Virus record (IMG/VR): IMGVR_UViG_3300012920_000028
Span: 1-64,000 of that record
DNA length: 64,000 nt
Direction: 5' to 3' (one strand)
From: a virus
Shown: piece by piece, positions 1-64,000 of the stretch
How the letters are laid out: every line of letters begins with the position of its first letter
Position numbering within the stretch: the stretch's first letter is position 1
Notes under the pieces: model-generated
What the model was told of the DNA's origin: nothing
Seen by the model: the letters and a program-made list of their open reading frames with translations, nothing else
The model's database searches: none
Translations under genes and position numbers: made by a program

Positions 1-133
1 AAGTCGAGTCCACGTCAAAAGTCGAAAATCGCGTCGTGCGCGCTTGCGCGCGCGCGGAGACGATTTTGTCTGTCATCGGGAGGATTAGGGTCCTCCCTCG
101 AAGGCATGTCTGCCTGTTCCCGTATGACGGTGT

Positions 134-370
134 TTAGCCGTCGGTTAGTTGTTCCTTGAGTTCGTCGAGCGGGTCCTCGTGGTAGTTCTTCGTCCGCTTG
201 CTCTTGACCTTCCCGGTCGAAGAGACTGCTTCCGTCACACCTTCCGCGAGGTCTTCGCAGACTGAGCCTTTGACTCCGGTATCAGGACCGGAGTCGAACT
301 CTGTCACACCATCGTCCCAGATGATGATTCGCACGACCTTCTTGTTCTTGCCCTTGGTTTTCTTGCCCAT
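134..370 (-). CDS. DUF2997-like small protein
   Basis: Pattern IxIxxDG...GVKGSVC...Y resembles DUF2997; abuts a Ycf35-like gene, its usual neighbour. Confidence 0.55.
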   Translation of the reverse strand: MGKKTKGKNKKVVRIIIWDDGVTEFDSGPDTGVKGSVCEDLAEGVTEAVSSTGKVKSKRTKNYHEDPLDELKEQLTDG

Positions 371-900
371 TACTGGTCCACCTCGTACTCAATGACGGTG
401 TAGCCCATTTGGACGTCTTGACCGGCGGCATTCTTCTTGGAACCCTTGGCGCGCTTCTTGGCGCGCCGAGTGAGGCGACGGATTCGCCCCTTCTTCTTGG
501 CCTTCTTGGCGTTCTTCCGCAGTTGTTCCTCGGTGATGAGGTCATTGACCTCACCGTTGAGGTAGCCGATGAACTCTTCTTGGGAGAGGTAGTGCCCTTG
601 TGGGAGCATCCCCTCTTCAATCATCTTCTGTTCAAGCGCGTGACGGCATTCATACCAGTCACCCACGAACCTGAAGGTTCCGTTCACCGTATCGACCTGC
701 AGGCCGAACTGTCGCCCATTGGCGGTGACTTTGATGTCACACTTCTTGTCTTGGGCGTTGCCGTGACCTGAAACGGTTAGTCCGTTCAGGCTCTTGGCCT
801 CTTCGACGCTTCTCGCGCCGAACTTTGTTTGCAGGGCCTTGACGACCCATTCGCGCTTCTCAAGTGTCAGCGCGGTTTGAGTGGAGCGTACTGTGCTCAC
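370..900 (-). CDS. DUF1257/Ycf35-like protein
   Basis: In-frame GTG at 900; AL..FG...G.G...CDI...FG......F.FVGDW pattern. Confidence 0.5.
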   Translation of the reverse strand: MSTVRSTQTALTLEKREWVVKALQTKFGARSVEEAKSLNGLTVSGHGNAQDKKCDIKVTANGRQFGLQVDTVNGTFRFVGDWYECRHALEQKMIEEGMLPQGHYLSQEEFIGYLNGEVNDLITEEQLRKNAKKAKKKGRIRRLTRRAKKRAKGSKKNAAGQDVQMGYTVIEYEVDQ

Positions 901-1093
901 GTGTGCCGCATCTTGTCGGCAAAAAGAAAATGCCGGGAAGTAGTCCCGGCGGCTTCCACTATTCCGTAGTGGGATGTTTAACAGTCGCAGCCATCGCAGC
1001 GACCGCATTTGATGCAACATGTTCCTTCGTTCATGTTTTTCGGGTGACTCGTCTCCTCAGATGGGAGTCGTAGTCGTTCGAGCGTCGAGCACC

Positions 1094-2953
1094 TCAGCGC
1101 TTGTTGCGCTTTGGCTTGTCGCGGTGGCTCCTCGCACCTGCCTTGCGGCGGTGTGCGGGGGCCTTGCGGCTCTTCTTCTCACTGTGCTTGGGCACGCGCT
1201 CCTTCGGTTCTTCGGTGAACGGGAGTGTAAAATGCCCGCTGTCGAAGATGGTGTTATCGTTGATTTCACCCTCGAAGAACTTCTTCATGGCCTGAAGAAC
1301 CGGCCGAGGCGAGGAATCAGATTCCGCGCTCAGGTAGTCTTCAAGGTTGAGGTAGTCGTAGCGCATCTGCTGGTGCCAGATGACTTCCACGTCCTTTCCG
1401 GGGACGTTGTTGTCCTTGGCCCATGCCAGCACTTCTTCCGTCGTCACTTCGAGGTCCATCATTTCCATGCGGACGCTCTCACGCGCAGCCTTGTTGAGCC
1501 GAGGGCTCGGCTTGCGGCGTTGCGACACTGGTCGCGTGACGAAGTCGTAGATGACCTGCTGCTGCTCAGGGGAGTGGAACTCGGCGGTTTTCACCGAGGG
1601 CCACCACCCGATGCGGCGGACGGACGGGATTCCCGCCCACGCCGCTCCGAGTCGCTTTCGGACCCGCCCTCCGAACAGGTGAACCCTCGCGGGGTCCACT
1701 GCTGCGAAGCGCGGGCGTCGGTCGGGCTTTCCCCTTTGAGAGTACTCCGCCTTGTCGTTTTCGTCGACAAGGTAGAACCTCTTGGGGATTTCCCGCAGGC
1801 TTCCGTGGTCGAGAAGCACCTTGGCGAGGCCATTGCTGACCCACTGCACGCGGTTCATGTACGACGCGCCTTTCCCCTTCCATGGGGTCGGGACAAACGT
1901 CCACACCGCGAGCCCGCCTTCGGGGGCTTTCTTCACGAACCAGTAGGATTGAAGTTCGCTTCGTTCCTTCCGGGCCTGCTCCTTGTTCCAGTTGTTCTCT
2001 CGGTAGAGTTCACTGGCCATCTCGTAGTTGTGGTAGAAGCGCCGGCGCTGTCCGGTGAACGACCACACCATCATTGAGGGTGGTTCGTTTCCGTCTCGCA
2101 GCGCGCGGTCACGTGCTTGCACGAATTCGTTGTAGTGGTTGACGTGGAAGGTTGGGGTGTCCGGGTGAGTCCGGACTCCGTCTTCCATCACGTCTTGCCT
2201 CGTGCTGTAGTGTGAGAGCCACTCACGGATGGCAGCGTCCTGTGCGACCATCGGCATTGCGCCGAAGGCTGCGTCGAACGTGCTCGCATCCATGTTTCCG
2301 TGCTTGTCGGCGAGGAATCGAAGGACGTTGGTCCACCGTGCTTGCGCCTCGGTTTTCTTGTCCTTGAACTCTCGCATGAGCCGGTTGTGCTCTTGGTTGT
2401 TGTAGAGGTCGTAGCCGACGTTGGACTGAATGATGTTCCAGCCCATCGCCTTGACGTTGTCTTCGATGTCCCACGCGGTCAGCGGGGTCATCTCGGTAGC
2501 GTCAATGGTGGCCTTCCCCATGGCGCCCATCTCGTTGAGGGCACGCAAGACGTCCATCTGGTAGTTGGCGTCGTTGCTCCACGGGGAGTGATGAATGGTG
2601 TTCCAGACGTCTTCCCACGTCAGGACGCCGCCGGCCAGCATGTCGCGCATGACGCACGCACGCTGGTTCGGAGCGACGATGATGTGGGCGACATGGCGCT
2701 GCTCACGCGGTGCCTTGCCGTTGATGCCCCTCGACTTGCGGCGCTTGGTGCGCTGCTGCGTCGTCTTCTCCGACCCCTTGGAGGGTTCGGGTTCCGACGC
2801 GGTCGGTGGGGCACAGTAGCGCCCGTTAAGGCGCCACCGTCCGTTTTCGTCCATCTTTGGTGTGTCCTCCACACCCTTGCTCTGCCCATTTTCCATCCCG
2901 TTCGGGATGTCCTCGACCGGGCCGGCCGAGAGGTCCTGTTGTAGGTCCTTCAT
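1094..2953 (-). CDS. Hypothetical protein, 619 aa, with basic C-terminus
   Basis: Long ORF with genome-typical codon use; GGTGA RBS-like motif upstream. Confidence 0.75.
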   Translation of the reverse strand: MKDLQQDLSAGPVEDIPNGMENGQSKGVEDTPKMDENGRWRLNGRYCAPPTASEPEPSKGSEKTTQQRTKRRKSRGINGKAPREQRHVAHIIVAPNQRACVMRDMLAGGVLTWEDVWNTIHHSPWSNDANYQMDVLRALNEMGAMGKATIDATEMTPLTAWDIEDNVKAMGWNIIQSNVGYDLYNNQEHNRLMREFKDKKTEAQARWTNVLRFLADKHGNMDASTFDAAFGAMPMVAQDAAIREWLSHYSTRQDVMEDGVRTHPDTPTFHVNHYNEFVQARDRALRDGNEPPSMMVWSFTGQRRRFYHNYEMASELYRENNWNKEQARKERSELQSYWFVKKAPEGGLAVWTFVPTPWKGKGASYMNRVQWVSNGLAKVLLDHGSLREIPKRFYLVDENDKAEYSQRGKPDRRPRFAAVDPARVHLFGGRVRKRLGAAWAGIPSVRRIGWWPSVKTAEFHSPEQQQVIYDFVTRPVSQRRKPSPRLNKAARESVRMEMMDLEVTTEEVLAWAKDNNVPGKDVEVIWHQQMRYDYLNLEDYLSAESDSSPRPVLQAMKKFFEGEINDNTIFDSGHFTLPFTEEPKERVPKHSEKKSRKAPAHRRKAGARSHRDKPKRNKR

Positions 2954-3097
2954 TGGTTTTCACCGTATGACTCATTTCGATGATGAGTCTCTCTTCTTGC
3001 GCCGACGTCTTGGGACGTAGGCTGAAGAGTCGTGTGCGTTCACAGTTTGAGTCAGGGTTGTACCCCGATTTTTGGGTTTGCGACGCTTAGTCACGGG

Positions 3098-3326
3098 TGG
3101 AAGGACGGGGGTACTAAGCCCCGCCCTCCCGGGTGTCGGACCCCGGTTCGCTTGTCCGAATCAGCCCGAGGAAGGGCTGATGGTTCAAACAAGGTGTCTC
3201 GGGATTCCTCGCCACCCAGCGGGTGCTGGCCCGCTGAAGTGAACCTCCCCTCGTCTTCGCCTACGCACCGGTGGACATTGGTCCAACGAGTGAGGGGAGG
3301 TAGCCGTAATACGGCACCGGTGCGTT
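3098..3326 (-). ncRNA. Candidate structured RNA with a pseudoknot in the intergenic leader
   Basis: Stems 3243-3252/3292-3301 and 3263-3271/3317-3325 cross each other; extra hairpins at 3272-3285 and 3303-3315. Confidence 0.4.
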
Positions 3327-3340
3327 GCAGACGTGTGCTC

Positions 3341-3691
3341 TCAGACCTTTGCGAAGGTCGTGAGGCCGATGATACGTCCCTCGTCGTCACGGACGAGGAC
3401 GTTCGGGCAGTAAAGGTCGTCGCGCTCGGGCGCGCCAGCGGCGGTGAGCCGCGACACGATGTATGCGACGCCTTCCTGCTTGGGCGGAAGGTCATAGACT
3501 TCCCCCATTTGCACTTGGTAGACTGGGACCCCATTCAGGGTCTCCACCTGCGCCTGCTTCTTTTCGCACCGTGCGACGGTGCCTGAAGCGGGGTAGGTTT
3601 CGAGGACGTTCCCGTCCTCGTCCAATGTATGCACGGGATGTGGGGTGAGATTCACCACCTTCGCCGTGATGTGCTGGATGTTTTTATCCAC
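3341..3691 (-). CDS. Conserved phage-type hypothetical protein (NLTPH...RDxxGRIIG family)
   Basis: Motifs VNLTPH, LP...G..YIVS and VRDDEGRIIG recall a widespread small viral protein family. Confidence 0.65.
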   Translation of the reverse strand: MDKNIQHITAKVVNLTPHPVHTLDEDGNVLETYPASGTVARCEKKQAQVETLNGVPVYQVQMGEVYDLPPKQEGVAYIVSRLTAAGAPERDDLYCPNVLVRDDEGRIIGLTTFAKV

Positions 3692-3907
3692 GAATACCCT
3701 TCAGCCGTCGCTTCCGGGTGGTGTGGGGAGTAGTCCCCACACAACGCAGTGCTGTACATCGAGAGCCGCACACTGCGTTTCTGGGCCAGCCTTTCAACTG
3801 GCCCCACGAATACCCTTCAGGCCGAAGCCTTCCGGGTGGCGTAGGAAATCAATGGCCCCTACGCTGGCCGCGCGCTTATCAGAGCCAGCCTTTCAACTGG
3901 CCCCACG
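3688..3907. repeat. Interleaved imperfect direct repeats
   Basis: gccagcctttcaactggccccacg at 3785-3808 and 3884-3907; ccacgaatacccttcag...cttccgggtgg at ~3688-3721 and ~3804-3839. Confidence 0.85.
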
Positions 3908-4697
3908 TATGACCAACAGTCCTTTGCCGCCCTGTTGGCGACGGCATAGGGTCGTTCGACCTACATCGACTCAATGTGCTATCTGAAATCTTCAAGCACA
4001 AAAAGAAAATGCTGGCCTCGGTTGAGACCATCGGTCGTTGGCCTTTCGGCCTTTGACGTGTGGCTTTCCCCGCCGGGGGACGAATCCCCCTTTGGGTCAA
4101 GCCGCTTACCACGCCCGGTTATTCCTCGTTGCGACAGAGGAGTGGTTGGGCGCAACCAACATCCCTCCGCTCTCCTTTCGGGGAGCATGAGTAGATAGGT
4201 ATTGACGGATGAGGGTCCTTCTCTCCCTCCGTTGTTTATACGGTCGGGAAAGTAGTACCACTCTTACAGTTCCACCACTTCTCCGTATCATTCACCCGTC
4301 GGTGTCCGATTACGGTTCGTTGGTGGGCCTCTGAGCGGTGTTGTCGCCGTTGATGCTATCTCAGGTTTCAACACGTGCTCAAATTTGGCGTCTTTCGAGA
4401 TGAGGCTCAGACTTGCCGCGTCTTCTCTCGAAAGTGAATGGATTGATTCCCGAGCCACCGTCCATTCAATGCGGTGACTCTCGATTTTCATAGGGCCTGC
4501 GCACGGGGAAGCGTTTCTCGCCTCCGGTACGACAGGGAATATCCCCTCAAACGGGTGGGCCTGCTGGTCTTGTAGCCAACGGCAGGCCCGTTCAAGACTC
4601 CGCACGAGCGGCGTCAGGTCCTTGGTCGCTATGTTCCCGGGAAAGAATCCCTTCGTCGCTATACACAAGGCTTGGATAGCGCGCAAACGGGTGGAGG

Positions 4698-4759
4698 GGG
4701 GCATTAGAAGCCATTGAATAGCCGCCCCGGGGCATTAGAAGCCATTGAATAGCCGCCCC
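4698..4759. repeat. Perfect 31-bp tandem duplication
   Basis: ggggcattagaagccattgaatagccgcccc occurs twice, at 4698-4728 and 4729-4759. Confidence 0.9.
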
Positions 4760-4800
4760 TCTCCATTGTATATACGCGCGGGAAAGTGGTATCACCCACG
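4757..4800 (-). promoter_or_regulatory. Conserved intergenic motif, copy 1 (putative promoter)
   Basis: ctccattgtatatacgc...gtggtatcaccc; related copies at ~8005 and ~8091. Confidence 0.45.
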
Positions 4801-4853
4801 CATTACGTTTGCCCCGAACTCCTCAATGGGATTCCGAGACGGTTTCTTCGTCT

Positions 4854-5114
4854 TCAGGTGAAAAGGATGGCGCAACTGCTGCACTTGATGACTTGCGTTC
4901 GCTCGTTGTACGGCACGTGCCGTTCATCGACGAGGTAGACTCGGCTACGCTCCAAGTGCAAAGAACCACGCGATGGGTCGCACCCGTCGGGGCACTTTCC
5001 GTTTCCGCGTGTCCGAACGGTGAACATTTTCCACACGGGGTGTCCCGTGATGTGGCTGTTTCCGTAATCCTCGCATGCATCCAATTTCTGATACGACGTT
5101 TTGGTTTCTGACAT
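4854..5114 (-). CDS. Small Cys/His-rich protein
   Basis: ORF with CPDGC and CSSC; CCGGAG motif upstream. Confidence 0.55.
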   Translation of the reverse strand: MSETKTSYQKLDACEDYGNSHITGHPVWKMFTVRTRGNGKCPDGCDPSRGSLHLERSRVYLVDERHVPYNERTQVIKCSSCAILFT

Positions 5115-5171
5115 TCGTCATTCCTCCGGGTGACCCGATTCCTCACGGGATTCGGGTCGGTTTGCTTCGAC

Positions 5172-5441
5172 TCAAGCGGTCAGTCCGTTGTCTTCGCCTT
5201 GCTTTTGCTGGAATTCCCACACGTGGAGGCACTCATGACCTCCAAGGAATCCTCCGGCTTCGCGAGCCGGTCCGATGAACTCGGCAGCACAGACTTTGCA
5301 GAAGACATGCACGATGGGCTCGTTGATGTAGGTCCCGTTCGGCGTGACTCGCCGTTCGATGACCTGTCCCACATGCTTCTTTCGGAAAGAGTCCCATGGA
5401 CCCTTCTTCTTCTTCTCGCTCTTTTCTTCGTCGTTGCTCAT
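5172..5441 (-). CDS. Small Zn-finger-like protein
   Basis: CKVC...HECLH. Confidence 0.6.
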   Translation of the reverse strand: MSNDEEKSEKKKKGPWDSFRKKHVGQVIERRVTPNGTYINEPIVHVFCKVCAAEFIGPAREAGGFLGGHECLHVWEFQQKQGEDNGLTA

Positions 5442-5445
5442 GTTT

Positions 5446-5682
5446 TCACGTCCGGTTGATTGGCTCGGTCAGGGCGCCGGTGAATCGGGTGTTGTATGAC
5501 TCGATTCCGTAGACGTCCCAGCAGATTTCTCCGCATCGGGGGCATGGTTCCGAATCGTCGTGGGAGAGTGCTCCTCCACCCAGCATAAACGGTTCCCAGA
5601 TGCCTCCGATGTAGCCGCAACGGCCTTCATGGCCGAAGCAGACGCTCAACATGTGTTTTTCCTTGGTTTCTTCGTTTTCCAT
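5446..5682 (-). CDS. Small Zn-ribbon protein
   Basis: C......C and CPRC motifs. Confidence 0.55.
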   Translation of the reverse strand: MENEETKEKHMLSVCFGHEGRCGYIGGIWEPFMLGGGALSHDDSEPCPRCGEICWDVYGIESYNTRFTGALTEPINRT

Positions 5683-5706
5683 AACAAAATCTCCGTGTGA
5701 GGTGTT

Positions 5707-5898
5707 TCACGCCTCGATGTATTCCTTGTATTCCCAGCCGCAGTTTCCGCAGGTGCACGGACAGGCGCACGTTTCGGTCACGGTGCAGCAGAACTCTTTG
5801 TTGTAGTCCCTGCACACGCACCCATAAGCGCACTTGCATATCTGTGCCTTTGGCGGCCAGCAGCCTTCTTTTTCAAGGTGGATTTTGAGTTCAGACAT
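5707..5898 (-). CDS. Cys-rich metallothionein-like microprotein (63 aa)
   Basis: ATG at 5898; CKC..CVC..CC..CACPCTC..C, 12 Cys in total. Confidence 0.55.
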   Translation of the reverse strand: MSELKIHLEKEGCWPPKAQICKCAYGCVCRDYNKEFCCTVTETCACPCTCGNCGWEYKEYIEA

Positions 5899-5916
5899 CT
5901 GTCTCAACCTCTTCGT

Positions 5917-6350
5917 TTTTGGAGGACACGTCCTCCTTATTGTCGTTTTCTGACACGTGTGACTCGATTCCTCATGGGACTCGTAGTCGGTGTGGTTTGA
6001 CCACTTCAGATGAGTCCTGCGGCTTCCAGCGCTTCGCTCCAGCCTTCGGGCAGTTTCGCCCAGCGCAGGTTCCTCGCCTCGCTCAGGTCCGCCATGTACA
6101 GGTCCGCATTGCTCAGGTCCGCATTTTTCATGTTCGCCCAGCGCAGTTTCGCCCAGCGCAGGTCCGCGTGGGGCAGGTCCGCCCTGTACAGGTCTGGGCG
6201 GTACATTTCCATAACCTCGTCCCATTTGTACAGGCTCTTCTCATCCGTGGTCGTGTTTTCGGAGGCCACGTCCTCCTTGTTGTCGTTTTCTGACACGGGT
6301 GCACCGGATTCCTCATGGGATTCCGGCACGGTTTGGTTCAACACGTTCAG
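5917..6350. repeat. ~90-bp imperfect direct repeats around the pentapeptide gene
   Basis: ggagg.cacgtcctcctt.ttgtcgttttctgacacg.gtg...gattcctcatggga at ~5917-6008 and ~6256-6350. Confidence 0.85.
6006..6296 (-). CDS. Pentapeptide repeat protein
   Basis: ADLPH/ADLRW/AKLRW/ANMKN/ADLSN/ADLYM repeats; GTG start at 6296. Confidence 0.8.
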   Translation of the reverse strand: MSENDNKEDVASENTTTDEKSLYKWDEVMEMYRPDLYRADLPHADLRWAKLRWANMKNADLSNADLYMADLSEARNLRWAKLPEGWSEALEAAGLI

Positions 6351-6724
6351 TCCGTGACGGGCACGAGACGGTAGTCTTCGTCGAGAGTGGCAGGCACGTA
6401 GTCCTGCCGAGCCTCGTACCCACACTTGATGTCAGGTAGGGTTCGAGACCAGTAGCCTCCGTGGGGGTGGTTCGCCACCTTCGTCCACTTTTCGTGACTG
6501 AAGCAGACGAAGCCGCCAGATGTCAACCAGAACTTCGGGTTCACGAATTTTGGTCGCGCCATCTCGAAGATTTTTGTAAGGTGGTTGGCGACGCGCTTGC
6601 GAACTTCGGGGAGCGTCTCTCCGGGTTCCCCCCGGAAGACAAATTCCCCTACAGGTGCAAGAATCGTCAAAATCCAAACTCCAATCATGTATTCTGTCGT
6701 GTTGTTGTTCGTCATGTTTTCCAT
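6347..6724 (-). CDS. Hypothetical protein
   Basis: ORF with upstream TCACCCGGAG motif shared with neighbouring genes. Confidence 0.6.
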   Translation of the reverse strand: MENMTNNNTTEYMIGVWILTILAPVGEFVFRGEPGETLPEVRKRVANHLTKIFEMARPKFVNPKFWLTSGGFVCFSHEKWTKVANHPHGGYWSRTLPDIKCGYEARQDYVPATLDEDYRLVPVTD

Positions 6725-6782
6725 GATTCTCTCCGGGTGATTTGCGCCCTCAAATGGGGTTCAAATCGGGTGTGTTCGGCAC

Positions 6783-7028
6783 TCACTTGTTTCGGTGTTC
6801 TTCGCACTTGTCTGAACGGGGCAGGTACAATGGACGGTTCCATGTGTACGATACTCCGCAAACTTTGCAAGAACCCGCTTCAATGATATGTGTTGGTCCG
6901 GGCATACGGGTGACCGCCAGAGGACCCTCAGTTTTCCCGGGTCGTGTGCGGTCGTTTTCTGTCGGGTATGTTTTACTCCTCCCGACATGGCGTTCGTTTT
7001 TTCGTTTCATGAGGTGTTTTCGCTTCAC
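6783..7028 (-). CDS. Small basic protein with CxxC
   Basis: GTGA overlap with upstream gene; CKVC. Confidence 0.45.
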   Translation of the reverse strand: MKRKHLMKRKNERHVGRSKTYPTENDRTRPGKTEGPLAVTRMPGPTHIIEAGSCKVCGVSYTWNRPLYLPRSDKCEEHRNK

Positions 7029-7561
7029 TGCGCCACTTCGAACTTTTCCAGCATCTCCCTGATGCGAGATGCGAGGCCTGCTTCCTTCTTCTCGAAGATG
7101 CGCGTCTCGATTTCCGCCACGAAGGGGTTTCCTTCCATGAGGGTGATGAGGTCGCGCGTTGCGAAGGTGCCGTCGGCGTGGCGCCAGATTCCTCTGGCGT
7201 CCTGCTCGACGTCGCCGCTCTCTTCGAGGCGTCGCTGGCCGTAGTTGATGGCCCAGCGGTCAGCCTCGGCTCTCTCTCGCAGTTGGCTCAGGAAGTGGTC
7301 GTAGCACGTTTGGTCTACGACTTCATGAGGCTCATAGGGCGTTTCCCTAAAGGTTCCGGATTCCCCGAACCATTCGAAAGTCAAGGGGCCGCTTCTCCGC
7401 TGACCGCGGAAAGCGCGCCTGTGCCTGACTTCCATTTCCTCAAGTTCTTCTTGTGGAACGGGGCAAAGCCCCTGTTCTTGCCAGCGTTGTTCAAACGCGG
7501 CGTGGCATCGTTCGTTGATGAGTCGCTTCAAGCGAAATCGTTGTTTTCTTTTCTCGTTCAT
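7025..7561 (-). CDS. Hypothetical protein
   Basis: ATG at 7561 preceded by TCATCCGGAG. Confidence 0.6.
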   Translation of the reverse strand: MNEKRKQRFRLKRLINERCHAAFEQRWQEQGLCPVPQEELEEMEVRHRRAFRGQRRSGPLTFEWFGESGTFRETPYEPHEVVDQTCYDHFLSQLRERAEADRWAINYGQRRLEESGDVEQDARGIWRHADGTFATRDLITLMEGNPFVAEIETRIFEKKEAGLASRIREMLEKFEVAQ

Positions 7562-8001
7562 GATGAACTCCGGATGACCGGATTCTACCGGTCTGGTGCA
7601 CAAAAAGAAAAAGGCGAGTCGTGAGACCCGCCGTAGGCATCGCCTCTTTTTCTTCTTGAAATACGGTTGAAGGTTGTTTTTCGCTCTGACTTCCTCATGC
7701 ACCGCCCCGTCTCAGAGGTTTGAATGGTGCATGCACGAAAGGCTCTCCGTAAGGAGGTAGCCGGCGTTCTGTTCAGGACAGGTGTCCTGCTTTCGTATAA
7801 CTCGCGGGGCTGTGGCATCGCGGTTGATTTCCCGCGAGCCTGCGCTTCTAATTTTGCCCCCTCTCAACCTTCATAGTTGTGAGCGCGTATCGTTTTTTGC
7901 GACGCCATGGACTACTGCTACGGCACTTCCCATGAAGGGTACATGCTATGCATCGTCCGAAGTTTCGTCTTCCGGCGCCGACTTTGGTCGTGTGAGGGTC
8001 T

Positions 8002-8135
8002 CCCCTCCATTGTATTTACGCTCCGCAGGGTGGTATCACCCGTGCTGAAGCCCTATTACGTGTGGGAGGGGGAATCACGTGCTTCCCTCCCTCCATTGTA
8101 CATACGCGCGGTGAGGTGATACCTCTTGCGCTGAA
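8002..8135 (-). promoter_or_regulatory. Two further copies of the ctccattgta.(a/t)tacgc motif
   Basis: Copies at ~8005 and ~8091, upstream of the leftward accessory gene cluster. Confidence 0.45.
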
Positions 8136-8324
8136 AAAGGTGGACAAGCGGCTGATACCGGGCCAAACACCCTGAGCCCACCCGAGGGAACCGCTTGCCC
8201 AGAGGTCCCCCGGGCAGACGGCTTAATTCTTCATCAGTGATAAAGGGTGGGACGGCACGGATTGGAAAGGGGAGTGAAACCCTAAGCCCCAGCGTACCGC
8301 CCCGGTGTTCCGGGGCTCAGTCCC

Positions 8325-8648
8325 TCATTGGGACCGAGGTATTTCGTCCTTCGGGTCGTTGATTGTGACCCATCCTTGGCGAACGACCTGCGTCTTTGGC
8401 TGAGAGTCTTTCATAGCCCAAAACGAAGTGGTGAGGTTGGAACCCACCAAGCGTTCCGTTCTCAGTCGGCGGAACTGTGGGCGACGGCGAAGGAGGTTCG
8501 CAAGGCCATGCGTGGTGATGCCGTCCTTTGTGTTGCTGTTAATCCAATCCTTGATGGTATGGAAGGTGAGTTCCTGAACGTCTTCCTTCTCCGCGTAAAT
8601 GCGGAAACACTTCTCAATGTGTTCAACGGCTCGGCTGTAGCGAGTCAT
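8325..8648 (-). CDS. Putative winged-helix DNA-binding protein
   Basis: Size and LT...I..WI......T...LANLLRR pattern. Confidence 0.45.
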   Translation of the reverse strand: MTRYSRAVEHIEKCFRIYAEKEDVQELTFHTIKDWINSNTKDGITTHGLANLLRRRPQFRRLRTERLVGSNLTTSFWAMKDSQPKTQVVRQGWVTINDPKDEIPRSQ

Positions 8649-8812
8649 TCTTCCACCTTCCCTACTTCGTATGCGTTCAGAAGACGCATGATGAACTCCC
8701 AGTTCGCTTCACGAGGGAGTTTCAAGCGCATAATTCGCTCAAGGTCATACCGTCGGATTCGGGTTGAGGTCATCACCTCATTGGCTCCCATGTGAACTTG
8801 CATCGAACTCAT
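8645..8812 (-). CDS. Small ribbon-helix-helix-like protein (55 aa, below ORF-track cutoff)
   Basis: Hand translation ...TSTRIRRYDLERIMRLKLPREANWEFIMRLL; ATGA overlap with the next gene. Confidence 0.5.
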   Translation of the reverse strand: MSSMQVHMGANEVMTSTRIRRYDLERIMRLKLPREANWEFIMRLLNAYEVGKVEE

Positions 8813-8895
8813 CGGTATAAGCCTGACGAGCCTTCAGGAATCCTGCATCGAGGATTTTAAGACCACGACGTAAAACCGGAAGTCAGGGAAGCACC

Positions 8896-9357
8896 ATGGA
8901 AACCTTCACCTATTACCTGAGCATTGAAATCGAAGCCATGAACGAAGACTCCGCCGAGAACAAGTTGGAGGGTTTTCTCAAGGGTTTGGACCTGAAGAAA
9001 AATCAGCACCTCACCCTTATGTCCCTCGAAGTCGGTGACGGAGAGGAGAACACCGAAGCCCCCGGAGACGACCAAGAGGAACCCGCGAAGAAATCCAAGA
9101 GCCGACCAACAATTTCTCTCCCAAAGGGGAAGGGTTCGGCCAAGTGGGAAGACGACTTCGATGACGCAGATTGGGACGAACTGGATGAAGAGCCCAAGCC
9201 AAAGAAGGTCAAGGCGGAGTCCCTCGCTCTTGAAGACGACGATGAAGATTGGTGGGCTGACGACGAGGACGACGAGGACGACGACGACGACGACGGCCTA
9301 CATCAACCCGAAGACGACGAGGACGACGACATCGCCTCCATCATGAAGGGCTACTGA
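8896..9357 (+). CDS. Highly acidic protein
   Basis: D/E-rich C-terminal half with Trp anchors. Confidence 0.7.
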   Translation: METFTYYLSIEIEAMNEDSAENKLEGFLKGLDLKKNQHLTLMSLEVGDGEENTEAPGDDQEEPAKKSKSRPTISLPKGKGSAKWEDDFDDADWDELDEEPKPKKVKAESLALEDDDEDWWADDEDDEDDDDDDGLHQPEDDEDDDIASIMKGY

Positions 9358-9578
9358 TGCGGCGCTCAATCCCTCTTCGAGTCATTGGCTACCTGATGTT
9401 GCTCCAAGGAGTCCTTGAGTTCTATGTGGACGGTTCATCCCCCCGCTCCGTTCTCATTTTCGCCGTAGGCCTGTGGCTTCTTTCCCGGGCGTCGGTGCCC
9501 TTAACCGGCGAGGACCCTTCCCCGGTTCATGGACCGGCACTACCTGCAGGCGTCTCACCGCGTAATGGATGGAGATGA
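9357..9578 (+). CDS. Small membrane protein (2 TM)
   Basis: TGATG coupling to the previous gene; two hydrophobic stretches. Confidence 0.45.
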   Translation: MRRSIPLRVIGYLMLLQGVLEFYVDGSSPRSVLIFAVGLWLLSRASVPLTGEDPSPVHGPALPAGVSPRNGWR

Positions 9579-9765
9579 AGTCGCTTCGCTTCTTGCCTCG
9601 CAAGGCATCGAGATGAACCAGTTGCCTGCAATCTTCCTCGGCGACCCGGGTCTTCGAAACGAAGGAATCGTCGTCGCTGAAGGCGATGTTCTCGAAATCA
9701 CTCGCTACGCGACGGAAAAGTTCCCGGGCGGAACCCTTTATCGCCGTGTCGTCAAGGGTTGGTGA
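9529..9765 (+). CDS. rpo5: DNA-directed RNA polymerase subunit Rpo5/H (Rpb5 C-terminal domain)
   Basis: H.L...H......E...LL....I...QLP.I...DP.......GDV.EI.R......YR.VV signature; archaeal short form. Confidence 0.85.
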   Translation: MDRHYLQASHRVMDGDEVASLLASQGIEMNQLPAIFLGDPGLRNEGIVVAEGDVLEITRYATEKFPGGTLYRRVVKGW

Positions 9766-9766
9766 T

Positions 9767-10210
9767 GTGAAGTTGGAACTATGGACGGATGGCTCCTGCT
9801 TCAAGGACGACCCGACTGACTCCATCGGTCCCGCGGGCTCTGGAATCGTGTGCGTTGACGTCGATAGCGGCAAGATTCAGTTTCTCCTTGGAGAATACAT
9901 CGGCATTGAATCCAACAACTACGCGGAGTTCCGCGCAATCGAAATCGGGCTTGACGAAGTGTCTCGGCGCTATGAAGTGGACGAATCTTTCGACATTGAG
10001 GTCGTTTCGGATTCGAAAATGGCCGTGAACGTCCTTTCCGGCAACTGGAGCACGAACCTCCCTGAGTACCGAGAAATCACTGCCCGGATTCAGGAACTTG
10101 AGGAAGAACTTGGCGTCGTCATACAGTATTCGTGGGTCAAGGCACATGTAGGCGTTCACTTCAATGAACTGGCGGACTACCTCGCCTACAATTCGGCACG
10201 GGGGGACTGA
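9767..10210 (+). CDS. rnhA: Ribonuclease HI
   Basis: WTDGSC, NNYAE, SDS and WVKAH...NELAD catalytic motifs. Confidence 0.9.
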   Translation: MKLELWTDGSCFKDDPTDSIGPAGSGIVCVDVDSGKIQFLLGEYIGIESNNYAEFRAIEIGLDEVSRRYEVDESFDIEVVSDSKMAVNVLSGNWSTNLPEYREITARIQELEEELGVVIQYSWVKAHVGVHFNELADYLAYNSARGD

Positions 10211-10211
10211 C

Positions 10212-13200
10212 GTGGTTATCGGAGAACCGGAAGAAGTCTTGGAGGAGGAAGACCTTTCCGTCACAGGCTTCTTTTGGTTTGTTCCCTACGATGAAATCCG
10301 GCATATGGAGCGTGGTGAGGTCACCTACGACTTCGACTTCCCCTCGCCGCGATTCGTCCCTTCAACGATGCAATCAGCACGCCGTTGGTTCACAACCTCT
10401 CCTGAAGCGGCAGGTCTCCGGACACGTGCCGACCACATGGTCGTGGTCAAGGTGTCGAACATCCCGTTCGACCCGGAGAGGTTCGATGAAGAGAAGGCGG
10501 AGGATTGGCTTTCAGCAGACATCCGACATACGGGCGAAGAGACAGAACTGGCTGGCTACGTCGTCGAACCATTCCAAGCCACGCTCAAAGTCACGATGAA
10601 GAACCTCTCATTCTTCAAAGAGACGAAGGAATGGGCGGCTGTTGAGGTGGGAATCCTTTCCCCGGAAGAAATCCGTAGCATGGCGAAGGTCAAGGTCACT
10701 GAAGAGCAAATCTACGCGAGCGACGAGATGTCCTCTCCTGTCGTTGGTGGCGTCGAAGACCTTCGAATGGGAACCTATGCAAAGGACACCCCTTGTGGAA
10801 CGTGTGGCCTCACTTGGAACGAGGACTTCTTGAAATCGTGCCCCGGGCACTTCGGCTACATTTCTCTTGAGGTTCCGGTCCCGAATTGGTTCTATCTTGG
10901 TGGCTCGAAGAATCCTTCTCAGCAATCTCCGCTCCTTTACGCTCTCAACCACACTTGCATGCACTGCCAGCGAATCCTGCTGCCTGACTCCAAGGTTGAA
11001 TTGTTGGAGCGATATGTGTTCAACGTGCGTAGCATGAACCTTCTGAATACGGCAGGTTATGACCTCGTTCGCGCCGAGGTTCGAACCTTGATGGACGAGC
11101 ACCACGGGGTCAAGAGCAGTGATTCCCGACCGAAGGAGTACGTCTGCCCCCACTGTGAGAAAGTCTCGCCGCAGGTGTCGTTCGCCCTCTCCGCTTTCAG
11201 TCGCTACAAGCACGTGTTCTACCCAACGAACCGTGAATACGACGACGAGAGCGATGATGTCGTCACCTACCCCTACGAGGACGTATTCCGCAGGCTCGAA
11301 GACATCCCCGAAAGGGATTCGGCCGCACTCGGGTTCAGCGAGGGCTCGGTTCCTTCTCACATGTTCTTCACGGACTTGCCCGTTGCACCCGTGGTCACCC
11401 GTCCGCCTGCAACGACCCCTTCAGGTGCGTATGCTCCGAGTGACCTATCCGAGTTGTATGTGGCGGTCTTGCAGGTCAACAACAACATTCGTCGCCGTCG
11501 AACTGAACTCCGCGAGGACAAGGCGAAGAGGAATGCGATGTCACGTAGCCTGTTCAAAGCAGTGGCTCAGTTGATGACGGGTCAATCAAGTGGAATTGGC
11601 TCCGGAGGGATGAAAATAGGCATGGCCGCCAATGGGGCCATGACTCCTCGCAATCTTCGCGGGGTGTACGACCGCATCAAAGGTGTGGGCAAACAGAAGA
11701 ACGAGATGAGGAGGAACGTGCAATCGAAAGTCGACGAGCACGTGGCTTATTCGGTAATCACCCCCGACCCCGCGCTTCAGATTGACGAAATCGGTGTTCC
11801 ATACCCTGTGTGCTTCGAATTGACGCGCCGCATCGAAGTCACCGAAGAGAACTATGACGAGATGCTCTCCTACGTGATGAACGGGGACCAAGAAGCGATT
11901 CCGAAGGGGAAGAAAACGAAGGACTTCGACTTAAGCCGCTACCCCGGTGCGAAGCGTGTGATTCGCGGCAACGGAACGGTGTCTTCACTACTGGAGCCAG
12001 CACGAGATTTCGGAGAGTCAGAACTCGATTTCGCCCTACGCCAAGCGAACTTCTTGGACCGGAAGTCAAACCTTCTGGTTGGGGACATCGTGGAGCGTCA
12101 CCTTATCCCCGGCGACGTTGTTCTCTTCACACGTGCACCTGCCCTTCACCGTCAGAACCTCATGGCTTTCCGTGTCGTCCCGGTCAAGACCCGGAGCCTT
12201 TCATTCAACCCCTCAGTCTGCATTCCGTTCAATGCGGACTTTGACGGGGACGCCATGAGGATGTACGTTCTCCAGTCTGAGGAAGCAATCGAAGAGGCGC
12301 TCGAAACGATGCGCGTCGAGACACAGATGCTTCACTCTCGCTACGGCCGAACCTTCCTCACGTTCGACCAAGATGAAATCAGCGGCGGCTACCTCTTGAC
12401 GTTCAAGAACGAGCCCGAAGCCGGGACACATCCGGAGAAACGGAGCGGATGGGGCTTTGACGACGACGGCTACCCGATTCTCAGTAAGGCACGTGTCCTG
12501 AACATCCTTCAGGCCGCCTTCTCTCGTGACGAAGAAGGTTCACTCACCTACAGAACACGTTTCCCTCCGCCCATCACCAGCGGCCGATTCAAGGGGTGCT
12601 ACCGTGGCCGTGACATCATCTCGATGTTCCTTCCACCGGGAATCAACGCACGCTATGAGAACCGAACCGGACAAGAAATCGTCATTCGGAATAGCGTCAT
12701 TGGACCGGGTGCCCTTGACGACAGGTTCTTCGGAACTAAGGCTGGTCTTCTTGCACCTGCTTTCATCTATCGCTACGGGTGGGAGGAAGGTCACCGCCTT
12801 CTTGCCGAGGTCACGAATGAAATGTCTCGTGTCGTCTTCTCAGCACACGTTGAGTACGGCTTCTCCCTCGGAATCGCTGACATCTCCTTCATTCGACCCG
12901 AGTCAAAGTCGGACAAGGAATACTTCGACTTGGCGGAGAAGGGCTTCAAGAATCAAGTGGACGAGAACGGACGGCCTATTCGGAGTCTGAGCCCTTACGT
13001 CTTCATTGACGACGCTATGGATATGGTGGAGAGCATCATTCACGACATTGACCTGAAGTTCGAGGCGCGCAACATCGAGGCAATCAAGGACATCGACATT
13101 TCTTTCCTGAACTACGTGAACGAAAAGGGAGAGGAAAAGACCTTTGAGACGTTGAGCATCAACATGAAGGAGTTCGTTAAGGACCCAATTTTCGCGAAAG

Positions 13201-14990
13201 AAAACGTAGTCCGTGCAATCACCAATGCGTTCAATGATTGGGTCATCGCCTTCATCAAAGCGAACCAAAAACCGACGGACGCTATGAACATCACATTGAA
13301 CTCCGGTGGTCGCGGGAACCCGCTCCAACTCCGGCAGATGATTGGCTCGCTCGGGCAGCATCAATTGAACGGGCCGGGTCGTCCGAAGCACGGTTATAGC
13401 GCGAGGAAGGTCCTTTCCTGTTCACGGGACGACATGAACCCACGCGACCGTGGCTTCATCCGCACCTCCTACGCGAGAGGTCACGACCCCGATGGGTATT
13501 GGTTCGCCTCCACGGCCGGTATTCGTTCAACGATGGAATCTTCTCAGGGCGGAATCGCAAAGTCCGGCTACATGGAGCACAAGATGAAGCGGAACCTTGA
13601 GCACCTCATGGTGGACGACAAGCGTCGGGTCATTGACCTTCGGTCAGGGACAATCGTTTCTCTTTCAGTCGGAGGAGACAATCTGCATGCGTTCCACCCA
13701 CGCGGACCCGACAACAGCGACGGCCTCGATTTCGAAATCCAACCACTTCTCCTTGATTTTGAATGCAAACACGGGTTGAGCCTCTATGACTCGTGTGCCG
13801 AGTGCAGCAGCGGCACCCCTAACCTCCTCCCACGTGCCATCCTACCGGACAACATCAAGGCTCAAGTCGAAAAGGCAGTTGAGGGGAGAGAACTTGACGA
13901 AGAATCGAAGAAGGGCTTCCGTGATTCGTTGCGTTCCTATTACAACACGTGTCTGATTCAAATTGGCGAAATGATTGGTTCCACAGGTGCGGCAAACCTC
14001 GGCGAACCGGCTACTCAGGCGGGACTTCGTGCGTTCCACGGTGGCGGTCAAGGAACGGTTCCGACCGTGGACAGGCTTGTGCAGGTGTTAGAACTCGTGA
14101 AAAAGAAGCAAGAGCAACCGCAAACGACGCTTCTCCTCAAAGATGACTACAACACCCGAGAGAACGCCGAGCGGCTTGCTTCTTTCTGCACGACCGTGAA
14201 CTTCGAAGAGGTCATGGAGAAGGTCGAATACAACCCCGAGGAGTTCGAAATCGAAATCACCCTGAACATCGAAAGGCTGGAACTCTTCGAAATTGATGAC
14301 GAATGGGCGCGTCATACGCTCAAGAAGGTGTTCGAATCCGACGGCACTCGGAAGGTGACCTTCTTTGAAAGCCCAATCGCGAAGGTCCGATGCCGAGAAG
14401 ACGCACGTGACCTCCTCATCGCCCGACATATGCTCGGGAACATCCCGCTTTCGGGAATCAATGACTCCCAACTTGCCTTCGTTTATGACGACGGAGAGGG
14501 GCAATACGGAGTGAGCATTCGTGGACCAATCAAAGGCAGCGATGCGGTGAATATCCCGAAGTTCTGGCAAGACATCGTGGACTTCATGAGTGAATACGTG
14601 GACCTCTCCAAGACCAAGTTCACCGACTCATGGATGGTTTACAACATTTACGGACTCGAAGCATCCCTCAACCATCTGTGCGAATCCATTTACGAGCAAA
14701 TGAACGGAATGGAAGGTGAGAAGGGGATTGGGGAACTGGATTATCGCTACATCCGGGTCATGGCTGACTACATGGGGATTTACGGCGAACCTATCGGACT
14801 CAAGAAATCCGGACATATGGTGAAGTTCAACAAGAGCCTTCTCGCTGCCCTCGGTGGTGAAGACCCGATGCTCGCCCTGCACGGTGCAACGGTCATGGGG
14901 AACTATGATACGCTCAAGGGTCCGGTTGAGGCTATCGCCGCAGGCAAGCAACTCAACATTGGGGCACACTACCGTCGAAAGACGACATGA
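10212..14990 (+). CDS. rpo1: DNA-directed RNA polymerase largest subunit (Rpo1/Rpb1-like, A'+A'' in one ORF), divergent
   Basis: ILSPEEI, CGTC...CPGHFG Zn site, R.PALH, NADFDGD at 12231-12251, SGY bridge helix, GEPATQ...FH trigger loop, DYR....ADYM. Confidence 0.95.
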   Translation: MVIGEPEEVLEEEDLSVTGFFWFVPYDEIRHMERGEVTYDFDFPSPRFVPSTMQSARRWFTTSPEAAGLRTRADHMVVVKVSNIPFDPERFDEEKAEDWLSADIRHTGEETELAGYVVEPFQATLKVTMKNLSFFKETKEWAAVEVGILSPEEIRSMAKVKVTEEQIYASDEMSSPVVGGVEDLRMGTYAKDTPCGTCGLTWNEDFLKSCPGHFGYISLEVPVPNWFYLGGSKNPSQQSPLLYALNHTCMHCQRILLPDSKVELLERYVFNVRSMNLLNTAGYDLVRAEVRTLMDEHHGVKSSDSRPKEYVCPHCEKVSPQVSFALSAFSRYKHVFYPTNREYDDESDDVVTYPYEDVFRRLEDIPERDSAALGFSEGSVPSHMFFTDLPVAPVVTRPPATTPSGAYAPSDLSELYVAVLQVNNNIRRRRTELREDKAKRNAMSRSLFKAVAQLMTGQSSGIGSGGMKIGMAANGAMTPRNLRGVYDRIKGVGKQKNEMRRNVQSKVDEHVAYSVITPDPALQIDEIGVPYPVCFELTRRIEVTEENYDEMLSYVMNGDQEAIPKGKKTKDFDLSRYPGAKRVIRGNGTVSSLLEPARDFGESELDFALRQANFLDRKSNLLVGDIVERHLIPGDVVLFTRAPALHRQNLMAFRVVPVKTRSLSFNPSVCIPFNADFDGDAMRMYVLQSEEAIEEALETMRVETQMLHSRYGRTFLTFDQDEISGGYLLTFKNEPEAGTHPEKRSGWGFDDDGYPILSKARVLNILQAAFSRDEEGSLTYRTRFPPPITSGRFKGCYRGRDIISMFLPPGINARYENRTGQEIVIRNSVIGPGALDDRFFGTKAGLLAPAFIYRYGWEEGHRLLAEVTNEMSRVVFSAHVEYGFSLGIADISFIRPESKSDKEYFDLAEKGFKNQVDENGRPIRSLSPYVFIDDAMDMVESIIHDIDLKFEARNIEAIKDIDISFLNYVNEKGEEKTFETLSINMKEFVKDPIFAKENVVRAITNAFNDWVIAFIKANQKPTDAMNITLNSGGRGNPLQLRQMIGSLGQHQLNGPGRPKHGYSARKVLSCSRDDMNPRDRGFIRTSYARGHDPDGYWFASTAGIRSTMESSQGGIAKSGYMEHKMKRNLEHLMVDDKRRVIDLRSGTIVSLSVGGDNLHAFHPRGPDNSDGLDFEIQPLLLDFECKHGLSLYDSCAECSSGTPNLLPRAILPDNIKAQVEKAVEGRELDEESKKGFRDSLRSYYNTCLIQIGEMIGSTGAANLGEPATQAGLRAFHGGGQGTVPTVDRLVQVLELVKKKQEQPQTTLLLKDDYNTRENAERLASFCTTVNFEEVMEKVEYNPEEFEIEITLNIERLELFEIDDEWARHTLKKVFESDGTRKVTFFESPIAKVRCREDARDLLIARHMLGNIPLSGINDSQLAFVYDDGEGQYGVSIRGPIKGSDAVNIPKFWQDIVDFMSEYVDLSKTKFTDSWMVYNIYGLEASLNHLCESIYEQMNGMEGEKGIGELDYRYIRVMADYMGIYGEPIGLKKSGHMVKFNKSLLAALGGEDPMLALHGATVMGNYDTLKGPVEAIAAGKQLNIGAHYRRKTT

Positions 14991-17679
14991 GGTAGTGTCG
15001 GAAACCGGGAGTCAGGAGACGCTGGTCCCACCCGAGAGCATCATAGATGCCCTTTAGCGTCCCGTGAATGTGCGTCTTCGCGAGGGACTCCCAATCAATC
15101 GTGTACTCCGCAAGTTCCTCTTCACGGCGGAATGCGATACGCCCGTTGCCCGGGATGACCGTCGGCCCGTCCTTGACGATGACCCACTTCACCTTGTCTC
15201 GCTTCGCGTATTCGTCCTCTTCGCTCTTCGCGAGGTACATGTTGTACCATAGCGCCCCCGACGAAAGCCAATAGTGCCCGTAGCACTTGTCGTCTTCGTT
15301 GAGGGTGTCTTGCTTCGGGCACGCGCCACAGTCGCAGACAATAGGCATTCCCCGCCAATCAACATGGTGCGGTAGGTGCTTCCTGAGCGTTTGTGCGGCG
15401 GTCAGTTCCTCAAGGTCAACCTCGCCGTCAAGGACGGCTTTCAGTCGCTTCTTGACCTTCTTCTGCACGACCTTTTCGGGGACCTTGTCGAAGAGGTCCA
15501 TGAGAAGTCCGAGTTGTATGTCCGTTCCGAGAGAGGAAGTCGTCGTTCGCTTGGCCTGCATCCCTGACATCTTGAGACGAGCCCACGGTTCTTCTCGCAT
15601 GTCGATGTCGGCGACCTTGAATCCCTTCTTGTCGTCCCACACTTTCCGACCGGCATACATGCCCTTCACGTTGGCGAGGTAAAACCGGTCCATGATGACC
15701 TCAAGGTCAAGCGACATGGCGGTGGAATTGGTCCTCCCCTGCATTTCCTTTGTGATGTCCTTTCCGAGAGCCACCGCTTCGTCATGGACACGCTCGGCTT
15801 CCCATTCGGAAGGGAAGACCACGAAGATTGAGTCCGTGTGTCCGTAAATGACGCGGAAACCGGCCTTCTCAGCCAACGCCTTCGCCGTGAGAAGGGCTTC
15901 ACGCCCCCCAGCGGTGATTGAGGCAGCGACATCGCGGTCGAACCACGCGAACTTGTCGAAGGCCATGATACCGTACATGGACGCGCGCAGCCTCTTCACG
16001 CCGAGTTGCATAGCGTTCCACTTCGTAGCCGCCTCCTTGTCGTTCTTCGCTTCTGCTTCCTTGAGCAATGCCTTGTACTCGTCACGTTGTGTGTTCAAGC
16101 GGCGAACGATGGTAGGCAGGACACCTGTCGTGTCGGTTCGGAAGCGAACGCCACCATGCCCGACGCTATCGGTGGACAGGTGTTCCTGTCCTTCCCTGAC
16201 TTTCGTTTCGGGACTGATGTTCTTTGCTTCCATGACGCTTGGGTATAGGCCCGCGTAATCGAGCATCCCGACGTTATCGTGCATACCAGCCGCATTGGTG
16301 TAGACGTTGTCGTCTTCGGGGTCGCGTTCTTCGGGCTCCTCACCGGGGTGGAGGATGATTGCACCTTGAAGGTCGTCTTCAGCGTCACTCTCCTCACTGT
16401 AGGGGCGATACTTGGGGCGCCACCATGCTTCGCGATAGAACATGACGTTTCCGACACGGGATGCCTTCATGGTCGAGGGAAGTTGGCTACCGATGAGCGT
16501 CTGTTGAACCTTGTAGCCCTTGACGATGTTCCACTTCTCATCGAGCATGACGAGCAGTTCAACGTCGCGGATGTTGTAGCGGAGGAATTCGTCCCACGTG
16601 GCATCGTAGTCCTTGTCGTACCATCCCGGGCTTGGGTTCTTCCCTTCCTTGAAATTGTCCCACGCTACCGCCTGAAGGCTCAATCCACCGGGCGGGTCTT
16701 GGTTCGTGGAGTCCTTGTACACGCGCTCATAGCACAACATGAGGTCGAGGGTATCAACACCCCGAATGGGGGCGTCAGTCACCTTGTAGCGGTGCCTGTT
16801 GCGAGGGTCCGGGTCAATCATGATTCCATAGGGTGAGAGGGAACCAGCGCCATAAACAGGCCTCGGGAACAGACCGTTCTCGCACTCCCCCGCCATGTCG
16901 TTCATCAAATGGGGAATCCCGAGGCTTTCCATGCGATGATAAAGCGTCGGAAGGTCATACCCGGCACTGTTCCAGCCGGTCATGACGTCGAAGTCCATGG
17001 CGAAGAACCAATCACCGAATGCCTTCAGCATGTCGTACTCCGTGGTGAAGCGGTGTTCCGTACCCCATTCATGTCTGATGGAAGCCCTCGTCCAATTCGG
17101 GTGACATCCAAAGGCGGTGTATTCCTTCGTGAAATTGGAGTACGCCGCGATGGAGTTGACCATCTGTGTGTCGTACCAAAGTCCCTCGTGAGTCACGCTC
17201 TTCAGCCACTTCATGCGCTCGGGGTCCGTGTCGCGGAACTGCAAGGCTTCGATGTCGAAATAGCAGACGTGATAGTCGAAGTCTTCGACCTCGATGTCGT
17301 TATGAATGAGGACGGCGTCTTCTTGAGGGAGAGAACCGCCCCACGTTGGCCCATAGTTGCGAAGGAAGAAGGACATGGCTCCACGAGTCACGCACTCGAC
17401 CTTGTACAGGGGTTGCTTTTCGATGGACAACCCTTCGGGGGCCACGGAATGAACAAGGTCACTATCGAGGAGGAAGTCAATGGCTTCGCTCGCGTAGTCG
17501 AAGTCAGGCACATTCTTGCCCGGAAGAGCACGGAATGAAGAGGGCTGGATGTAAAACGTGGGGTATTCGTCATAGAAGTCCACAACGCGCACACCGTCCT
17601 TACGGTAGCGAACTGCTACGCGAGAACCGTCTTCCATTCGCCACTTCCCTTGTACCTGCTCGCACACGCTGATGTTCAT
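14953..17679 (-). CDS. polB: Family B DNA polymerase with 3'-5' exonuclease domain
   Basis: FDIE, GWNS..YD, YN..DV, DYAGLYPS, K...SMYG, YGHTDS; ATGA overlap at the start. Confidence 0.95.
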   Translation of the reverse strand: MNISVCEQVQGKWRMEDGSRVAVRYRKDGVRVVDFYDEYPTFYIQPSSFRALPGKNVPDFDYASEAIDFLLDSDLVHSVAPEGLSIEKQPLYKVECVTRGAMSFFLRNYGPTWGGSLPQEDAVLIHNDIEVEDFDYHVCYFDIEALQFRDTDPERMKWLKSVTHEGLWYDTQMVNSIAAYSNFTKEYTAFGCHPNWTRASIRHEWGTEHRFTTEYDMLKAFGDWFFAMDFDVMTGWNSAGYDLPTLYHRMESLGIPHLMNDMAGECENGLFPRPVYGAGSLSPYGIMIDPDPRNRHRYKVTDAPIRGVDTLDLMLCYERVYKDSTNQDPPGGLSLQAVAWDNFKEGKNPSPGWYDKDYDATWDEFLRYNIRDVELLVMLDEKWNIVKGYKVQQTLIGSQLPSTMKASRVGNVMFYREAWWRPKYRPYSEESDAEDDLQGAIILHPGEEPEERDPEDDNVYTNAAGMHDNVGMLDYAGLYPSVMEAKNISPETKVREGQEHLSTDSVGHGGVRFRTDTTGVLPTIVRRLNTQRDEYKALLKEAEAKNDKEAATKWNAMQLGVKRLRASMYGIMAFDKFAWFDRDVAASITAGGREALLTAKALAEKAGFRVIYGHTDSIFVVFPSEWEAERVHDEAVALGKDITKEMQGRTNSTAMSLDLEVIMDRFYLANVKGMYAGRKVWDDKKGFKVADIDMREEPWARLKMSGMQAKRTTTSSLGTDIQLGLLMDLFDKVPEKVVQKKVKKRLKAVLDGEVDLEELTAAQTLRKHLPHHVDWRGMPIVCDCGACPKQDTLNEDDKCYGHYWLSSGALWYNMYLAKSEEDEYAKRDKVKWVIVKDGPTVIPGNGRIAFRREEELAEYTIDWESLAKTHIHGTLKGIYDALGWDQRLLTPGFRHYLMSSFDGSVPQC

Positions 17680-18641
17680 AGTACCAACCTCTCTTCCAGC
17701 CGGACCACGGACCCATTCGCCCGATAGTCGATAACACGGTGATATTGGAGCCACAAGAGCGGTGTGTTGTGGTTCTCAAGGTAAATACGACGAGCCTTCC
17801 CATATGCGCCCCATTCTTCGACCGACATGCGGTGCTTTTCCGCAAGGAAAGACCGGATTTCTAACGGCGGGATGGTTTCACCAACCGGATAGCGGGAGAT
17901 GAAGACCCATAGTGTCCGGCAAGCCTTGAGGTTCACTACGGAGGTGCTTTCGGACCGTTCTGCGCTATCAAGGGACTTTCTCCACACCGTCAAACGGACT
18001 TCCCCGTCCATCTCAGTGACGTGAAGGTAGCGTTCCTTCTTCTCGCCCCTATGGACAAGACGCGCTCGGTCAAACGGCGTTTCCTCACGCACCTCCGGCT
18101 CCGGTTCGGGGAGCACGACAGGTGTCGGCTTTGGTTCCGCTTTTGGTTTCGGCGCATTGCCGAAAGAGGACAAGACGGATTGTCCGGGCGCGATTTCAGG
18201 AACCTTCTCTTTGGGCGGAGCCAATTCCTTGAGCGCGTCGAGAATGTCCTTCCGCTTGCACTTCCTTACGCACCCGAAGCCACCATCCTCTTTCACTTGT
18301 AGGTGATTCTTTCCGTTTCCGTCAGCCCCTTGCTTCGCACAAGAGGGACATTGCGCGGAATACCAGCCATTCCCTGACTTCCGGAGATTGACGAGGCTCT
18401 CCCTTGCTTCCCATACAGGGTTCCCACCGTCCGCCATGAGGAAAGGGAGAGGTTCACCGGAGTTGTGGGCGTGAAGGAGGACTTCGAGCCTCCCCATTTC
18501 CTTCTCGGTCTCGAACAACACGTGTCCATCTTCGATGCGCTGGTGCCTGAGCGCGTAGTCGGAGCGAACCTTCGAACCAATCAGTTCGAGGTACAGTGAA
18601 ACGGGGACTCTCATGGAACCGGAAAGCGAATCATCCGGCAC
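17676..18641 (-). CDS. Protein with primase-type Zn-binding domain
   Basis: AQCPSC...HL.......GC...C...DIL motif; coupled to polB. Confidence 0.5.
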   Translation of the reverse strand: MPDDSLSGSMRVPVSLYLELIGSKVRSDYALRHQRIEDGHVLFETEKEMGRLEVLLHAHNSGEPLPFLMADGGNPVWEARESLVNLRKSGNGWYSAQCPSCAKQGADGNGKNHLQVKEDGGFGCVRKCKRKDILDALKELAPPKEKVPEIAPGQSVLSSFGNAPKPKAEPKPTPVVLPEPEPEVREETPFDRARLVHRGEKKERYLHVTEMDGEVRLTVWRKSLDSAERSESTSVVNLKACRTLWVFISRYPVGETIPPLEIRSFLAEKHRMSVEEWGAYGKARRIYLENHNTPLLWLQYHRVIDYRANGSVVRLEERLVL

Positions 18642-19058
18642 TTAAGGGTTGACGTCCTCTTCCTCAGATGGGGTTTCCTCTTTCCTCTTCGGAACAGCCT
18701 CGACGAACGCCTTGACCGCCGCACCAACCGTGGCATCAATGGCGGTTGCTGCAGAGCCAGCAACGTATTTCGCTGGGTTCACCTTCTCGTCGGCATCTTC
18801 GTCCCGAAGGGCATGCGGGACACCTTGGTTGGTGAGATGGTGCAGCATGAGCCAAGCCTGAGCGTCGGTCATCTCATGGCCTTCGTTCTCGCGAACCCAA
18901 TGCTTCACGGTCTTCAAAATGTACTTGTAGCCTTGCTCCGCGAGTTTCGCGTTCACGGTCTGAACCCAAGATTCCTGAATCACGACCACTTGCTTGAATG
19001 CTTTAGCCAAAGCGCCGACTTCTTTTCCGTCATAGTTGTAGCGAACCTCAGTTCCCAT
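18642..19058 (-). CDS. Hypothetical protein
   Basis: ORF within the operon upstream of polB. Confidence 0.55.
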   Translation of the reverse strand: MGTEVRYNYDGKEVGALAKAFKQVVVIQESWVQTVNAKLAEQGYKYILKTVKHWVRENEGHEMTDAQAWLMLHHLTNQGVPHALRDEDADEKVNPAKYVAGSAATAIDATVGAAVKAFVEAVPKRKEETPSEEEDVNP

Positions 19059-19323
19059 GCCCTTCTTTCTGAGCGTCGCGGCCATAAAGGAATCCCTCAA
19101 TTCGACCGAGATTGTCCTCCACCACGGTTTCGTGGATTGACCGCTTTTCTTCTCCGCGGGGCTCGCTTACGTGCTTTTCCATCATACGGCGGAAGAAAAG
19201 GTTCCTTGATTCGGCGGAGTGGTAGGGGCTGCGGTATTCTGGATATTCTACAGCACCCCACGGCTCATTCCAAAATGAGTCGCGGCTGTTGTACATGTTC
19301 CTGTTTTTCTTTGTTAGGCTCAA
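19048..19323 (-). CDS. Hypothetical protein
   Basis: Overlap-coupled ORF. Confidence 0.45.
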   Translation of the reverse strand: MSLTKKNRNMYNSRDSFWNEPWGAVEYPEYRSPYHSAESRNLFFRRMMEKHVSEPRGEEKRSIHETVVEDNLGRIEGFLYGRDAQKEGHGN

Positions 19324-19694
19324 AAAATCATCTCCTCGCGATAGGGTTTCTTGGCATCAACGAAAATCCATGAGCGTTGGAGAGAGTCCGGAAGTTTCCC
19401 TGCTTTCTTGGCGAAGAAGTCGTCCTTGGTTTCGGAGAAGAGGACCTCGATGTAGGGTAGGACATGTGTTGGTGCGACAATATCCGGACGTGTTCCACAC
19501 TTGAGACGGGCTTCCGTGCAGAAAGGGACGTCATGCTCAAGAAGAGTGAGGGCGACCTCGCAGACGCGGAGATTGTGCTCATACGTGTTCCCCTTGCTCA
19601 ATTTGATGACCCCCCAATGAGGTTTGAACATAGGGTCGAGATGTTCACGCGACCAATCGTTCAGTTCTTTCTGCATTTTCGAGGAGTACCTCAA
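19320..19694 (-). CDS. PD-(D/E)XK nuclease-like protein
   Basis: EH...TE.......RPDI......IEV. Confidence 0.6.
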   Translation of the reverse strand: MRYSSKMQKELNDWSREHLDPMFKPHWGVIKLSKGNTYEHNLRVCEVALTLLEHDVPFCTEARLKCGTRPDIVAPTHVLPYIEVLFSETKDDFFAKKAGKLPDSLQRSWIFVDAKKPYREEMIF

Positions 19695-20584
19695 AGAATA
19701 CCCTCCCACTCAAGGTCGTGAAGGTTTCCGTCTTGGTCGTAGTACTTCCCCTCATAGAAGAGCCGCTTCGAGACGATGTTCCCTACTACCGAAGCGGTCC
19801 AGCCGCTCGTTTCATTGCGAGCCGAAACGCCTTCCGCATTGAGAGTCTTCGCGATTGAGGCACGCGACATGCCGTCTTCGTGCATCGCGAACACACGTCG
19901 GACGGAATCCGCTTCCCGCGGCTCTATTTCGAGGACTCCCTTCAGTTCGGGGTCCCCTCTCCCGTCGGCTTCGTCAGCACTTCGTTTGTAGGCCGAGCGA
20001 TACCCCATAGGAGGCCGACCGACGTGGCGCCCCGCGTTCTTCTTCCCCTTCAACCCCGAGGCGGTCCTCTCGCTGATGATGTCCGCTTCCATCTGAGCGA
20101 CAGAAATCATGATTCGGAAGATGAGCATTCCCATGGCGGTCGTCGTGTCGATTTGTAGGTCACGGAAAACGAAGTCCTTCTCGGCTCGCTGAAGGGTCTC
20201 CGCCCATTCACCAGCATTTCGGACGTTTCGATGGAATCGGTCCATTTTTGCCGCGATAACGACGTCCCAGTTCTCCATTTCGCTCATCATGCGCTGGTAT
20301 TCGGGGCGTTGGGTGTTCGTCCCGCTGAACCCTTCATCTCGGTATTCCTCGACGACCTCCCACCCCTGAGCGGCGCAATAGGCACGGCATTCGCGAAGTT
20401 GCTGCTCAATGGAGGTCTCGGACTGGGTTCCTCCGTCTTTGTCGCTTGTGGAGATGCGAGCGTAGATTCCAGCCTTCCTTGCAGAAGGGGCCGTTGTGAA
20501 AAAGGGGGAAAGTGAAAGAAGCAAGGTCAATGAGGCATACCCAAAGAGGGCGAATAGGGATTCAATCATGGCTTGATTCCTCAC
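19691..20584 (-). CDS. Serine recombinase (resolvase/invertase catalytic domain plus recombinase-type C-terminal domain)
   Basis: IYARIST, QQ..C, DEGFSG...RP, DRFHRN, ERT..G, GRPP.GY. Confidence 0.9.
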   Translation of the reverse strand: MRNQAMIESLFALFGYASLTLLLSLSPFFTTAPSARKAGIYARISTSDKDGGTQSETSIEQQLRECRAYCAAQGWEVVEEYRDEGFSGTNTQRPEYQRMMSEMENWDVVIAAKMDRFHRNVRNAGEWAETLQRAEKDFVFRDLQIDTTTAMGMLIFRIMISVAQMEADIISERTASGLKGKKNAGRHVGRPPMGYRSAYKRSADEADGRGDPELKGVLEIEPREADSVRRVFAMHEDGMSRASIAKTLNAEGVSARNETSGWTASVVGNIVSKRLFYEGKYYDQDGNLHDLEWEGIL

Positions 20585-21050
20585 CCTTTGTCCCTAAAGG
20601 GACGACCATAAAGGTGCCGAGAGGTAAAGGGTCCGGTTTAGGTTAGGAATCGGGGCATGGTCCTTTGTGGTTGAACCGTTTAAGTCTCAAGAATCCACAG
20701 ATTTCGACGCAAAGGAGGGGTTCTAAGGACCGGCTTTTCTGAACCCCTACATTTCCCCATTTTTCCAAGCAAACCGCCCTCGGTGGCCGCGATTCTCCCT
20801 CCCAAACATATGTTGCAGAAGGGGCCTTTCTCACAACGGGGGTTAGGAACCGTTAAGAGCCGGCCATCTCACACGAGCGAGTATGGAACCTTGGGGATGG
20901 CTCTTCATCATCATCATGCTCGGACTCGGCGCGTGGTTTTATGCCATCTCGTCGATGAACGCCTATGACCCACACAGGCCCATTGTGCCTGAACCGTGGA
21001 ACCTCGGGGATGAAGAGGAATGACCGAAGAAACGAATGAGGTGAAGAAGA

Positions 21051-21374
21051 ATGGCTAAGTGCGTTGAATGTGGTGAAGGGAGGGCTAACGTCCGTTGCTG
21101 CAACTGTAATGCGTGGCTCCACGGGGCCGAGCCCGACACCCGATACTGCTACCTCACACCCGAGGACCACATGGGGGAAATGGTGTGGTGTAGCCCCTGC
21201 GCGTTGGCGCAAGACCGCGGCGAATTGCTCGTGGGAGTCCGCCCAGACACCTCCGATGGACATTACTTCGCTCGTTGTAAGAAGTGCAACAAGCGGCTGA
21301 CCGATGACGTGAGCATTTCAAGAGGATTCGGTCCAGAATGCTGGGACCGCATGACCGAGGAGGCTTCACAATGA
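21051..21374 (+). CDS. Multi-Zn-finger protein with DUF6011-like C-terminus
   Basis: Several CxxC; C..C.K.LTD..S..RG.GPEC. Confidence 0.65.
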   Translation: MAKCVECGEGRANVRCCNCNAWLHGAEPDTRYCYLTPEDHMGEMVWCSPCALAQDRGELLVGVRPDTSDGHYFARCKKCNKRLTDDVSISRGFGPECWDRMTEEASQ

Positions 21375-21658
21375 AGAGAATAGGTAAGATGAGCGAACAC
21401 CAAGCAAAGAGTATCTTACTAACGCTTTCCACATACCATGGAATGAAGGAGACTATTCAGAAGATATGGGAGGAAAAGTTTGAGCCGACTCCCCATGAAT
21501 GCGAATTCATATTCTCAGAAGCATACGAACAGTATTGCCCGGACGATACTCTTTACTACGGCTTGAGGTTCAAGTGCAAACACCCATGGTGTAAGATGAC
21601 TAAAGAAAGAGCAGGTCGTCTTGAGGACGAAGTAAAGTTGGAGGCTTCACAATGAAGA
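21359..21658. repeat. 19-bp perfect direct repeat spanning RBS and start codon
   Basis: ggaggcttcacaatgaaga at 21359-21377 and 21640-21658. Confidence 0.9.
21371..21655 (+). CDS. Hypothetical protein (AT-richer gene)
   Basis: ATG lies within the repeat; ATGA overlaps at both ends. Confidence 0.6.
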   Translation: MKRIGKMSEHQAKSILLTLSTYHGMKETIQKIWEEKFEPTPHECEFIFSEAYEQYCPDDTLYYGLRFKCKHPWCKMTKERAGRLEDEVKLEASQ

Positions 21659-22085
21659 AGTACCACATCGAAGGAAGCCGCGACAATCAGGCTTGGCTCC
21701 TTTACGCCAAGGCTTCCACGCTGGAAGAGGCCCGTGAAATCGCAAGCAAGTGTATTCGGGTCACGACCTACACCGCCGTAAGAATCGTGGAAAGTCACCG
21801 CACACAGGCGGTGTTCGCCTGAAGCCCGTCCTTCGATGGTGTCGAAATTGCGGCGAGGCGAAGCCCCTCAAGGACTTCGATGCGGTCGAAGATTCACTAC
21901 GAAGGTTCTGCTCCGAGGCCTGCAGGAAGGAATGGTACGAGAAGGGTCCGAGGCAAAGCAAGTCGGGTGCGTGGTGGTGATTTCATGTCCGAACGACGAA
22001 AGAGCATCCTGTTCTTCACCCGAGTCTGCTTCTATTGCACGGGGAGCCTTGCGTTCCTCGTCAACATCGGTATGGAGGTGGTCTG

Positions 22086-22310
22086 ATGCCGCGAGAACCT
22101 TGCGCTACCTGTGGAGTACGCATCCACGTCAAGCCGACGCGCATTCGACCCCACCGGGGAAACAAGTGCTACAAGTGCTTCCGGAAGGACCTTGAGAAAG
22201 GCATTGACCGCTGCGAGGCTTCGACCCTTCGGGGAACACGGTGCAGGCACCAGCGGGCTCCCGATAGTCAATTCTGTGTCGCTCATCAGAAAAAGGAAGT
22301 GAAGACATGA
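22086..22310 (+). CDS. Small Zn-finger protein
   Basis: CATC, CYKC, C...T..G.RC.......FC..H. Confidence 0.55.
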   Translation: MPREPCATCGVRIHVKPTRIRPHRGNKCYKCFRKDLEKGIDRCEASTLRGTRCRHQRAPDSQFCVAHQKKEVKT

Positions 22311-22622
22311 ACTTAGCAAACGTGGAATGCACATGCGGAGCGAAAATGATTTGGGGCGGAAGCCACGAGTCAGAAGAAGAAGAGGGGTTCGTGGGCACGG
22401 TCCACAACCTCAGTTGTAGCCGTATCGGGTGTTGGAACCACATGCTGTTCTATGAGGTGATGAAGGAATGAAGCCATCCAAACACGAGCGAGAGCGTGCA
22501 TTGGAGAGGTTCCGTCAGCGCATCGGTCAGGACGGAATCCGCTTTCAGGCTCGCAGCAAGGAACACCTGCTCCGACAAATCAGCCAGATTGTGTCTGATG
22601 CTCTCGAAGGGGGCGAGGAAGA

Positions 22623-22934
22623 ATGAGCAAACTCAAGCAAAACAAGCCCTTGTGGCTCCAGTATCGTGCAGCCAGCCGCGTCAAGTCTTACATGCTCAAA
22701 AAAGCGAAGGCGAAGGTTGAGGAGTCCGAGGGACTCTCAATGAGCGAGGAATGGGCAGCAATAAACAAAATTGCTGACATGATGAACGAAGGACACCCCG
22801 AGTTGCTCACCGCAGGTATGGAAGAGCGGGCGGAACGAATGGTCGCTGCACTTGAGCGGGCTGCTGACGCGGGCCTGACCTCGGTCACTGCGGCCGTTGA
22901 GCGAATCGAGGAAGATTGGGGGAAGGAGTTTTGA
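22623..22934 (+). CDS. Hypothetical helical protein
   Basis: GAGG RBS; coupled ORF. Confidence 0.55.
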   Translation: MSKLKQNKPLWLQYRAASRVKSYMLKKAKAKVEESEGLSMSEEWAAINKIADMMNEGHPELLTAGMEERAERMVAALERAADAGLTSVTAAVERIEEDWGKEF

Positions 22935-23095
22935 CGATTCAAGACGTCTTCATTGATTGGGCCGCTTCTCACCCCTTTGAGCATCGGTTGTACACGGCGG
23001 AGTACGAGAAATACGGAAGCAAGGCCCTCATTCGCTGGCTTCCCCTTATCGCGAGGTGGATGGAATGACGTTCTCTCGACACTCGTTCTGAGGGA

Positions 23096-24013
23096 TTGAC
23101 CGTGTTCTGTCAACCGTCGTTCGACCTTTCGTCCTTGGAGGATTGTAGCGTTGATTCGGTCGTCACCGACCCGTGCTACGCCGCACCACCGATTGAGGCA
23201 TGGAAAGAGGTGTTCAGGGTCATAAAACCCGGAGGTCATGTCCTCGTTTTCGCGGAGCCCTCAACGTACCATCGCATGGCGGTGAATATCGAGGACGCGG
23301 GGTTTGAAATCCGTGACCAAATCATGTGGATTTACGGTGACGGCTCATTGAAGGACTTCGAAGTCACGTCTTTCCATGAATCGGTCGTGGTGGCGAGGAA
23401 GCCCCTTGAAGGAACGGTCGTTGGGAATGTTCTCCGGCACGGAACCGGGGGAATCAACGTCGACGGATGTCGGGTGGAACACGCCAATGAGGCGGACCTC
23501 GCCGCGAGTCTTGCGAAGAACCCCGGTCGGACCGATACCGTGACCAGCGGCGTGTATGGTGCCGACAGACCACAACAGCGTGTGAATCTCGACGGCCGCT
23601 GGCCAGCGAACGTCATTTTCGACAGGTACGCTGGAACAGAATTGGACTGGCAGACCGGACATCTCGCTGCAGGGAACCGTCCTGCGAAGCGAAATTACGC
23701 GAGTGCGTTCGCGCAGAATAAAAACCAGCAGGGAGCCGAAAACCCGGGACGTGTGGACGAAGGCGGTGGTGGCTCTCGGTATTTCTTCCGCGCCGAGCAC
23801 ACGGGGGAAGAGCGAAAGCATGGCCTCAAGCCCCTTTCCCTATGGTGCTACCTTCTTCGACTCGTCACTCCCGCTGGTGGGGTCGTGCTTGACCCATTCA
23901 ATCACTCACGACACGTGTTCAAAGCAGCCTCTCAGGAAGGATTTTCAGTTGTCGCTACCAGCAATCTTCCGGCGAACCCTCATATACCGGTCATCGTCGA
24001 ACAGCAAGAATAG
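23096..24013 (+). CDS. Degenerate N6/N4 DNA methyltransferase paralogue
   Basis: Homologous to the next gene, but DPCY replaces DPPY and DPFNHS replaces DPFxGSG. Confidence 0.7.
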   Translation: MTVFCQPSFDLSSLEDCSVDSVVTDPCYAAPPIEAWKEVFRVIKPGGHVLVFAEPSTYHRMAVNIEDAGFEIRDQIMWIYGDGSLKDFEVTSFHESVVVARKPLEGTVVGNVLRHGTGGINVDGCRVEHANEADLAASLAKNPGRTDTVTSGVYGADRPQQRVNLDGRWPANVIFDRYAGTELDWQTGHLAAGNRPAKRNYASAFAQNKNQQGAENPGRVDEGGGGSRYFFRAEHTGEERKHGLKPLSLWCYLLRLVTPAGGVVLDPFNHSRHVFKAASQEGFSVVATSNLPANPHIPVIVEQQE

Positions 24014-25423
24014 GTGAATGAAATGGACATCAGGAATGGCGATTGCCTCGAAGTGTTGAGAACCGTTGAGTCAAACAGCATTGACTCTATCGTGACTGAC
24101 CCGCCCTACGGGCTCTCCTTCATGGGAAAGAAGTGGGACTACGACGTCCCTTCGGTGGACATCTGGCGAGAATGCTTCCGTGTCCTCAAGCCCGGTGGGC
24201 ACCTCCTCGCGTTCGCCGGTTCTCGCACCTATCACCGCATGGCGGTGAACGTCGAAGACGCGGGATTCGAAATTCGCGACCAAGTCATGTGGCTTTACGG
24301 AAGCGGATTCCCGAAGAGCCTCAACGTGAGCAAGGCCATCGACAAGGCGCTCGGCGCCAAGCGTGAGAGGGTCCGCATCTCGGCTGACGAAATCCGGAAC
24401 CCCAAGAGCATTGGGAGCGGCCACGGCATCGAGGGTGGCGACCGACCGTGGATGCAGGAAGCCCTTGAACGGGGCTATCACGAAGTGGACGGCGAAGACC
24501 CCGTGACGGAGGAAGCGAAGAAGTGGGACGGGTGGGGAACACAACTGAAGCCCGCGCACGAACCATGTGTCCTCGCCCGCAAGCCCGTGGACGCAAGCAT
24601 CACGCAGAATATCCTTGAGAACGGGGTCGGCGGAATCAACATTGACGGATGTCGCGTAGGCACCGAGGAAATGAAGGTCACCGCGTCGGACGGCGTCATC
24701 ATCTCCGGCAACAACTCCATGTCCGGAGGGAACACCGGACGCATCGACATGGGGACGAAGACCGGGCGTTTCCCGTCCAACATCATTCACGACGGCTCCG
24801 AAGAAGTGCTTGACATCTTCCCTGAAACCGCCGGAGCGAAGCCTCACGGTGGGGACGGTGGAAAACTCGACACGCAGGGAATGGGCTGGGGCTTCAAGCG
24901 CATGGCCTCCGACCTCTCGGACCTCCCGGGTTCCGCCGCACGGTACTTCTATTGCGCGAAAGCGAGCCGTGCGGAGCGGGACGAGGGGCTTTCCCATCTC
25001 CCTGACCATACCGGTGACGCCGCTCTCGCAAATGCGGTGTGTCAGAAGTGCCTCAAGCACCGACTCCAATCAAACCTCGCTCGCCGCTGCACATGTGCCG
25101 AACCGGAGTGGGGAGAGTCGCGCCTCGAGGCCATCAAGAACAACCACCCGACGGTCAAGCCCGTGGCCCTCATGCGCTATCTGTGCCGCCTCGTGACGCC
25201 TCCCGGTGGTGTCGTCCTTGACCCCTTCATGGGAAGCGGCACGACCGGCGTAGCGGCCTACAAGGAGGGCTTCAATTTTTATGGCATCGAGCGCGACCCG
25301 GACTACTACGTCATCGCGAAGAGTCGTGTGGACTACGTTTCGCACGGTGAAGTGCGCGAGAACGCCGGAGAAGAGACGCCACGGCCACGGCCGTCGTCAA
25401 TTTTCCACTGGGTTGATGCCTGA
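24014..25423 (+). CDS. N6-adenine/N4-cytosine DNA methyltransferase (beta class)
   Basis: VTDPPY, HPTVKP, LDPFMGSGTT. Confidence 0.92.
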   Translation: MNEMDIRNGDCLEVLRTVESNSIDSIVTDPPYGLSFMGKKWDYDVPSVDIWRECFRVLKPGGHLLAFAGSRTYHRMAVNVEDAGFEIRDQVMWLYGSGFPKSLNVSKAIDKALGAKRERVRISADEIRNPKSIGSGHGIEGGDRPWMQEALERGYHEVDGEDPVTEEAKKWDGWGTQLKPAHEPCVLARKPVDASITQNILENGVGGINIDGCRVGTEEMKVTASDGVIISGNNSMSGGNTGRIDMGTKTGRFPSNIIHDGSEEVLDIFPETAGAKPHGGDGGKLDTQGMGWGFKRMASDLSDLPGSAARYFYCAKASRAERDEGLSHLPDHTGDAALANAVCQKCLKHRLQSNLARRCTCAEPEWGESRLEAIKNNHPTVKPVALMRYLCRLVTPPGGVVLDPFMGSGTTGVAAYKEGFNFYGIERDPDYYVIAKSRVDYVSHGEVRENAGEETPRPRPSSIFHWVDA

Positions 25424-25665
25424 TGCGGATTCGACGAACCCGTGTTGAAGAGGCGGCGTTAGTGGTTCTGAACAAGAATCGCGGGAAATGGATGAATGCT
25501 CGACAAGTTCACGACAACATCTCCTCGTTCACGGACTTCTCCTTTCATTGGAACACACGTTCGGTCTATACTTACCTCGGTGGGATGTATCGCAAGGGGA
25601 TGGTCGAACGTCGAAGGATTGGGAACAAGTTCGAGTACCGAATATCCGAAACGGAGGAAGAGTGA
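25423..25665 (+). CDS. Putative winged-helix protein
   Basis: ...L..M..KG.VERR......EYRI wing pattern. Confidence 0.55.
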   Translation: MRIRRTRVEEAALVVLNKNRGKWMNARQVHDNISSFTDFSFHWNTRSVYTYLGGMYRKGMVERRRIGNKFEYRISETEEE

Positions 25666-26291
25666 TGGGGCTTTACATCTTCCAATCGAAACACGCTCCA
25701 TACATCAAGGTTGGACACACTACCCATGAGAACCCGTGGCATCGTCTCGACGGTTCATGTGGGGTCCCCGAGGGCTTCAATTCCGTGCGGCATCCTTCCT
25801 CCCTCGAAGGGAAGGTGAACATGGAAGACCTCAGCCTCGAAGGCTGGTGGCCTGAAGTCACCATTGAGGAAGAAAGGTCGCTCCACCTTCTTTGCAAGCG
25901 TTTGTCAGTCGTGGGCGAATGGTACCCCGACGATTCAAAGGAAATGTTCTATGTCTTGCTCCGCACTACCTTTGGTTCCACGAAGCACGAGGCGGTTTCT
26001 GTCCCTAAAAGCCCAATGATGCGGGAACCTGTCATCACGAAGGATAGCGGACGCCCTGAGAGACACGGAGAGCCGTGGACAGAACGAGAGGACCAACAAC
26101 TCCGAAGCCGAGCCGGACAATGGTGGGACAAGAAGGACGTCAAGGATTTCGTGACCGAAGACGCATTGTGGCGGCGTCGGACGGAAACATCTGTTCGTGC
26201 AAGGATGAAGAAATTGGGAATCATCCGATGGAAAAATGGGAACTTCCATTGGACGCGAGCGTCCGAACCCCCCGAAGAGGAAATATCATAA
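25665..26291 (+). CDS. GIY-YIG/T5orf172-like domain plus Myb-like WTxxED motif
   Basis: LYIFQ...IKVGHT...RL, E..LH, GEWY; C-terminal G.PWT..ED..L. Confidence 0.55.
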   Translation: MGLYIFQSKHAPYIKVGHTTHENPWHRLDGSCGVPEGFNSVRHPSSLEGKVNMEDLSLEGWWPEVTIEEERSLHLLCKRLSVVGEWYPDDSKEMFYVLLRTTFGSTKHEAVSVPKSPMMREPVITKDSGRPERHGEPWTEREDQQLRSRAGQWWDKKDVKDFVTEDALWRRRTETSVRARMKKLGIIRWKNGNFHWTRASEPPEEEIS

Positions 26292-26802
26292 CCGCGCTTG
26301 TCCCGGGTTCCGGACATGAAGTGCCCGGAGTGTGGAGCCTCCGGTTCTTTGAAGATGACTGAATACCGGAAAACGGCTGAAACGCTCTCGCCACTTATGG
26401 AACGAGCGATTCTCACCTGCGCCTTGTGTGGGCATGAGGAGAGGTTCGCTTGAACCTCACTTTCGTCGCCTACAGCATCTTCTTTCTCGCACTTCTTGTT
26501 TTCGTCATGCTTGCTTGGAGCGTTGGACAGGTGTTCCTTCTTCTCCTCGGGAATCGTGATAAGCAGAACCTTCCAGCCATGAGTGATGACGCGAACCGGA
26601 GCGACCTGTGACCGTTGCGGAGAGTACAACCTCCTCCCTACCGTGCCGGGTTTTGAATGCACGTGCAAGGACTGTGGAGGCAACCTCATAAGTCGTGGTG
26701 ACGGGTCACTGCTATGAATCCGAAGTGCCCCGAGTGCGGCTGGAACTATGTCCAAGAAGACTCACACGGCGACCCCGTTCTTGAGGGGCCGTGCATCTGT
26801 GC

Positions 26803-27420
26803 TTACGGCGAACCGCCGGAGAACTGACCTTCCCAAGCACGGATGATTGAGCGGACCTTCGTCTGCTTCAGGCCCATGGTCTTCGCGATTTCAGGGACCG
26901 GGACGCCACGTTGTCGCATCCCCATGACGCGCTCCACAATCGGCCAGTTCTCGTCCTTGACCGGTTTCCCGTCCTCTCCTCTCGTGAGCCCGAACGGGAG
27001 GCGCCCACCGCGCTTGTGACGCATTCCTTCCCGGGTCTTGAGGGACATGACGTCTTGGAAGTATTCCCACGAAGCCACCATGGACATGAGAGTGAGCATT
27101 TGGACTTCCGTCTTCACTTCCTTGACGATTCCTTGAACGGAATGGATGATGACCCCCTTCTTGTGAAGGTCGCGCAGTTCCCCGAACAGATGTGGCTTCC
27201 CGTGCCATCGCCCGAAGTTCAAGAACAGGACATCTGTCAGGCGGTTCGTTCGATGGTCAACGTATTCGAGCATCATGTTCCAATCCTCGGGCTCATCCCA
27301 GCCGTCAGAGAACACCGTGTACTTCTCCCACCCGAGGCTACGGGCTTTCTCCTCCACCAGCGGTAGGAAAAACGAAAGTGGTGTCGAAGACTTGTCGGAC
27401 CATAGGTAAATCGCTCGCAT
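26803..27420 (-). CDS. Degenerate serine-recombinase-like protein with C-terminal HTH
   Basis: S.KTREG....GGRLPFG and IAK.MG HTH present; N-terminal YxRxS replaced by YLWS. Confidence 0.6.
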   Translation of the reverse strand: MRAIYLWSDKSSTPLSFFLPLVEEKARSLGWEKYTVFSDGWDEPEDWNMMLEYVDHRTNRLTDVLFLNFGRWHGKPHLFGELRDLHKKGVIIHSVQGIVKEVKTEVQMLTLMSMVASWEYFQDVMSLKTREGMRHKRGGRLPFGLTRGEDGKPVKDENWPIVERVMGMRQRGVPVPEIAKTMGLKQTKVRSIIRAWEGQFSGGSP

Positions 27421-27656
27421 TAAACCACCTTGAATCTCCAATACCAGAACGCGGCGCTAAGGACGAGCATCGAAAGGATGAGCGTCTGAGCCGCATGGTC
27501 GGAAAAGAAGCCAAGAATGGCGGCGTAGGGGGCATACCACGTGTAGCCTTCAGTCATGGCGACGAGGGAAATGAGCACCCCGAGGGAAAACAGGCCAAAC
27601 GCCGCTTGACGCATAGCGTAGAAGTCCCACCCGAAGTACTCGTCCCAGAAAAGCAT
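27420..27656 (-). CDS. Small membrane protein
   Basis: Two hydrophobic helices. Confidence 0.55.
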   Translation of the reverse strand: MLFWDEYFGWDFYAMRQAAFGLFSLGVLISLVAMTEGYTWYAPYAAILGFFSDHAAQTLILSMLVLSAAFWYWRFKVV

Positions 27657-27660
27657 GTTC

Positions 27661-28572
27661 TCACTGTCCGAAGAAATCCCTGCCGCACTGCTCCTTGAAG
27701 TCGCACAACTTGGAGCAGTGGGTGTATTTTGACGGGTCGTTCGCCGCATACGGAACGAAACCAGCATGATTGTTCAGGACATCTGTTTGACGAAGGAAAT
27801 TGTAGATGATGTCTTCGAAACGGAGGTAGTGCCTCTCGTTGCGGGTGGTCTTGTAGTGCTCCACATTCGCATCGTGCGCCTCATGGGCCTTGACCTTCGG
27901 AATGATGACGTAGGAGAAGTCGAGAGGCTTCCCGGTGATGTAGCCGTATGCCGTAGCCTGAAGTTGTCCATGCGCCTTCGGTTTAGCCCACTGCCCCATC
28001 CAATGCGTGCTGGCGGTCTTGAGGTCGCCAAGCCGAGCGGTTTCTCCACTGAGGTCCATGAGCCAATCAATCCGCCCGCGTACCGCCACTCCGAGGGGAC
28101 CATGCTCACGGTGAATCACTTCACGCATGGCGTCAACCTCAGTCTCCTTGACGTCGAGAGGGTCAAAGTCAGGAATGCGGTGACCGAGGAGGTTTCGCTC
28201 GTAGACGCCATACCAGCGTTCGCATTCCGCGTAAGCGGTTTCGAGTTGAAACGGGCTGAGTCGGTTCCCCTTGCTGTCATAGACCCCGCTTTGGGCCTTC
28301 TCCACTTCGTCAAGCCAGCACTGCTCCATCTTCATCTTGATGATGTCGGCGTCCGGGGTGTCCCCCGCGGCAAGAGCATTGTGGAGCAGTTCAACACCAA
28401 GGTGAACAGCCGTCCCCTGTGGGAAGTACACCTTCGATTGGCGAGGTAGCCGCTGGACGTACTGGTACCAGTAAGAGGCCGGGCACTTCATCCAAACGCC
28501 AAGTCTGCTCGGGGAAATGTGAGAGCGGTCCCAGCGGACGTTTTCACCGCGCAGCATCTTACTGGTCATCAT
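27661..28572 (-). CDS. Cas4/RecB-like PD-(D/E)XK exonuclease with Fe-S cysteines
   Basis: SPS....CP, G..VH, GRID, DLKT, Q...Y, C...CDF...C. Confidence 0.85.
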   Translation of the reverse strand: MMTSKMLRGENVRWDRSHISPSRLGVWMKCPASYWYQYVQRLPRQSKVYFPQGTAVHLGVELLHNALAAGDTPDADIIKMKMEQCWLDEVEKAQSGVYDSKGNRLSPFQLETAYAECERWYGVYERNLLGHRIPDFDPLDVKETEVDAMREVIHREHGPLGVAVRGRIDWLMDLSGETARLGDLKTASTHWMGQWAKPKAHGQLQATAYGYITGKPLDFSYVIIPKVKAHEAHDANVEHYKTTRNERHYLRFEDIIYNFLRQTDVLNNHAGFVPYAANDPSKYTHCSKLCDFKEQCGRDFFGQ

Positions 28573-28732
28573 AGGGGACCACCAAAAGACTGGTTGGGTT
28601 CCAAGTACCCGTCCTCTTGGCGAACTTCTTCATCACGCTCAGGTAGTTCTGCACTTCGGCTTCAGTTTCTCCGATGAAGAGCACGGTGATTCCGGGCTCC
28701 TCGCTTGTCTTTTCCAAAAGGACGTATTTCAT
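28559..28732 (-). CDS. Hypothetical protein
   Basis: Short ORF overlapping the start of the nuclease gene. Confidence 0.4.
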   Translation of the reverse strand: MKYVLLEKTSEEPGITVLFIGETEAEVQNYLSVMKKFAKRTGTWNPTSLLVVPYDDQ

Positions 28733-29106
28733 CGAAGGGTCCCTTCGGCGAGACGGTATTAAGGGTGTCGAATTTTCATCACTACGGTCGGATTTAAGCA
28801 CCCGCCGAATATGGACAGGGCATGGAACCTTTGGACCTTGCAATCATGAACATGACCCAAGCATTCACTCAAACCGTGGTCGCCCTTCAAGGTGGAGCGT
28901 CGTGCATCCCTCCGGAAGCGGTTGTGGACCTTTACCGGAAAATCGAAACGCTCGTCACCGTTGCTTGAGTTCTTCCTTGAAGTACGGAAGCACTTTCTCA
29001 AGGAGCGGCAAGACCTCATCTTCCCCTGCAATCACCTGCTCAAGCCTCATGATGAGGTAGCGTGTGTTCTCCTTCCAATGGGCTGCCCACCATGCTTCGT
29101 CAGACA

Positions 29107-29307
29107 TCAGTAGCCCTCCTGTTCTCTCAGTAGTTGTCGCACTTCCTTGTGCTCTTCTATGAGTTCACGCAATTCGCCCTTGGCGTCCGACATCTGTTCA
29201 CGGAGGTCAGCGTAGCGTGCGGCAAGGTCTTCAACAAGCCTTCGCTTGGTCTTGACTTTCATCGAGAGGGCGTACTCTTGCGTACGCAGGTCACCTTTCT
29301 TTCCCAT
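29107..29307 (-). CDS. Small coiled-coil protein
   Basis: Heptad pattern. Confidence 0.5.
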   Translation of the reverse strand: MGKKGDLRTQEYALSMKVKTKRRLVEDLAARYADLREQMSDAKGELRELIEEHKEVRQLLREQEGY

Positions 29308-29729
29308 ACCCGAGGGTATGTTTCCATTCGACCTTAAGATGCTCGGTTGTACTCCGAAAGCCGCTTCTGCCCCTCGGGAATCAGACCCCAAGAGATGAGG
29401 TCAGTCTGCTTCGTCCCTTCGAGGGTCTTATCGAAAACCTCCAAAATGGAAAGGGACGTGTTGTTTTCAGCGAGGTATTCCGTGATGCCAGACATGTTGA
29501 TTCACCGGGATTCTCACCATGAGCGTCGGGCACATAACGGTTGCCTTGGTGGATGAAGGGCAAGGTCCAACGAGACATGTGTCCTGAAGGCAAAATCGGC
29601 AAAACGGCGACACCCTACGGTAGTGATGTAGATGACAAAACACCTGTGCAGGAAAAAGCGTGTCCGCTGCGACACGTTTTCTCTCCGAAAAGAGAAGTGA
29701 AGATGAAACGAAGACTGAATAATCGTCAA

Positions 29730-30062
29730 TCAGTCGGTGCATACCAGAAAATCAGGGGCCGGAAGGAATACCTGCACCCCTGAGTACGTTTCGTGCACAA
29801 TGGAAATCGTGTCCAGTTGGCCTTTCATGTAAATCATTTTCAGCAAGACTTCAGGGTGACCCATGACGCTAAGGTACTCGAAGCGGAACTTGTCCTCTTC
29901 CACTATGCGAAGTTCCTTCGCCACGAACGACGCCTCTTTCCTACCGGCAAGAGCAAGAGCGAGGTCACTTACCTCTCTGATTGCTTTTGCGATTGAAGAC
30001 TCCTCATCATCCTCAATGTCCCAAGAGGGAACGGAGTCGTCCCAATCTTCCAAGTCTTCCAT
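29730..30062 (-). CDS. Hypothetical protein
   Basis: GGTGGTGA RBS upstream. Confidence 0.55.
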   Translation of the reverse strand: MEDLEDWDDSVPSWDIEDDEESSIAKAIREVSDLALALAGRKEASFVAKELRIVEEDKFRFEYLSVMGHPEVLLKMIYMKGQLDTISIVHETYSGVQVFLPAPDFLVCTD

Positions 30063-30096
30063 GATGACTCTTCACCACCACGGCTCATAAATTGCG

Positions 30097-31095
30097 TCAC
30101 GCCGAGAAGATGTCGATAGGGTCACGTGAGCGACGGCGGTTGCCCGGGAGGCGCTTACGCGAGTTCCAGATGAGGTAGCCGAGAATAGCCGCCCCGGCCA
30201 CCATTCCTCCTCCTCCGATAGCCGCGCCACGCGCATAGCCCCTCCAGTTTGGTTCTCCTGCTTCTTGGATGAAGGAGTCCATGTTGGACGTGAGGTAGCC
30301 GCGCTGCCGACGGAGGGCGCTGATAGCCTCCCTGACCTGCATAGCGCGTCCACGGAGGCCGGGAGTGCTGTTCGTCCCATAGAGGAAGCCCCTGAGCGTC
30401 TCACGGTCCTGCGCGGTCGTGTCGCCGCTCAACTGTGCTTCAACCTCCGCGATTTGCTGGTTGTAGGCGTAAAGGGTCTTTTCGAGGGTCTCCAACGCTT
30501 CGGTGATTTCGGCGAGTTGTCGGAGGTCCTCCTTGTATTTCACCCCGAGAGCATCTTCGGAGAGCGACAGTTGTCCGGTTGATTCCCTAAAGGGCGGGAC
30601 ACGTGGACCGTGCTTGTTGAGGAAGCGGCGCTTGTATTCCTCGGCGTTGCCTCCTTTCTCAATGACTTCGATGTAGAGGTCCTTGTCGGTAGCATTCTCA
30701 GCCCCACCAGACCAAAGGTCAGACGTGTCGTTGAGTGGTGCTGCGTCCGTGGGCCACTTCAGCGAGGCTGGGACGTTGGTGATGTCGATGTTGCGCGACG
30801 CTTCAACACCTGTCTGGTAGGCTTGCATATCAACGGTCGAGTCAAACGAAATCGCACCGAAGCCAAAGAAGGGGTCTCGGCGACCCATCTTGTGCCTGAG
30901 CCATTCCAACTTGCGGGTAGCGTTCCCCATTTCTTCGAATCGTGCCTTCTGAAGCGACTCCGCCCTCATGTGCCGGAGGTAGGTAGGGGCACCATTGAGT
31001 GCGCCAATGTTGTTGCGAAGGTGAATCTGCTTTGCACGAGCCGCGTGAATGCGACCGATTTCGGCATTGAACTGTGCTGGCTTCATCACTTCCAC
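30097..31095 (-). CDS. Coiled-coil protein with C-terminal TM anchor (putative virion protein)
   Basis: GAAIGGGGMVAGAAILGYLIW followed by basic tail. Confidence 0.65.
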   Translation of the reverse strand: MEVMKPAQFNAEIGRIHAARAKQIHLRNNIGALNGAPTYLRHMRAESLQKARFEEMGNATRKLEWLRHKMGRRDPFFGFGAISFDSTVDMQAYQTGVEASRNIDITNVPASLKWPTDAAPLNDTSDLWSGGAENATDKDLYIEVIEKGGNAEEYKRRFLNKHGPRVPPFRESTGQLSLSEDALGVKYKEDLRQLAEITEALETLEKTLYAYNQQIAEVEAQLSGDTTAQDRETLRGFLYGTNSTPGLRGRAMQVREAISALRRQRGYLTSNMDSFIQEAGEPNWRGYARGAAIGGGGMVAGAAILGYLIWNSRKRLPGNRRRSRDPIDIFSA

Positions 31096-31096
31096 C

Positions 31097-31444
31097 TCAC
31101 ATCATGTTTGCTCGCGCGTTCTTGTTTCGAGTCATGTATGAAATCAGGAACATGAGAGCCACGGCGCCGACAGTGCCGCCTTGTTTGAGGATTTCTTTTC
31201 TGCCCGTTGCGACGTTGAAAACGAAGTAGGAAGAAAGACCCACTCCGCCGGCGAAGGTGCCGTAGTGAACATACGTCCCCAATTTCCGAAGTTGCGGGGA
31301 AAGGTTGCTCGCGAGGTTCACGGCCGCGGCGATGTTTTGTGCTTGTCCGAGTACCACCGGGTCTTCCTCCTGTTCTTCTTGGGCTGGTCCGTATGTGGTC
31401 TTCGTCACCTTTCGTTCTTTCAAGAGCCGTCCCTGCATTCCCAT
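31097..31444 (-). CDS. Small membrane protein
   Basis: Two TM segments. Confidence 0.6.
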   Translation of the reverse strand: MGMQGRLLKERKVTKTTYGPAQEEQEEDPVVLGQAQNIAAAVNLASNLSPQLRKLGTYVHYGTFAGGVGLSSYFVFNVATGRKEILKQGGTVGAVALMFLISYMTRNKNARANMM

Positions 31445-31698
31445 CACTTCTTCGTGAGCAGGTACACGGTCAGGCCGAATGCTGCCCACTGGCTCGCGTC
31501 CTTGAAGTCAAGGCTCAAAACACGCTTGAAGCCCTTCACGATTTGGTCTGAACCGGGCATGCCCATGGCGTAATAGGCTGCCAAGGCCGCCAGAAAGTTC
31601 TCTCCCGGCGTATTCGTGGTCAGGCCACCGAGGGGCTTTGATTGAAGCGAGCCGAGAGCGCGTGCGTGCTCGAAATGGACGTTCCGAACCCCGCTCAT
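31444..31698 (-). CDS. Small membrane protein
   Basis: Hydrophobic segments, KK terminus. Confidence 0.55.
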   Translation of the reverse strand: MSGVRNVHFEHARALGSLQSKPLGGLTTNTPGENFLAALAAYYAMGMPGSDQIVKGFKRVLSLDFKDASQWAAFGLTVYLLTKK

Positions 31699-31730
31699 GT
31701 TGTTCCCCCACGTGTTCGCTCGGATTAAGC

Positions 31731-34013
31731 CTACCGCTTCAACACCCAGTAAAGCATGGAACCGACGGCAAGCGTAGCCCCTGTTGCTTGGGGTAGCGTC
31801 ATGAGGCTATCTCCGGTCACCGGCTTGTAGGCCGAGGGGACCGGCCTGTAGTTCTCAATTGCTACCGATTGAGCCGAGAACAAGGGGCCTTTGCGTCCGT
31901 ACTTTCGACCTGAAACACCAACGGCTGCACGGGGTGAACGAATGACCTGTCGGGAAACCCACCGTTGGTGGCGCACAGGGTTTCCTTGGTCGTTGGTGCG
32001 AATATCGTGTCCAACGTCCATGCTCTTTGAGATGAACACTTGTGGGGGCATGTTCACGTAAGGACTCAGGAATCTTTGGTAGTACTGCCCGAGTTCTCCG
32101 CTTGCATTCGGGACTGTCCTCACCGGGTGAGCGACATACATGAACTGAGGGTAGCCTTCAGTCGGAGGGTGTTCCCTGAAAGGACTGTTCTTCGCCTTGC
32201 CTGTTTCGTCAAACGCTTGGAGGCCGAACTGTGGAATATCCAATACCGGTGCTTCGTCCCCAAGGTAGTTCATTGACTTCAGATAGCCAATGATTGAATC
32301 CACGTGGGCGAGTGTCTCGACGGATTCCTCATGGATGACGACCTTCGATACCTTCGGAGCACGATTGGCGAGCGTGAGAAGCGAGGTGTCCGCCATGCTC
32401 GTCCAGTTGCTACCGCTCACGAAGTCCGTGTAGGAACTACCCTCAACCCATCGCTCAGACATAAGGTAGGCCGCTTCAACGATGAGGGTCGCGTGGCGCC
32501 TTGCGAGTCCCCTGTCTCCGAGAAGGAAGCCGCTGAGATTGTTGTTGGCGTAGTGAGACAACTCTCCCGTCCTTGAGCGAGCGAGGAATGCCGTTTGAGG
32601 CCACGACCTGTAGGCACCTGAAGAAACAAGCCCGCTATCACTTGCTGCGACACCTGTCCAAATGTCCGCCAATCGCTCAGGCATTTCCTTGAGGAACTTT
32701 GCGGCGGCGTCATAGAACGACTTGTCGATACCCACCACCTGAACACGATGCAACTTCGTTCCGCCCATGTCGGGGTCATACGCTTGAGGTGGGTAGTCCC
32801 CCCTGAAGTCCATGTCGCCTTCCCAATCCCATTCCGTGCTGACGCGAACGGTGTAGTAGTACTGCGTCGGAGGGGCGTAGACCGGCTCCGGGGCGTCGGG
32901 GGTCACGGTGGCTCTTGCGGCTACGGGAGCACGAGGTGCAGGGGCGGGGGGAGGGGGCACGAAGGGGCGCTCACCTCCACGAAGGATGAGGGCAGGGAAG
33001 AGGTCTTGGAGAACAACTTGAGCGGTGAGCGGCTCGCTCTCCTTGCCCGAAGCAAGGAACGGCTGCCCGATGCTCGTCATGGCCGAGTTGGCGAGGTTCG
33101 CTTGAGCGAGGTAAAACGTGTGGTAGGCATCGGTAGGGCGGTAGTGGTAGCAGAACGCCTTGTTCATGGCGTCAAAGGTGGTTGGGGTTCCGTCCCAGTA
33201 GCACGCGAGATGGTAATTGAACCAAGCGTCCATGGAAACATAGACGGTGATTCCTGAACGCTCAACGTACACAGCATTCCCGAGCATTCGCCTAAGCGTG
33301 TTCATGTTTTGGGGGACGATGTTCGACGGGACCAAGTTCTCCCCTGACTTCTGGATAACGAATGCCGAGTTCTTGAGGTACTCCAGTTCTGTGTCCTTGG
33401 AGATTTCCTCGTACATCTTCTCGACTTCTCGCGTAATGGTGTCGAAACGCTCCCCGAGGGGGACCATTTCACTCGTTCCCCAGTTGCGAGGGTCGGGGTG
33501 AGGTGCGTTGATTTTCAGTCTCGCTTCAGGGTGAAGGACGTTCACGATGTCAATTTCCTTTCGCATGTTGGAAATCTGCGTGTCCATGGGAACCTCAAGT
33601 CGAAGGAGGGAATACAGATTGTACCACAGGCGGGTGAACATGGATTGCATGAACGCCGTCTTCTTGGGCTTGTACTCGGAGAGGAGTTCGATGAACGCCC
33701 CCTTGAGTTCTTCGGGCCATTCGAGCACCGTTCCTGTAGCGGCGGTAAGCGCCGTGAGGTTGTCGGTGGCGGAGGGGCTCTCCACTTGGAGCCTCTCACA
33801 CAATGCTTCGACGAAGTTTTCCTTCCCGACGTGAGAAAGGAAAGCGGGGAGGAAGTTTGGACCGACTTCTTGTCCATTGAAGGTTCCTTGGAGGGCGAGA
33901 ACGACGTTGTCCTTCGCCCTTTCCAAGTCCGCAAGTGCGCTCTTTGATTTCTCAAATGCCTTCGTGTACTCACGCTGAGACGCCGTAGGGTTCCGCTTGG
34001 GGAATCCCTGCAT
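31731..34013 (-). CDS. Large hypothetical protein (760 aa) with Pro-rich linker and C-terminal TM
   Basis: Long ORF; N-terminal KRNP; terminal hydrophobic helix plus KR. Confidence 0.75.
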   Translation of the reverse strand: MQGFPKRNPTASQREYTKAFEKSKSALADLERAKDNVVLALQGTFNGQEVGPNFLPAFLSHVGKENFVEALCERLQVESPSATDNLTALTAATGTVLEWPEELKGAFIELLSEYKPKKTAFMQSMFTRLWYNLYSLLRLEVPMDTQISNMRKEIDIVNVLHPEARLKINAPHPDPRNWGTSEMVPLGERFDTITREVEKMYEEISKDTELEYLKNSAFVIQKSGENLVPSNIVPQNMNTLRRMLGNAVYVERSGITVYVSMDAWFNYHLACYWDGTPTTFDAMNKAFCYHYRPTDAYHTFYLAQANLANSAMTSIGQPFLASGKESEPLTAQVVLQDLFPALILRGGERPFVPPPPAPAPRAPVAARATVTPDAPEPVYAPPTQYYYTVRVSTEWDWEGDMDFRGDYPPQAYDPDMGGTKLHRVQVVGIDKSFYDAAAKFLKEMPERLADIWTGVAASDSGLVSSGAYRSWPQTAFLARSRTGELSHYANNNLSGFLLGDRGLARRHATLIVEAAYLMSERWVEGSSYTDFVSGSNWTSMADTSLLTLANRAPKVSKVVIHEESVETLAHVDSIIGYLKSMNYLGDEAPVLDIPQFGLQAFDETGKAKNSPFREHPPTEGYPQFMYVAHPVRTVPNASGELGQYYQRFLSPYVNMPPQVFISKSMDVGHDIRTNDQGNPVRHQRWVSRQVIRSPRAAVGVSGRKYGRKGPLFSAQSVAIENYRPVPSAYKPVTGDSLMTLPQATGATLAVGSMLYWVLKR

Positions 34014-34022
34014 CTAATCCCC

Positions 34023-34751
34023 TCAGAAGCCACCTTGCATGCCGGGTTGCGTCATCCCTTGCTGCATGGGTGCTTGCTGGGCAGGTGGAAGTCCGAGAGA
34101 ACCACGGATGAGGGAGGCGCCGAAGCCGCCAAGGGTCGCGCCCATTCCGGGTCGCTGAGGCTGGCCCATCATCTGCTGCTGCATCATCTGCTGCTGCATC
34201 ATCTGTTGCTGCTGCATTTGGTTCATCATCATGTTCTGCTGGTGACCACCCATCATTTGCATTGCGTTCATGTCGGCCTGAGAGACCTGCATCTGCATTT
34301 GCTGAAGGGGAATGACCTTCGAAATCTGCATGTCGATGTTCTCCTGCGTAATTGAAGCGTAATCCCCGGCTTCCGCATTGACCGAGTATGCTCCACCACG
34401 CTCCGTAGCGGAAACAAGGGCTCCGCTCTTGAAGAAGGCATACAACTCCTTCTTCACGATGAGAGAGAGCAGGTTCGCGAACTCGGTCATGAACTGAGGG
34501 TATGAGAGCATGAAGAGCGCGACCTGATTCGGATGCGCGGCCATGAGCCTGTAAAGGAGCGCGACTTGGTCCTCGTTGTTCATGCCGTTCGTCATGGCGT
34601 CAATCTGTCCCATGGCGGCTTGACCTGCCATAGCCGAAAGACCGGAGGTCTGTGCGGCGTTCGCTACATTTCCGAGCATCTGCTGTTGCCCGTTGGAGAG
34701 CCCATTCGGCATGAGCGACTGTTGACTTTGATTGTTCCCGAAAAGACCCAT
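34023..34751 (-). CDS. Gln/Met-rich low-complexity protein
   Basis: QQQMM repeats near C-terminus; MGLFG start. Confidence 0.75.
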   Translation of the reverse strand: MGLFGNNQSQQSLMPNGLSNGQQQMLGNVANAAQTSGLSAMAGQAAMGQIDAMTNGMNNEDQVALLYRLMAAHPNQVALFMLSYPQFMTEFANLLSLIVKKELYAFFKSGALVSATERGGAYSVNAEAGDYASITQENIDMQISKVIPLQQMQMQVSQADMNAMQMMGGHQQNMMMNQMQQQQMMQQQMMQQQMMGQPQRPGMGATLGGFGASLIRGSLGLPPAQQAPMQQGMTQPGMQGGF

Positions 34752-34800
34752 CTTCAGAACCCCCTATTCGACCCACGTTCACCTTCGTCTTGAACATTCC

Positions 34801-35583
34801 TCATTGGTACGCCTCCTTCATCGCGTCGCTAAAGGCTTCATCAAACATCTTCTCCTCAACTTGTTCTCGGGCATAGAACTCAGCGATTGTTTCCGGATGA
34901 CCGTAAGGCGTGCCGTCGGTCGCCATGCCCTTGATGTAGTCGTCATAGAAGGTGATTTGTGTTCCACGGTTGCGCCCGAAGGAATCAACGAGCCGGGTCA
35001 CGGGGATTCCATCCTTGATGGCCTCAAGTACTGCCTCTTCGTACTTCGCCTCAAGCGGAGTCTTCGGCTTGGCGGGTGGCTTCTTGATGGGAATGAACGA
35101 AACACCTTTCTTCTTCATCTGCCGGAAGAAGCCACGTTCGTTCTCACGCTCCTCTTGCTCCATCCACTCCATGAGCAACTTGTAGAGTTGCAAGGCTTGA
35201 GGGCAGTAGGTTCCAGTCATCATGCGTCCCTTCCCGGGGAGAACACCTGTCCAAGGGGTGAAATGAATGCGTTGCTTGGTGACGGGGTCAATGAGGAACT
35301 CTTGGCGTAGGTCGCCATAGTCCTGATTCGTGCAATCCACGCCCGTCACGACACACTGTTGAGGGCGGCTGTTGAACTTGTAGCCAAAGACCCCAGTCCA
35401 CCTCTTAACGGGCTTCAGCGTCTTTCGCGCAAGACGGATGTTCTCCCTGCGCGCACGCACGGGGTCAGGATGCCTGCTGAAATGGAAATCAATGACCGGA
35501 GTCACCGCATCCCAATCCATGCCTCTATTTTGCGGCATGTTGCCGACCAGTTGCTTCATTCGTTCTTCTTGGTAGTTGCTCAT
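34801..35583 (-). CDS. Hypothetical protein coupled to the GTPase
   Basis: ATGA overlap with the GTPase gene. Confidence 0.7.
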   Translation of the reverse strand: MSNYQEERMKQLVGNMPQNRGMDWDAVTPVIDFHFSRHPDPVRARRENIRLARKTLKPVKRWTGVFGYKFNSRPQQCVVTGVDCTNQDYGDLRQEFLIDPVTKQRIHFTPWTGVLPGKGRMMTGTYCPQALQLYKLLMEWMEQEERENERGFFRQMKKKGVSFIPIKKPPAKPKTPLEAKYEEAVLEAIKDGIPVTRLVDSFGRNRGTQITFYDDYIKGMATDGTPYGHPETIAEFYAREQVEEKMFDEAFSDAMKEAYQ

Positions 35584-36314
35584 AGGTCACTCATCCCTTT
35601 CATGATGGCTTCTTCCACGTTCCAACCGACCGTCGCCGACACCGCGTCCACACGTGTTGGAATTCGCATTTCCTGCAACTGGTAAAGGTGTTCCCGAAAA
35701 GGAAGGAAGATTGGATGTTCGGAAATGAGGCCGCGCTCCCATTGAGAATAGCCCTCCTCGTCAAGCCAAGTATCAGCCTTGTTCGCAAGGACGATGATTC
35801 GATTTGGGCGCCACTTCCTTGCCTTGAAACGGTTGATGAGACCGAGACCTCGCGGCCGCTTCCCCGACGCCAGTGATTCGACGATGTAGCCGAAAGCCAA
35901 TTGGTTCGACGTATCGTTGGGGTCGAGGAGGTGGCGATGGTCTATCATCACAATGAGGGTCCTAATCCGACGCTGGTACATGTCCCTCAACCACATGGGA
36001 AAGTACTCTTGGTGACCGCCGATGTCGCGAGAAATGACCGTCTTCTGAAGACCGTCCGAGCGCACGCGGTGAATGTGCCGCTCCGGCATTTGGTGGTGCT
36101 TTGAGAGGAACTTCTTCTTGTGGTGGGTTCGCTCGTTTTCGCCAAGAGGGCGAATCTTCCCCTCGGTCATCAATTGACGGTCAAGGGTTGACTTCCCGGT
36201 TTCGCTGAATCCATACACCCCAACATTGTGCGTCACGTACGCCCCAGCGGCGTCGAAGAATCGCCAAAAGCCGTGTGCGACGACAATGGCAGTCGTGGCG
36301 AGAGGGTCAACCAT
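35580..36314 (-). CDS. Small Ras-superfamily-like GTPase
   Basis: G1 GFSETGKST, G3 DIGG, G4 NKAD, G5 SAT. Confidence 0.85.
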   Translation of the reverse strand: MVDPLATTAIVVAHGFWRFFDAAGAYVTHNVGVYGFSETGKSTLDRQLMTEGKIRPLGENERTHHKKKFLSKHHQMPERHIHRVRSDGLQKTVISRDIGGHQEYFPMWLRDMYQRRIRTLIVMIDHRHLLDPNDTSNQLAFGYIVESLASGKRPRGLGLINRFKARKWRPNRIIVLANKADTWLDEEGYSQWERGLISEHPIFLPFREHLYQLQEMRIPTRVDAVSATVGWNVEEAIMKGMSDL

Positions 36315-36318
36315 TACA

Positions 36319-36537
36319 TCACCCGAGAATCCAACCGATGATACCTGCGCTATCGGTGGTCTTCATGATGACGTAGTCGGTCACGGCCGTGACCAAGACT
36401 CCGACACCTGTCGAAATGGCTCCCCAAAACATGTATTTGATTCGGATATACCGCATCGCCCAAGTCTGACCAAGGTGGGTCGTTTTCATCAACGATTCCA
36501 TTTGAGCGTCTTGCTCGTCATTGAAGATGATGCCCAT
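36319..36537 (-). CDS. Small membrane protein
   Basis: C-terminal hydrophobic segments. Confidence 0.6.
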   Translation of the reverse strand: MGIIFNDEQDAQMESLMKTTHLGQTWAMRYIRIKYMFWGAISTGVGVLVTAVTDYVIMKTTDSAGIIGWILG

Positions 36538-36621
36538 TCTCTCACCTATGTTGGAAGCAAGCCTCACCTTCGGTCGTCTTCCTCTTGCATGGTTCGCCCT
36601 TGGCCGTCATGGCCCCACATC

Positions 36622-37353
36622 TCACGCTTCGGTTTCGACTCCTTCCGGGGTCAAATCGAGCGAGTTCCTCTCGGATGAGTTGTCGGATTGAGGCTTCGTT
36701 GGGATGGGCTGGTTGAGGGTCAACTTCGGACCCACGGGGATGCCCATGACGCGGTGTCGGTCGATTCCGAAGGCCTCGGGAGTCAGGGCTTTCGTTCCCG
36801 AGGGTTGTAGTCCCTGTTGAGGCATCACTTGCTGCGCTCCCTGAAGAGCCGTCAATTGGCTCAAGGCTGCTTGGATGCCCTGCAGGTTTCCCGCAAGTGC
36901 CTGAGACTCATCGGGGCTGATGACCCCGTCCGCCATCGCCGCTCCAAGGTTGCTCTTGTAAAGCATCATTTGCTGCTGAAGAACCGCTTCCAATTGAGAC
37001 TTTTCTTGTTCAAACTTGAGCGCGGCCATCCTCCGCCTGTTTGCGTTTCGCATCCGCTTCAGTTGACGACGGTGCTGGTTCGAATCCTCGAAGGCCGCCC
37101 GATAGATGAAATAGAACGCCGCCTGCACCGAAAAGCCCGCGAAGCCATAGAAAATGGCGCTCTCATAGGCCGTGTTGAAGTGGCTCCACGTCCAATTCAC
37201 ATAGAGCAGAATACAGAAGGCGAGCAAGACGGACTGAAACAGCATCGTGCCCAGCAGACGCAGTTCGCTTTCGCGCAACTGGTCCCTGTATTCCTGTTCT
37301 TCTTCGTTCGTTTCACCCATCAGGGTATTCAGCAGGGGATTGCTCCCAATCAT
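36622..37353 (-). CDS. Membrane protein (2 TM) with coiled coil
   Basis: ATG at 37353; two TM helices then a Q-rich coil. Confidence 0.7.
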   Translation of the reverse strand: MIGSNPLLNTLMGETNEEEQEYRDQLRESELRLLGTMLFQSVLLAFCILLYVNWTWSHFNTAYESAIFYGFAGFSVQAAFYFIYRAAFEDSNQHRRQLKRMRNANRRRMAALKFEQEKSQLEAVLQQQMMLYKSNLGAAMADGVISPDESQALAGNLQGIQAALSQLTALQGAQQVMPQQGLQPSGTKALTPEAFGIDRHRVMGIPVGPKLTLNQPIPTKPQSDNSSERNSLDLTPEGVETEA

Positions 37354-37354
37354 T

Positions 37355-37525
37355 TCAGGTCCGACAACCAATTTTCGCCACCTCCAGTAGTCCAAGTATT
37401 TCGACGCGGTCGGCGGGTTCCTTCGTGAAAAGTTCCACGCCTTCCGGGCCTTCGACAATGAGCAAGAACCTCACCCCTGCTTCACGCAGGGCGATGATTC
37501 CTTCTTGAGCCTTCTCGATGTCCAT
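37355..37525 (-). CDS. Small hypothetical protein
   Basis: Fills the gap between the thermosome and membrane-protein genes. Confidence 0.45.
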   Translation of the reverse strand: MDIEKAQEGIIALREAGVRFLLIVEGPEGVELFTKEPADRVEILGLLEVAKIGCRT

Positions 37526-37529
37526 TTCA

Positions 37530-39068
37530 TCACTCCCCGAACTCGTCAGGCTCCTTCGCAATGATGATGTTGTCGATGCGCAGGAGGAGCGAAGCCGTCG
37601 CTGTTGCGCTCTCAAGCGCGCTCTTCACCACCTTGAGGGGTTCAACCACGTTCTCTTCCGCCATATCCACCACGCCGCCGGTATAGACGTTCAAACCGGC
37701 ATTCTTTGCGCCTTCCGCGTGAGCCTTCCTCAGTTCACGGAGCGTCGCAATTGGCTGAAGTTGTCCACTGTTCTCAGCGAGGGTGAGCGGAATGATTTCG
37801 AGAGCGTCAGCAAAAGCCTCGACCGCGAGGGATTCAAGGCCGCCCACGCTCGCGGCGTAGGTCCGGAGGTGTTGAGCCATTTCGACTTGAGAAGCACCGC
37901 CCCCGGCGAGAACCTTCCCCTCCTTTCGAGCGACGTGCACCACGCCGATAGCGTCGTCCATGGCGCGGCTGATTTCCTCGGCAGTCTGCTGGGTAGGGGC
38001 ACTGACGACGAGAGAAACCGCATTGGCGTTAGGGGTGTCCTTGAGAATGAAGAAGCCACGCTGACCTGCGCTGGCACTCACTTCCTCAATGCTTCCACAC
38101 GTGCCGAGGTCTTCGACCTCAAGGTCTTCGAGACCGGAAACGATGAGAGCACCCGTAGCGTCGGCCACAGCCTCAAGATTGGAAGCAGCGCAGCGACGGC
38201 ACGCAATGATGCCGTGGCGCGCGAACAGTTCCGCAAGGGCTGGGTTGATGTCCTTTGACGCAAGAACCACGCTTGCTCCGAGGCCGAGAATGTGGTCGGC
38301 CATTCCCTGCAAGAGATTGCGCTGGTTCGCACGGAAGGCCTCAGCGTCCTGCGCCGTGTTGAATTGAAGGTTCGTTCCCTTCGCCATTGCCGGAAGGTCG
38401 AGAGCACCGTCCACGAGCGCGATGGAGGCATTCTCAATGTCCGAAGGCATGGCGTTGTGCATCTTCACCTGACCGATGACAATTCCGTTCGGAGCGTAAG
38501 AGTCCGTGACGGGTGAACCGTAGCGAGGAATGATGTTGATTGAGCCCGGGGAAGCATTCTCCGTCGCCTCCACGCACAGGACTGCGAGATGGTCTTTCGA
38601 CTCCTCAGCAGACTTCCCCGTCATGGCGGTCTTCGCCACTTCGAGAAGGTAGTCTTCCGCAGGAAGGGTGAGCGTTTCGGCAACCTCCTGACACTTCTTC
38701 AAGGCCAGATGGTAGCCGCGAACAATGGTCGTCGGGTGGACCTTCTTCGCGATGAGGTCCTCCGCTTGCTTCAGGAGTTCACCTGTGATGACGATTGCTG
38801 ACGTCGTTCCGTCGTAGCACTCCTCTTCCTGCGTGCGCGCGACCTCGACCATCATGTGTGCCGTGGCGTGGGTGAAATTGGTTTCCTTGAGAATGGTGGC
38901 CCCGTCGTTCGTCACTACCGTACGACCGCTCCGGTCAACGAGCATCTTGTCCATTCCCATAGGGCCGAGGGTCGAACGGACCAATTCGGCGACAAACTTG
39001 CCGATTCCGATGTTGACCTCTTGGGCCGTCTGCGTCTTCTGCTGCTTGGCGTCTGTGGCTTGACTCAT
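37530..39068 (-). CDS. ths: Group II chaperonin (thermosome)
   Basis: STLGPMGMDKM, VTNDGATIL, DGTTS, HPT.I..GY, GGG..., EP..V...A..SA. Confidence 0.95.
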   Translation of the reverse strand: MSQATDAKQQKTQTAQEVNIGIGKFVAELVRSTLGPMGMDKMLVDRSGRTVVTNDGATILKETNFTHATAHMMVEVARTQEEECYDGTTSAIVITGELLKQAEDLIAKKVHPTTIVRGYHLALKKCQEVAETLTLPAEDYLLEVAKTAMTGKSAEESKDHLAVLCVEATENASPGSINIIPRYGSPVTDSYAPNGIVIGQVKMHNAMPSDIENASIALVDGALDLPAMAKGTNLQFNTAQDAEAFRANQRNLLQGMADHILGLGASVVLASKDINPALAELFARHGIIACRRCAASNLEAVADATGALIVSGLEDLEVEDLGTCGSIEEVSASAGQRGFFILKDTPNANAVSLVVSAPTQQTAEEISRAMDDAIGVVHVARKEGKVLAGGGASQVEMAQHLRTYAASVGGLESLAVEAFADALEIIPLTLAENSGQLQPIATLRELRKAHAEGAKNAGLNVYTGGVVDMAEENVVEPLKVVKSALESATATASLLLRIDNIIIAKEPDEFGE

Positions 39069-39114
39069 GTCTCTCAGAAGGGTCCCCTATGCGAAGTGGG
39101 GATAAAAGGCACGG

Positions 39115-39570
39115 TCAAACGGCAATCCAATGAACCGTCAAAGAACCGGAAGCAGCGCACAAGAAAATACTGGAGCCGCGAGTGATTTCGAGGGTGAGGG
39201 AACTGCCAGCAACGAGGGGGAAACCTACGGTCGTGCTCGTCTGAGCATTCCCTACACGGACGGCGGCACCGTTGCCCGAGTCAGCAAAAAGGGTGATGCT
39301 ACGCTGGGCCACGATGGGGACGATTGGATTATTGGTGCCGCCGGCGAATGCGTCGGAATAGAGGTCGTCAAGGTTCTTCGTCGAGGTGCCTACGGTCAAT
39401 GAGACGAAGCCGTATTCGGTGGTTCCCACCCTAAAGGTCGGGAAGGACTCCACCCCGGAGTCGACAGTTTGCATCTTCGCGAGGTTGGTGTCGGAATCAA
39501 CAATGCCCTTGACGGGGAAAGTCGGGGCGCCGATACCGGGAGCCCGAATGTTCAATGAGTCATCGGCCAT
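39115..39570 (-). CDS. Beta-rich putative structural protein
   Basis: Gly/Thr/Ser-rich; GFPL.AG..L.L pattern. Confidence 0.5.
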   Translation of the reverse strand: MADDSLNIRAPGIGAPTFPVKGIVDSDTNLAKMQTVDSGVESFPTFRVGTTEYGFVSLTVGTSTKNLDDLYSDAFAGGTNNPIVPIVAQRSITLFADSGNGAAVRVGNAQTSTTVGFPLVAGSSLTLEITRGSSIFLCAASGSLTVHWIAV

Positions 39571-39872
39571 GTCGTATGCACGCTCCTCATTGACTTGAAT
39601 GTTGCTGGGGCCATTCTCTTCGTGAACCGTACCCTAACGGGCAAGGTCGAGAACGTAATTGCGAAACAAGCCCGCCGCAGCGAGCCACATGTTGCTCAAG
39701 CGGGGTCGACGAGTCCGCCCTGCGTAGCACTCAGGGACTTCACGATGTCGGCGAGGATGTCGAGGCGCTCCTCGAGTTCGTAGTTGCTGACCTGCTGACT
39801 GAGCGTGAAGTTCAGATTCTTGTACTGCAGTCCCACGCTGATTGTCGTTTCCTTGATTTCTTTTGCCATCCG

Positions 39873-40475
39873 TCATTCCTCCGGTTTGTTTTCGTTTTTC
39901 TTGAACCGTGGGAGGCGTTCTTCTTCTTTGGTGGGCACATAGGTGAACGTGCTTTCCTCGGATTGGGATTCCTCACTACCCGGTTCAGGTTGATGCACAC
40001 GCCTCTTGGATTTATACCTTTTGTCTTGAAGACGGGATTCCTTCGTGTACTTTTCGTCATGCGCGCGAAGCCCGACGGCTTGCTCGTTGGAGAAGCGAAC
40101 CTTCCTTTTGGTCTCCTTGGTTTGGTCCATTGGGCGGTCGAAGCCCATAACCTCGTCCCAAGGGTTGCCGAGACACGGGTTCGTCGCGGCGGTGTGACTC
40201 CATTCACAGGACATACACTTGACGACTACGACGTGCGTCCACGGCTGCGTGTCCCCACGCTGAGAAGTGCGAGCGATTTCGACTGCTCCTACTTCGTGAA
40301 ACATGCGAATGTCGACGTGGCCGCACTTGGGGCAAAACATCGGCTGCTTTCGGGCAGCATCGTCGAACAGTTGCTCGCCTTCCGGGTTGATTTTCTTTGC
40401 AGCGATGTCGGCGCAAATGGGGCACCGCTTCTTCACTTCCCATTCATTTGCTCGGATTCTTTCGTCTTGCGCCAT
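39873..40475 (-). CDS. Zn-ribbon protein with charged tail
   Basis: CPIC, CPKC, CMSC. Confidence 0.6.
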   Translation of the reverse strand: MAQDERIRANEWEVKKRCPICADIAAKKINPEGEQLFDDAARKQPMFCPKCGHVDIRMFHEVGAVEIARTSQRGDTQPWTHVVVVKCMSCEWSHTAATNPCLGNPWDEVMGFDRPMDQTKETKRKVRFSNEQAVGLRAHDEKYTKESRLQDKRYKSKRRVHQPEPGSEESQSEESTFTYVPTKEEERLPRFKKNENKPEE

Positions 40476-40501
40476 TCATTCACCCCACAAGGTCTTCGCC
40501 A

Positions 40502-40732
40502 TCAGGCATCATCACTCAAGGCGCCGGAGTCAACGTATGCGTCCGCCATCGAACTCATCATGACCTCAAGCCATGCCGACATTGCGAGGTAGGCGAGCGT
40601 CTTCGTGTTCCCACTGAACGAGAATGCGACTCCCCCTTCACCACCCATCGCGATGAGCACGTCTTCGACGCCTTCGGCTTGGAGCCGTGCTCGGCAATCG
40701 TCAATGATAGCCATAGCCTGCTCATTCGACAT
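40502..40732 (-). CDS. Hypothetical protein
   Basis: Coupled ORF. Confidence 0.5.
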   Translation of the reverse strand: MSNEQAMAIIDDCRARLQAEGVEDVLIAMGGEGGVAFSFSGNTKTLAYLAMSAWLEVMMSSMADAYVDSGALSDDA

Positions 40733-41165
40733 TCGTCATGGCCTCCTTGAGCGCGGTGCGGACAGACCTCACGGACGACACGTGTTCGGCGTCGCATTCC
40801 CGGCTGAAGTCATGGTACTTCCACCTACGCAAGAAGACCTTGATGTTCGGCACGTGTTCCAATGGGTTCGCCACCCATTCCTCGACGTTCTTCTTGAGGT
40901 GCTCCACTTGGCTTTCCCTGAAGGAACACCAACACCGATGACACATCACCGTAGGACGCTCAAGAAGCGCGTAGCGCAGTTCGATTTCCTCCTCACCGGT
41001 CTCTTCCTCGAACTCCTCGATGTATTCCTCGACCTCGTGCTCCTCGACGATTTCGTACTCTTCATACTTCGCCGGTTCAAGCACGTGAGAGCGTGTTCCA
41101 ACGCCACATCCTTTGCAGTTGCCGTATGGGCCACGGATATGCTCACGGGTGACGACCTTCATCAC
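40722..41165 (-). CDS. Zn-binding acidic protein
   Basis: CKGC...CHRC flanking an E-rich loop. Confidence 0.6.
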   Translation of the reverse strand: MMKVVTREHIRGPYGNCKGCGVGTRSHVLEPAKYEEYEIVEEHEVEEYIEEFEEETGEEEIELRYALLERPTVMCHRCWCSFRESQVEHLKKNVEEWVANPLEHVPNIKVFLRRWKYHDFSRECDAEHVSSVRSVRTALKEAMTNVE

Positions 41166-41188
41166 CCACTCCCCTCGGCGGAGCGGAC

Positions 41189-41566
41189 TTAAATGCTCTT
41201 CATCCCAATGTAGGCGATTGCGAATCCACCGGGAGTCGCGACTTTCGGGTCAAGGTTCAACAGTTCAACACCTATCCAACTCATCGCCGACCCTACGCCA
41301 ACGAGCGCGATAGCGCCAACCGCTTGCTGCATCCACCAATCGGAGTCCCGCCCTGCGAGGCCCGAAAGTCCGTAAAACGACCCTGCGCTCTTGTCCACGC
41401 CCATATAGAGCCCATTCCTTCGCTTCGATAGCGGGGCGGCGCTCTTCTCATACGCGGGGTTGAGGGCGAGGTTTGTGAAGTCGTTGGCCCACGTCCTCGC
41501 CATGGGGTCGTGCGCGTGCGGGTGATAGCGCGTCGTCTTGCGGTGCATGTCGTCGTGTCCCATCAT
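41189..41566 (-). CDS. Membrane protein
   Basis: C-terminal TM pair. Confidence 0.6.
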   Translation of the reverse strand: MMGHDDMHRKTTRYHPHAHDPMARTWANDFTNLALNPAYEKSAAPLSKRRNGLYMGVDKSAGSFYGLSGLAGRDSDWWMQQAVGAIALVGVGSAMSWIGVELLNLDPKVATPGGFAIAYIGMKSI

Positions 41567-41567
41567 T

Positions 41568-42407
41568 TCACACCCGTTTGTATCGCCCGTCAATGAACGG
41601 CCTCTCTTCGATGGGGACTCCTTCGAAGGGGAACGAATCATAGTTCGGGTCCAGCAAGAATGTCGTCATAATGGTCGTTTTCCCCGATTTCACCCGCTTC
41701 TGAAGCGAGCGCATGGTGGAAATGAGAGAACGGTAGGTTTTGAGAGGCGGTGCGCTCCCGCTCTTCATCTTGACGCCGTCTACTTTCAAGTCCTGACAGG
41801 AAAGGGAGAAGAAACGAGAATGAGAAAAGTCGTCCGCATTCAGGTAGTCAAACTTTTTTGACTTGTAAGCCCCGCTCAACGGGGACCATCCCTTCGGCAC
41901 GCGAAGGAGGGAAGTTCGAGGCTTGTCGAGTTCTTTCATGACCTTGACGGAGGGGGTCCCAAGCGCCAAGAGGGCGAATGCCTCAATCGAACGAAGCACT
42001 TTGGCTCCTTCCACGTCATCCCAAATCCCACCAGCAACCCTGCTGCTTTCCATGAACTCGATGTACCTGCACGGATGGTAAAGGTAAGCAGATACGCCGA
42101 CAGGGTAGAAGTCCGGGGTAGGAGCAACGTCCCACCAAGGGCCATCAGTCAGCGCTTGGTTGACGACAAGGGGTGGATGGTGGTTGTCTCCCAAGTCTAC
42201 ATCAATTTGGCGAAACATGACGGCTTTCGGGAAAGTGTTGCCAGCCCCAAGAAGACGTGTCTTTTCATCGTCAAACTTGAATTCCAATAATGGTTTTTCC
42301 CCGCTGAGTGTTTTTATCGCTCTCTCGTGGTCGGGAAAAACCCTCGAAGATGGGGCCTCGTGAATCGAAATGGTGAGCCCCGTGTCCATGCCCATCGAAT
42401 CACTCAC
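41568..42407 (-). CDS. Hypothetical protein
   Basis: 279-aa ORF in the operon. Confidence 0.65.
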   Translation of the reverse strand: MSDSMGMDTGLTISIHEAPSSRVFPDHERAIKTLSGEKPLLEFKFDDEKTRLLGAGNTFPKAVMFRQIDVDLGDNHHPPLVVNQALTDGPWWDVAPTPDFYPVGVSAYLYHPCRYIEFMESSRVAGGIWDDVEGAKVLRSIEAFALLALGTPSVKVMKELDKPRTSLLRVPKGWSPLSGAYKSKKFDYLNADDFSHSRFFSLSCQDLKVDGVKMKSGSAPPLKTYRSLISTMRSLQKRVKSGKTTIMTTFLLDPNYDSFPFEGVPIEERPFIDGRYKRV

Positions 42408-42568
42408 CGGGTTTGGCTCTCAGCCCAAATCATTCCGGTGTTTGCGACGGTGTAGCCGAGGAAGGCGGTCCCAAGTCCCTTCCGGTTCTCACGGAAATGG
42501 AACATGGCGATACCGAGGTAAGCCACCGTCACGCCGAGCGTGAGCCATTGAGACTTGCTCATCGCCAT
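42404..42568 (-). CDS. Two-TM microprotein (54 aa, below ORF-track cutoff)
   Basis: Hand translation MAMSKSQWLTLGVTVAYLGIAMF...GLGTAFLGYTVANTGMIW; fills the gap exactly. Confidence 0.55.
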   Translation of the reverse strand: MAMSKSQWLTLGVTVAYLGIAMFHFRENRKGLGTAFLGYTVANTGMIWAESQTR

Positions 42569-43144
42569 TCAAGACACCACCATGTCGTCGGCCATTTCGG
42601 GAATGAGGCCCGAGGTCATGTAGAAGTCGTGCACGTCCTTACTTGGAGCGGCTTCACGCTTCGCACCGAAGGTCTGCTTTCCGTTGAAGTTGGTTGGTGC
42701 GCTACCGAGCCCGACGCCTTGAGAAAGACGGCGGCGGAGAGAAGGTGGGGTCTGCTTCACCCTTCCGAACATCTTCGGCTGCCCACCGTGTTCCTCCATA
42801 TACGTCGGCGCGGTCATCCTCGGCATCATACCGTGAGAGGCGGACGTTGAGGTCGTGGTGGACGTGGAAGCACCAAGTTGTGTCAGGCGCTCGGCCTGAC
42901 TGGCGTGCATTTTCGAAGCGGCCTTCAGTTCAGTCTGGATTTTCTCCAATTTCTCTTGTTGTTCATCCGTGATGTGACCGAGGCCTTCCCAAGTGGACGC
43001 ATAGGGAGAACTTCCCTCGGGGGAGGTGAACGCTTGATACAGACGGTTGAACGAATACGCCATGCTCAGGGCGCCGAATGCACTCACAATGGGGTGCAGG
43101 TCAATGAACTTCGAAACTTCGGCTCTCGACGGTAGTACTCCCAT
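42569..43144 (-). CDS. Putative virion membrane protein
   Basis: N-terminal TM; several LG/FG motifs. Confidence 0.6.
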   Translation of the reverse strand: MGVLPSRAEVSKFIDLHPIVSAFGALSMAYSFNRLYQAFTSPEGSSPYASTWEGLGHITDEQQEKLEKIQTELKAASKMHASQAERLTQLGASTSTTTSTSASHGMMPRMTAPTYMEEHGGQPKMFGRVKQTPPSLRRRLSQGVGLGSAPTNFNGKQTFGAKREAAPSKDVHDFYMTSGLIPEMADDMVVS

Positions 43145-43148
43145 TTTT

Positions 43149-43541
43149 TCACGCTCGCTGGTAATGATACAGGCCCGTTCCGGCGCCTCCGATGACGACT
43201 CCCCCTACCGCTCCTGCGATAGCAGCCTTCCCGATGTTGCTTCGGTTCACTTTGTACTTCAAGGTGTCCGCGAAGGCGAAATAGAGCACGGCCGTAGCAG
43301 CGCCCCCGATAAGAGCCGTGGACATGACGTGCTTCTTCGTGATAGGCTCAAGGACCGCACCGAGGTCGCGGTAGGCCATGTAGTCGTGAACCGCATTGAG
43401 GCGGTCGTCTGCCGTCGCCATGTAGGTTCGTGCCCACTCGTCCACATTCGTTTGAGGGCCAATCATCTTCTGCAATTCAGAAGCATTGGCGTCAAGCGAA
43501 CGAAGGTGAGAACGAACCATGTAGTTCGAATGACGACTCAC
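43149..43541 (-). CDS. Putative virion membrane protein
   Basis: Helical N-domain plus two Gly-rich TMs; GTGA overlap. Confidence 0.6.
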   Translation of the reverse strand: MSRHSNYMVRSHLRSLDANASELQKMIGPQTNVDEWARTYMATADDRLNAVHDYMAYRDLGAVLEPITKKHVMSTALIGGAATAVLYFAFADTLKYKVNRSNIGKAAIAGAVGGVVIGGAGTGLYHYQRA

Positions 43542-44014
43542 CGTCGCTCCCCCCACAACTTCTGAACACCTGACAGACCGGCGAAGACCGAGTTGCCCGT
43601 GTGAAGGTCCACGAGGGACTGTGAGGCGTTCTGTCCGATAGGTGCTTGGTGTGGGGCGAAACGGTGTGTCGACGCGCTGGCTTCAGGCGAAGGGAGAGAA
43701 GGCGTCAAATGACGAGTGTCCCGATACAACGGGTCGCCAGCCTGAACGCCCACGGAACGGCCACCGGGGCCGTGAGAACCCTGACCGTTCATGTGGTTCG
43801 TGTCCCGGTAGAGGTCGCCCTTGTAGATGCCTTGGTCAGGACCCGGAGCATAGGGGCGAACGCTACCGAGGCGATAGTCGCCATATCGAGTCTGACGGTA
43901 GGTCTTTCCGATGACGGAAGAAGGGAGTTCGAAAAGCACCGCCCAGCCGAAAAGAGCAAACAGGATAGGATGTCGGTCAGCCACACTCAGAATAGGATGC
44001 TTGAACTTCGCCAT
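43538..44014 (-). CDS. Putative virion membrane protein
   Basis: N-terminal TM; repeated LYRDT.H. Confidence 0.6.
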   Translation of the reverse strand: MAKFKHPILSVADRHPILFALFGWAVLFELPSSVIGKTYRQTRYGDYRLGSVRPYAPGPDQGIYKGDLYRDTNHMNGQGSHGPGGRSVGVQAGDPLYRDTRHLTPSLPSPEASASTHRFAPHQAPIGQNASQSLVDLHTGNSVFAGLSGVQKLWGERR

Positions 44015-44018
44015 TGTA

Positions 44019-45245
44019 TCACCCGTCGTAGGAAACGCGCTTCAAGCGCCGGACTTCTGCTGAATGAACGAGAACGTGAGGGTTGGTGTCAGCCTGAGAG
44101 GTGACGACGCCGAAAGCACCGTTTTGACTCGCCCCGCTGCCGGGGCCAGAGGGGTCATAGGTGCGGACGCGGATAGGAGGGGGTGCATACTGAAGACCGG
44201 GGGAAACCTCCACCCGAAGACAGTTCGCGTAAGCGGAGCCACCATTTGTCGCGAACTTGGTCGGTAGGTTCACACTGTCAGTGACGCCTTGAATGGCGCC
44301 CGGGAAATACAGGTTCCTTCCGTCCTTGAGCCACATGCGCGCACCCGAGACGTATGTCCCAGCCGAAAGCGTAGCGCCTGCAAAGTCGGCGAAATAGATG
44401 TATTGGGACGTCCGAGAGGGCCACGTCCTTGCGTCGTCGTCGTTTCCTTGGACTCGAAGGACCGGGTCCACAAAAACGTGCATGGTGTTCGTCATGGCGG
44501 TCGTCGGGGCGGCGGCAACAGGGACGGGTTCTCCGAAAGAAAAGGTCGGCTTCCCGGCAATCCCCACATAGGGATGATATGCGCCGGGCGCAAGAGTAAG
44601 GCCGTTAGGCGTCATGAACGTCTTGTTCGGGACACCGGGCGTGTTATAGAAGTCAGGGGAATGGACGATACCGTAGGCGTTGTTCAGGAGGCTCGTTTCG
44701 GAGCCAAAAACATCATTGTGTGGAATCACGGCACCGCCGCTGAATCCAAGATTCTTTGGAGTGGCGAGGCCAGAACGTGAGGTGTACCCTCCAGCGCGGT
44801 CGGCATCGAGGGGTTGACCGAAAACTTCCGTGGAGGGACGAATCCTGTTCCGGAGCACTACGCGAACGCGGCCGTCGAAATCTTCGGGGAGGTCAGGGTT
44901 GTACAGCAAAGTGTAGCCGGCACCGGGGGAACCACCGTCAATCGCTTGGAAATTCGAAAGCAGGCGCCCCGTTTCGGGTTGGGAGAGCAGTTCAGCCGCG
45001 CTCGTGTTTTCATTCCGCCAGTCGTCGAGTTCCACATAGACCTCAAGGTAGGGGTTATCCGAAACCACACGGATTTCGTACAGGTCGCCGCGCTCCTTCG
45101 AATCGAGGAGGACGTATTCTCCACCCGAGTCAAGAATGAGGTTCCGGATTGACTCCCGAACCATTCGACGGTCAACGCGGCCTTTCTGCGTGACGTAAGG
45201 GGCATTATCCGCGACATTCGCGGCGATGATGCTTTCTTCAGACAC
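44019..45245 (-). CDS. Putative structural protein (beta-rich)
   Basis: 408 aa in the structural operon; GGTGA RBS. Confidence 0.55.
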   Translation of the reverse strand: MSEESIIAANVADNAPYVTQKGRVDRRMVRESIRNLILDSGGEYVLLDSKERGDLYEIRVVSDNPYLEVYVELDDWRNENTSAAELLSQPETGRLLSNFQAIDGGSPGAGYTLLYNPDLPEDFDGRVRVVLRNRIRPSTEVFGQPLDADRAGGYTSRSGLATPKNLGFSGGAVIPHNDVFGSETSLLNNAYGIVHSPDFYNTPGVPNKTFMTPNGLTLAPGAYHPYVGIAGKPTFSFGEPVPVAAAPTTAMTNTMHVFVDPVLRVQGNDDDARTWPSRTSQYIYFADFAGATLSAGTYVSGARMWLKDGRNLYFPGAIQGVTDSVNLPTKFATNGGSAYANCLRVEVSPGLQYAPPPIRVRTYDPSGPGSGASQNGAFGVVTSQADTNPHVLVHSAEVRRLKRVSYDG

Positions 45246-45260
45246 GCTGAATCACCCCCC

Positions 45261-46205
45261 TCACTTCGGGAAGTACTCAGCGAGCAGACTCCCCGTAGTC
45301 GGAATACCGGCCGGATTGATGATTTTGAACGTGAGGCGTCCACCCGTGCGGGCTTTGATTTCAGCGAGTTGGTTCATGCTGAGTTCCACCACGCGGTATT
45401 TCCAGCCGATGAGGCGAAGGCGACCGTCCACGATGTATTCTTCCGAGTCGTTGACCATCCTGAACGTAGGCAGGTTGTTCTCGCCGTGCTCAATCCAGAT
45501 GGAGTATTCCCAGTTCGGGTCGTCACAGGAGGAAATCTGCCCGTCAATGAATCCAGAGAGGCCGAAGAGAGAGGACGTTCCGACCGAACCTGATTCCGTC
45601 TCAGGCGCTTCGTCGAGCACGAACTTGGGTACCCCCGACGGATGGCGCAGGTACATTTTGGGAGAGACGAGACCGGTGGCGGTCCCGCGGAAGCCGAGGG
45701 GGATAGACTGGTCCGCGTCTTCGTCGGAAGGGGGGAGGCCGGGGTCGGTGGCCGAACTCGCGACGAGGTATTCGCCGTTCGTGGTGTCCACGAACTTTGG
45801 CTGCTGAGGGATGGTCGGGCACAATTGGTAGAGGTGACCGAAGTAGGGTTCGAGGTCGTCGAACTTGATATGGCCCGAGTCGTAGTTGGGGGAAAGCACC
45901 GTCGAGGTGACGCTACCCGTAGATGGGGAACCGTTGGGGAACATTGCCGCCGTAATCGAATTCTGTCCGTAGCGAATAAGCGCCGCGTCGGTGATTTGGT
46001 TTGACCCCACCGTCACACTGTGCGTGTCCGTGAAGAAGAGGTCCACCGTAAGTGCCTCCACGCTCTCAACGAGAACGAAGCGGTCTCGAATCTTGCACAG
46101 GAAACCGGGTTTCAGTGCAATTCCTTCGCCGCTGCTGCCATGTCCTTGTCCAAACGGGGCGCCGAAGACGCTGCCCGCGCGGATTCCTTGATTTCCATTC
46201 GCCAT
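45261..46205 (-). CDS. Putative structural protein (possible jelly-roll)
   Basis: Beta-strand pattern; downstream of the capsid candidates. Confidence 0.5.
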   Translation of the reverse strand: MANGNQGIRAGSVFGAPFGQGHGSSGEGIALKPGFLCKIRDRFVLVESVEALTVDLFFTDTHSVTVGSNQITDAALIRYGQNSITAAMFPNGSPSTGSVTSTVLSPNYDSGHIKFDDLEPYFGHLYQLCPTIPQQPKFVDTTNGEYLVASSATDPGLPPSDEDADQSIPLGFRGTATGLVSPKMYLRHPSGVPKFVLDEAPETESGSVGTSSLFGLSGFIDGQISSCDDPNWEYSIWIEHGENNLPTFRMVNDSEEYIVDGRLRLIGWKYRVVELSMNQLAEIKARTGGRLTFKIINPAGIPTTGSLLAEYFPK

Positions 46206-46319
46206 GTTCTATTCCACCATTTTCTTTCTGTGAGGTGCGGCCGTCAGGCCTTGTGTTGGGGCACGTGCCTCGCCGGTATAAGCCTACCGAGCGACGAATG
46301 CCGAGGTTTCAACGTACAA

Positions 46320-46392
46320 AAAAGTGCCCCCGCCCGGAGCGGTTCCGGACGAGGGCGGTTCCCATCCCCCGGGCGTCCCCGGGGGTGGGGTC
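46320..46392 (-). terminator. GC-rich hairpins followed by a T-tract on the minus strand
   Basis: ccccgggcgtccccggggg-type and cccgcccgga...ccgga..agggcgg stems; aaaaaa at ~46318-46323 on the plus strand. Confidence 0.45.
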
Positions 46393-46466
46393 TGACTACC
46401 CACGTCACCGTGGGTGACTACTCAGTCAGACTGAGCAGGTTCTTTGAGCGGTGTGCGTTGCACGCT

Positions 46467-47351
46467 TCAAGCGACGCGGCAGAGCGACACGACGCTGATG
46501 ATACCGGCGTTGTTCGCCAGTTCGTCGTCGATGTCGTCCCAAGCGTAGTTGGTCGAAGCGCCCGCGGTTCCGTCGTTGAGTTGACCGATGGTGATGTCAC
46601 CACTGTTCAACGTGTTGAGGTCACCCGCAGCGAAGTTGACGCCCGTGCCGGCGAAGCCGGCGGTGAGGGCCTCGCCCACTCCGGACAGGTCGAGCACACC
46701 GACGCCGCCGCCGGGGGCACCGGCGGTTGCCATCGTTGCGTTGACCTGCGAGTTCTCAAACGACATCTCCATTGCGCGCGAGTACACGTTGTTCCCATCT
46801 GGACCTTGCACGACGCCGGCGTTGGGGCCGACGGCGAAGGTGTTGGGCGCGGCTTCTGCCAGCACATACGGGGCCAGCAGCGTGGCTGCGGGGCTCGCAC
46901 CGTCCATGGTGGTCATTTCAATTGCGCCGACGCTCAAGATGGCTTCGACGTTGAACTTCCCGCCCGCGAAGCCGACCACGGTCCCGAGGGCCGTGGACGC
47001 CTGCTGGGGCAGGACGCTGCCGGACGCGACAGGCACCTCGCGGATGTCACGGACGAGTCCGTGGTTGTCCGCTGCGGTGAAGGTCGTGCTCGTGCCGCTC
47101 ACGTCGCGTGCACCTTGGAAGATGCTCGCGGCGCTCCACGCCACGTCTTCAATGTCCGCGTCTGTGTCGTCTGTGCAGTAGATGAGGTCGGGCTTCAGCA
47201 TGGCTGGCAGGCCTTGTCGGGCCAGTTCCAGCACGTTCTTCGCACCGTTCTCAGTCACGTTGTTGGTTGTCGCTTCGATGACCAGCAGGTTGGTTCGCAC
47301 CACCTGCAATTGGGCACCGTAAGCGACGTCAAGTCCTCCGATTGCTCCCAT
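46467..47351 (-). CDS. Abundant virion protein candidate (capsid-associated)
   Basis: Strongly biased C/G-ending codons, GGAGG RBS, Ala/Gly/Thr-rich. Confidence 0.5.
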   Translation of the reverse strand: MGAIGGLDVAYGAQLQVVRTNLLVIEATTNNVTENGAKNVLELARQGLPAMLKPDLIYCTDDTDADIEDVAWSAASIFQGARDVSGTSTTFTAADNHGLVRDIREVPVASGSVLPQQASTALGTVVGFAGGKFNVEAILSVGAIEMTTMDGASPAATLLAPYVLAEAAPNTFAVGPNAGVVQGPDGNNVYSRAMEMSFENSQVNATMATAGAPGGGVGVLDLSGVGEALTAGFAGTGVNFAAGDLNTLNSGDITIGQLNDGTAGASTNYAWDDIDDELANNAGIISVVSLCRVA

Positions 47352-47384
47352 GTTCTTGTCCTCCTTGTTCCTCCGAAGACAGCC

Positions 47385-47999
47385 TCACGAGAGTTCGCCA
47401 ATGGACTGGCGCTGCTGAATCAATTCATGATGTTGACCGACAACGCATCCGATGACGCGCCACTTCTCGGCACCCGCGATGGTGGAGTTGCCGTAGGTGG
47501 CGGCGCCGCCGACGACGCGGTGGGCGCACACGATGGTCTTCTCGGGCTCGACGACGATGGGCTCTTCATACCAGACGAAGGGCTCTTCGAGGACCTCGAA
47601 AATCTGCTGGTCGACCACGGGGGTCTCGATACCGGAGATGCGCCACTGGTGCTCGGTCACAAGCAGGGGGGTCACGGGGTACTGGATGCCCATGAGGACG
47701 TAGTAGAACTCTTCCAGAGTTTTGAAGTCGAGAACGCGCTGCGCCCAGCCGAAGCCGTCGACGGTCACGCTGTTGGGGGCACCGGTGCTGCCCGAAGAGG
47801 GCACCAACCACTGGCCGAAGGTCCCAAGCACGGAAAATTGGTCTGCGCGGAGCACACCCTTTCCGTATTCGCCCTTGGGCCAAACGCCCTTGTTCTCAAA
47901 GCCCCAGTGGGGGTAGTTCGCCTTGACCTTCTGGTCGATTCGTGCAAGGTAGTCGCTGATGACGGCCGTGGGGCGGTCATAGTACGGTCGTAGTTCCAT
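47385..47999 (-). CDS. Major capsid protein candidate (single jelly-roll size)
   Basis: 204 aa, alternating beta pattern, high-expression codon bias, first gene of the structural operon; fold not verified. Confidence 0.4.
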   Translation of the reverse strand: MELRPYYDRPTAVISDYLARIDQKVKANYPHWGFENKGVWPKGEYGKGVLRADQFSVLGTFGQWLVPSSGSTGAPNSVTVDGFGWAQRVLDFKTLEEFYYVLMGIQYPVTPLLVTEHQWRISGIETPVVDQQIFEVLEEPFVWYEEPIVVEPEKTIVCAHRVVGGAATYGNSTIAGAEKWRVIGCVVGQHHELIQQRQSIGELS

Positions 48000-48151
48000 T
48001 CAATTCACTTCCTGTTTTGTTTTTTTAGTGCCCATTGTGTTGCGGGCATTTCGCGGTAGCGACACACCCTATATGAAGAGCCGCAGGAATTCGTTAAACA
48101 TCTGTTCACGGGTGCGAACGTCTATATTCACGATGAAGCGTCCGCGCTTCA

Positions 48152-48343
48152 ATGGGAGAGGATTCCGAGCCGCGAAAGACCCGAACAATCGGGGTCCGCG
48201 TGGACGAACACCTGTTCCAACTTCTCCTACGGGAAGCAAGCGCCCGGGGGGAAACCGTAGCCAACTACGTTCGCTCTTCAGCGAAAATGCGCGCTACCGG
48301 TCGCCTTATCGAAACCGAGCGAAAGAAATTCAACGAGTATTGA
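48152..48343 (+). CDS. Ribbon-helix-helix regulator
   Basis: TRTIGVRV.......L...A...G.TVANYVR. Confidence 0.7.
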   Translation: MGEDSEPRKTRTIGVRVDEHLFQLLLREASARGETVANYVRSSAKMRATGRLIETERKKFNEY

Positions 48344-48365
48344 CCTTTGTGGGAGGAAGGTCTCG

Positions 48366-48713
48366 ATGCAGCACACCCCCGTACATATGGTTCTCCTTCG
48401 TGGCGGCGTTCACACTGAAGTCACGTTCACCACAAGAGAGGGCTGGCCCGTCACCGTGGAAGCATTGTGCGACACGGGTGCTTCTTCTTCGTCAATTGAT
48501 TCCCGTCTTGCAGATTTCATCGGAGTGGAGTACACAGGCACCGTCGTCAACGTCCGCAACGCAAACGGAAAGAAGAAGCGAAAGGTCTGCCTTGCGACCT
48601 TTGATTGCGAAGCCGGAGTGTTCGAAGGGCGATTCACCGTCAGCGACAGGAGCAAACTGAGTAATCCGGTCATCATCGGGAGAGACATCTTGTTCTACAA
48701 GGAAGAACGGTAG
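48366..48713 (+). CDS. Retropepsin-like aspartic protease
   Basis: ALCDTGA..SSID and IIGRDIL motifs. Confidence 0.85.
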   Translation: MQHTPVHMVLLRGGVHTEVTFTTREGWPVTVEALCDTGASSSSIDSRLADFIGVEYTGTVVNVRNANGKKKRKVCLATFDCEAGVFEGRFTVSDRSKLSNPVIIGRDILFYKEER

Positions 48714-48715
48714 CC

Positions 48716-49705
48716 TCAGTAGGTCAGCGAGAAAATCGGGAACGTGTTGGGGGTTGGGGCCGGGGCGTCCCTACCTTCCAATACAACAGGTGGTGAAGGC
48801 GAACCCGAGATGCCCTGTGTCCCGCCGAAGACCGTAGTGACGTAAATGGTGCGCCCATCGGCGGACCAATCGAAGCCACCAATGCTCTCAGCCACACCTG
48901 CGGGAGAGTACACCGGGCCGAGAATCCTTTCCCCGATGTAGGTGCTGAGGTCGAGCGTGTAGGTTGGGCTTGCCCCCATAGTGCTAACGTCGTAGGGAGT
49001 GGAGAGGGCGTACTCTCGAATGGCTTTGTTCTGTGAGACGAAAATCTTGGTGCCGTCGTCATTGAATTTCACGCCCGTGATGTTCCCGTTCGTGTTGGCA
49101 TCGCTGATGTTCTTTGTAGCAATTGAGGTCACGGAAGACAGGCTGTGCGCAGTGTTGCAGGTGTAGGAACGAATCCGATTGTTCGTGGAAGAGGTAGCCG
49201 TCGCCATCACGGCCTTCGTTCCGTCACTATTCCAAGCCACGGCCTGAATACCTGCCCCAAGTGGGCTGGAGATGTTCCCCCGAGAGGTGAGCGTGCTGGT
49301 GATGTCTTCAGCGGTCGCATAGCCACCCGCGCGGGCACGCTGGTCAACCCAACCACCACCGATGATGTACTCTCCGGTCTTGTCGATGTGAATGTCGCGA
49401 ATCTGATTGAAACCGAGGCCGGAAATGTCGTCCACTTGAAGAACTACGCCGTCGTTGTTGTTGATTGCGAGTTTCCGAATCTGTTCGGTCCCCGAATCGT
49501 ACGTTCCACCACTACCTGTGTTGGAAATGTAAAAGTTCGCGGCGGTGACGCCAATACCCGTAATGATGTTCGTTCCGCCCGGAGCGTCCTGCGTCATGTT
49601 GTAATTGATGCCCACAGGGGAAACACCGTCGAACTGGGAGAGGTCGAATGGTGAAGCCGAGTTCGCCTTCTGTTCAGCACACGAACCGGCAATCGCGTTG
49701 TACAT
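48716..49705 (-). CDS. Beta-propeller-like putative receptor-binding/spike protein
   Basis: Repeated W/F-N/S-xDG-T/R-K blades; YALSTPYDVST. Confidence 0.6.
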   Translation of the reverse strand: MYNAIAGSCAEQKANSASPFDLSQFDGVSPVGINYNMTQDAPGGTNIITGIGVTAANFYISNTGSGGTYDSGTEQIRKLAINNNDGVVLQVDDISGLGFNQIRDIHIDKTGEYIIGGGWVDQRARAGGYATAEDITSTLTSRGNISSPLGAGIQAVAWNSDGTKAVMATATSSTNNRIRSYTCNTAHSLSSVTSIATKNISDANTNGNITGVKFNDDGTKIFVSQNKAIREYALSTPYDVSTMGASPTYTLDLSTYIGERILGPVYSPAGVAESIGGFDWSADGRTIYVTTVFGGTQGISGSPSPPVVLEGRDAPAPTPNTFPIFSLTY

Positions 49706-49711
49706 CAGTCA

Positions 49712-50215
49712 TCACCCGAGGACGACCCAGTTGTTGGAACCAATGGCGATAGCAGTTGCCCCGTTGTAGGTGCCGAGGGTGAAATCCGAGGCCGCCCCGT
49801 TGATGTTGTTTCCGTTGCGCCCAATGGTGATGTCGCCGCTGGTGACGTTCAACACAGTGTAGTGCTCCCCCGCGGTTGAAGTGGAAGGAAGATTCACAGT
49901 CCCCGAGGACCCCGAATAGATGAGGTATCTTCCCGCGTGAGTTGCTTCAACCAAGGCGAGTGGGTCCGTCGAAGAGGAAACCGTAGGGAGGCGACGCGCG
50001 ACGAAGGATTTCCCAGCGGCAACAGTGACGTCACCCGTAAGGTCAAGCGTGGATTCATCTTGAACAGCCGTCACGATGTCTGCGTTCTCAAGGTTGAGAA
50101 GCGTCTTGACCTCGGCTTCTGTGATTCCGCTTTGGAGGGCAGGCGTACCACTGCTGTCGACCAGCGCTGGTGTATCGCCGCTGCCGCTACCTGAAGGCGG
50201 ATTGAACCGAGGCAT
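49712..50215 (-). CDS. Fibre/spike-like structural protein
   Basis: VNLP.....G....V.N......I..NG..ING.......W motif typical of viral fibre modules. Confidence 0.55.
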   Translation of the reverse strand: MPRFNPPSGSGSGDTPALVDSSGTPALQSGITEAEVKTLLNLENADIVTAVQDESTLDLTGDVTVAAGKSFVARRLPTVSSSTDPLALVEATHAGRYLIYSGSSGTVNLPSTSTAGEHYTVLNVTSGDITIGRNGNNINGAASDFTLGTYNGATAIAIGSNNWVVLG

Positions 50216-50339
50216 GTCATCACCATGGAACTTGTCGTCATAAGGCCTCCGCCGAGGCCCCGCGGTAGCGGACGTAGCATGACGCCACCGAGGGGTCCGG
50301 GGTCAGCCCCGCCGAGGCGGGGTGAGGCCTTGGTCGGAC

Positions 50340-50576
50340 TCAGAATCGCTTGCTGGCACCGACGCCGAGCGTCGCCGCTGCTCCGAGGAGGAGGGCGAGG
50401 TGACCGACGTCAAGACCGGCGACGACCTGCGTGTTCAAGGTCTTGGCCAGCGGGTTGCCCCGAGCGGGGAAACCGATAGCACCCGACAAACCGAGCAGCA
50501 AGAGTGCATGCCCGTAGTCGAAACCGAACGCGAAGTCCTTGTTGAGGCTCTTCATGAGATTGCCGTATGCGCCCAA
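50340..50576 (-). CDS. Small membrane protein
   Basis: Repeated GH(A/L)(L/A)LLLG TM motif. Confidence 0.6.
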   Translation of the reverse strand: MGAYGNLMKSLNKDFAFGFDYGHALLLLGLSGAIGFPARGNPLAKTLNTQVVAGLDVGHLALLLGAAATLGVGASKRF

Positions 50577-50585
50577 GAAACCACC

Positions 50586-51629
50586 TCAGAAGAGGTTGAT
50601 GTCCTTGCCGCCGAGACCGAACATCTCGCCGTGGGCACCTGCGTGCATTCCTGCGTGCATTCCAGCGTGCATACCGTCGTGGTAGCCGTGGGTCATGCCG
50701 AACATTGGCTCATCAATCACCGAAGGCGAGTTGCCGAGGAGACCGAAGCCAGCGATGCCGTTGACCGCGGTGAGACCGCCGCCCGAGACCGAGATGCTCG
50801 GGAGGAAGTTCAGACCGGCCGCACGGCCGAGTTGGAGAGCCGCGGGGAGCATGGCCGCGATGGTGAAGGCACCAGCGGTGGCGTTGCTCACGTTGAGGAA
50901 CTGCTTCAGCGCGTAGCCAGCGAAGCCGGCCACGGCGATGCTGCTGACCGCACTGCGCATTGGGGTCGCGGTGAGTCCGATGTCCAAACCGACCTTGCTC
51001 AGGGCGGCTTCGACGTAGGCGGGCAGCGACGCGGAGAGGTAGAGACCGGAGCCGAGGGCGACCATGGTCTCGAACTTCATGATGTGCGAGCGGGTCCAGT
51101 TCAGGCCCTTGCTGAAGAAGCCAGTCATCTTCGAGCGCGTGGTGCGGCGGCGAGAGACGGTGCGGCGCGAAGCGGTGCGGCGGCGAGCAGGGGACTTGCG
51201 GCGGCGGCGCGTAGTCTTGCGGCGAGCAGGGGACTTGCGGCGGCGCGTGGTCTTCTTGCGGCGCGTCGTCTTGCGGCGAGCAGGAGACTTGCGGCGGCGC
51301 GTCGTCTTGCGACGAGCAGGTGCCTTGCGGCGACGGGTCGTCGTCTTGCGACGGGTCGTCTTGCGACGAGCGGGCGCCTTGCGGCGACGGGTCGTCGTCT
51401 TGCGACGCTTAGAGGTCGCCTTGCGCTTCGTCGTCTTGCGACGGGCGGGCGCCTTGCGGCGTCGGGTGGTCGTTTTGCGCCGCGTGGTGCGGCGCGCCGG
51501 CGCCTTGCGGCGCGCGGTCGTGCTACGTCGGGAGACCTTTCGTCGGGCCATGTTCTTCACTTTCCTTTTTGTTGTAGTACGCCTCTTCGAGCCCACGGGG
51601 TTCACGATTACGAGTTCCTCGAGAGCCAT
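50586..51629 (-). CDS. Histone H1/protamine-like basic repeat protein with C-terminal membrane domain
   Basis: ~140 aa of RRK(T/S/A)(T/P) repeats, then hydrophobic helices and a GMHA repeat. Confidence 0.8.
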   Translation of the reverse strand: MALEELVIVNPVGSKRRTTTKRKVKNMARRKVSRRSTTARRKAPARRTTRRKTTTRRRKAPARRKTTKRKATSKRRKTTTRRRKAPARRKTTRRKTTTRRRKAPARRKTTRRRKSPARRKTTRRKKTTRRRKSPARRKTTRRRRKSPARRRTASRRTVSRRRTTRSKMTGFFSKGLNWTRSHIMKFETMVALGSGLYLSASLPAYVEAALSKVGLDIGLTATPMRSAVSSIAVAGFAGYALKQFLNVSNATAGAFTIAAMLPAALQLGRAAGLNFLPSISVSGGGLTAVNGIAGFGLLGNSPSVIDEPMFGMTHGYHDGMHAGMHAGMHAGAHGEMFGLGGKDINLF

Positions 51630-51787
51630 CAGAGACGCCTGAATGCCCTTCACCGACTTCCCGTATATGAAGAAAATGAGGTCCTATGTTGCGCTATATG
51701 ATACGCATACCTCAAATCAAGGGTCCGGTATTCGGAAATCGAGACTGAAGGAACCTTCATACCCGCGTCGTCCGTGCCTTCGGACGG

Positions 51788-52048
51788 ATGTCCAATCGTC
51801 ACGCCGTCCGGGCTCGTAAAATCCCGGTCAGTGTGACTCTTTCACCCGACGACTATGACTTTCTCGAAATGCTCGTCAACACGAGGCGTGTAGCAACAAG
51901 AACTCACGCTATCGAGCGTGCTGTTCAGTTGCTCAGGGAAGAGTTCCAGATGATGCAGTCATTGATGGCCCAACAGAGAGGAATGACCGGAGTCCCTCCA
52001 CAAGCGCAGCAGCAACCGCCGAATACGCATCGTCGTCCTCCTCATTGA
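51788..52048 (+). CDS. Ribbon-helix-helix regulator
   Basis: K.PVSVTL......L..LV......TRT.AI..AV. Confidence 0.65.
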   Translation: MSNRHAVRARKIPVSVTLSPDDYDFLEMLVNTRRVATRTHAIERAVQLLREEFQMMQSLMAQQRGMTGVPPQAQQQPPNTHRRPPH

Positions 52049-52514
52049 CCTCGATGAGAAGTGAGGGCGTATCGAAAAGGATGCTCGCCACGTTCGTCAG
52101 GTAGTTCTCAAACCCCGCGGCTTCGGTGAAATTGGAAATGCCGTCTTCTTCGAACTGCTCCGTCATAGAAGCGAGCAGTTGTGGCTCCGTCACGGCGGGA
52201 ATCGCGAACATCACGACCGTTGATTGCCCCCATTCTTCGAGGTTATACCCATGCACAGTTTCTCCTTCCACGAATGGGAAGGAATGAATGTCCAAGTGCA
52301 CGTTTGCTTTGGGGAGCAATTCGAAGAACTTCTTTGTGAAGGTAGTGTCGTTCGGGCGGTTAAGGTCGATGACCTCGCGGGGGATTTCCCCGACGAGACT
52401 TTCGAACTCAAGACCTTCTTCCGTGAGCGCCCTCTCAAGAATCGGGCGGATGATGGTTGAGCCGAAGTCATACTGTCCGCTTGGCGCGGCGTGGGGGAAG
52501 GTCAGGAGAATCAT
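51933..52514 (-). CDS. Zn-carboxypeptidase-fold hydrolase (N-formylglutamate amidohydrolase-like)
   Basis: TFPH, DLNR, LDIHS, LIEV. Confidence 0.6.
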   Translation of the reverse strand: MILLTFPHAAPSGQYDFGSTIIRPILERALTEEGLEFESLVGEIPREVIDLNRPNDTTFTKKFFELLPKANVHLDIHSFPFVEGETVHGYNLEEWGQSTVVMFAIPAVTEPQLLASMTEQFEEDGISNFTEAAGFENYLTNVASILFDTPSLLIEVNEEDDDAYSAVAAALVEGLRSFLSVGPSMTASSGTLP

Positions 52515-53203
52515 CTGTTCAGCCGCAGACGCTTGACCGATTTTACGCTACCGCCAGCGTTCCTTGGTTTCTCGTCACCAATCGGCCGACACTTGTTCCA
52601 TGTTCCTGTCCCGTGCGTACTGTAGTACCAGTACTTGTATTCGGGGCTCGCGAAGAAGGGAACGTGTTCAACGTAGTGTTCGAGGTTGCGGCTCTTGAGG
52701 TAGTCGGGGCGGTCGTCAATCCTGAACACTACCTTGTTCTCGGATTGGCTCCATACCGTTTCCGACATCAACTGAAGACGTTGAGTCATTCCGATACCGA
52801 CGATTCCCTTTCCGGCGCCGACGAGCCACAGTTGCTCGATGCCGTCGTTGGTCCCCTTTCGGACGAAGGTCTGGATTTCGTCAATGGCGATGATTCGACG
52901 AATCCGCTTGAAACCCGGCTTATTGGAAACCATGAACACACGTTCGATGACCTTATTCAGCGCCGCTACTCTCTCTTCCTTTCCTACGGGTGGGTGGAAG
53001 ACAATGGAAGGTGTCTTGGAAAGGAGAGCGGCATAGACCTCCATTGGAGTCTTGCACACACGTCCGAGGTCCGTGATTTCTGCCTTGGGGTCCACAAAGA
53101 TTGTGTGAAGGCCGTCCTTCTGAAAACGCTTGAACATCTCGGAGACGAAATACGTCTTGCCGCTGCGGGTCATTCCGAGAACTGCGGTATGTCGCTTCTT
53201 CAT
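52511..53203 (-). CDS. FtsK/HerA-superfamily genome packaging ATPase
   Basis: Walker A GMTRSGKT, FVDPK, Walker B IAIDEIQ, TQR; ~230 aa stand-alone ATPase; ATGA overlaps. Confidence 0.75.
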   Translation of the reverse strand: MKKRHTAVLGMTRSGKTYFVSEMFKRFQKDGLHTIFVDPKAEITDLGRVCKTPMEVYAALLSKTPSIVFHPPVGKEERVAALNKVIERVFMVSNKPGFKRIRRIIAIDEIQTFVRKGTNDGIEQLWLVGAGKGIVGIGMTQRLQLMSETVWSQSENKVVFRIDDRPDYLKSRNLEHYVEHVPFFASPEYKYWYYSTHGTGTWNKCRPIGDEKPRNAGGSVKSVKRLRLNR

Positions 53204-53697
53204 GTTCTCATAGAGCGCGTTTGAGACCATGCTACAACACCAGCACCAACGGCGAGAAGACCAAAGAGACGGCTCGGAGGGACGGCCATAAAGGACTCGG
53301 CGTAGGCCGGGAAGTTCTCCTTGAACCGTTGGCGAAGGTTGTTGTTGTCGGTCACCCGAAGCCATGCTACCGGGTTCATGACGTCGGGGTTCACGCCGCC
53401 GGTGTGCTTCAAGCCGAGAGCGTGACCGTATTCATGGGCGAGCAGGTCGAGGTTCCCCTTCGCACCGCTTCGCACCGTAATGGTGTTTCCAATGGTGACC
53501 CCTTGAGGGAAGTAGCCACGGTTCAAGATGTTGTAAGAGGCACGCGCCATGTCCCCTGCGTACCATTCCTGAATCTCTCCACTCGCGTGAATCGCGTTCA
53601 CGTATTGCGACCAATGTGCTTCGCTGAGGGTAGCAATCCGGACACCATCCTCGCCTACCGCGATAACGCGGAAAGAAGAGAACGATTCCGGCGTCAT
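53200..53697 (-). CDS. Metzincin metalloprotease with C-terminal TM
   Basis: HEYGHALGLKH plus Met-turn DVM. Confidence 0.85.
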   Translation of the reverse strand: MTPESFSSFRVIAVGEDGVRIATLSEAHWSQYVNAIHASGEIQEWYAGDMARASYNILNRGYFPQGVTIGNTITVRSGAKGNLDLLAHEYGHALGLKHTGGVNPDVMNPVAWLRVTDNNNLRQRFKENFPAYAESFMAVPPSRLFGLLAVGAGVVAWSQTRSMRT

Positions 53698-53701
53698 GTG
53701 T

Positions 53702-56700
53702 TCACCACTCGAACATGTTGAGGAACTCGTCCTCGTCTTCCTCCACCCAGTCGTGCCTTGAGGAGTTTTCCTTGATGAGACCCGCTTTGACCGCAAGACT
53801 GTAGTCGCCCATTTTCTTCCCGTCTTTCATGACGGTGTTTCCGAGCGTGACGAAGGAATAGACGCGGCCGGACGCCCATTGGTGCTGCTGAACACCGGGA
53901 CGGTGACCGGTGCGCCACGCCGCCAAACCCTTGTCGTACACCTTCTCAAGAATCGCCTTGTCGACACCTGTCGTCTTCGACATGCGGGTGAGGAAGGAGC
54001 CCTTCCCCTTCAAGGGACCATACAAGCGAGCGAACTTGGTTCGGTACTTGGAAGGCGTGGTTTTCATTCCCCGCGCCGTAGCCTTGATGTCCGATTTCCA
54101 GAATTCGTACGCTTTCGGGTCGTTCACGTCGTACTTGTAGCCTTGGTCAATCTCGTACTCGGCAATCGCCTTCTCGACAGATGTCAGGCCTTTCAGGTAC
54201 TTGGAAGGAATCTTCTTTCCACCGGGAGTACGGGGGTTCGGGCGAGGAAGATTCGACAGTTGCGTAATCGAAATGGTTTGGGCCGTGAGGGCTGAAGGGT
54301 AGGAAACGTCAGAAGGGAACCATGGGTTCGGGCGAGGAAGGTTCTCCTTCATCCAAGCATACGTCTTAGGTGCCTTCTCCTTGAGTTTGGCGCGGCCTTC
54401 GCCGATACCGGGGATGAAATAGACGCGGGAATACAGGGGGGCGCGAAGCCTGATTTCATCGAGGTCCTCCTGCATTTTACGGATGTTCTCGGCGTATTCC
54501 TTGTCTGTGTAGTACGCTCCGGGCTTCGTGTGCGGCGCTTTCTTGGTTCGGAAACCAATGGTGTTCTTCTCGTCGCGGATTTTCGCTTGACCGCCCTTTC
54601 CCTCACGCTTGTCGTTGTCGCCGAAGACGAAGAGGACCTCGGGGTGGTTCCGGACATATGTCGGAGTGATTTTCTTTGGTGGGTTGTCTTTCACTTCGCT
54701 TATGTTTTTCGCAGGTATTGTTTCTGGTGTGGTCCATTCCATACCGTTCAATGTGAGGTCAAGTGTTTCGGGAACCGATATTTCAAGTAAGGCAAAATCC
54801 TCATGGTTGGGCATCTTGGTTTTCCAAAACAATGCTTCTTCTTTTTTTGAAGCAAGGTAAATTCTTGGTTTGAATGATTGGATGTATTCTTCAAACTTCA
54901 TGTCCGGCGCTATCAAGTTTTTTTCTTTAGCAAATTCGTACAATTGGCCTTTCAATGCTCTTGTAAGTGGGCCATGTTGTGGAACAAGGCCATTTTTCTT
55001 GATGCTTGGTAGGTGTTCTTTCAATGTGAGATGGTACAGTTTTTTCGGCATCGGCAACTCTTCACCTCTTACGCTTTTGGCTGGGTTCTTCTTCGGACCC
55101 ATCAACACAGGCACTTTGCCGTACTTGCGCTTCTCCGTCATCCCAATCCACGGAACGTCGGGGCACGGAGGCATTCGGGAGATGTCGTGCTTGCGCGCCC
55201 AGCGCCACGGGTCGTGTCCCCACACCCACAGGCCGAGGAGGCGCCGTGAGACTTGGTTCTGCGTCTTCTGCTCGCGCACGAGGGGGCCTTTCTGGTCAGC
55301 GTTGTAGGGGAACGCGCCGTGGCGCTTCACGAAGCGCACCTGACGCTTGCACCAATCCCAATCGGTTTCTCCGTCGAGTGGGTCATCGGACGGGCCAGTC
55401 CATTCCTTCATGGCCTTCTCATAGTAGTTCTCGATGATGCGTGGCCCGATTTTGATGTAGTCCTTCGGGCCGGTCAGGCCGAGTTTGGCGCGCATTTTGA
55501 GGATGCGACGGCCGCTCACACGCCCACTCTTGATGCCCTGAGCGTCTGCTTCTTCTTTGGAGAGACCGGCCTTCTTCCCGAGGGGAGAATCAAGGAACGC
55601 CTTCAGTTCCTTGTTCTTCATGTTGATGAGATGAACCCACTCCTCGAACCACTCGAAGAGTTCCTTTGGTGGGTTTTCAATTTCCCACGGCTCTTCCCCC
55701 GGTTCCCATTCCAAGTGGTTTTCCATCTGGTGTCTTGTCCATACAGGGTACTTCTTCTTTGGTTCCCACACTCGATAGGGCTTTTGAGCCGGGTCAGACC
55801 ATGGCTTAAGGTTCCCACCACCTGCCGGGGAATAGAAGGAGCGACGGTACTTTTCTCGGGCCTGCTGGTCGAGGAAAAAGAACTCCACCCGTTCGACCTT
55901 CAGGTTCACGTCATCATCAGGGTTGAGTTCTGATTCTGTGGGGCCGAAGGAGAAGTTGTTCCGGAGGGTCGAAATCCAATTGATGTCTTGGAAGGGGAGG
56001 CGTGCTACGATGAGGACTTGGTTGGCGTGAGGGAAAAACTGCGCGACCGAAGTTCGTGTTTGAACGAACATGTCTGCTTTCTTCTTATCGGTGGTCCATG
56101 CACTGCCAAGTCCGTGCGTCTGCCATGACTCTTCGAGTTCTTCGCTCGAAGCGGGAGACCAAATCGCACGGTAGATGGGTATGGAGTCCCTCGAACCATA
56201 CAGCGATTTCCAATGTTCAAACAAGTGTTCGAGGAACCTTTTGCCGGAAGAGCCGGTGTAGCCCCAGCGGCGGAAGTTCCTCTTCATTTCCTTTTTGTTT
56301 TCTCTTTCCACGAAACGCAGCAGACCTTCCAAACCACTTGATGTAAGGACGTCCTTCAATCGGATTCCTTCAGGTGGGTTCCCCATCGGGAGGGCAGAAG
56401 AGTCAAGCAAAGCGGAGAACCTTTCGGCTTGAGCATTTGGAACAAGGACATGTGTCCGGTTCTCAACCGGAGAGCGAATCGTCCCTTCAGGGAGGTAGGA
56501 GTCGTTGAAGTACGAAGGGATGGCGAAAGCACTGTAGTCGCCACTATCCGCCATGTTGTTGAAGGAAATGATGCGGCGGCGTAGTTCCCTGTAATCCCTT
56601 TCAGCATCGGTCTCCGGGGCAAGACCCTGACCAAACGTCGCTTGCCTACCAAGACGTTTAGGCACTTCCTGCACGACTTCAGCGATGGGGACTGCTGGGT

Positions 56701-59392
56701 TCTCAAGGGGGATTTCGTCAATCCGAGAGAGGAAGTTCTTCCGGTAGTTCCCCGTTTCCATGTCGACGAAGAGGTCGAAGTCTTCCTTCGACGCTCGCGC
56801 GATTTGAGCGGGCATCAGGAGGGCGCGCTCCTTCGCTTCCTTCTTGCTCATACCTCCGCGCTCAAGGAGCATGGCTTCGAGAGCCGAAGTGGAACGGTTC
56901 TTCGGTCGGAGGTAAATGGAGAACATGTCGGGGAACAGGTCCTTGTACTTCTTCATCCCGCCAATGTTGACGTCGATGACGTTGATTGGGTATTTGAAAT
57001 CGGCGAATCGGCGGCCATACAGGTGACCGTTCTTCATGCGACGGTATTCGAGGAACTCGTCGTTCTGAATCATTTCCATGAACTTCGCCTTCGACACGAA
57101 GTGCTTGTCCACTCCGTCGCGCTCCTTCGGTCGTGGTGGCCGTGTCGTGTAGGCGAGGACCTCGCCCACTCCGGGGAACTTCTTCTTGAGTAGGCGAATC
57201 GAAGTGGACTTCCCCACGCCTGCTGGCCCGGAAATGCTGATGAGGCGAACGCGCGAAGCCTTCCTCGGATTGACCGCGACCACGGGCACTGCCGCCTGCT
57301 CCGGCTCTTCGAGTTGCACATCCTCGATTTGCTGAAGAGCACGGCCGAGTGTGAGGTAGATGGCGTTCACCGCCTCGCGCCCGAGGTCCATGTTTAGGTT
57401 CGGGAAATCCTTCCGGAACGTGAGGTCGAAGTTGCCCGTTCCGTTCGAGGCGCGCACATTGAGGTCATAGCCGTCGGGGATGACGTCTCCGAGTTCGGGG
57501 GCGTTGGTCGTGTTGAGAATGAGGTAGCCGTTTCCGCTCGTTTTGTTGGTGGGGTACCAGTAGTCCTTCGACGGGTCCACATTGTGTCGAAGGTATGGCT
57601 CGAACGCGGCCTCCATCAAGGCTGCTGAAATGTCTTGGACCCCGTAGTTCCACCTGTATTTGACCGAAGCCACCAAGGGACGCGGGTTCTGCCTCGGCTC
57701 GTTGAGGAAGGCCCGCAACTTCTCGACATGCTGCCTCAGATACCAGTTCTTGAAGTCTGCACCGTTCACTTTCCCGTCATAGTGCCCCGCCGACTTGAAC
57801 TCCTGAGCCATACCCGTCCACATGAACGGGTGGTGCGTGGCGATGTCAGCCATGAGCATGAACAAGGCCGCACCGTAGTATGGGCCGACCTGCGTTCGGA
57901 AGAAGTCCTCGGAGATGTTCCTACGCCCGATGTCCGATTCGAGCATCACCGAAACGATGTCGTCGAGGGGCTCGGGAATGTCGAGGTCGCCGGAGATGAA
58001 GGAGTCCCACATCATCTGAGCGCCTTTCGAGTGGTGGATTTCGTTTCCGCTATCCTTCTGAATGTTCTTCCCCGCGTCATGATAGAGGGCGAGAATGTAG
58101 ACCAAGTCAAGCATCGAGTAGTTCGATGCGATGTTCTCGTTTAGGTAGGCACGCACCTTCTTCCGAAGGTCGGAATCGAACCCGATGTCCTCCCACTTGA
58201 ACATCCGTCCTGAAGGGAATTGCTTCGTTGGCTCAAGGTGGTGACTGAGCCAGAAATAGCAGAACATTGTGTGAGCGTATTCATCTCCGCCATAGTGGAC
58301 GAAGTCGTAGTCCAAACCCGAGAGTTCCTCCAAGGCCGGGTGATAGAGCCGGGAGGGAGGTTGGATTTTGCTGCTGACCGGACCGGGATTGGCCCGAACT
58401 TCGAAAGGGTCCTCGTCCCCCTTCGGGACCTCTTCAGGTGGTGTGTAGTTGGGGTTCACGAACTGCTTGTAGGAAATGGTCGCGATGGAACCGAACTTCT
58501 TGTTGAAGAGGTTCACCATGTGTTGCGTGACGGCGTGGCAGAACTCGACGTCGTCCGAGCCCTTGTGCTTTTTTGCCTCCACTTCGCCCGCTTCGAGCAT
58601 AGCGTCGATATCAGCAATGAACTTCTCCTCGTCAAAGCCGAGGTATTTCTCCACACGGGAGTTCTTCACCTTGAATGTGAAGCGGTCGATACGGTCACGC
58701 ATGACGGTGTAATGCCGCTTCACACCTGTCGAGAAGGAAGCATCGAGGTACCATTGAATATCGTCGGCTGAAGTGAGCGAAGGCTCGTCCTTCGACGGGT
58801 GCGTGTGGTAGAAAGCAACCTCTTCGCCCGGGCGCTTGTTGATTTTGATTTTGGGCATGATGAGCGAGGCTCGGCGATGATAGATGTTCCCGTTCTTCGT
58901 GACCCACCCGTAGGATTCTCCGGTGAAGGAAACGAAAGACCACAACTTGTCGAGGAACGCCTTGTCATCGAGTTTGCTGTAGCGGTGCTTGGTGAAGTGC
59001 TTCTCCGGCTTGTCGATGACCATGCCGTGCATTTCGGCCTTGAACTCGCTCACCGAAGTCGGGTTCTTCAGCACGCCGTCGAAAGACAGGTGTCCCTTAG
59101 CGATAGTGACCATTCCTCCGGGGTTTGAGCGGACGACTGAAACTTCGTCGCACCGGATGAGAACGTGAACCATCTGTGGCTTTCGGTCGCGGTAGGGAAC
59201 GTATCGCCCTTGGTCGAGGAAGTGCTTCATGGCCTCGCGGGCTTCCTTCCTCTTCACTTGGCCGTCGAACATGACGAACCACGTTTGATTCTCGATGTCG
59301 AGAGTAGCCTCTTTGACGTTGAGAGAGCCAAGAGCCGAGCCGCCCCTCGGAAAGTGCGTGTACTTACGCACCTGTCTCGGACTCAGCGTCAT
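53702..59392 (-). CDS. 1896-aa multidomain polyprotein: JAB/MPN, HD, guanylate kinase, ART-like, DUF3140-like, Tpt1/KptA-like, VFGDN domain, DUF5824-like
   Basis: E..HTH.........SADD; H...YHD...HH...D; SGPAGVGKST/YTTRPPR..E.DG; YRA..S.WTT..E.E; INM..EL..SGRRI..WGHDP; LYHLT....I...GL; VFGDN..GGQA; AAWRTGHRPG. Confidence 0.8.
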   Translation of the reverse strand: MTLSPRQVRKYTHFPRGGSALGSLNVKEATLDIENQTWFVMFDGQVKRKEAREAMKHFLDQGRYVPYRDRKPQMVHVLIRCDEVSVVRSNPGGMVTIAKGHLSFDGVLKNPTSVSEFKAEMHGMVIDKPEKHFTKHRYSKLDDKAFLDKLWSFVSFTGESYGWVTKNGNIYHRRASLIMPKIKINKRPGEEVAFYHTHPSKDEPSLTSADDIQWYLDASFSTGVKRHYTVMRDRIDRFTFKVKNSRVEKYLGFDEEKFIADIDAMLEAGEVEAKKHKGSDDVEFCHAVTQHMVNLFNKKFGSIATISYKQFVNPNYTPPEEVPKGDEDPFEVRANPGPVSSKIQPPSRLYHPALEELSGLDYDFVHYGGDEYAHTMFCYFWLSHHLEPTKQFPSGRMFKWEDIGFDSDLRKKVRAYLNENIASNYSMLDLVYILALYHDAGKNIQKDSGNEIHHSKGAQMMWDSFISGDLDIPEPLDDIVSVMLESDIGRRNISEDFFRTQVGPYYGAALFMLMADIATHHPFMWTGMAQEFKSAGHYDGKVNGADFKNWYLRQHVEKLRAFLNEPRQNPRPLVASVKYRWNYGVQDISAALMEAAFEPYLRHNVDPSKDYWYPTNKTSGNGYLILNTTNAPELGDVIPDGYDLNVRASNGTGNFDLTFRKDFPNLNMDLGREAVNAIYLTLGRALQQIEDVQLEEPEQAAVPVVAVNPRKASRVRLISISGPAGVGKSTSIRLLKKKFPGVGEVLAYTTRPPRPKERDGVDKHFVSKAKFMEMIQNDEFLEYRRMKNGHLYGRRFADFKYPINVIDVNIGGMKKYKDLFPDMFSIYLRPKNRSTSALEAMLLERGGMSKKEAKERALLMPAQIARASKEDFDLFVDMETGNYRKNFLSRIDEIPLENPAVPIAEVVQEVPKRLGRQATFGQGLAPETDAERDYRELRRRIISFNNMADSGDYSAFAIPSYFNDSYLPEGTIRSPVENRTHVLVPNAQAERFSALLDSSALPMGNPPEGIRLKDVLTSSGLEGLLRFVERENKKEMKRNFRRWGYTGSSGKRFLEHLFEHWKSLYGSRDSIPIYRAIWSPASSEELEESWQTHGLGSAWTTDKKKADMFVQTRTSVAQFFPHANQVLIVARLPFQDINWISTLRNNFSFGPTESELNPDDDVNLKVERVEFFFLDQQAREKYRRSFYSPAGGGNLKPWSDPAQKPYRVWEPKKKYPVWTRHQMENHLEWEPGEEPWEIENPPKELFEWFEEWVHLINMKNKELKAFLDSPLGKKAGLSKEEADAQGIKSGRVSGRRILKMRAKLGLTGPKDYIKIGPRIIENYYEKAMKEWTGPSDDPLDGETDWDWCKRQVRFVKRHGAFPYNADQKGPLVREQKTQNQVSRRLLGLWVWGHDPWRWARKHDISRMPPCPDVPWIGMTEKRKYGKVPVLMGPKKNPAKSVRGEELPMPKKLYHLTLKEHLPSIKKNGLVPQHGPLTRALKGQLYEFAKEKNLIAPDMKFEEYIQSFKPRIYLASKKEEALFWKTKMPNHEDFALLEISVPETLDLTLNGMEWTTPETIPAKNISEVKDNPPKKITPTYVRNHPEVLFVFGDNDKREGKGGQAKIRDEKNTIGFRTKKAPHTKPGAYYTDKEYAENIRKMQEDLDEIRLRAPLYSRVYFIPGIGEGRAKLKEKAPKTYAWMKENLPRPNPWFPSDVSYPSALTAQTISITQLSNLPRPNPRTPGGKKIPSKYLKGLTSVEKAIAEYEIDQGYKYDVNDPKAYEFWKSDIKATARGMKTTPSKYRTKFARLYGPLKGKGSFLTRMSKTTGVDKAILEKVYDKGLAAWRTGHRPGVQQHQWASGRVYSFVTLGNTVMKDGKKMGDYSLAVKAGLIKENSSRHDWVEEDEDEFLNMFEW

Positions 59393-62300
59393 CGTCAGAC
59401 CTCATGAAACGTGCAAGCGGGGACACCGCCTCCGTATCGGGGAGAGCAGCGTCGGAAATGAACTCTCCGCCCGGGTTCTTCTTCGCAAGACGAAGTGCAC
59501 GGGAGTGAATCTCTCGGTCTTTCGAAGCATCGAACGACCTGTCCCTGAAATCATTCTTCATGGACTCGTCCTGACGAACGAACTCACCTGTGTCGAGGTT
59601 TTCTTCAGCCCACCCGAAGTCCCCTCTCGTTTCAGCCGGGCGGCGAACGCGGTAGCCGAGGCGCGGGTCCATGTTCACACCTACCGCGAACTCCGCGTCG
59701 CGTCGTGCTTGGTCATCATCCTGCATGTAGTCCATGAGCAATTGATTGTGATACAAGGTTTCCTCTCTCGCGCCTTTCTCATGCACGACACCGCCGATGT
59801 TCGGGCCTTCCTCGTCAAACACACCGTCTTCGGAACCGACAATGAAACCCGGAATCGAAAGGTAGTACGAAACGCCATGTTTGTCCTTCGGGAAACGCAT
59901 GAAGGCGTCAGGGGCGTAGTGAAGACCCCACTTCCCCGGGCTCAAGACGAGTTGGTTCTCGAACTCGCCCTTGAGGTCCTTGTTCACGTCGACCGGTTGT
60001 CCACCCCTTCCTCGAACACGTCCAGCACGCTGGTCATATCCACTGCTCATCCACGAGGTCGGTGTTCCAACAACCCTCGTTTCACTCTCTGTTCCGGGTT
60101 CAACACCATAGGTCATGCCGGGATAGTCGGGGTGAGAGTATTCGCGAGGGAAACCACCAATCCATCGCGGACCGTTGTTCCAGCCATAGAAGGGGTTCAT
60201 TCGAACACGTGTTAGACCGGACTTTGAAACAAAATGGCGACGGGGTTTCTGATGAGAGTATTTGAACCTCCGAGATTCGGGGTTCTGAATCGCTTCGACT
60301 CCGGTTCTTTTCCCCTTTGGCGCAGCCTTGATGTTGAAACCTCCCGCTTCGCTCACTTGCGTGTGCCGAATGTCGGTTGAATTGAGCGGGTCCTTGTCTT
60401 CACGGACGCGGAGGAGGGTCGGTGTGCCGCCAAGGCCGCGAGTCGTGTAGGGACGTGGCGTGACGCTATATTGGCTCCCTCCACGTTGATATGCGGTGGA
60501 ACCGGGAGCGGCGCGGTCCTGCTTGAAATAGAACGAAGGGCCACGAACCTTCTCAACATCAGACAGGCGCATAAACTGAACTTCCACAACCACCTTCGGC
60601 TCGACGAGGAGGATGTCGGGGTATTGCTCTCGCAATTTCGGTGAGCGAATCACGTGTTCGCCGTCGGCGTATTCCGTGCTCCTCATGGGGCCGATGACCT
60701 GACGGAAAAGCGCGGCACTCTCTTCTTTCGTGAGCCTACCCGGTCCGACATAGCCGACGGGAACATACACGTTCCCAAACTTCATCTTTTTCGCGACGCC
60801 AATCATGACGGTCCCGATTTCTTCCTTCTCGTCTTCGAACGTCTTGGCGGTCGTACCAATCCCCATGATAACGACGTCAAGCGTGTACTTGCGCTTCACC
60901 TTGTAGGTCTTCCCGTCCACGATGAGCACGAGTCCCTCGTGGCCGCGCGTCTTCACCTCAGACTCCCACTTTGCCTTGATGACCGGGTAGTGGTCGTCCA
61001 TCAGAATGAGAGGGTCAACACACCGGATGCGGTCGCCGTCAAGGTCGGCCACCTTCGCGATGCGCTCGTCAAAGGAAAGGTCCTGAACCTTCACGCCGTC
61101 CACAGAATAGACGTCGGTGATGACGAACTTCAGTTTGGAGAAGTCCTCGGGCGAGGGGTTGTCTTTCCGCAAGAAGCCGACGGCCGACGGTCCGAGAGGG
61201 ACGCCAACGTCGTCCAGAAGAATGGACTCACCGAGAACAGTCAGTTCATCGAAGCCGAGACGCGCGCACATCTCTTCGAAATCGCGCGTCAGGTGGTTGT
61301 CCCACCCGAAATGTCCGCCCTTCCCCTGCAGCATGATTGTGCGCTGAAGGTTGATTCCTGAGTCAAGACGTTCGCCGTTGATTCTGAAGCCACCCCGCTT
61401 GTTGAAGGAGAGCATCCCAAGTTGTCCGTCGTACTTCGTCATGACGGCGACCTTCTTTGCGTCCTCAAGCACGGGGCCGAGGTCGCGGAACGTCTTCTCC
61501 TTGAACCGCTTCTTCCACTTCTCAAGGAACGAAACGAACTCGTGGCCCTTGTCTTTGGCGGTGACGCACGGTGGCGCCGCCCGGGTGTCGCTGAATCCCG
61601 CGCCAATGCCGGCGCTCACGAACCACCTATCCACCACACCTTGCAAGTGCTCGAACCGCTCAATGACGTTCATGGGGTGTGCGGACATTGGATTGAAGTT
61701 CTTCAGGTCGCTGATTGATACGGGGATTCGACACAGGCCGGTTGAGCCTTCAAGGTCGTTCATCTTGAAGTGCATTCCGAAGAACATACCCGTAGTCTGA
61801 TTCTGGCCGAAAAGGCGGTCGTCAAGGACTGGAAGCATCTCGACCATGCCCTGCTCTCGGTCGTAGGTCCAATGCTTCTTGACTCCCCTCAAGAGGTTGT
61901 TCTTGCAGTATTCCTTCATGGCCTGCATGGTTTCGAAGCCGAAGCCGTTCACGTTCAGCCAGATTTGGAACGAGCGCCCGGTGAACTGAATGAGAATGTC
62001 GTGTTTCTTCGACACGTGTTTCGCAATCGTGTGGATGTGTTCGAGGTAGTCCTCAAACGCCGCCCCTGAAACATTGTCGAAATCGAGGACGGCCATCTTC
62101 GGGTAGCCTTCGGGTGAGGGTCGGAACTGGATGCCCCGAATCGCACGGTTGGTTCCTCCACTCACGGTGATTTCAGAACCCGTGGTCTCCGCGAAGGTCT
62201 CGAACTTGGCCGCGGACATGAAGCGTTGAACGTCGGCCTCGCTCTTGATTCGGTACATCTGACTCGTCGTGACGCCGTCTCCGCGACTACGGCTGTACTC

Positions 62301-62771
62301 CACCGTTTGAATCGGGTGGTGCATGGTCTTCCTCAAACAGAACGGGAGGAACACTCGGTTGTATTCCCCCACGAAGGTCTTGATGAGTTCGTGTTGCTTC
62401 TTCGCCTCCGGCGTATCGGAAAGGTCCGGAGCGGTTGGGAAGAAGCCGAGCGTGAGAGAGAAGCCACCGTGCACCTTGGCGTAGGCGTCGCGAAGGATTG
62501 GTCGGAGGACTTCCATCTGTTGCTTCGTCGTGAGGTTCACGTCGCGGCGAAAGAGCGGGTCTCCGGTGCTTGGGTGGGTCCAATCCGCGGCTTTCAGGGG
62601 AGGGGTGTTGTTGTCGAACGCCTTCGTCCCCATCTGAAACATCTTTCGTTGTCCGAGGAACTTCACGAGGAACTCTTCCATGTCGGACTCCGTGACGCCA
62701 AACCCGGCCGAAGTCACGTAATTGGTGTACCTCCCCCATTGTTCGAGAACACCGTCATAGGGAGAAATCAT
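59364..62771 (-). CDS. AEP primase/polymerase-like domain fused to ATP-dependent DNA ligase (LigD-like) with N- and C-terminal extensions
   Basis: LDFD and FTG.SFQIW (AEP-like); KYDG, GE, F..D, EGLV, KVK..TLD.VI.G, EP..VVEV, R.REDK (ligase + OB fold). Confidence 0.8.
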   Translation of the reverse strand: MISPYDGVLEQWGRYTNYVTSAGFGVTESDMEEFLVKFLGQRKMFQMGTKAFDNNTPPLKAADWTHPSTGDPLFRRDVNLTTKQQMEVLRPILRDAYAKVHGGFSLTLGFFPTAPDLSDTPEAKKQHELIKTFVGEYNRVFLPFCLRKTMHHPIQTVEYSRSRGDGVTTSQMYRIKSEADVQRFMSAAKFETFAETTGSEITVSGGTNRAIRGIQFRPSPEGYPKMAVLDFDNVSGAAFEDYLEHIHTIAKHVSKKHDILIQFTGRSFQIWLNVNGFGFETMQAMKEYCKNNLLRGVKKHWTYDREQGMVEMLPVLDDRLFGQNQTTGMFFGMHFKMNDLEGSTGLCRIPVSISDLKNFNPMSAHPMNVIERFEHLQGVVDRWFVSAGIGAGFSDTRAAPPCVTAKDKGHEFVSFLEKWKKRFKEKTFRDLGPVLEDAKKVAVMTKYDGQLGMLSFNKRGGFRINGERLDSGINLQRTIMLQGKGGHFGWDNHLTRDFEEMCARLGFDELTVLGESILLDDVGVPLGPSAVGFLRKDNPSPEDFSKLKFVITDVYSVDGVKVQDLSFDERIAKVADLDGDRIRCVDPLILMDDHYPVIKAKWESEVKTRGHEGLVLIVDGKTYKVKRKYTLDVVIMGIGTTAKTFEDEKEEIGTVMIGVAKKMKFGNVYVPVGYVGPGRLTKEESAALFRQVIGPMRSTEYADGEHVIRSPKLREQYPDILLVEPKVVVEVQFMRLSDVEKVRGPSFYFKQDRAAPGSTAYQRGGSQYSVTPRPYTTRGLGGTPTLLRVREDKDPLNSTDIRHTQVSEAGGFNIKAAPKGKRTGVEAIQNPESRRFKYSHQKPRRHFVSKSGLTRVRMNPFYGWNNGPRWIGGFPREYSHPDYPGMTYGVEPGTESETRVVGTPTSWMSSGYDQRAGRVRGRGGQPVDVNKDLKGEFENQLVLSPGKWGLHYAPDAFMRFPKDKHGVSYYLSIPGFIVGSEDGVFDEEGPNIGGVVHEKGAREETLYHNQLLMDYMQDDDQARRDAEFAVGVNMDPRLGYRVRRPAETRGDFGWAEENLDTGEFVRQDESMKNDFRDRSFDASKDREIHSRALRLAKKNPGGEFISDAALPDTEAVSPLARFMRSDDDAESETGA

Positions 62772-63994
62772 TGGAGAACCACTCCCTCTCCTGCTTGACC
62801 TTCCGGTGTCTGGAGGAACGCGCCTGCACCGGCACGGGTGCGTGCCGTGACTTCAGCCTGTTGCGCGGCCGTCATCATCGTCGCGACCGAATCGAGAAGT
62901 TGGGTGTCGGGGATGACCAAGTAGTTCCGGAGAACGAGGAGGATTTCGGCGCCGGCATGGAACTTGAAATCACCAAAGGAGAGTTTGCTGTAGCGCGCGA
63001 TTTCGGACATGAGTGCCTTTTCGAGTTCGGTGATACCGACCATGCGGTTGATGCGCATCTGGCTTGCAGCGGTGGAAACCGCCGCGATGATTTCAGGGTT
63101 GGTCGAGTAGTCGGACTTGACGGAATCAATGAGCGCCCTCAACGAAGACGTGTCCCGTGGGGAAATAGAGGGAGGAAGAGGAGCACGGAAGTTGCCCATG
63201 CGTGCGGCGCCGCCAAGGTTGGCGAGAGCATTCTGCACGGCCTCAACGGCTACCGCTTCGTCTTCACTGCTTTCGATAGCCGCGAGAAGGTCCTTTGTAG
63301 CGACGTCGAAGGCTTCCTTCACCATTGACTCAGCCCCCCGGCGTTGCTGCTGCAGATTCCGGTTCCCGTGCCCGCCGGGAGCACCACGTGGATGAATGCT
63401 GAGGAGCCCGCTTGACGTAAGGGTCAGCATCTGACTGAACCATTGATTGAAGCGGGTCATGAACGAAGTGAAGGCATCTCGGAGAAGAGGCGACTCAAGA
63501 ACCAATTCGGTTTCCCCAGAGGCGCGGGGCATGGCGAAACCTGCGGGGCGAGAAACGCCCGTTGCTCGCTCTCCTCGCCGTCCACGTTGCCGCGCCGCTA
63601 CAAACACGGGCTGCATGTGACGCCCAACAATGCTGGACATCCAAGCGATGTTCTGTGTGACGAACTTCTCGCCGTTGAGCATCTTGTCGAGAGAAGACTT
63701 GACCGCAGCGTTTGACTTGTCGTACATGTTGGCGAAGAAAGCCAAGTGCATGTCCGTACGAGCGTCGATGAAGTAGTCGAACCAAGGCCTCGGGTCGTTT
63801 CGGTTGAGCGTGTCGGCGATAGAGCCACGTGGGGGCGGAGAATCAGAATTGGCCGGAACGTCATTGGTGAAGATGTTGAAATTGCGGTTCCGCTCCTGAA
63901 GGCGGATTTCACAGTAGGTGTCGTAGAACATGAAACACTCCGCGAAAAGTTCGAGGAGAGCGAGCGCCTCTTCGTCGTACTGGCCGGCGGTCAT
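62768..63994 (-). CDS. Hypothetical helical protein (may extend beyond the window)
   Basis: 408-aa ORF with ATGA overlap to the ligase gene. Confidence 0.65.
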   Translation of the reverse strand: MTAGQYDEEALALLELFAECFMFYDTYCEIRLQERNRNFNIFTNDVPANSDSPPPRGSIADTLNRNDPRPWFDYFIDARTDMHLAFFANMYDKSNAAVKSSLDKMLNGEKFVTQNIAWMSSIVGRHMQPVFVAARQRGRRGERATGVSRPAGFAMPRASGETELVLESPLLRDAFTSFMTRFNQWFSQMLTLTSSGLLSIHPRGAPGGHGNRNLQQQRRGAESMVKEAFDVATKDLLAAIESSEDEAVAVEAVQNALANLGGAARMGNFRAPLPPSISPRDTSSLRALIDSVKSDYSTNPEIIAAVSTAASQMRINRMVGITELEKALMSEIARYSKLSFGDFKFHAGAEILLVLRNYLVIPDTQLLDSVATMMTAAQQAEVTARTRAGAGAFLQTPEGQAGEGVVLQ

Positions 63995-64000
63995 CCCGAG

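What the first reader, a model, noticed from the sequence alone, without database searches (positions are those of the whole stretch)
9529..14990. Probable archaeal virus encoding its own multisubunit RNA polymerase subunits (Rpo1 and Rpo5)
Seen: Rpo5, RNase H and an intact-active-site Rpo1 (NADFDGD) lie beside PolB in a genome that also has a packaging ATPase and virion-type membrane genes. Established: characterised archaeal viruses generally use the host RNAP, and cellular archaea keep the order rpoH-rpoB-rpoA. Here rpoB is missing between them (RNase H sits there) and the sequence is very divergent. Inference: a transcriptionally autonomous, or host-RNAP-rewiring, archaeal virus that parallels nucleocytoviruses.
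Basis: partly seen in the sequence, partly recalled or inferred. Interest (0 to 1): 0.9.

Follow-up and report, generated by a model that had tools for sequence, protein, structure and literature searches.

The report
Marine archaeal virus with half a polymerase
An uncultured marine virus-like element linked to Marine Group II archaea carries genes for the largest subunit and one small subunit of an archaeal-type RNA polymerase but not for the second catalytic subunit, so it most likely rebuilds the host's polymerase rather than bringing a complete one.

Summary
Window 9529-17754 holds a tight operon: Rpo5/RpoH, RNase H, then an unsplit 1608-aa Rpo1 with an intact NADFDGD. It runs head-on into a family B DNA polymerase.

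The record is a 72.8-kb fragment (about 52% complete) of an IMG/VR virus. Its gene set (PolB, thermosome, resolvase, RNA polymerase A) matches the 'magrovirus group D' that Philosof et al. 2017 mention in one passage and leave undetermined.

- **No Rpo2:** none is found in this contig or in seven related records, including a complete 140-kb genome with terminal repeats. Controls find Rpo2 easily elsewhere.
- **Operon conserved:** Rpo5-RNase H-Rpo1 next to PolB occurs in all four genomes examined.
- **TFB:** one relative also encodes TFB.
- **Rpo1 phylogeny:** the family forms its own long-branched clade, outside sampled archaea and outside giant-virus-like sequences.
- **Selection:** 18 of 19 coding variants between samples are synonymous.
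- **Host hints:** the thermosome and PolB point to Poseidoniales (Marine Group II).
- **Virion hints:** a jelly-roll protein and a HerA/FtsK-type ATPase suggest a tailless virion.

Best reading: a chimeric virus-host RNA polymerase, not an autonomous one. This is inferred, not shown. This scan's notes had already flagged the same stretch, on this same DNA.

The parts
9529..9765 (+). Rpo5/RpoH homologue (78 aa, C-terminal domain only). First gene of the operon.
   Evidence: Pfam PF01191, E 2e-9. Homologues sit upstream of Rpo1 in G001, G002 and G003. It aligns with the C-terminal domain of Marine Group II RpoH.
9686..10210 (+). RNase H (type 1), in the place where cells have rpoB. The real start is probably GTG near 9758.
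   Evidence: Pfam PF00075, E 1.1e-12. It holds the same position in G001, G002 and G003.
10164..14990 (+). Unsplit Rpo1 (A'+A'' in one chain; 1608 aa as the longest ORF, probably 1592 aa from GTG 10212).
   Evidence: Rpb1 domains 1-5. The best solved relatives are archaeal Rpo1N, 266.5 bits. The family comprises 43 clusters. Tree.
10212..10631 (+). Family-specific N-terminal extension of Rpo1 (about 140 aa), placed before the clamp core.
   Evidence: Absent from cellular RpoA in the alignment. Conserved positions are listed. The fold was not obtained (pLDDT 44.8).
12231..12251 (+). Catalytic metal-binding loop NADFDGD (residues 690-696).
   Evidence: N690, A691, D692, D694, G695 and D696 are invariant in 19 family members. 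Alignment.
13518..13601 (+). Bridge helix, altered: the cellular DTAV-RT reads ESSQGGI, with one extra residue. SGY is kept.
   Evidence: Alignment with archaeal and giant-virus-like sequences.
13764..13805 (+). Family-specific CxH...CxxC insert, at the point where split archaeal A' chains end in the alignment.
   Evidence: C1201, H1203, C1211 and C1214 are invariant. In the alignment the A' chains of Pyrococcus and Poseidoniaceae end here.
14001..14051 (+). Trigger loop (GEPATQAGLRAFHGGG), with the Leu and His kept.
   Evidence: G1280 to H1292 are largely invariant in the family.
14953..17754 (-). Family B DNA polymerase, convergent with Rpo1 (38-nt overlap of the ends).
   Evidence: Pfam. 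PDB best hits are Thermococcales PolB and E. coli Pol II, with Pol delta weak. The best deposited viruses are haloarchaeal tailed viruses at 23-25% identity. It is adjacent to Rpo1 in G001, G002 and G003.
19691..20584 (-). Serine recombinase ('resolvase'), one of the four markers of magrovirus group D.
   Evidence: Pfam Resolvase, E 8e-38. Philosof 2017 passage.
37530..39068 (-). Thermosome subunit (group II chaperonin). A hint to the host.
   Evidence: Pfam, E 3.9e-141. The Marine Group II chromosomal copies score 434-437 bits, against 382.5 or less for other archaeal thermosomes in the PDB and 256 or less for CCT. 46 of 80 nearest genome loci are named Poseidoniales.
44019..45245 (-). Conserved 408-aa jelly-roll protein, a candidate capsid protein.
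   Evidence: AF2 model with pLDDT 79.4. The best structural match is an SPV1 capsid chain: Z 9.2, rmsd 2.8, 127 residues aligned. It is present in the G001, G002, G003 and G009 records.
52511..53365 (-). HerA/FtsK-type P-loop ATPase, a candidate genome-packaging ATPase.
   Evidence: Pfam DUF87, E 2.3e-6. phrog_2666 'terminase large subunit', E 2.5e-18. Conserved in G001 and G003.

Best explanation
The window is about half of the genome of a large (roughly 110-140 kb) uncultured marine virus-like element. It belongs to the lineage described in 2017 as 'magrovirus group D' and is associated with Marine Group II archaea (Poseidoniales).

Its conserved operon Rpo5-RNase H-Rpo1 encodes a catalytically intact, unsplit largest RNA polymerase subunit and the small subunit that docks on it. 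No second-largest subunit is encoded.

The most likely mechanism is subunit replacement. During infection the viral Rpo1/Rpo5 module would assemble with host Rpo2 and the host assembly platform (Rpo3/10/11/12 and Rpo6) into a chimeric polymerase. The altered bridge helix, the N-terminal extension and the zinc insert would change its promoter, factor or inhibitor specificity in favour of viral genes. One sub-lineage adds its own TFB.

Shown:
- the genes, their conservation and purifying selection;
- the absence of Rpo2;
- predicted Rpo1-Rpo5 docking.

Inferred:
- assembly with host subunits;
- any change of specificity;
- the host itself.
For: **Genes and motifs.** Rpb1 domains 1-5 and Rpb5_C are present. 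NAD[FY]DGD, both zinc sites, RxPxLHR and the trigger-loop Leu/His are invariant across 19 divergent family members.

**Purifying selection.** 18 of 19 coding variants between independent runs are synonymous; in Rpo1 it is 10 of 11.

**No Rpo2.**
- Pfam Rpb2_6 searched in six frames: 0 of 8 family records match at E<=1, including G003 (140,336 bp, terminal repeats, 100% complete).
- Rpb2_7: 0 in G000.
- Controls: a giant-virus record matches at 2e-104, and two Marine Group II genomes match at 1e-120.
- phmmer with Marine Group II RpoB against six frames of G000, G001 and G003 gives a best E of 0.77. Marine Group II RpoA' finds all three Rpo1 at 4e-85 to 1e-67.
- A giant-virus Rpo2 query gives a best E of 0.14.
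- hhalign of 145 proteins of 200 aa or more against an Rpo2 alignment gives a best probability of 5.3%.

**Operon conserved.** The order Rpo5-RNase H-(X)-Rpo1 next to PolB holds in 4 of 4 genomes examined.

**Predicted docking.** Viral Rpo5 on the viral Rpo1 C-terminal region scores 0.76, with the best of 3 controls at 0.00. That mark was reached by 58 of 80 solved complexes and 2 of 110 mismatched pairs. The runs agree in at least 97% of contacts, and the partner's pLDDT is at least 84. My own alignments were used. Like complexes (Rpb1-Rpb5, RpoA''-RpoH) are solved, so the pass may come from memory.

**Archaeal transcription context.** G002 carries a full TFB (zinc ribbon plus two cyclin repeats, E 2.4e-47) beside PolB.

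**Host hints.** See the thermosome scores and the PolB affinities.

**Literature.** Philosof 2017, passages seen.
Against: - No experiment or transcript data bear on this.
- Assembly of a viral Rpo1 at 25-37% identity to host A'/A'' with host Rpo2 is untested. The interface is very large, and the bridge helix is altered at normally invariant positions, which could equally mean a changed or lost function.
- The only complete genome (G003) belongs to a distant sub-lineage (28% Rpo1 identity). For the window's own sub-lineage, the union of G000 and G001 leaves about a fifth of the genome unseen (CheckV 52% and 79%).
- The host link rests on one gene. The genome scan used patterns drawn from an alignment that already held Poseidoniales-like sequences.
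- Xu et al. 2023 found group D enriched in the cellular size fraction and raised a plasmid-like nature.
- I know of no precedent for a virus replacing only the largest RNA polymerase subunit (recalled, not tested).
Confidence: 0.5

Rival explanations
1. The element does have a complete polymerase of its own. The partner subunit would be too divergent to recognise, or encoded on an unseen part of the genome or on a second segment.
For: G000 and G001 are incomplete (52% and 79%). Several large conserved proteins have no family assignment: 883, 1135 and 1193 aa. Some phage polymerases (crAss-like, phiKZ-like) escape sequence searches (recalled).
Against: The complete G003 has none. Rpo1 itself is easily recognised (E 2e-38), so a co-evolving partner should be recognisable too. 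hhalign of all 145 proteins of 200 aa or more gives at most 5.3% probability.
Confidence: 0.1
2. Rpo1/Rpo5 act as a decoy or poison subunit. They would soak up host Rpo2, the platform subunits or factors (Spt4/5, TFE, TFB) to shut down host transcription, without making RNA for the virus.
For: The bridge helix departs from the cellular consensus, and the N-terminal extension and zinc insert are of unknown role. Archaeal viruses are known to repress host polymerase, for example ATV ORF145/RIP (abstract seen in the listing).
Against: A decoy would not need invariant catalytic aspartates, trigger-loop His/Leu and both zinc sites across members as far apart as 28-55% identity. A 4.8-kb gene is a costly inhibitor.
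Confidence: 0.1
3. It is a maintenance gene, an auxiliary gene in the cyanophage psbA sense. The virus would resupply the largest subunit (and Rpo5) to keep host-type transcription going after host shut-off or subunit turnover, with no change of specificity.
For: The same data that support assembly with host subunits. The thermosome in the same genome is likewise a host-type housekeeping function.
Against: The very long stem branch and family-specific inserts argue against a simple stand-in. Recently captured host genes usually stay close to the host, as the thermosome does at 45% against Rpo1 at 25-37% in pieces. A TFB in one lineage suggests redirected initiation.
Confidence: 0.15
4. It is not a virus at all, but a plasmid-like or other mobile element, or a cellular fragment, of Marine Group II archaea that carries a paralogous rpoA.
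For: Philosof 2017 left the nature open. Xu 2023 found group D enriched in the cellular fraction and suggested plasmid-like elements. No HK97 capsid, portal or classic terminase turned up in G000. A serine recombinase and DNA methylases are present.
Against: - A conserved block pairs a jelly-roll protein (best match an archaeal virus capsid chain, Z 9.2) with a small HerA/FtsK-type ATPase that hits a packaging PHROG, plus an aspartyl protease.
- G003 has terminal repeats and a 100% CheckV estimate.
- There are no rRNA, tRNA or ribosomal operons.
- Z 9.2 is only just above the usual background of 7-8 stated by the tool, so the capsid call is tentative.
Confidence: 0.15
5. It is a small relative of eukaryotic giant viruses (Nucleocytoviricota-like) infecting a marine protist.
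For: Rpo1 is unsplit, as in eukaryotes and giant viruses. A Ras/Arf-like GTPase was noted by another reader, WD40 is faint, and a SWIB domain occurs in G003.
Against: - Rpo1 lies outside the giant-virus/eukaryote-like clade.
- PolB is not delta-like.
- The thermosome is archaeal, not CCT.
- Rpo5 is the short archaeal form.
- Unsplit RpoA also occurs in Thaum-, Aig- and Bathyarchaeota (names).
- There is no Rpo2, which giant viruses that have Rpb1 also have (recalled).
Confidence: 0.03

Closest known systems
'Magrovirus group D' (Philosof et al. 2017, Curr Biol, PMC5434244; also Xu et al. 2023, PMC10160649)
   Same: [quoted passage not shown] It comes from marine metagenomes. No head-tail morphogenetic genes were recognised.
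   Different: [quoted passage not shown] New here:
- a closed 140-kb relative;
- the Rpo5 partner;
- the conserved operon;
- the lack of Rpo2;
- a TFB in one lineage;
- a candidate jelly-roll capsid protein plus a HerA-type ATPase, which suggests it is not a head-tailed magrovirus at all.

Identity with the published scaffolds could not be checked, because the supplements are closed.
Virus-encoded multisubunit RNA polymerases of Nucleocytoviricota and jumbo phages
   Same: A virus carries a homologue of the largest catalytic subunit with NADFDGD, plus, as in giant viruses, an Rpb5 homologue.
   Different: Those viruses encode both catalytic subunits. A giant-virus control record has Rpb2_6 at 2e-104. 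Here there is none in 0 of 8 records. Rpo1 is not nested among them.
Cellular archaeal rpoH-rpoB-rpoA'-rpoA'' operon
   Same: The order starts with rpoH and ends with rpoA on one strand. A Marine Group II chromosome shows rpoH(216 aa)-rpoB(1202)-rpoA'(1063)-rpoA''(519)-L30e.
   Different: rpoB is replaced by RNase H. rpoA is unsplit, as in Thaum-, Aig- and Bathyarchaeota, and carries an N-terminal extension and a zinc insert at the split point. Rpo5 lacks the long N-terminal part of Marine Group II RpoH.
Specialised polymerases made by swapping subunits into a shared core (plant Pol IV/Pol V with NRPD1/NRPE1 and NRPE5). Recalled from memory, not tested here.
   Same: A variant largest subunit and a variant Rpb5-type subunit would give a shared core a new task. 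This is the working analogy for the proposed mechanism.
   Different: Those are cellular paralogues, and they also have their own second-largest subunit. Here the variant subunits are virus-encoded and the second-largest would be the host's.
[quoted passage not shown]
   Same: The end result would be redirected or repressed host transcription.
   Different: The means is a full-length catalytic subunit, not a small binding protein. It is an exception to the stated rule, at least at the level of subunit genes.

Membership tests
Rpo1/RpoA/Rpb1 (largest subunit of archaeal-eukaryotic RNA polymerase) | Rpb1 domains 1-5 in order | tested here: met
   PF04997, PF00623, PF04983, PF05000 and PF04998 are all above cut-off.
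Rpo1/RpoA/Rpb1 (largest subunit of archaeal-eukaryotic RNA polymerase) | Catalytic NADFDGD loop, clamp zinc sites, RxPxLH, bridge helix and trigger loop | tested here: met
   These are invariant in 19 family members. The bridge helix is present but altered (ESSQGGI in place of DTAV-RT).
Rpo1/RpoA/Rpb1 (largest subunit of archaeal-eukaryotic RNA polymerase) | Works paired with an Rpo2/RpoB subunit | not testable with these tools
   No viral Rpo2 exists. Pairing with host Rpo2 needs biochemistry or a complex model beyond the 1000-residue limit.
Rpo5/RpoH/Rpb5 | Rpb5 C-terminal domain | tested here: met
   PF01191, E 2e-9; relatives at 2e-10 and 1.7e-12. Alignment with Marine Group II RpoH.
Rpo5/RpoH/Rpb5 | Docks on the C-terminal (A''-like) part of Rpo1 | tested here: inconclusive
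   The complex model scores 0.76, with the best of 3 controls at 0.00. The mark was reached by 58 of 80 solved and 2 of 110 mismatched pairs. Contacts agree at 97% or more, and the partner's pLDDT is 84 or more. Like complexes are solved, so the pass may come from memory.
Virus with a complete multisubunit RNA polymerase of its own (Nucleocytoviricota type) | Encodes both Rpo1 and Rpo2 homologues | tested here: not met
   Rpb2_6 is found in 0 of 8 family records, one of them complete. phmmer and hhalign are negative while the controls are positive.
Magrovirus group D (Philosof 2017) | Co-occurrence of PolB, thermosome, resolvase and RNA polymerase A with archaeal affinities; no recognised head-tail module | tested here: met
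   All four are in the window.
Magrovirus group D (Philosof 2017) | Sequence identity or clustering with the published group D scaffolds | not testable with these tools
   The scaffolds are listed only in supplements, which are closed, and are not in the 'phages' collection.
Head-tailed archaeal viruses (Caudoviricetes, Magrovirales) | HK97-fold capsid protein, portal, terminase large subunit | tested here: inconclusive
   None was found by Pfam or PHROGs in the G000 proteins tested. In G003 one ORF hits a 'portal protein' PHROG at 3.1e-8 and was not followed up. The 'terminase' PHROG hit is the HerA-type ATPase.
Tailless viruses with a jelly-roll capsid protein and an FtsK/HerA-type packaging ATPase | Jelly-roll major capsid protein | tested here: inconclusive
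   The 408-aa model has pLDDT 79.4. Its best match is an SPV1 capsid chain (Z 9.2, rmsd 2.8, 127 aligned), then GH172/DUF2961 at Z 7.8. The tool's background is 7-8.
Tailless viruses with a jelly-roll capsid protein and an FtsK/HerA-type packaging ATPase | Small FtsK/HerA-superfamily ATPase in the same module | tested here: met
   DUF87, E 2.3e-6; phrog_2666, E 2.5e-18; phrog_1358 FtsK/SpoIIIE-like. Conserved in G001 and G003.

The most novel reading that the evidence does not exclude
A whole lineage of abundant marine archaeal viruses takes over transcription by catalytic-subunit replacement. The viral unsplit Rpo1 and Rpo5 displace host A'/A''/H and assemble with host Rpo2 and the platform subunits. 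The resulting hybrid polymerase has its own promoter or factor specificity, served in some lineages by a viral TFB and by lineage-specific promoter cassettes such as the 23-copy element in G003.

The very deep branch of this Rpo1, outside sampled archaea and outside the giant-virus/eukaryote-like clade, would then mark an ancient viral polymerase lineage. That lineage would bear on how eukaryotic and giant-virus polymerases diversified.
Probability: 0.4. Interest if true: 0.9.

Novelty: new variant of a known kind. Interest (0 to 1): 0.74.

Why it matters
The accepted rule is that archaeal viruses encode no RNA polymerase and depend wholly on the host enzyme (Sheppard & Werner 2017; abstract start seen). 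All viruses known to me with multisubunit polymerases carry both catalytic subunits (recalled).

A conserved, selected, catalytically intact Rpo1 plus Rpo5 without Rpo2 implies a third strategy: a hybrid virus-host polymerase. That would be a new mode of host takeover. It would also be a natural experiment in subunit exchange for a machine usually thought too integrated to be mixed.

The work also helps with an open question from 2017, what 'magrovirus group D' is:
- it points to a closed genome;
- it identifies a candidate tailless virion module;
- it identifies a conserved transcription operon.

Finally, it supplies a deep-branching Rpo1 clade for studies of polymerase evolution. [quoted passage not shown]

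Tried and rejected
**Things that led nowhere**

1. The metagenome-contig scan with the Rpo1 alignment was swamped by generic polymerases: 80 loci kept, best 26% identity, no family member. It added nothing.
2. N-terminal extension of Rpo1. The protein atlas gave a top score of 0.77, which is noise. AF2 on a 5-row alignment gave pLDDT 44.8, so no fold search was made.
3. Foldseek on the jelly-roll model gave only weak, scattered jelly-roll or cupin hits. VIA-align was used instead.
4. A TFIIS zinc ribbon was not found above cut-off; the best was G003 at E 0.01. No TBP was found.
5. No RNA holder was listed for the stretch, so nothing can be said on expression.
6. K-mer search for promoter motifs upstream of G000 genes found no clear shared motif. 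Upstream regions are not AT-richer than the genome (0.44 against 0.43).
7. Halophily, suggested by one very acidic ORF (8896-9357), was rejected. Proteome-wide D+E is about equal to K+R.
8. Cellular origin was rejected: no tRNA, rRNA or ribosomal operon.
9. Names attached to homologues were mostly absent. Two were bacterial MAG labels, 'bacterium' and 'Halieaceae bacterium', which I read as mis-binning.
10. Literature searches for a later description of the Rpo1/Rpo5 pair, or of the lack of Rpo2 in group D, found none. Subscription journals and supplements were not searchable. Table S1 of Philosof 2017 and the tables of Xu 2023 may list group D scaffolds and genes that I could not see.
11. The tree used 47 of the 145 rows I had; the rest were left out to save time. 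It holds no named eukaryotic Pol I-III sequences, because none could be fetched.

Full report
**What is there.**
- Rpo5/RpoH, C-terminal domain, 9529-9765;
- RNase H, 9686-10210;
- a 1608-aa Rpo1 with all five Rpb1 domains, 10164-14990;
- a convergent family B DNA polymerase, 14953-17754.

The Rpo1 carries FNADFDGDAM. Comparison of N-termini with four relatives, together with the GTG at 10212 two bases after the RNase H stop, suggests that Rpo1 starts at 10212. The three genes therefore form a tightly packed operon.

**What the DNA is.** The window is the first 64 kb of a single 72,804-bp record. The tools identify it as an IMG/VR virus record, linear, with CheckV completeness 52%. It has no tRNA, no Rfam RNA, and no ribosomal or housekeeping operon among the ORFs scanned. 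Proteins are not acidic overall.

Besides the operon, the record encodes:
- a thermosome subunit, two N6/N4 DNA methylases, and a giant multidomain protein (guanylate kinase, DUF7831, DUF5824);
- a ligase-related 1135-aa protein;
- a serine recombinase;
- a PD-(D/E)XK nuclease and a HerA/FtsK-type ATPase.

**It is a member of a family.** A search of 5.8 billion proteins found 43 clusters of Rpo1 of the same kind, with scores of 638-3529 bits. Most are 1520-1731 aa; a few shorter ones (914-1477 aa) are probably truncated. They sit on contigs of up to 139 kb. After these comes a sharp drop to cellular unsplit RpoA of Aig-, Thaum- and Bathyarchaeota at about 300 bits and 25-27% identity.

Further relatives in IMG/VR:
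- By Rpo1: G001 (110,123 bp, 79% complete), G002 (65,399 bp, 47%) and G003 (140,336 bp, direct terminal repeats, 100%).
- By the capsid-like protein: G007-G010, of which G009 (71 kb) also has a 1625-aa Rpo1.

Gene order is shared among G000, G001 and G003 in three blocks: RNase H-Rpo1-PolB, the thermosome block, and a late block with giant proteins.

**The operon is conserved.** Rpo5, RNase H and Rpo1 lie in that order next to PolB in G000, G001, G002 and G003. G002 and G003 have one extra unassigned ORF before Rpo1. In a Marine Group II chromosome the cellular order is rpoH-rpoB-rpoA'-rpoA''-L30e. The viral operon thus looks like the cellular one with rpoB replaced by RNase H and rpoA fused.

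**No second catalytic subunit.**
- Pfam Rpb2 domain 6 searched in six frames finds nothing at E<=1 in any of the 8 family records. Domain 7 finds nothing in G000.
- The same search finds Rpo2 at 2e-104 in a giant-virus record and at about 1e-120 in two Marine Group II genomes.
- phmmer with Marine Group II RpoB against all six-frame stretches of G000, G001 and G003 gives a best E of 0.77. Marine Group II RpoA' recovers the three Rpo1 at 4e-85 to 1e-67, and RpoA'' at 1e-12 to 2.5e-6.
- A giant-virus Rpo2 query is also negative.
- hhalign of all 145 predicted proteins of 200 aa or more from the three genomes against a small Rpo2 alignment gives at most 5.3% probability.
- Pfam scans of 146 of the 153 G003 ORFs of 75 aa or more list no Rpb2, TBP or TFIIB family. 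Seven ORFs spanning locus borders were not scanned, and 5 of 30 families in the second half were not displayed.

Caveat: the closed genome is a distant family member (28% Rpo1 identity). For the window's own sub-lineage, about a fifth of the genome is unseen.

**Other transcription parts.** TBP was not found in any of the four, and TFIIS was not found above cut-off. G002, however, encodes a complete TFB (zinc ribbon plus two cyclin repeats, E 2.4e-47) beside its PolB.

**Is Rpo1 functional?** Across 19 family members at 31-55% identity to the query, the following are invariant or nearly so:
- the catalytic aspartates;
- both clamp zinc sites;
- RAPxLHR;
- the SGY of the bridge helix;
- the GEPxTQ...L.xFH trigger loop.

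Departures from cellular enzymes:
- an N-terminal extension of about 140 aa;
- a bridge helix reading ESSQGGI in place of DTAV-RT, with one extra residue;
- an invariant CxH...CxxC insert at the point where split archaeal A' chains end in the alignment.

Contigs from three runs of another study carry the same operon at 99% or more identity. Of the 19 coding differences listed, 18 are synonymous; in Rpo1 it is 10 of 11.

A complex model places the viral Rpo5 on the C-terminal region of the viral Rpo1. The score is 0.76, with the best of 3 controls at 0.00. That mark was reached by 58 of 80 solved complexes and 2 of 110 mismatched pairs. The runs agree in at least 97% of contacts, and the partner's pLDDT is at least 84. 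My own alignments were used. Because Rpb1-Rpb5 type complexes are solved, this shows likeness rather than binding.

**Where Rpo1 comes from.** In a 47-row tree (IQ-TREE quick, LG+C20, 1251 columns) the 20 family rows form one clade (SH-aLRT 100) on a stem of 1.11 changes per site. The other side of that branch (0.69) splits into:
- an archaeal clade of 13 rows, holding both unsplit and split forms, Poseidoniaceae among them;
- a clade of 14 giant-virus or eukaryote-like rows.

So the gene is neither a recent capture from Poseidoniales nor a giant-virus gene. The tool warns of long branches, the tree is unrooted, and no named eukaryotic sequences were available. PDB scores agree: archaeal Rpo1N 266 bits, Pol III 236, Pol II 211.

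**Host.** The thermosome is of the archaeal type. Archaeal thermosomes in the PDB score 295-382.5 bits, against 256 or less for CCT. Copies at least 97% identical to those of Poseidoniales genomes, including a Marine Group II chromosome, score 434-437 bits in the same kind of search.

Of the 80 nearest loci in species-representative genomes:
- 46 are named Poseidoniales;
- 30 are unclassified Euryarchaeota, Methanobacteriota or Thermoplasmatota MAGs;
- 4 carry bacterial MAG labels.

That scan used patterns drawn from my alignment, so it is biased towards such sequences. PolB is nearest to Thermococcales PolB and E. coli Pol II among solved structures. Among 50,697 deposited phage and archaeal-virus records it is nearest to haloarchaeal tailed viruses (23-25% identity). 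None of those records holds a full-length relative of this Rpo1.

**Virus or not.** A 408-aa protein conserved in G000, G001, G002, G003 and G009 has 71 relatives at E<=0.001 among 1.84 billion representatives. It folds with pLDDT 79.4 into a jelly roll with an inserted beta domain. Its best structural match is a capsid chain of Sulfolobus polyhedral virus 1 (Z 9.2, rmsd 2.8, 127 residues), followed by GH172/DUF2961 and other jelly rolls. That is only modestly above the tool's stated background.

Nearby lies a 284-aa HerA/FtsK-type ATPase that hits a packaging PHROG at 2.5e-18. G003 also has an aspartyl protease. Together these suggest a tailless, jelly-roll-type virion, but this is tentative. 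One G003 ORF hits a 'portal protein' PHROG at 3e-8 and was not followed up.

**Literature.**
- Philosof et al. [quoted passage not shown] They had no closed genome and no morphogenetic block, and left the nature undetermined (passages).
- Xu et al. 2023 report group D as lacking structural genes, enriched in the cellular fraction and possibly plasmid-like. They do not mention RNA polymerase (passages).
- A 2025 Poseidoniales virus paper calls group D 'MCP-lacking' (passages).
- My searches found no later account of the Rpo5 partner, the missing Rpo2 or the TFB.

**Reading.** The 'own polymerase' reading does not. The best-supported mechanism is a hybrid polymerase in which the viral Rpo1/Rpo5 module joins host Rpo2 and the platform subunits (confidence about 0.5). 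The rivals are an undetected partner, a decoy, a plain maintenance gene, or a non-viral element.

The presence of the polymerase A gene in this lineage is already in print. The partial subunit set, its conservation and its implications are, as far as I could find, not.

Noticed in passing
G003 (relative), record positions 53,468-91,530, + strand (loci L084-L086): There are 23 copies of a cassette of about 52 nt: ATAGAAC..., then a TATA-like GAATTACA, then GGTTCACAGA. In 18 of 23 it runs straight into ATG. This looks like a promoter or leaderless-start cassette for one class of small genes. The core GGTTCACAGA occurs 24 times on + and 0 times on -, and is absent from G000 and G001.
   Followed up: partly
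G001 (relative), about 19.8-28.4 kb, minus strand (loci L090-L091): About seven copies of a hairpin-rich intergenic element (CAGCACTCTGTGCTG ... GCAGCCAAGGCTGC ... GCCCTACGGGGC). It may be a terminator or a structured RNA.
   Followed up: no
window 4225-4271, 4759-4805, 8003-8049, 8089-8135; also 4698-4759: A four-copy 47-nt intergenic family with a TATA-like core (TTGTATATAC on +), and an exact 31-nt tandem duplication at 4698-4759.
   Followed up: no
window 50586-51653 (-): The minus-strand 355-aa ORF encodes many RRKTT/RRRKAPA basic repeats, like a DNA-condensing core protein. It fits the strand of its neighbours better than the longer + strand ORF 50322-51701.
   Followed up: no
L003:12622-13554 (-), record G002: A complete viral TFB (zinc ribbon plus two cyclin repeats, E 2.4e-47) lies directly beside PolB in one sub-lineage. 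It is not found in G000, G001 or G003.
   Followed up: partly
L003:3895-4605 (+) and L084:3516-4361 (-): An unassigned 236/281-aa ORF sits between RNase H and Rpo1 in G002 and G003 (23% identical to each other, E 1.5e-10). It is absent from G000 and G001, and its function is unknown.
   Followed up: partly
window 8896-9357 (+): A 153-aa protein with 35% Asp+Glu and a long acidic tail lies just upstream of the polymerase operon. It has no family hit. It could be a DNA mimic or a histone-chaperone-like protein.
   Followed up: no
window 53702-59392 (-), 59364-62771 (-) and beyond the window to 70491: A block of giant multidomain proteins is conserved in G001 and G003 (guanylate kinase, DUF7831, DUF5824, ligase C-terminal domain). 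Other notes of this scan treat them as Asn-Pro-punctuated polyproteins.
   Followed up: no
window 34023-37458 (-): The block of membrane proteins and a weak GTPase-like protein next to the thermosome is conserved at 41-55% identity in G003 (the GTP_EFTU match is faint).
   Followed up: no
L097 (9.7-kb contig binned in an archaeal MAG); NCBI labels: Family contigs are binned into MAGs under unrelated labels: 'Methanobacteriota archaeon', 'bacterium' and 'Halieaceae bacterium'. Database names for these proteins are therefore unreliable.
   Followed up: partly
window 23096-25423 (+): Two adjacent N6/N4 DNA methyltransferase genes (305 and 469 aa) have no homologues in G001 or G003.
   Followed up: no

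Follow-up and report, generated by a model that had tools for sequence, protein, structure and literature searches.

The open reading frame (ORF) described here encodes a string of ~12 autonomous modules joined at a recurring Asn-Pro (NP) dipeptide, and on balance these NP seams are probably sites at which modular cargo polyproteins are processed at the protein level. The ORF, 1896 residues long and confirmed open, lies in a 64,000-nt window (the whole stretch of DNA that was analysed) from an uncultured marine archaeal-type dsDNA virus of ~140 kb, where four giant 'polyvalent' proteins, this one included, are encoded by adjacent genes of the late/morphogenesis block (Table 1). We propose that the seam at each disordered joint acts in the protein and is most likely an endoproteolytic site cut between Asn and Pro; such cuts would set the modules free as individual enzymes, probably while the particle is being loaded or afterwards. 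The same seam ends the short leaders of further late proteins, a pattern known from the substrates of viral maturation proteases. The cuts would most likely be made by the membrane-anchored mini-metzincin encoded downstream or, alternatively, by the JAB-like module or a retropepsin-like protease. Because one short coding motif stands at both ends of every module, recombination between seams leads to cassettes being lost, gained and transferred in frame, which makes the array expandable.

Table 1 Features of the polyprotein gene, its modules and other genes of the window (positions in the window; aa, residues of the respective protein)
Feature	Coordinates	Strand	Remarks
Modular polyprotein ORF (P0001)	53702..59392	-	1896 aa; 14 NP, ~12 of them seams
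N-terminal alpha/beta domain, aa 1-110	59063..59392	-	conserved; NP90 in modelled beta-hairpin turn (E74-88 / E94-104)
JAB/MPN-like module, aa 111-335	58388..59062	-	invariant E159, H196, H198, S205, S208, D210, D211
HD-type phosphohydrolase module, aa 336-569	57686..58387	-	profile score and fold match
Conserved module, family not recognised, aa 570-708	57269..57685	-	bounded by NP569 and NP708
Guanylate kinase module, aa 709-898	56699..57268	-	PF00625 above cut-off; GK fold with P-loop
Variable module, family not recognised, aa 899-1005	56378..56698	-	common to 11/119 relatives
Variable module, aa 1006-1240	55673..56377	-	earlier 'ART-like', not established; missing in near-identical strains
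Trp-rich block, aa 1241-1436	55085..55672	-	highly conserved; start resembles DUF3140
Low-GC module, aa 1437-1570	54683..55084	-	GC 0.41, GC3 0.42 vs ~0.56, ~0.75 elsewhere
DUF7831 module, aa 1571-1689	54326..54682	-	Pfam 1.5e-32
30-residue spacer, aa 1690-1719	54236..54325	-	between two PRPNP seams
DUF5824 module and acidic/aromatic C-terminal tail, aa 1720-1896	53705..54235	-	Pfam 2.7e-22
Mini-metzincin, 165 aa	53200..53697	-	HEYGHALGLKH, Met-turn M-N-P, C-terminal membrane helix; candidate processing protease
FtsK/HerA-type ATPase	52511..53365	-	syntenic with polyprotein in 8/8 related loci
K/R-rich (~29%) protein	50586..51653	-	C-terminal hydrophobic region; short N-terminal leader ends V-N-P
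167-aa late protein	49712..50215	-	starts MPRFNPP, five-residue leader ending at seam motif
Retropepsin-like aspartic protease, 115 aa	48366..48713	+	DTGA ... IIGRD; second candidate protease
760-aa protein	31731..34013	-	seam motif at residues 5-9 (PKRNP)
Neighbouring polyprotein with DNA-ligase region, 1135 aa	59364..62771	-	conserved NP seams aa 830, 859, 1099

Modules and the seams between them

The polyprotein opens with a fixed core consisting of the N-terminal domain, the JAB-like module, the HD module, a module without recognised family and the guanylate kinase, which is followed by variable cassettes, the conserved Trp-rich block, further cassettes and finally the DUF5824 module. A first-pass annotation, made from the sequence alone, had assigned several of these domains. 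Its guanylate kinase and DUF5824 calls are solid, the domain that it named after a VFGDN motif occupies the position of the equally solid DUF7831, and its HD call is supported by a score of 20.7 bits (cut-off 22) with a fold match in addition. The DUF3140-like call holds only in part, at 24.4 bits against a cut-off of 25 and with the match confined to the first ~50 residues of the block. The 'ART-like' and 'Tpt1-like' calls for modules 1006-1240 and 1437-1570 could not be established from Foldseek searches (E 0.48-3.6) or from the Pfam profile PTS_2-RNA (E 0.21).

All eleven NP sites that the annotation had listed are present, at residues 110, 335, 569, 708, 898, 1005, 1240, 1436, 1570, 1689 and 1719 (Asn codons at 59065, 58390, 57688, 57271, 56701, 56380, 55675, 55087, 54685, 54328 and 54238, respectively), and three further NP occur at residues 90, 313 and 1157. 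Does this number exceed what composition would yield? The expected count is 5.6, and 14 NP are reached by 5 of 5000 shuffles; the RNAP (5 NP vs 3.5 expected) and PolB (1 vs 1.4) of the virus, which the annotation had proposed as controls, are not enriched. When the ORF and its cluster representative are taken together with 119 relatives (121 sequences), 1842 NP are observed vs 590 expected, a ~3.1-fold excess with a ratio of at least 1.9 in every sequence, and NP ranks third of the 400 dipeptides. Chance or composition as the cause of the excess is ruled out by the shuffles, the relatives and the late-block counts presented below.

Alignment of the sites resolves the seam motif as [V/P/A/I]-[R/K/L]-x-N-P, with V/P/A/I at -3, R/K/L at -2 and Pro enriched at +2. 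One hypothesis is that the seams act as 2A-like ribosome-skipping signals (NPG/P) that give separate products in translation, and one site does read EVRANPGP (residues 330-337). However, 2A peptides end in NPGP within a D(V/I)ExNPGP context, NPGP is found at only this one of the 14 sites, and among 1824 sites of the relatives P, R and S are enriched at +2 and Gly is not. To our knowledge 2A is known from eukaryotic ribosomes only, and the host of this virus is probably archaeal, judging from its encoded thermosome and archaeal-type RNAP. Since the motif statistics contradict it, we reject ribosome skipping as having next to no probability.

Conservation among homologues, which the annotation had named as a check, is strict at the core seams. 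NP110 and NP569 are kept in 94 of 94 aligned sequences and NP708 in 90 of 94, and at NP898 the Asn is kept in all 94 and the Pro in 92. The flanks of these four sites vary, D, S or T never replaces the Asn in the 94 sequences, and the NP columns belong to the invariant columns of both alignments (A1 and A2). The Asn and Pro codons differ between seams, and the seam is, as far as these alignments tell, conserved on the protein level rather than on the DNA level. NP313 is kept in only 13 of 94 sequences and NP1157 in 7 of 15 high-scoring pairs (HSPs); judged by such conservation, some NP, these two among them, are not seams, and ~12 of the 14 are.

The expectation that the sites would fall in linkers is borne out by AlphaFold models, in which 11 of the 14 NP lie in low-confidence linkers (pLDDT<50). 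In model 1 such segments make up 16% of residues and hold 5 of 8 NP (P=0.004); in model 2 they make up 32% and hold 8 of 8 (P=1.2e-4). The models suggest that these linkers are probably disordered; NP313 and NP335 are assigned to the disordered linker (320-369) that follows the JAB-like module.

The position of the seams bears on a further hypothesis, namely that they self-cleave by attack of the Asn side chain on its own peptide bond, as in asparagine lyases, with the Pro at +1 favouring the reaction and no protease needed. Asn-Pro is the strictly conserved scissile pair in RsgI, reovirus mu1 and aquareovirus VP5, and NP90 lies in a modelled beta-hairpin turn, the geometry described for RsgI (PMC10328401). 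As presented there, each of these proteins carries a single site in a folded domain, unlike the approximately one dozen sites here, which lie mostly in disordered linkers. Known sites of this kind depend on a strained turn within a fold, and only NP90 of the 14 NP is found in a modelled hairpin turn of the kind that characterises asparagine peptide lyases. Only five residues are conserved around NP, and the preferences at -3 and -2 look like protease subsites. The NPTH site of FlhB/YscU is a further case of Asn-Pro self-cleavage, which counts for this hypothesis, as does the fact that no classical maturation protease was detected in four records; spontaneous Asn-Pro scission is slow in free peptides, which counts against it. 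Taken together, self-cleavage appears improbable.

Exchange of modules at the seams

The first-pass annotation had proposed that NP marks the joints between modules, and homology among relatives does break at these places. The 491 internal HSP ends lie at a median distance of 4 aa from an NP vs 38 for random places, and 85% of them fall within 15 aa vs 23% at random, a proportion matched by none of 2000 random NP sets. Six breakpoint clusters at residues 901, 1005, 1239, 1439, 1571 and 1715 match NP898, 1005, 1240, 1436, 1570 and 1719, all six within 4 residues. In very close relatives some indel borders are up to ~20 aa off NP. Split ORFs in relatives start at an internal Met inside domains and not at NP, so they do not represent natural 'pre-cut' forms and are uninformative on cutting.

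The gene had also been described as an expandable string of modules, a view upheld by gain, loss, permutation and lateral transfer at NP in relatives and contigs. The 119 relatives display 23 different module orders, their Pfam domain sets vary from one to the next, and module order is swapped between the complete genome G002 and the virus studied here. At the level of strains, the module at residues 1006-1240 can be missing: exactly 705 nt are lost between the two copies of an 8-nt AACCCACC (Asn-Pro-Pro) repeat, at 55668-55675 and 56373-56380. The loss is observed in contigs (99.6% identical) of 3 runs from 2 studies of other samples, and again in an independent assembly (P0004, 96% identity); only a bridging joint was scored as a loss, and gaps in contig cover (e.g. 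55718-56191, in all four runs) were not counted. Moreover, an NP hexamer is found no more than 10 nt away from 7 of 19 loose-end places vs 6.5% expected (P=1.2e-4). The low-GC module (1437-1570) is 87-90% identical in P0111 and P0114, two relatives with backbone identities of only 36-40%, and by this comparison it is a recently transferred cassette. Both the strain-level loss exactly between AACCCACC repeats and the transfer of the low-GC cassette are new here.

Could NP then be conserved only as a recombination seam in DNA, through microhomology and without a role in the protein? The population-level loss between identical 8-nt repeats would agree with this, as would the observation that all six seams flanking variable modules read AACCCA despite CCA accounting for only 27 of the 125 Pro codons of the gene. 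However, CCA is simply the usual Pro codon in lower-GC relatives, so AACCCA at the variable seams can be a donor signature, which agrees with the low GC3 of the variable modules. The core seams NP110, 569 and 708, which are never shuffled, are invariant in amino acids with differing codons (AAC/AAT, CCC/CCG), the upstream preferences for V/P/A and R/K/L are degenerate on the DNA level, and the motif also ends the leaders of non-modular proteins. On the core-seam conservation and the codon evidence we judge a signal in DNA alone to be very unlikely.

The motif in the late block

The seam motif is restricted to the late block of giant genes. The five-residue motif occurs 13 times in the four giant ORFs vs 0.67 expected and 3 times in 77 others vs 1.52 expected; in G002 it occurs 18 times in the late block (7 ORF calls, five giant genes among them) vs 0.91 expected and 3 times in the 171 others vs 3.28 expected. 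Richness in NP as a general trait of the proteins of this virus is excluded, since the 77 other ORFs hold 30 NP vs 32.2 expected. The family of the neighbouring ligase polyprotein has 125 NP vs 43.9 expected among 19 homologs, and three of its NP columns are conserved, each in 19 or more of 20 sequences and two in all 20; its NP360 and NP538 are not conserved. The motif also ends short leaders. In all 7 viruses examined, NP closes the leader of the K/R-rich protein, and the ortholog of the 167-aa late protein in locus L002 starts MPRYNPP. The 760-aa leader protein has only two homologs, both close (82-94% identical), and these are uninformative.

We infer virion packaging of the polyprotein from where its gene lies, next to conserved late genes and the gene of the packaging ATPase. 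Contigs encoding relatives of the polyprotein reach ~143 kb, and one complete genome of the lineage is 140,336 bp. No terminase, portal or HK97 capsid was found in 10 large ORFs of G002 with PHROGs, and the NCLDV capsid PF04451 was not found in the record of the virus itself. DNA of the lineage is present in 20 runs of 11 studies; for the region 52400-59500 no RNA run is listed, which permits no inference on expression either way.

A BLAST comparison among the giant proteins returned no common N-terminal targeting domain, so the seam is the only element common to the four or five giant proteins, and it is shared with the leader proteins. This fits a hypothesis in which the seams stay uncut and [R/K/L]-x-N-P is a docking motif by which a packaging receptor, a chaperone (the virus thermosome) or a scaffold loads whole proteins. 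The location of the motif in disordered segments and its tandem copies within one linker (NP326/333/342 in G002), which are usual for multivalent docking motifs, are consistent with docking, and the virion RNAP of phage N4, a polyvalent protein, is described as packaged unprocessed in PMC5512222. However, a docking motif need not mark every module border, and it leaves the free module order and the autonomy of the modules unexplained. The strict Asn, without Asp, Ser or Thr, and the strict Pro suit catalysis or an S1/S1' pocket better, and leaders down to five residues (MPRFN-P) resemble propeptides. For these reasons we consider docking unlikely.

Candidate proteases and known systems

If the seams are processing sites, which enzyme would cut them? 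The mini-metzincin is the most likely candidate, with the JAB-like module and the retropepsin-like protease as alternatives. The mini-metzincin gene lies directly downstream of the polyprotein gene in 7 of 8 loci; in L009 no metzincin is found between polyprotein and ATPase. Both HExxHxxGxxH and the Met-turn (M-N-P) are invariant in 7 of 7 sequences, and the match to Pfam M10 (E 4e-4, 20.7 bits) is under the cut-off of 24. Among 1.84 billion representatives, HMMER found 32 matches at E<=0.001, 9 of them at E<=1e-10, and a scan of viral contigs for wider metzincin relatives returned only the same family. One match is a eukaryotic matrixin-like triple repeat. A complex prediction run without controls for metzincin residues 1-140, Zn and polyprotein residues 1675-1735 scored 0.00, which counts neither for nor against binding.

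The JAMM/MPN+ motif is E ... HxH x7 S xx D on an MPN fold. For the JAB call of the first-pass annotation, a candidate assignment, the putative catalytic motif E159...H196xH198...S208xxD211 is invariant, with 9 rather than 7 residues between HxH and S, and a sequence match in Pfam or the PDB is lacking (best PDB profile E 0.12). The modelled order of secondary structure is compatible with the MPN fold, and protein-language-model look-alikes of JAB type (0.79-0.85) serve as leads only. The retropepsin-like protein matches PF13975 at 29.9 bits (cut-off 28.2) and PF13650 at 26.3 (cut-off 24.3) and was found in 2 of 8 records; each of the six in which it was not found is incomplete. Maturation proteases of HK97 type (S78) and adenain type (C5) were found in none of 4 records, a complete genome included. 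Pro at P1' is disfavoured by most proteases, and we know of no metzincin, JAB or retropepsin with Asn-Pro specificity.

A bolder form of the processing hypothesis, which we hold tentatively and with somewhat less than even credence, is that in the NP seam archaeal-type dsDNA viruses have a new processing code. An enzyme of the virus with an unprecedented specificity for Asn-Pro would dissect several giant cargo polyproteins and trim core-protein leaders inside the particle. This enzyme would be the rare membrane-anchored mini-metzincin or else the JAB-like module, perhaps aiding Asn-lyase chemistry. The seam would double as an in-frame junction for cassette trade, making a plug-and-play polyprotein system. 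If the seams are cut, a widespread and undescribed lineage of marine archaeal-type viruses would use a new protease-site code and probably also a protease of new specificity. Cutting would explain how these viruses carry and renew enzyme sets as exchangeable cassettes, and it would provide a compact linker code of two residues that protein engineers could use in multi-enzyme polyproteins. Should the seams prove to be uncut, a strict seam combined with nucleotide-exact cassette exchange is still a clear and testable rule of modular protein evolution.

Maturation-protease sites are short, as in adenain ((M/I/L)XGX-G), ASFV pS273R (GG-X, in pp220/pp62), T4 gp21 ((L/I)XE) and phiKZ gp175. The seams resemble these in being a short motif with one strict residue that recurs in several late or core proteins, a basic DNA-associated protein included, and in combining a predicted removal of leaders with a predicted dissection of polyproteins. 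They differ in that the motif is Asn-Pro, no homolog of S78 or C5 was found in the four records, and the modules are enzymes that can be exchanged, not structural parts of the core. The polyproteins that RNA viruses and retroviruses make are beads on a string, with spacer peptides between tandem sites and an embedded protease. A conserved short motif likewise lies at the domain junctions here, a spacer sits between tandem sites, and a protease-like JAB-like module is flanked by seams; unlike in those viruses, the genome is dsDNA and the modules are shuffled and laterally exchanged. Because a dsDNA virus has operons, a polyprotein is not needed for expression.

One of the closest parallels is with the polyvalent proteins that phages and conjugative elements encode (Iyer, Burroughs, Anand, de Souza and Aravind 2017, PMC5512222), whose products have been proposed to be packaged and possibly freed by proteolysis. 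The two share many unrelated enzyme domains per viral polypeptide in a late-gene setting, an architecture that varies strongly among relatives, and an embedded or neighbouring peptidase, here a candidate only. Polyvalent proteins hold 2-15 unrelated domains of fast-varying architecture; the present ORF has ~12 modules, of which GK, DUF7831, DUF5824 and HD are recognised, and its relatives vary in module order as described above. The accessible text of PMC5512222 does not mention a uniform two-residue seam or use the word 'linker', and its supplementary architectures could hold similar linkers. Also unlike the polyvalent proteins as portrayed there, the host is probably of archaeal type, the domains are mostly nucleotide house-keeping rather than ArdC, ParB or MuF, four or five such proteins share one block, and no MPTase domain was found in the polyprotein. 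A literature search that included the accessible parts of PMC11706807, PMC5332604, PMC10328401, PMC13108676 and PMC5512222 found no description of NP seams or of this virus lineage, and none on DUF5824. Among the relatives, the Pfam enzyme set comprises GK, NDK, NUDIX, ITPase, HD, glutaredoxin, acetyltransferase, SET and DNA ligase, which is mainly nucleotide house-keeping with some protein or DNA modifiers and fits 'cargo enzymes', without pointing to an anti-defence role in particular.

NP seams as borders between modules

The polyprotein is encoded as a single open frame. Each of the 11 Asn-Pro (NP) pairs listed by the first-pass annotation was found at its listed position, together with three that it had not listed, at aa 90, 313 and 1157, and the resulting count of 14 compares with 5.6 expected and was reached by 5 of 5000 shuffles. 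The comparison proposed there with non-virion genes gave values at expectation, such that the RNA polymerase carries 5 pairs vs 3.5 expected and the family-B DNA polymerase (PolB) 1 vs 1.4.

The claim that these pairs mark domain boundaries is borne out by the breakpoints of BLAST matches. Six breakpoints have cluster medians of 901, 1005, 1239, 1439, 1571 and 1715, for which the nearest pairs are NP898, NP1005, NP1240, NP1436, NP1570 and NP1719, and all six therefore lie within 4 aa of an NP (chance P about 1e-7). Internal match ends (n=491) have a median distance to NP of 4 aa vs 38 for random places, or 4 vs 39 on the subject side, and 0 of 2000 random NP sets equalled the observed closeness; these ends are not independent, so that the six breakpoint clusters are the fairer count. 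In an AlphaFold model of aa 1-1010 (mean pLDDT 71.6), five of eight NP pairs fall in segments of pLDDT<50 that comprise 16% of residues (P=0.004). The model of aa 890-1896 (mean pLDDT 62.7) places all eight of its pairs in such segments, here 32% of residues (P=1.2e-4), the low pLDDT being due in part to thin alignments for the variable modules. That the protein is built of modular cassettes joined at NP seams is nearly certain.

Individual domain calls fared unevenly. The proposed JAB domain has an invariant E...HxH...SxxD pattern and language-model look-alikes of JAB type, which serve as leads only, and profile searches returned no supporting match for it; the "ART-like" and "Tpt1-like" modules were not established. 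At its C-terminus the polyprotein has an acidic/aromatic tail (…EEDEDEFLNMFEW), and one distant relative ends similarly (…SEDDPFEEYF); this tail may be a binding motif.

Coordinates of the polyprotein, its domains and other features of the record
Feature	Position (nt)	Strand	Extent	Remark
Polyprotein	53702-59392	-	1896 aa	
GK Pfam envelope			aa 716-877	flanked by NP708 and NP898
DUF7831 Pfam envelope			aa 1574-1683	flanked by NP1570 and NP1689
DUF5824 Pfam envelope			aa 1729-1852	C-terminal of NP1719
Seams flanking variable modules	54680-56701	-	aa 898, 1005, 1240, 1436, 1570, 1689	
Acidic/aromatic tail	53702-53760	-	aa about 1877-1896	
Mini-metzincin	53200-53697	-	165 aa	candidate protease
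Retropepsin-like protein	48366-48713	+	115 aa	candidate protease
RNA polymerase A'/A'' subunit	10164-14990	+		fused, archaeal-type
PolB	14953-17754	-		
Serine recombinase	19691-20584	-		Resolvase + Recombinase domains
Two adjacent N6/N4 DNA methylases	23096-25423	+		
PD-(D/E)XK nuclease	27661-28572	-		
Thermosome	37530-39068	-		NCBIfam thermosome_alpha, 488 bits vs cut-off 450
Conserved late protein	47385-47999	-	204 aa	
Hydrolase-like late protein	51933-52514	-	193 aa	
K/R-rich protein	50586-51653	-	355 aa	
Long plus-strand ORFs	46020-47993; 50322-51701	+		probably shadow frames

Loss and exchange of modules

Gain or loss of modules in homologues, which the annotation had proposed to look for, is evident from 23 module orders among 119 relatives, and two polyprotein blocks are in swapped order between this virus and G002, the complete genome of a related virus. 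The stretch itself was found in 20 DNA runs from 11 studies. In three runs, belonging to two studies, there are contigs that join 55667 to 56373 and leave out 705 nt; one such contig is a 2612-nt record with 10 differences. The skipped piece is exactly the module aa 1006-1240, and the joint falls inside an 8-nt repeat, AACCCACC (Asn-Pro-Pro), with copies at 55668-55675 and 56373-56380. The relative protein P0004, from an independent assembly and 96% identical, has the identical junction for the loss of aa 1006-1240 and an additional exact loss of aa 1437-1688.

Loose contig ends, read on the coding strand, fuse various upstream modules straight to the seam that precedes DUF7831 or to the one that precedes DUF5824. 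Loose ends fall at 19 distinct places, seven of them no more than 10 nt from an NP hexamer (6.5% expected; P=1.2e-4); the remaining 12 are farther from one, eight of them by more than 35 nt. The hexamer AACCCA is present at all six seams flanking variable modules, the fixed-core seams using other codons, and GC3 of the variable modules is 0.42-0.61 vs about 0.75. Some indel borders in other very close relatives lie as far as about 20 aa from NP, and exchange therefore occurs in linkers, not always at the NP codons. The module aa 1437-1570, with a GC of 0.41 vs about 0.56, is a recently transferred cassette: two proteins that share 36-40% identity with the polyprotein in their backbones carry this module at 87-90% identity.

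Conservation, reach and proposed function of the seam

Among 5.8 billion proteins searched, 124 relatives reached E<=0.001; the best 120 of these are 1049-3213 aa long and originate from marine metagenomes, the largest of their contigs reaching about 143 kb. In the phage collection, 110 records match single modules only and none reaches 80% query cover. NP is enriched in every one of 121 sequences (the ORF, its cluster representative and 119 relatives; total 1842 vs 590 expected), ranks third in enrichment among 400 dipeptides, and is accompanied by preferences for V/P/A/I at -3, R/K/L at -2 and P at +2. A core alignment was made of the query and those 93 of the 119 relatives with a match extending across the N-terminal core (n=94). 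NP110 and NP569 are retained in 94/94 and NP708 in 90/94, NP898 keeps its Asn in 94/94 and its Pro in 92/94, the corresponding values for NP90 are 84/94 and 66/94, and NP313 is retained in only 13/94. Asp, Ser and Thr never substitute for Asn at the invariant seam sites. Since the Asn and Pro codons vary between seams, selection acts on the amino acids.

The five-residue motif [V/P/A/I]-[R/K/L]-x-N-P occurs 13 times in the four giant late ORFs of this record vs 0.67 expected, and 3 times in the other 77 ORFs vs 1.52 expected. At 116084-137944 of G002 (loci L016-L017), five consecutive giant NP-rich genes of 1439, 934, 978, 1455 and 2208 aa span about 21.9 kb, roughly 16% of that complete genome, and contain 46 NP vs about 17 expected. 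The late block of G002 (7 ORF calls including the five giants) has 18 motifs vs 0.91 expected and its other 171 ORFs have 3 vs 3.28; because four of the five giants lack homology to the protein from which the motif was derived, this constitutes independent confirmation. The family of the neighbouring ligase-containing polyprotein repeats the pattern, its 19 homologs having 125 NP where 43.9 are expected; the NP columns at aa 830 (N 20/20, P 19/20), 859 and 1099 (each 20/20) are conserved, and NP360 and NP538 of that polyprotein are not. Moreover, very short N-terminal leaders of non-giant proteins end in the motif: a late protein of 167 aa begins with MPR[F/Y]NPP, as does its ortholog; a 760-aa protein carries PKRNP as residues 5-9; and in 7/7 viruses examined the 11-residue leader of a protein rich in K/R (about 29%) ends in V/L-N-P.

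What, then, would the seam do? The strict Asn-Pro pair and subsite-like upstream preferences, combined with the location at linkers and leader ends, tandem sites with spacer peptides, and confinement of the motif to a block of late genes next to the packaging ATPase, are easier to reconcile with a processing site than with a passive linker. From these sequence features we lean towards the seams being sites at which the polyprotein would be processed; that its products are virion cargo is less certain. Of the first-pass interpretation, the modular cassettes with NP seams stand, and cutting and virion loading stay proposals. The logic of the seams is similar to that of the substrate sets of viral maturation proteases.

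Three enzymes are candidates for cutting at NP seams. The mini-metzincin, which has a C-terminal membrane helix and starts a few bases past the polyprotein stop, is syntenic at 7 of 8 related loci (among which the L005 and L007 rows are identical), with invariant HExxHxxGxxH and Met-turn; it is absent from the place after the polyprotein at locus L009, and its family is tiny (32 matches in 1.84 billion representatives). The JAB-like module lies inside the polyprotein with seams on either side and has invariant catalytic-type residues. The retropepsin-like protein scores above Pfam cut-offs and is present in 2 of 8 records, this one and the complete G002, the six negatives all being incomplete records. 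No S78 or adenain-type protease was detectable in the four records searched, the complete genome among them. Asn-Pro is itself a known self-cleaving pair within folded turns (PMC10328401). NP90, unlike the other sites, occupies the turn of a beta-hairpin in the model, where such self-cleavage may apply; it would hardly apply to the disordered seams.

The closest known kind is the polyvalent proteins that phages and conjugative elements encode (PMC5512222), being likewise multi-enzyme and fast-changing in architecture, with processing also suggested. The text consulted gives no uniform seam for them, unlike the NP seam of the present protein.

The virus and its other late genes

The source record is a 72.8-kb fragment of an uncultured virus with a completeness estimate of 52%; the complete G002 has 140,336 bp with terminal repeats. 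Besides the tabulated genes, the virus encodes RNase H and an FtsK/HerA-type ATPase. Because it has an archaeal-type RNA polymerase A'/A'' and a thermosome, its host is probably archaeal. A literature search on marine and archaeal viruses found no paper describing this lineage, which seems undescribed going by the papers searched. Neither a terminase nor a portal nor an HK97 capsid was detected in 10 large ORFs of G002, and this record gave no match to an NCLDV capsid.

No other late gene comes close in conservation to that of the 204-aa protein, which is 86-98% identical among six loci and 77% in L009, and the polyproteins of loci sharing it are only 32-46% identical. A Pfam search gave no match for this protein, which may be the major capsid protein. 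The 193-aa protein, syntenic at 7 of 8 loci, has a weak N-formylglutamate-amidohydrolase-like match (E 0.0096) and may be another hydrolase of the late block. Two long plus-strand ORFs of low-complexity Arg/Ala/Gly overlap conserved late genes on the minus strand and are probably not genes but shadow frames of GC-rich DNA. The 355-aa K/R-rich protein, kept in relatives, carries extended Arg/Lys/Thr repeats (RRKAPARRKTT...), is hydrophobic in its C-terminal half, and looks like a membrane-anchored DNA-condensing protein.

Follow-up and report, generated by a model that had tools for sequence, protein, structure and literature searches.

The question raised by this locus is how a stretch that is AT-richer, with many codons ending in A or T, came to lie in frame within a long GC-rich polyprotein gene of a virus. 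The original prediction described it as a Tpt1/ART-like module of recent acquisition inserted between two NP motifs, and took NP-bounded units to be the currency of exchange in such genes. From our analysis of the window (the whole 64,000-nucleotide stretch of DNA under analysis) and of relatives of the gene, we consider that the stretch is best explained as a self-contained 134-aa cassette, recently recombined in from a related virus, which has retained a lower-GC codon usage (probability about 0.8).

The host gene encodes P0001, a protein in which the NP dipeptide is seen 14 times against 5.6 expected, and in which Pfam recognises Guanylate_kin, DUF7831 and DUF5824 together with weak matches to HD and DUF3140. 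Its GC content at the three codon positions (GC1/GC2/GC3) is 0.55/0.39/0.70. The features needed for the argument, in the order in which the gene is read, are the following:
53702..59392, minus strand: host gene P0001, a 1896-aa multi-module polyprotein, from the open reading frame and its translation.
55116..55669, minus strand: body of the DUF3140-like upstream module (whole module aa 1242-1437, GC3 0.78), found in 115 of 119 relatives.
55088..55115, minus strand: tail of the upstream module, 'PVLMGPKK' allele, part of the tract that is unlike the empty-site relatives.
55082..55087, minus strand: left junction, N1436-P1437, codons AAC CCA, where similarity to P0108, P0110, P0150 and L004 begins.
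54680..55081, minus strand: AT-rich cassette, aa 1438-1571 (134 aa), with a predicted ART fold like the NAD+ lobe of Tpt1, GC3 0.42.
54677..54685, minus strand: right junction, N1570-P1571-P1572, codons AAC CCA CCA, where similarity to P0108, P0110 and L004 ends.
54323..54679, minus strand: DUF7831 downstream module, aa 1572-1690 (GC3 0.71), found in 12 of 119 relatives.

Total GC drops to 0.38 at 54700-54999 (200-nt windows) compared with 0.54-0.65 on either side, and GC3 lies at 0.35-0.45 over aa 1441-1580 (40-codon windows). A two-change-point likelihood scan on GC3, with 200 codon shuffles as a control, delimits an island at aa 1437-1579 (54656-55084 in the window) with GC3 of 0.41 inside and 0.73 outside; its log-likelihood ratio is 28.6, the maximum among the shuffles (n=200) being 9.5. 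The most likely change point on the left side, aa 1437, falls at the left junction, and the 2-lnL support intervals (aa 1431-1458 for the start of the island, aa 1566-1582 for its end) include both NP dipeptides. Taken module by module, the cassette unit (aa 1438-1571) has a GC3 of 0.42 and its neighbours 0.78 and 0.71. Among 937 windows of 134 codons drawn from 23 ORFs, none is lower than the cassette with its 0.41; the rest have a mean of 0.70, a standard deviation of 0.06 and a minimum of 0.51. GC1 and GC2 are lowered too (0.48 and 0.33, against about 0.55 and 0.39), the fall being steepest at synonymous positions. The AT-richness and the A/T-ending codons that had been noticed by reading are therefore confirmed, and sliding windows of GC and GC3 do separate the cassette from its flanking modules; likewise, the positions given for KKNP (~55085) and KDNPP (~54682) are right, and the shift in composition begins and ends near them.

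The same unit is found in other viruses. Similarity of the cassette to P0108, P0110 and P0150 spans NP|A to DNP(P), and three contexts could be distinguished, namely GK-module-DUF3140-like, the same with an extra 130-aa NP-bounded module, and that of P0001, the upstream neighbours of the cassette varying between them. Modules shared with P0108 and P0110 have only 36-40% protein identity to P0001. Against this background, the cassette copy at L004:8061-8468, on a contig of 9587 nt with a GC of 0.48, is 93.6% identical in nucleotides and 88% in protein (dS 0.109, dN 0.056); the resulting dN/dS of 0.51, which comes from 26 differences, is compatible with relaxed constraint. This copy differs in turn from its own host gene, with GC of 0.42 against 0.50 and GC3 of 0.44 against 0.505. 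Since the contrast in GC3 is small, the L004 lineage could itself be near the donor and not a second recipient.

Elsewhere, the cassette is rare. Only 2 of the 119 polyprotein relatives hold it, a collection clustered at 90% contains it in 4 clusters, its own included, and among 1.84 billion representatives there are 6 matches at E<=0.001, with the full length covered by one cluster only. Three apparent holders, P0006, P0052 and P0096, were dropped from the count as BLAST run-through from adjoining modules (the cassette alone gives E>0.5), and a match among the 1.84 billion representatives to P0123, a coiled-coil repeat protein, was ignored as low-complexity. In IMG/VR, no related locus was found with either the whole protein or the cassette as query; with P0110 as query, two relatives were recovered, L002 (GC 0.43) and L003 (GC 0.41), both without the cassette, and lower-GC kin are thus present.

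The closest relatives of P0001 all lack the cassette: P0003, P0004, P0005, P0011 and the contigs from X2 and X9. P0005, 96-98% identical to P0001, is without aa 1009-1239 and aa 1434-1688, while in P0003 and P0004 aa 1434-1675 are replaced by 118 other residues. X2, X3 and X9 are sequencing runs whose contigs come from other studies and have flanks 98-99% identical to the window; no contig from them lies over 54702-55101 or 55702-56301, a gap that was not counted as evidence, and use was made only of joints and of contigs that run on. In this regard, an X2 contig follows the window over 54300-54679 with 7 other letters in 380 nt and then continues into a tail reading '...YGKVEVKMNP', which constitutes an empty site in which the NP-ending tail of the upstream module abuts the P that follows the cassette. 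Of two X9 contigs, one carries 978 other letters in place of what lies between 54671 and 55119, and the other joins 54328 to 55122, with two modules missing. Relatives lacking the segment thus exist, P0005 and the X2 contig at the precise empty site.

Set against the empty-site relatives, the left border is not clean. Contigs from X2, X3 and X9 cease to fit at 55116-55122, and the nearest of these relatives begins to differ at ~55115, about ten codons before the left NP is reached, because the upstream module bears another tail allele: several such alleles exist in the family, and that of P0001 is unlike those of the empty-site relatives. The ten codons before the left NP are, moreover, GC3-rich (7/10). 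Given both the position of this border and the composition of these codons, the site may have acquired its present form in two steps. A search for terminal repeats of >=10 nt, inverted or direct, on either side of the cassette found none.

According to the reading that we favour, the cassette would have entered the polyprotein gene of a GC-rich virus by recombination with a related virus, and its codon usage would still be that of a donor lineage of lower GC. The two NP sites delimit the unit, which has the same NP borders next to other neighbours in other viruses, and the 6-8 nt of AAC-CCN-(CC) microhomology may possibly aid the exchange. The direction would be that of a gain and the donor presumably a virus of the same family with a lower GC. 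The earlier proposal of a recent acquisition is supported by the foreign codon usage, by the 93.6% copy in a distant relative and by the absence of the cassette from the closest relatives. As in the genomic islands and mosaic exchange of phages, composition is anomalous, distribution patchy and identity to a distant lineage high; unlike them, the unit is an in-frame piece of a gene and its junctions are fixed at a two-residue motif.

The same pattern would also be left if the cassette were an older resident that has since been deleted or replaced, at the NP junctions, in near-identical relatives through recombination with a virus carrying another tail allele. Removals clearly occur, as the site is known in four states, and the tail allele of P0001, unlike that of its empty-site relatives, implies that the tail was recombined in one lineage or the other. 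We nevertheless regard such a loss as unlikely: the GC3 of 0.41, in a background where no other 134-codon window falls below 0.51, argues for little time spent there, the cassette is missing from every one of the closest relatives, and the polyprotein that holds its nearest copy is elsewhere only 36-40% identical. A purely local cause of the AT-richness, such as a Lys-rich domain, an internal signal or slowed translation, without any transfer, appears highly improbable. It could account for the reduced GC1 and GC2, and the copy in L004 is likewise AT-richer than its host gene; yet it is the synonymous positions that drop most, promoter-like sites number 0 against 0.6 expected, no Rfam family comes near threshold and no repeat structure was seen in or around it. 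The identity of 93.6% to a distant relative and the absence from close ones would, in addition, be left unexplained.

To an assembly chimera, with junctions made from the reads of two co-occurring viruses, we give still less weight. This is metagenome assembly, and viruses sharing the flank do occur in the same run, as seen from short X1 contigs that fit only 55083-55141 and then diverge, but the insert lies exactly in frame between two NP sites and in L004 and P0150 the cassette has these borders too. Furthermore, a 16,721-nt contig that a second assembler produced from the likely source run spans 53702-56700 with 1 other letter, and an identical 1896-aa protein is recorded on a contig of 124,231 nt, although both may derive from the reads behind the window, as may the contigs of X1. 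Least probable of all is that the insert is a selfish element (an intein, a homing-endonuclease cassette or a transposon) and not a recombined module. Its in-frame insertion and patchy distribution would suit such an element, and the modules end in Asn, on which the C-terminal cleavage of inteins relies. Against this, no intein, endonuclease or transposase family was matched in Pfam or PHROGs, no terminal repeats of >=10 nt flank the cassette, its fold matches are ADP-ribosyltransferases, and the other modules of P0001 all share the NP borders.

As for what the recombined cassette encodes, structural comparison suggests an ART fold whose best match, with modest scores, is the NAD+ lobe of Tpt1/KptA. 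A first AF2 model, from a 3-row alignment, reached a pLDDT of 48.6, gave no meaningful Foldseek match and was discarded as too uncertain. The second model, from a 7-row alignment, has a pLDDT of 66.1 and a pTM of 0.52, with residues 72-90 below a pLDDT of 50. With it, Foldseek ranks 1-13 are all Tpt1/KptA (probability 0.72-0.95, E 0.08-0.4, TMq 0.40-0.43), and the best 4 of 48,161 chains in VIA-align are Tpt1/KptA as well, with Z of 7.4, 6.4, 6.2 and 5.5, values below 8 being middling by the tool's own scale. These VIA-align matches cover 70-72 residues at an rmsd of 3.0-4.0, all in the NAD+ lobe (chain residues 86-180). After Tpt1/KptA come DarT, Scabin, CARDS, the catalytic domains of pertussis and diphtheria toxins, and PARPs; most of VIA-align ranks 6-24 are taken by ART-fold enzymes (DarT, Arr, PARP and toxin catalytic domains), with which the cassette shares its predicted fold. 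In the ESM Atlas, neighbours of the cassette with a score of 0.93 belong to clusters annotated with PARP (16% of members) and Arr-ms (65%).

At the level of sequence, the resemblance is fainter and includes one further feature:
54980..55060, minus strand: Tpt1/KptA Pfam match, model positions 96-122 of 177, the sole one in the whole virus record (E 0.01, 11.4 bits).
The scores of the cassette against PF01885, 11.4-12.2 bits (E 0.01 to 0.19), are under the gathering cut-off of 26 bits, and its match to DUF7002 in Pfam (E 0.013) is under the cut-off too. The H in 'LYHLT' is invariant across the 7-row alignment, whereas later motifs align ambiguously. Searches for membership in other ART-fold enzyme families by sequence found none, PHROGs holds no family for the cassette, and a profile of the 3-row alignment gave only chance-level matches to PDB sequences (CD58, E 0.055).

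The passages on CthTpt1 in PMC6333775 describe an N-terminal winged-helix RNA lobe (aa 1-85) that bears R18, H19 and R68, three of the four essential residues of the Arg-His-Arg-Arg tetrad. The cassette has no counterpart of this lobe, and hence none of those three residues. It is like Tpt1/KptA (PF01885) in its best structural match and in an N-terminal motif that fits Pfam positions 96-122, and unlike the two-lobe enzyme as set out there in that it aligns to the NAD+ lobe alone; we therefore describe it as ART-fold and Tpt1-like, not as a Tpt1. The original label of 'Tpt1/ART-like' stands, accordingly, for the fold of the NAD+ lobe, on the evidence of Foldseek and VIA-align, and falls for membership in the Tpt1 family. 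Having an ART fold without an RNA lobe, the product would most likely be an accessory enzyme that uses NAD+ to modify a nucleic acid or protein, either of the host or of the virus.

Borders at NP are a property of the whole family. The dipeptide occurs 1790 times in it against 575 expected, the second highest observed-to-expected ratio of any dipeptide, and 1259 distinct sites yield the module-end consensus [P/V/A]-[R/K/L]-x-N-P, followed by P/S/R. Of the 486 internal HSP boundaries observed against 119 relatives, 229 have an NP within 3 aa, compared with 4.5% of random positions, and 365 have one within 10 aa, compared with 15%; as the relatives share ancestry, these 486 boundaries are not independent events. 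A conserved N-terminal core is followed by a variable, even permutable, set of modules, whose order is inverted in 21 of 101 relatives, and which according to precomputed Pfam assignments includes GK, HD, NUDIX, glutaredoxin, ITPase, NDK and ligase. In one lineage, the ORF stops at the position of the N. The idea that NP-bounded units are what is exchanged gains support from these boundaries and from the NP borders of the cassette in three neighbourhoods.

Why junctions should lie there may be explained if NP is a processing or linker site, which would make any junction at that point viable. N-P dipeptides between functional units are also found in self-cleaving proteins, such as FlhB/YscU ('NPTH') and reovirus mu1 (N42-P43), and in the skipping 2A peptides ('NPGP'). 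The conservation of the site, the free order of modules and the ORF stop at the N would be indirect hints of N-P cleavage. Skipping of the 2A kind was considered and rejected: 2A peptides act on eukaryotic ribosomes and have the consensus D(V/I)ExNPGP, only 1 of the 14 NP sites in P0001 reads NPGP, the family consensus continues with P/S/R, and gene overlaps of four nucleotides together with GGTGAT-like motifs upstream of starts point to a prokaryotic host. A wider proposal, in which NP sites are processed by self-cleavage at Asn-Pro or by a viral protease and the polyprotein is a plug-and-play rack whose cassettes are inserted, removed and reordered through recombination between co-infecting viruses, is put forward tentatively, as a possibility that we rate below even odds; the shared AAC-CCN-(CC) codons would then be the only common sequence for recombination.

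The nearest described system is that of the polyvalent proteins of phages and conjugative elements, for which processing into separate units has been proposed (Iyer et al., 2017, PMC5512222). As portrayed in the main text of that paper, they resemble P0001 in being very large viral proteins with many unrelated enzymatic domains in variable architectures, and the proteins in which distant relatives of the cassette are found score on ART-PolyVal and Kinase-PolyVal. Processing of polyvalent proteins is there assigned to a metallopeptidase (MPTase) domain; P0001 matches no peptidase family in Pfam at E<=0.1. Its aa 112-314 contain a JAMM-like motif read by eye, for which the ESM Atlas points only weakly to the JAB clan (0.81-0.86), and this region gave no match by sequence to solved structures. 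The modules of the present family differ in being mostly enzymes of nucleotide metabolism with an N-P site at every junction, and the main text of PMC5512222 mentions neither guanylate kinase nor Tpt1, linker or shuffling. In a literature search made mostly without subscription journals, no description was found of the polyprotein family or of N-P-delimited modules.

The family comprises at least 212 marine viral proteins, on contigs of up to ~142 kb. Among the genes of its viruses are those for the large subunit of an archaeal-like RNA polymerase, for PolB, for a chaperonin and for an FtsK/HerA-type packaging ATPase; when PolB was compared with 50,697 phage records, it matched haloarchaeal tailed viruses best, with an identity of 23-25%. 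Our findings describe the exchange of cassettes inside a gene, with empty, filled and alternatively filled states of one site and a near-identical copy in a distant relative. A vague notion of 'domain shuffling in polyvalent proteins' thereby becomes a defined unit whose border is a short site ending in N-P, which can be put to the test at the bench. If the wider proposal is true, the ART cassette would represent a transfer so recent that its flanks remain 98-99% identical to those of the empty site, and marine viruses of an undescribed group, whose RNA polymerase is of the archaeal type, would possess at the protein level an equivalent of integron cassettes.

Our results support the view that the AT-rich module of the polyprotein (hereafter the cassette; aa 1438-1571, 54680-55081, minus strand, between N1436-P1437 and N1570-P1571-P1572) is a clean, recent case of in-frame exchange at a fixed short site. 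The gene that carries it and its neighbour are as follows:

53702-59392, minus strand: polyprotein ORF, 1896 aa
59364-62771, minus strand: neighbouring 1135-aa ORF, weak match to a DNA ligase C-terminal domain (24.9 bits, below the cut-off of 27.5)

Total GC at 54700-54999 is 0.38, against 0.54-0.65 in the flanks, and the fall is greatest at third codon positions. A two-change-point likelihood scan delimited a low-GC3 segment at aa 1437-1579 (54656-55084; GC3 0.41 vs 0.73), with an LLR of 28.6 compared to a maximum of 9.5 in 200 codon shuffles. The support intervals of the change points (aa 1431-1458 and 1566-1582) contain N1436-P1437 and N1570-P1571, and the cassette has the lowest GC3 of 937 windows of 134 codons each from 23 ORFs (rest: mean 0.70, sd 0.06, minimum 0.51). 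The original observation of an AT-richer stretch with A/T-ending codons, shifting near two NP motifs, is thus borne out both along the gene and against its flanks.

Related genomes lacking exactly this segment had been proposed as a check, and the site is indeed empty or refilled in P0005, a related polyprotein, and in contigs of the sequencing runs X2 and X9. P0005, 96-98% identical, aligns as aa 1-1008, 1240-1433 and 1689-1896, and is thus without aa 1009-1239 and aa 1434-1688; its junction peptides are ...GNP/PKE... and ...KMNP/WFP.... P0003 and P0004 have 118 different residues between aa 1433 and 1676. When Logan contigs of other studies were compared with 53702-56700 at the nucleotide level, an X2 contig matched 54300-54679 with 7 other letters and then continued for 34 further letters which, reverse-complemented by hand, encode the tail of the upstream module, Y-G-K-V-E-V-K-M-N-P; in that virus, therefore, the tail is joined directly to the P after the cassette. 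A second X2 contig, from the opposite side, differs at 3 letters over 55116-55504 and likewise terminates in this tail. In X9, one contig carries 978 other letters in place of the sequence between 54671 and 55119, and in a further one 54328 is joined to 55122. The 978 letters come from a related virus, in which they separate the DUF3140-like module from DUF7831. As judged from sequence, the cassette site is a hot spot, seen in at least four states.

Several other explanations were weighed. An assembly chimera at the cassette junctions is unlikely; in X1, the likely source run, a 16,721-nt contig covers all of 53702-56700 with one other letter, and may rest on the window's own reads. Two short X1 contigs match 55083-55141 only (the tail allele ending KKNP) and diverge at 55083, at the NP codons, so that in co-occurring relatives this tail is followed by other modules. 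Loss of the cassette in close relatives, as opposed to gain in this virus, is improbable, and local selection is a doubtful source of its AT-richness; the recent acquisition originally proposed is supported by the foreign GC3, by absence from the closest relatives and by a near-identical copy in a distant one. It is also unlikely that the cassette is a selfish element, as it matches no intein or transposase families in Pfam or PHROGs. Searches for Rfam families, promoter-like sites and flanking repeats of at least 10 nt found none at the cassette.

Among 1.84 billion representatives searched exhaustively with phmmer, 6 match the cassette at E<=0.001, and of these only P0108 does so over the full length (3.5e-78, 90% identity). 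In a 90%-clustered collection, the cassette occurs in four clusters, its own and those of P0108, P0110 and P0150, and similarity of these three to the cassette of P0001, the polyprotein studied here, runs from N-P-A to D-N-P(-P). The shared modules of P0108 and P0110 are just 36-40% identical to those of P0001, with the cassette placed after the guanylate-kinase module, and P0150 has an extra 130-aa module, NP- and NNP-bounded, between cassette and next module. The copy in L004, a 9587-nt contig with GC 0.48, shows 93.6% nucleotide identity over 136 codons (dS 0.109, dN 0.056) and a GC of 0.42 vs 0.50 for its host gene. The IMG/VR relatives of P0110, at GC 0.41-0.43, are without the cassette; lower-GC family members therefore exist and are plausible donors. 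In the P0110 lineage (L004 at ~8987; P0108 and P0110 C-termini), the ORF stops at ...E-V-K-K, at the very position from which relatives go on with E-V-K-M-N-P plus more modules, such that a natural C-terminus adjoins an NP site.

The left border requires a qualification. Relative to empty-site relatives, the differing tract begins at ~55115, ten codons ahead of the left NP. The upstream-module tail allele is P-V-L-M-G-P-K-K-N-P in P0001 (also in P0010, P0038, P0041, P0042, P0052, P0053 and P0107) and E-V-K-M-N-P in the closest relatives. The right crossover may thus fall in the NPP codons and the left one, given the tail-allele difference, in the conserved stretch that encodes K-R-K-Y-G-K-V. 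Since the ten tail codons before the left NP are GC3-rich, an insertion history in two steps is possible.

Beyond this locus, the C-terminal 657 residues of the polyprotein matched 212 proteins among 5142 candidates of 1042-3318 aa (E<=0.001), on contigs up to ~142 kb, and the precomputed Pfam content of these relatives is very diverse (glutaredoxin, NUDIX, SET, ITPase, acetyltransferases, NDK, ligase, PAP2). By BLAST, with a module required to be covered to at least 60%, 96-103 of 119 listed relatives have the N-terminal core modules, 115 the DUF3140-like module, 105 DUF5824, 12 DUF7831 and 2 the AT-rich module; for this last one, two apparent matches were dropped as run-through alignments (E>0.5 when the module is searched by itself). 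Of the 101 relatives with both the DUF3140-like module and DUF5824, 21 have the two in inverted order. NP is 3.1-fold over-represented in 120 proteins (1790 vs 575 expected), the second highest dipeptide ratio. Internal BLAST boundaries between P0001 and the 119 relatives, which are non-independent events (n=486), fall within 3 aa of an NP in 229 cases and within 10 aa in 365, compared to 4.5% and 15% of random positions. This supports the idea of NP-bounded units as the currency of exchange. The consensus of 1259 distinct sites (P/V/A at -3, R/K/L at -2, P/S/R after NP) looks like a recognition site, more than a bare dipeptide.

In the polyprotein itself, where Pfam detects guanylate kinase, DUF7831 and DUF5824, with HD and DUF3140 weak, NP occurs 14 times vs 5.6 expected from composition. 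Elsewhere in the window, large ORFs have NP counts close to expectation, the one exception being the neighbouring 1135-aa ORF (5 vs 1.9). This ORF also holds the window's second lowest GC3 stretch (0.51 at ~codons 790-930), and it may likewise be a modular polyprotein that contains a compositional island. Three more NP-bounded modules, at 55670-56695 (aa 900-1241), have intermediate GC3 (0.58-0.61) and are probably older or differently sourced gains. In X2 and X3 contigs, 55667 is joined to 56373, and 8 letters at the joint match either side; they are the NPP-coding microhomology.

Regarding its identity, the cassette yields only sub-threshold Pfam matches, in its first 25-30 residues (DUF7002, E 0.013; Tpt1/KptA, E 0.19), and when the Tpt1 model was run over all six frames of the record, the cassette was the sole place found (E 0.01, 11.4 bits). 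Its distant phmmer relatives have repeated domain copies scoring on PTS_2-RNA (1.3e-8), DUF7002, PARP, ART-PolyVal and Kinase-PolyVal. An AF2 model from a 7-row alignment (pLDDT 66) retrieved Tpt1/KptA structures at Foldseek ranks 1-13 (probability 0.72-0.95, E 0.08-0.4). VIA-align against 48,161 chains placed Tpt1/KptA in the top four (Z 7.4-5.5), over the NAD+ lobe only, followed almost entirely by ART-fold enzymes. According to PMC6333775, the RNA lobe of Tpt1 (aa 1-85) bears three of four essential residues; the cassette, in contrast, is without this lobe. Of the proposed Tpt1/ART-like nature, then, the ART part stands: the cassette is a predicted ART fold like the NAD+ lobe of Tpt1, not a Tpt1, with a putative enzyme activity.

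The genome setting is a 72.8-kb IMG/VR virus record that also codes for a DNA methylase and a PD-(D/E)XK nuclease, together with:

10164-14990: RNA polymerase largest subunit, archaeal-like, 1608 aa
14953-17754: family B DNA polymerase (PolB)
37530-39068: Cpn60 chaperonin
52511-53365: FtsK/HerA-type ATPase, 284 aa

Among solved relatives of the RNA polymerase subunit, archaeal Rpo1N/A' chains score best (E 4e-78); eukaryotic Pol III and Pol II come behind them, and bacterial beta' far behind. Frequent 4-nt gene overlaps or GGTGAT-like motifs immediately 5' of start codons point to a prokaryotic host. Among 50,697 phage records, PolB has haloarchaeal viruses as top matches (23-25% identity) and no close named relative, and 14 of the 16 additional ORFs lack a PHROG family; the virus group looks undescribed. 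A serine recombinase/invertase-type gene lies at 19691-20584, minus strand (phrog_95, E 1e-68). The sole NPGP among the 14 NP sites of the polyprotein (58385-58396, aa 333-336) resembles the 2A core, probably by coincidence, the gene organisation being prokaryote-like.

The nearest described concept is that of polyvalent proteins, known from phages and plasmids, which according to PMC5512222 undergo processing by an MPTase domain; in the polyprotein, however, Pfam detects no peptidase, a JAMM-like motif aside. This H-x-H...S-x-x-D motif, read by eye, lies at 58451-59059 (aa 112-314), in a module present in 98 of 119 relatives. The ESM Atlas neighbours of this module include JAB-clan clusters, weakly (0.81-0.86), and no sequence match to solved structures was found; it is a candidate processing protease, as a lead only. 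The literature reached, mostly without subscription journals, yielded no published description of the polyprotein family or of N-P-delimited cassettes. As far as this literature goes, the family represents undescribed marine viral polyproteins.
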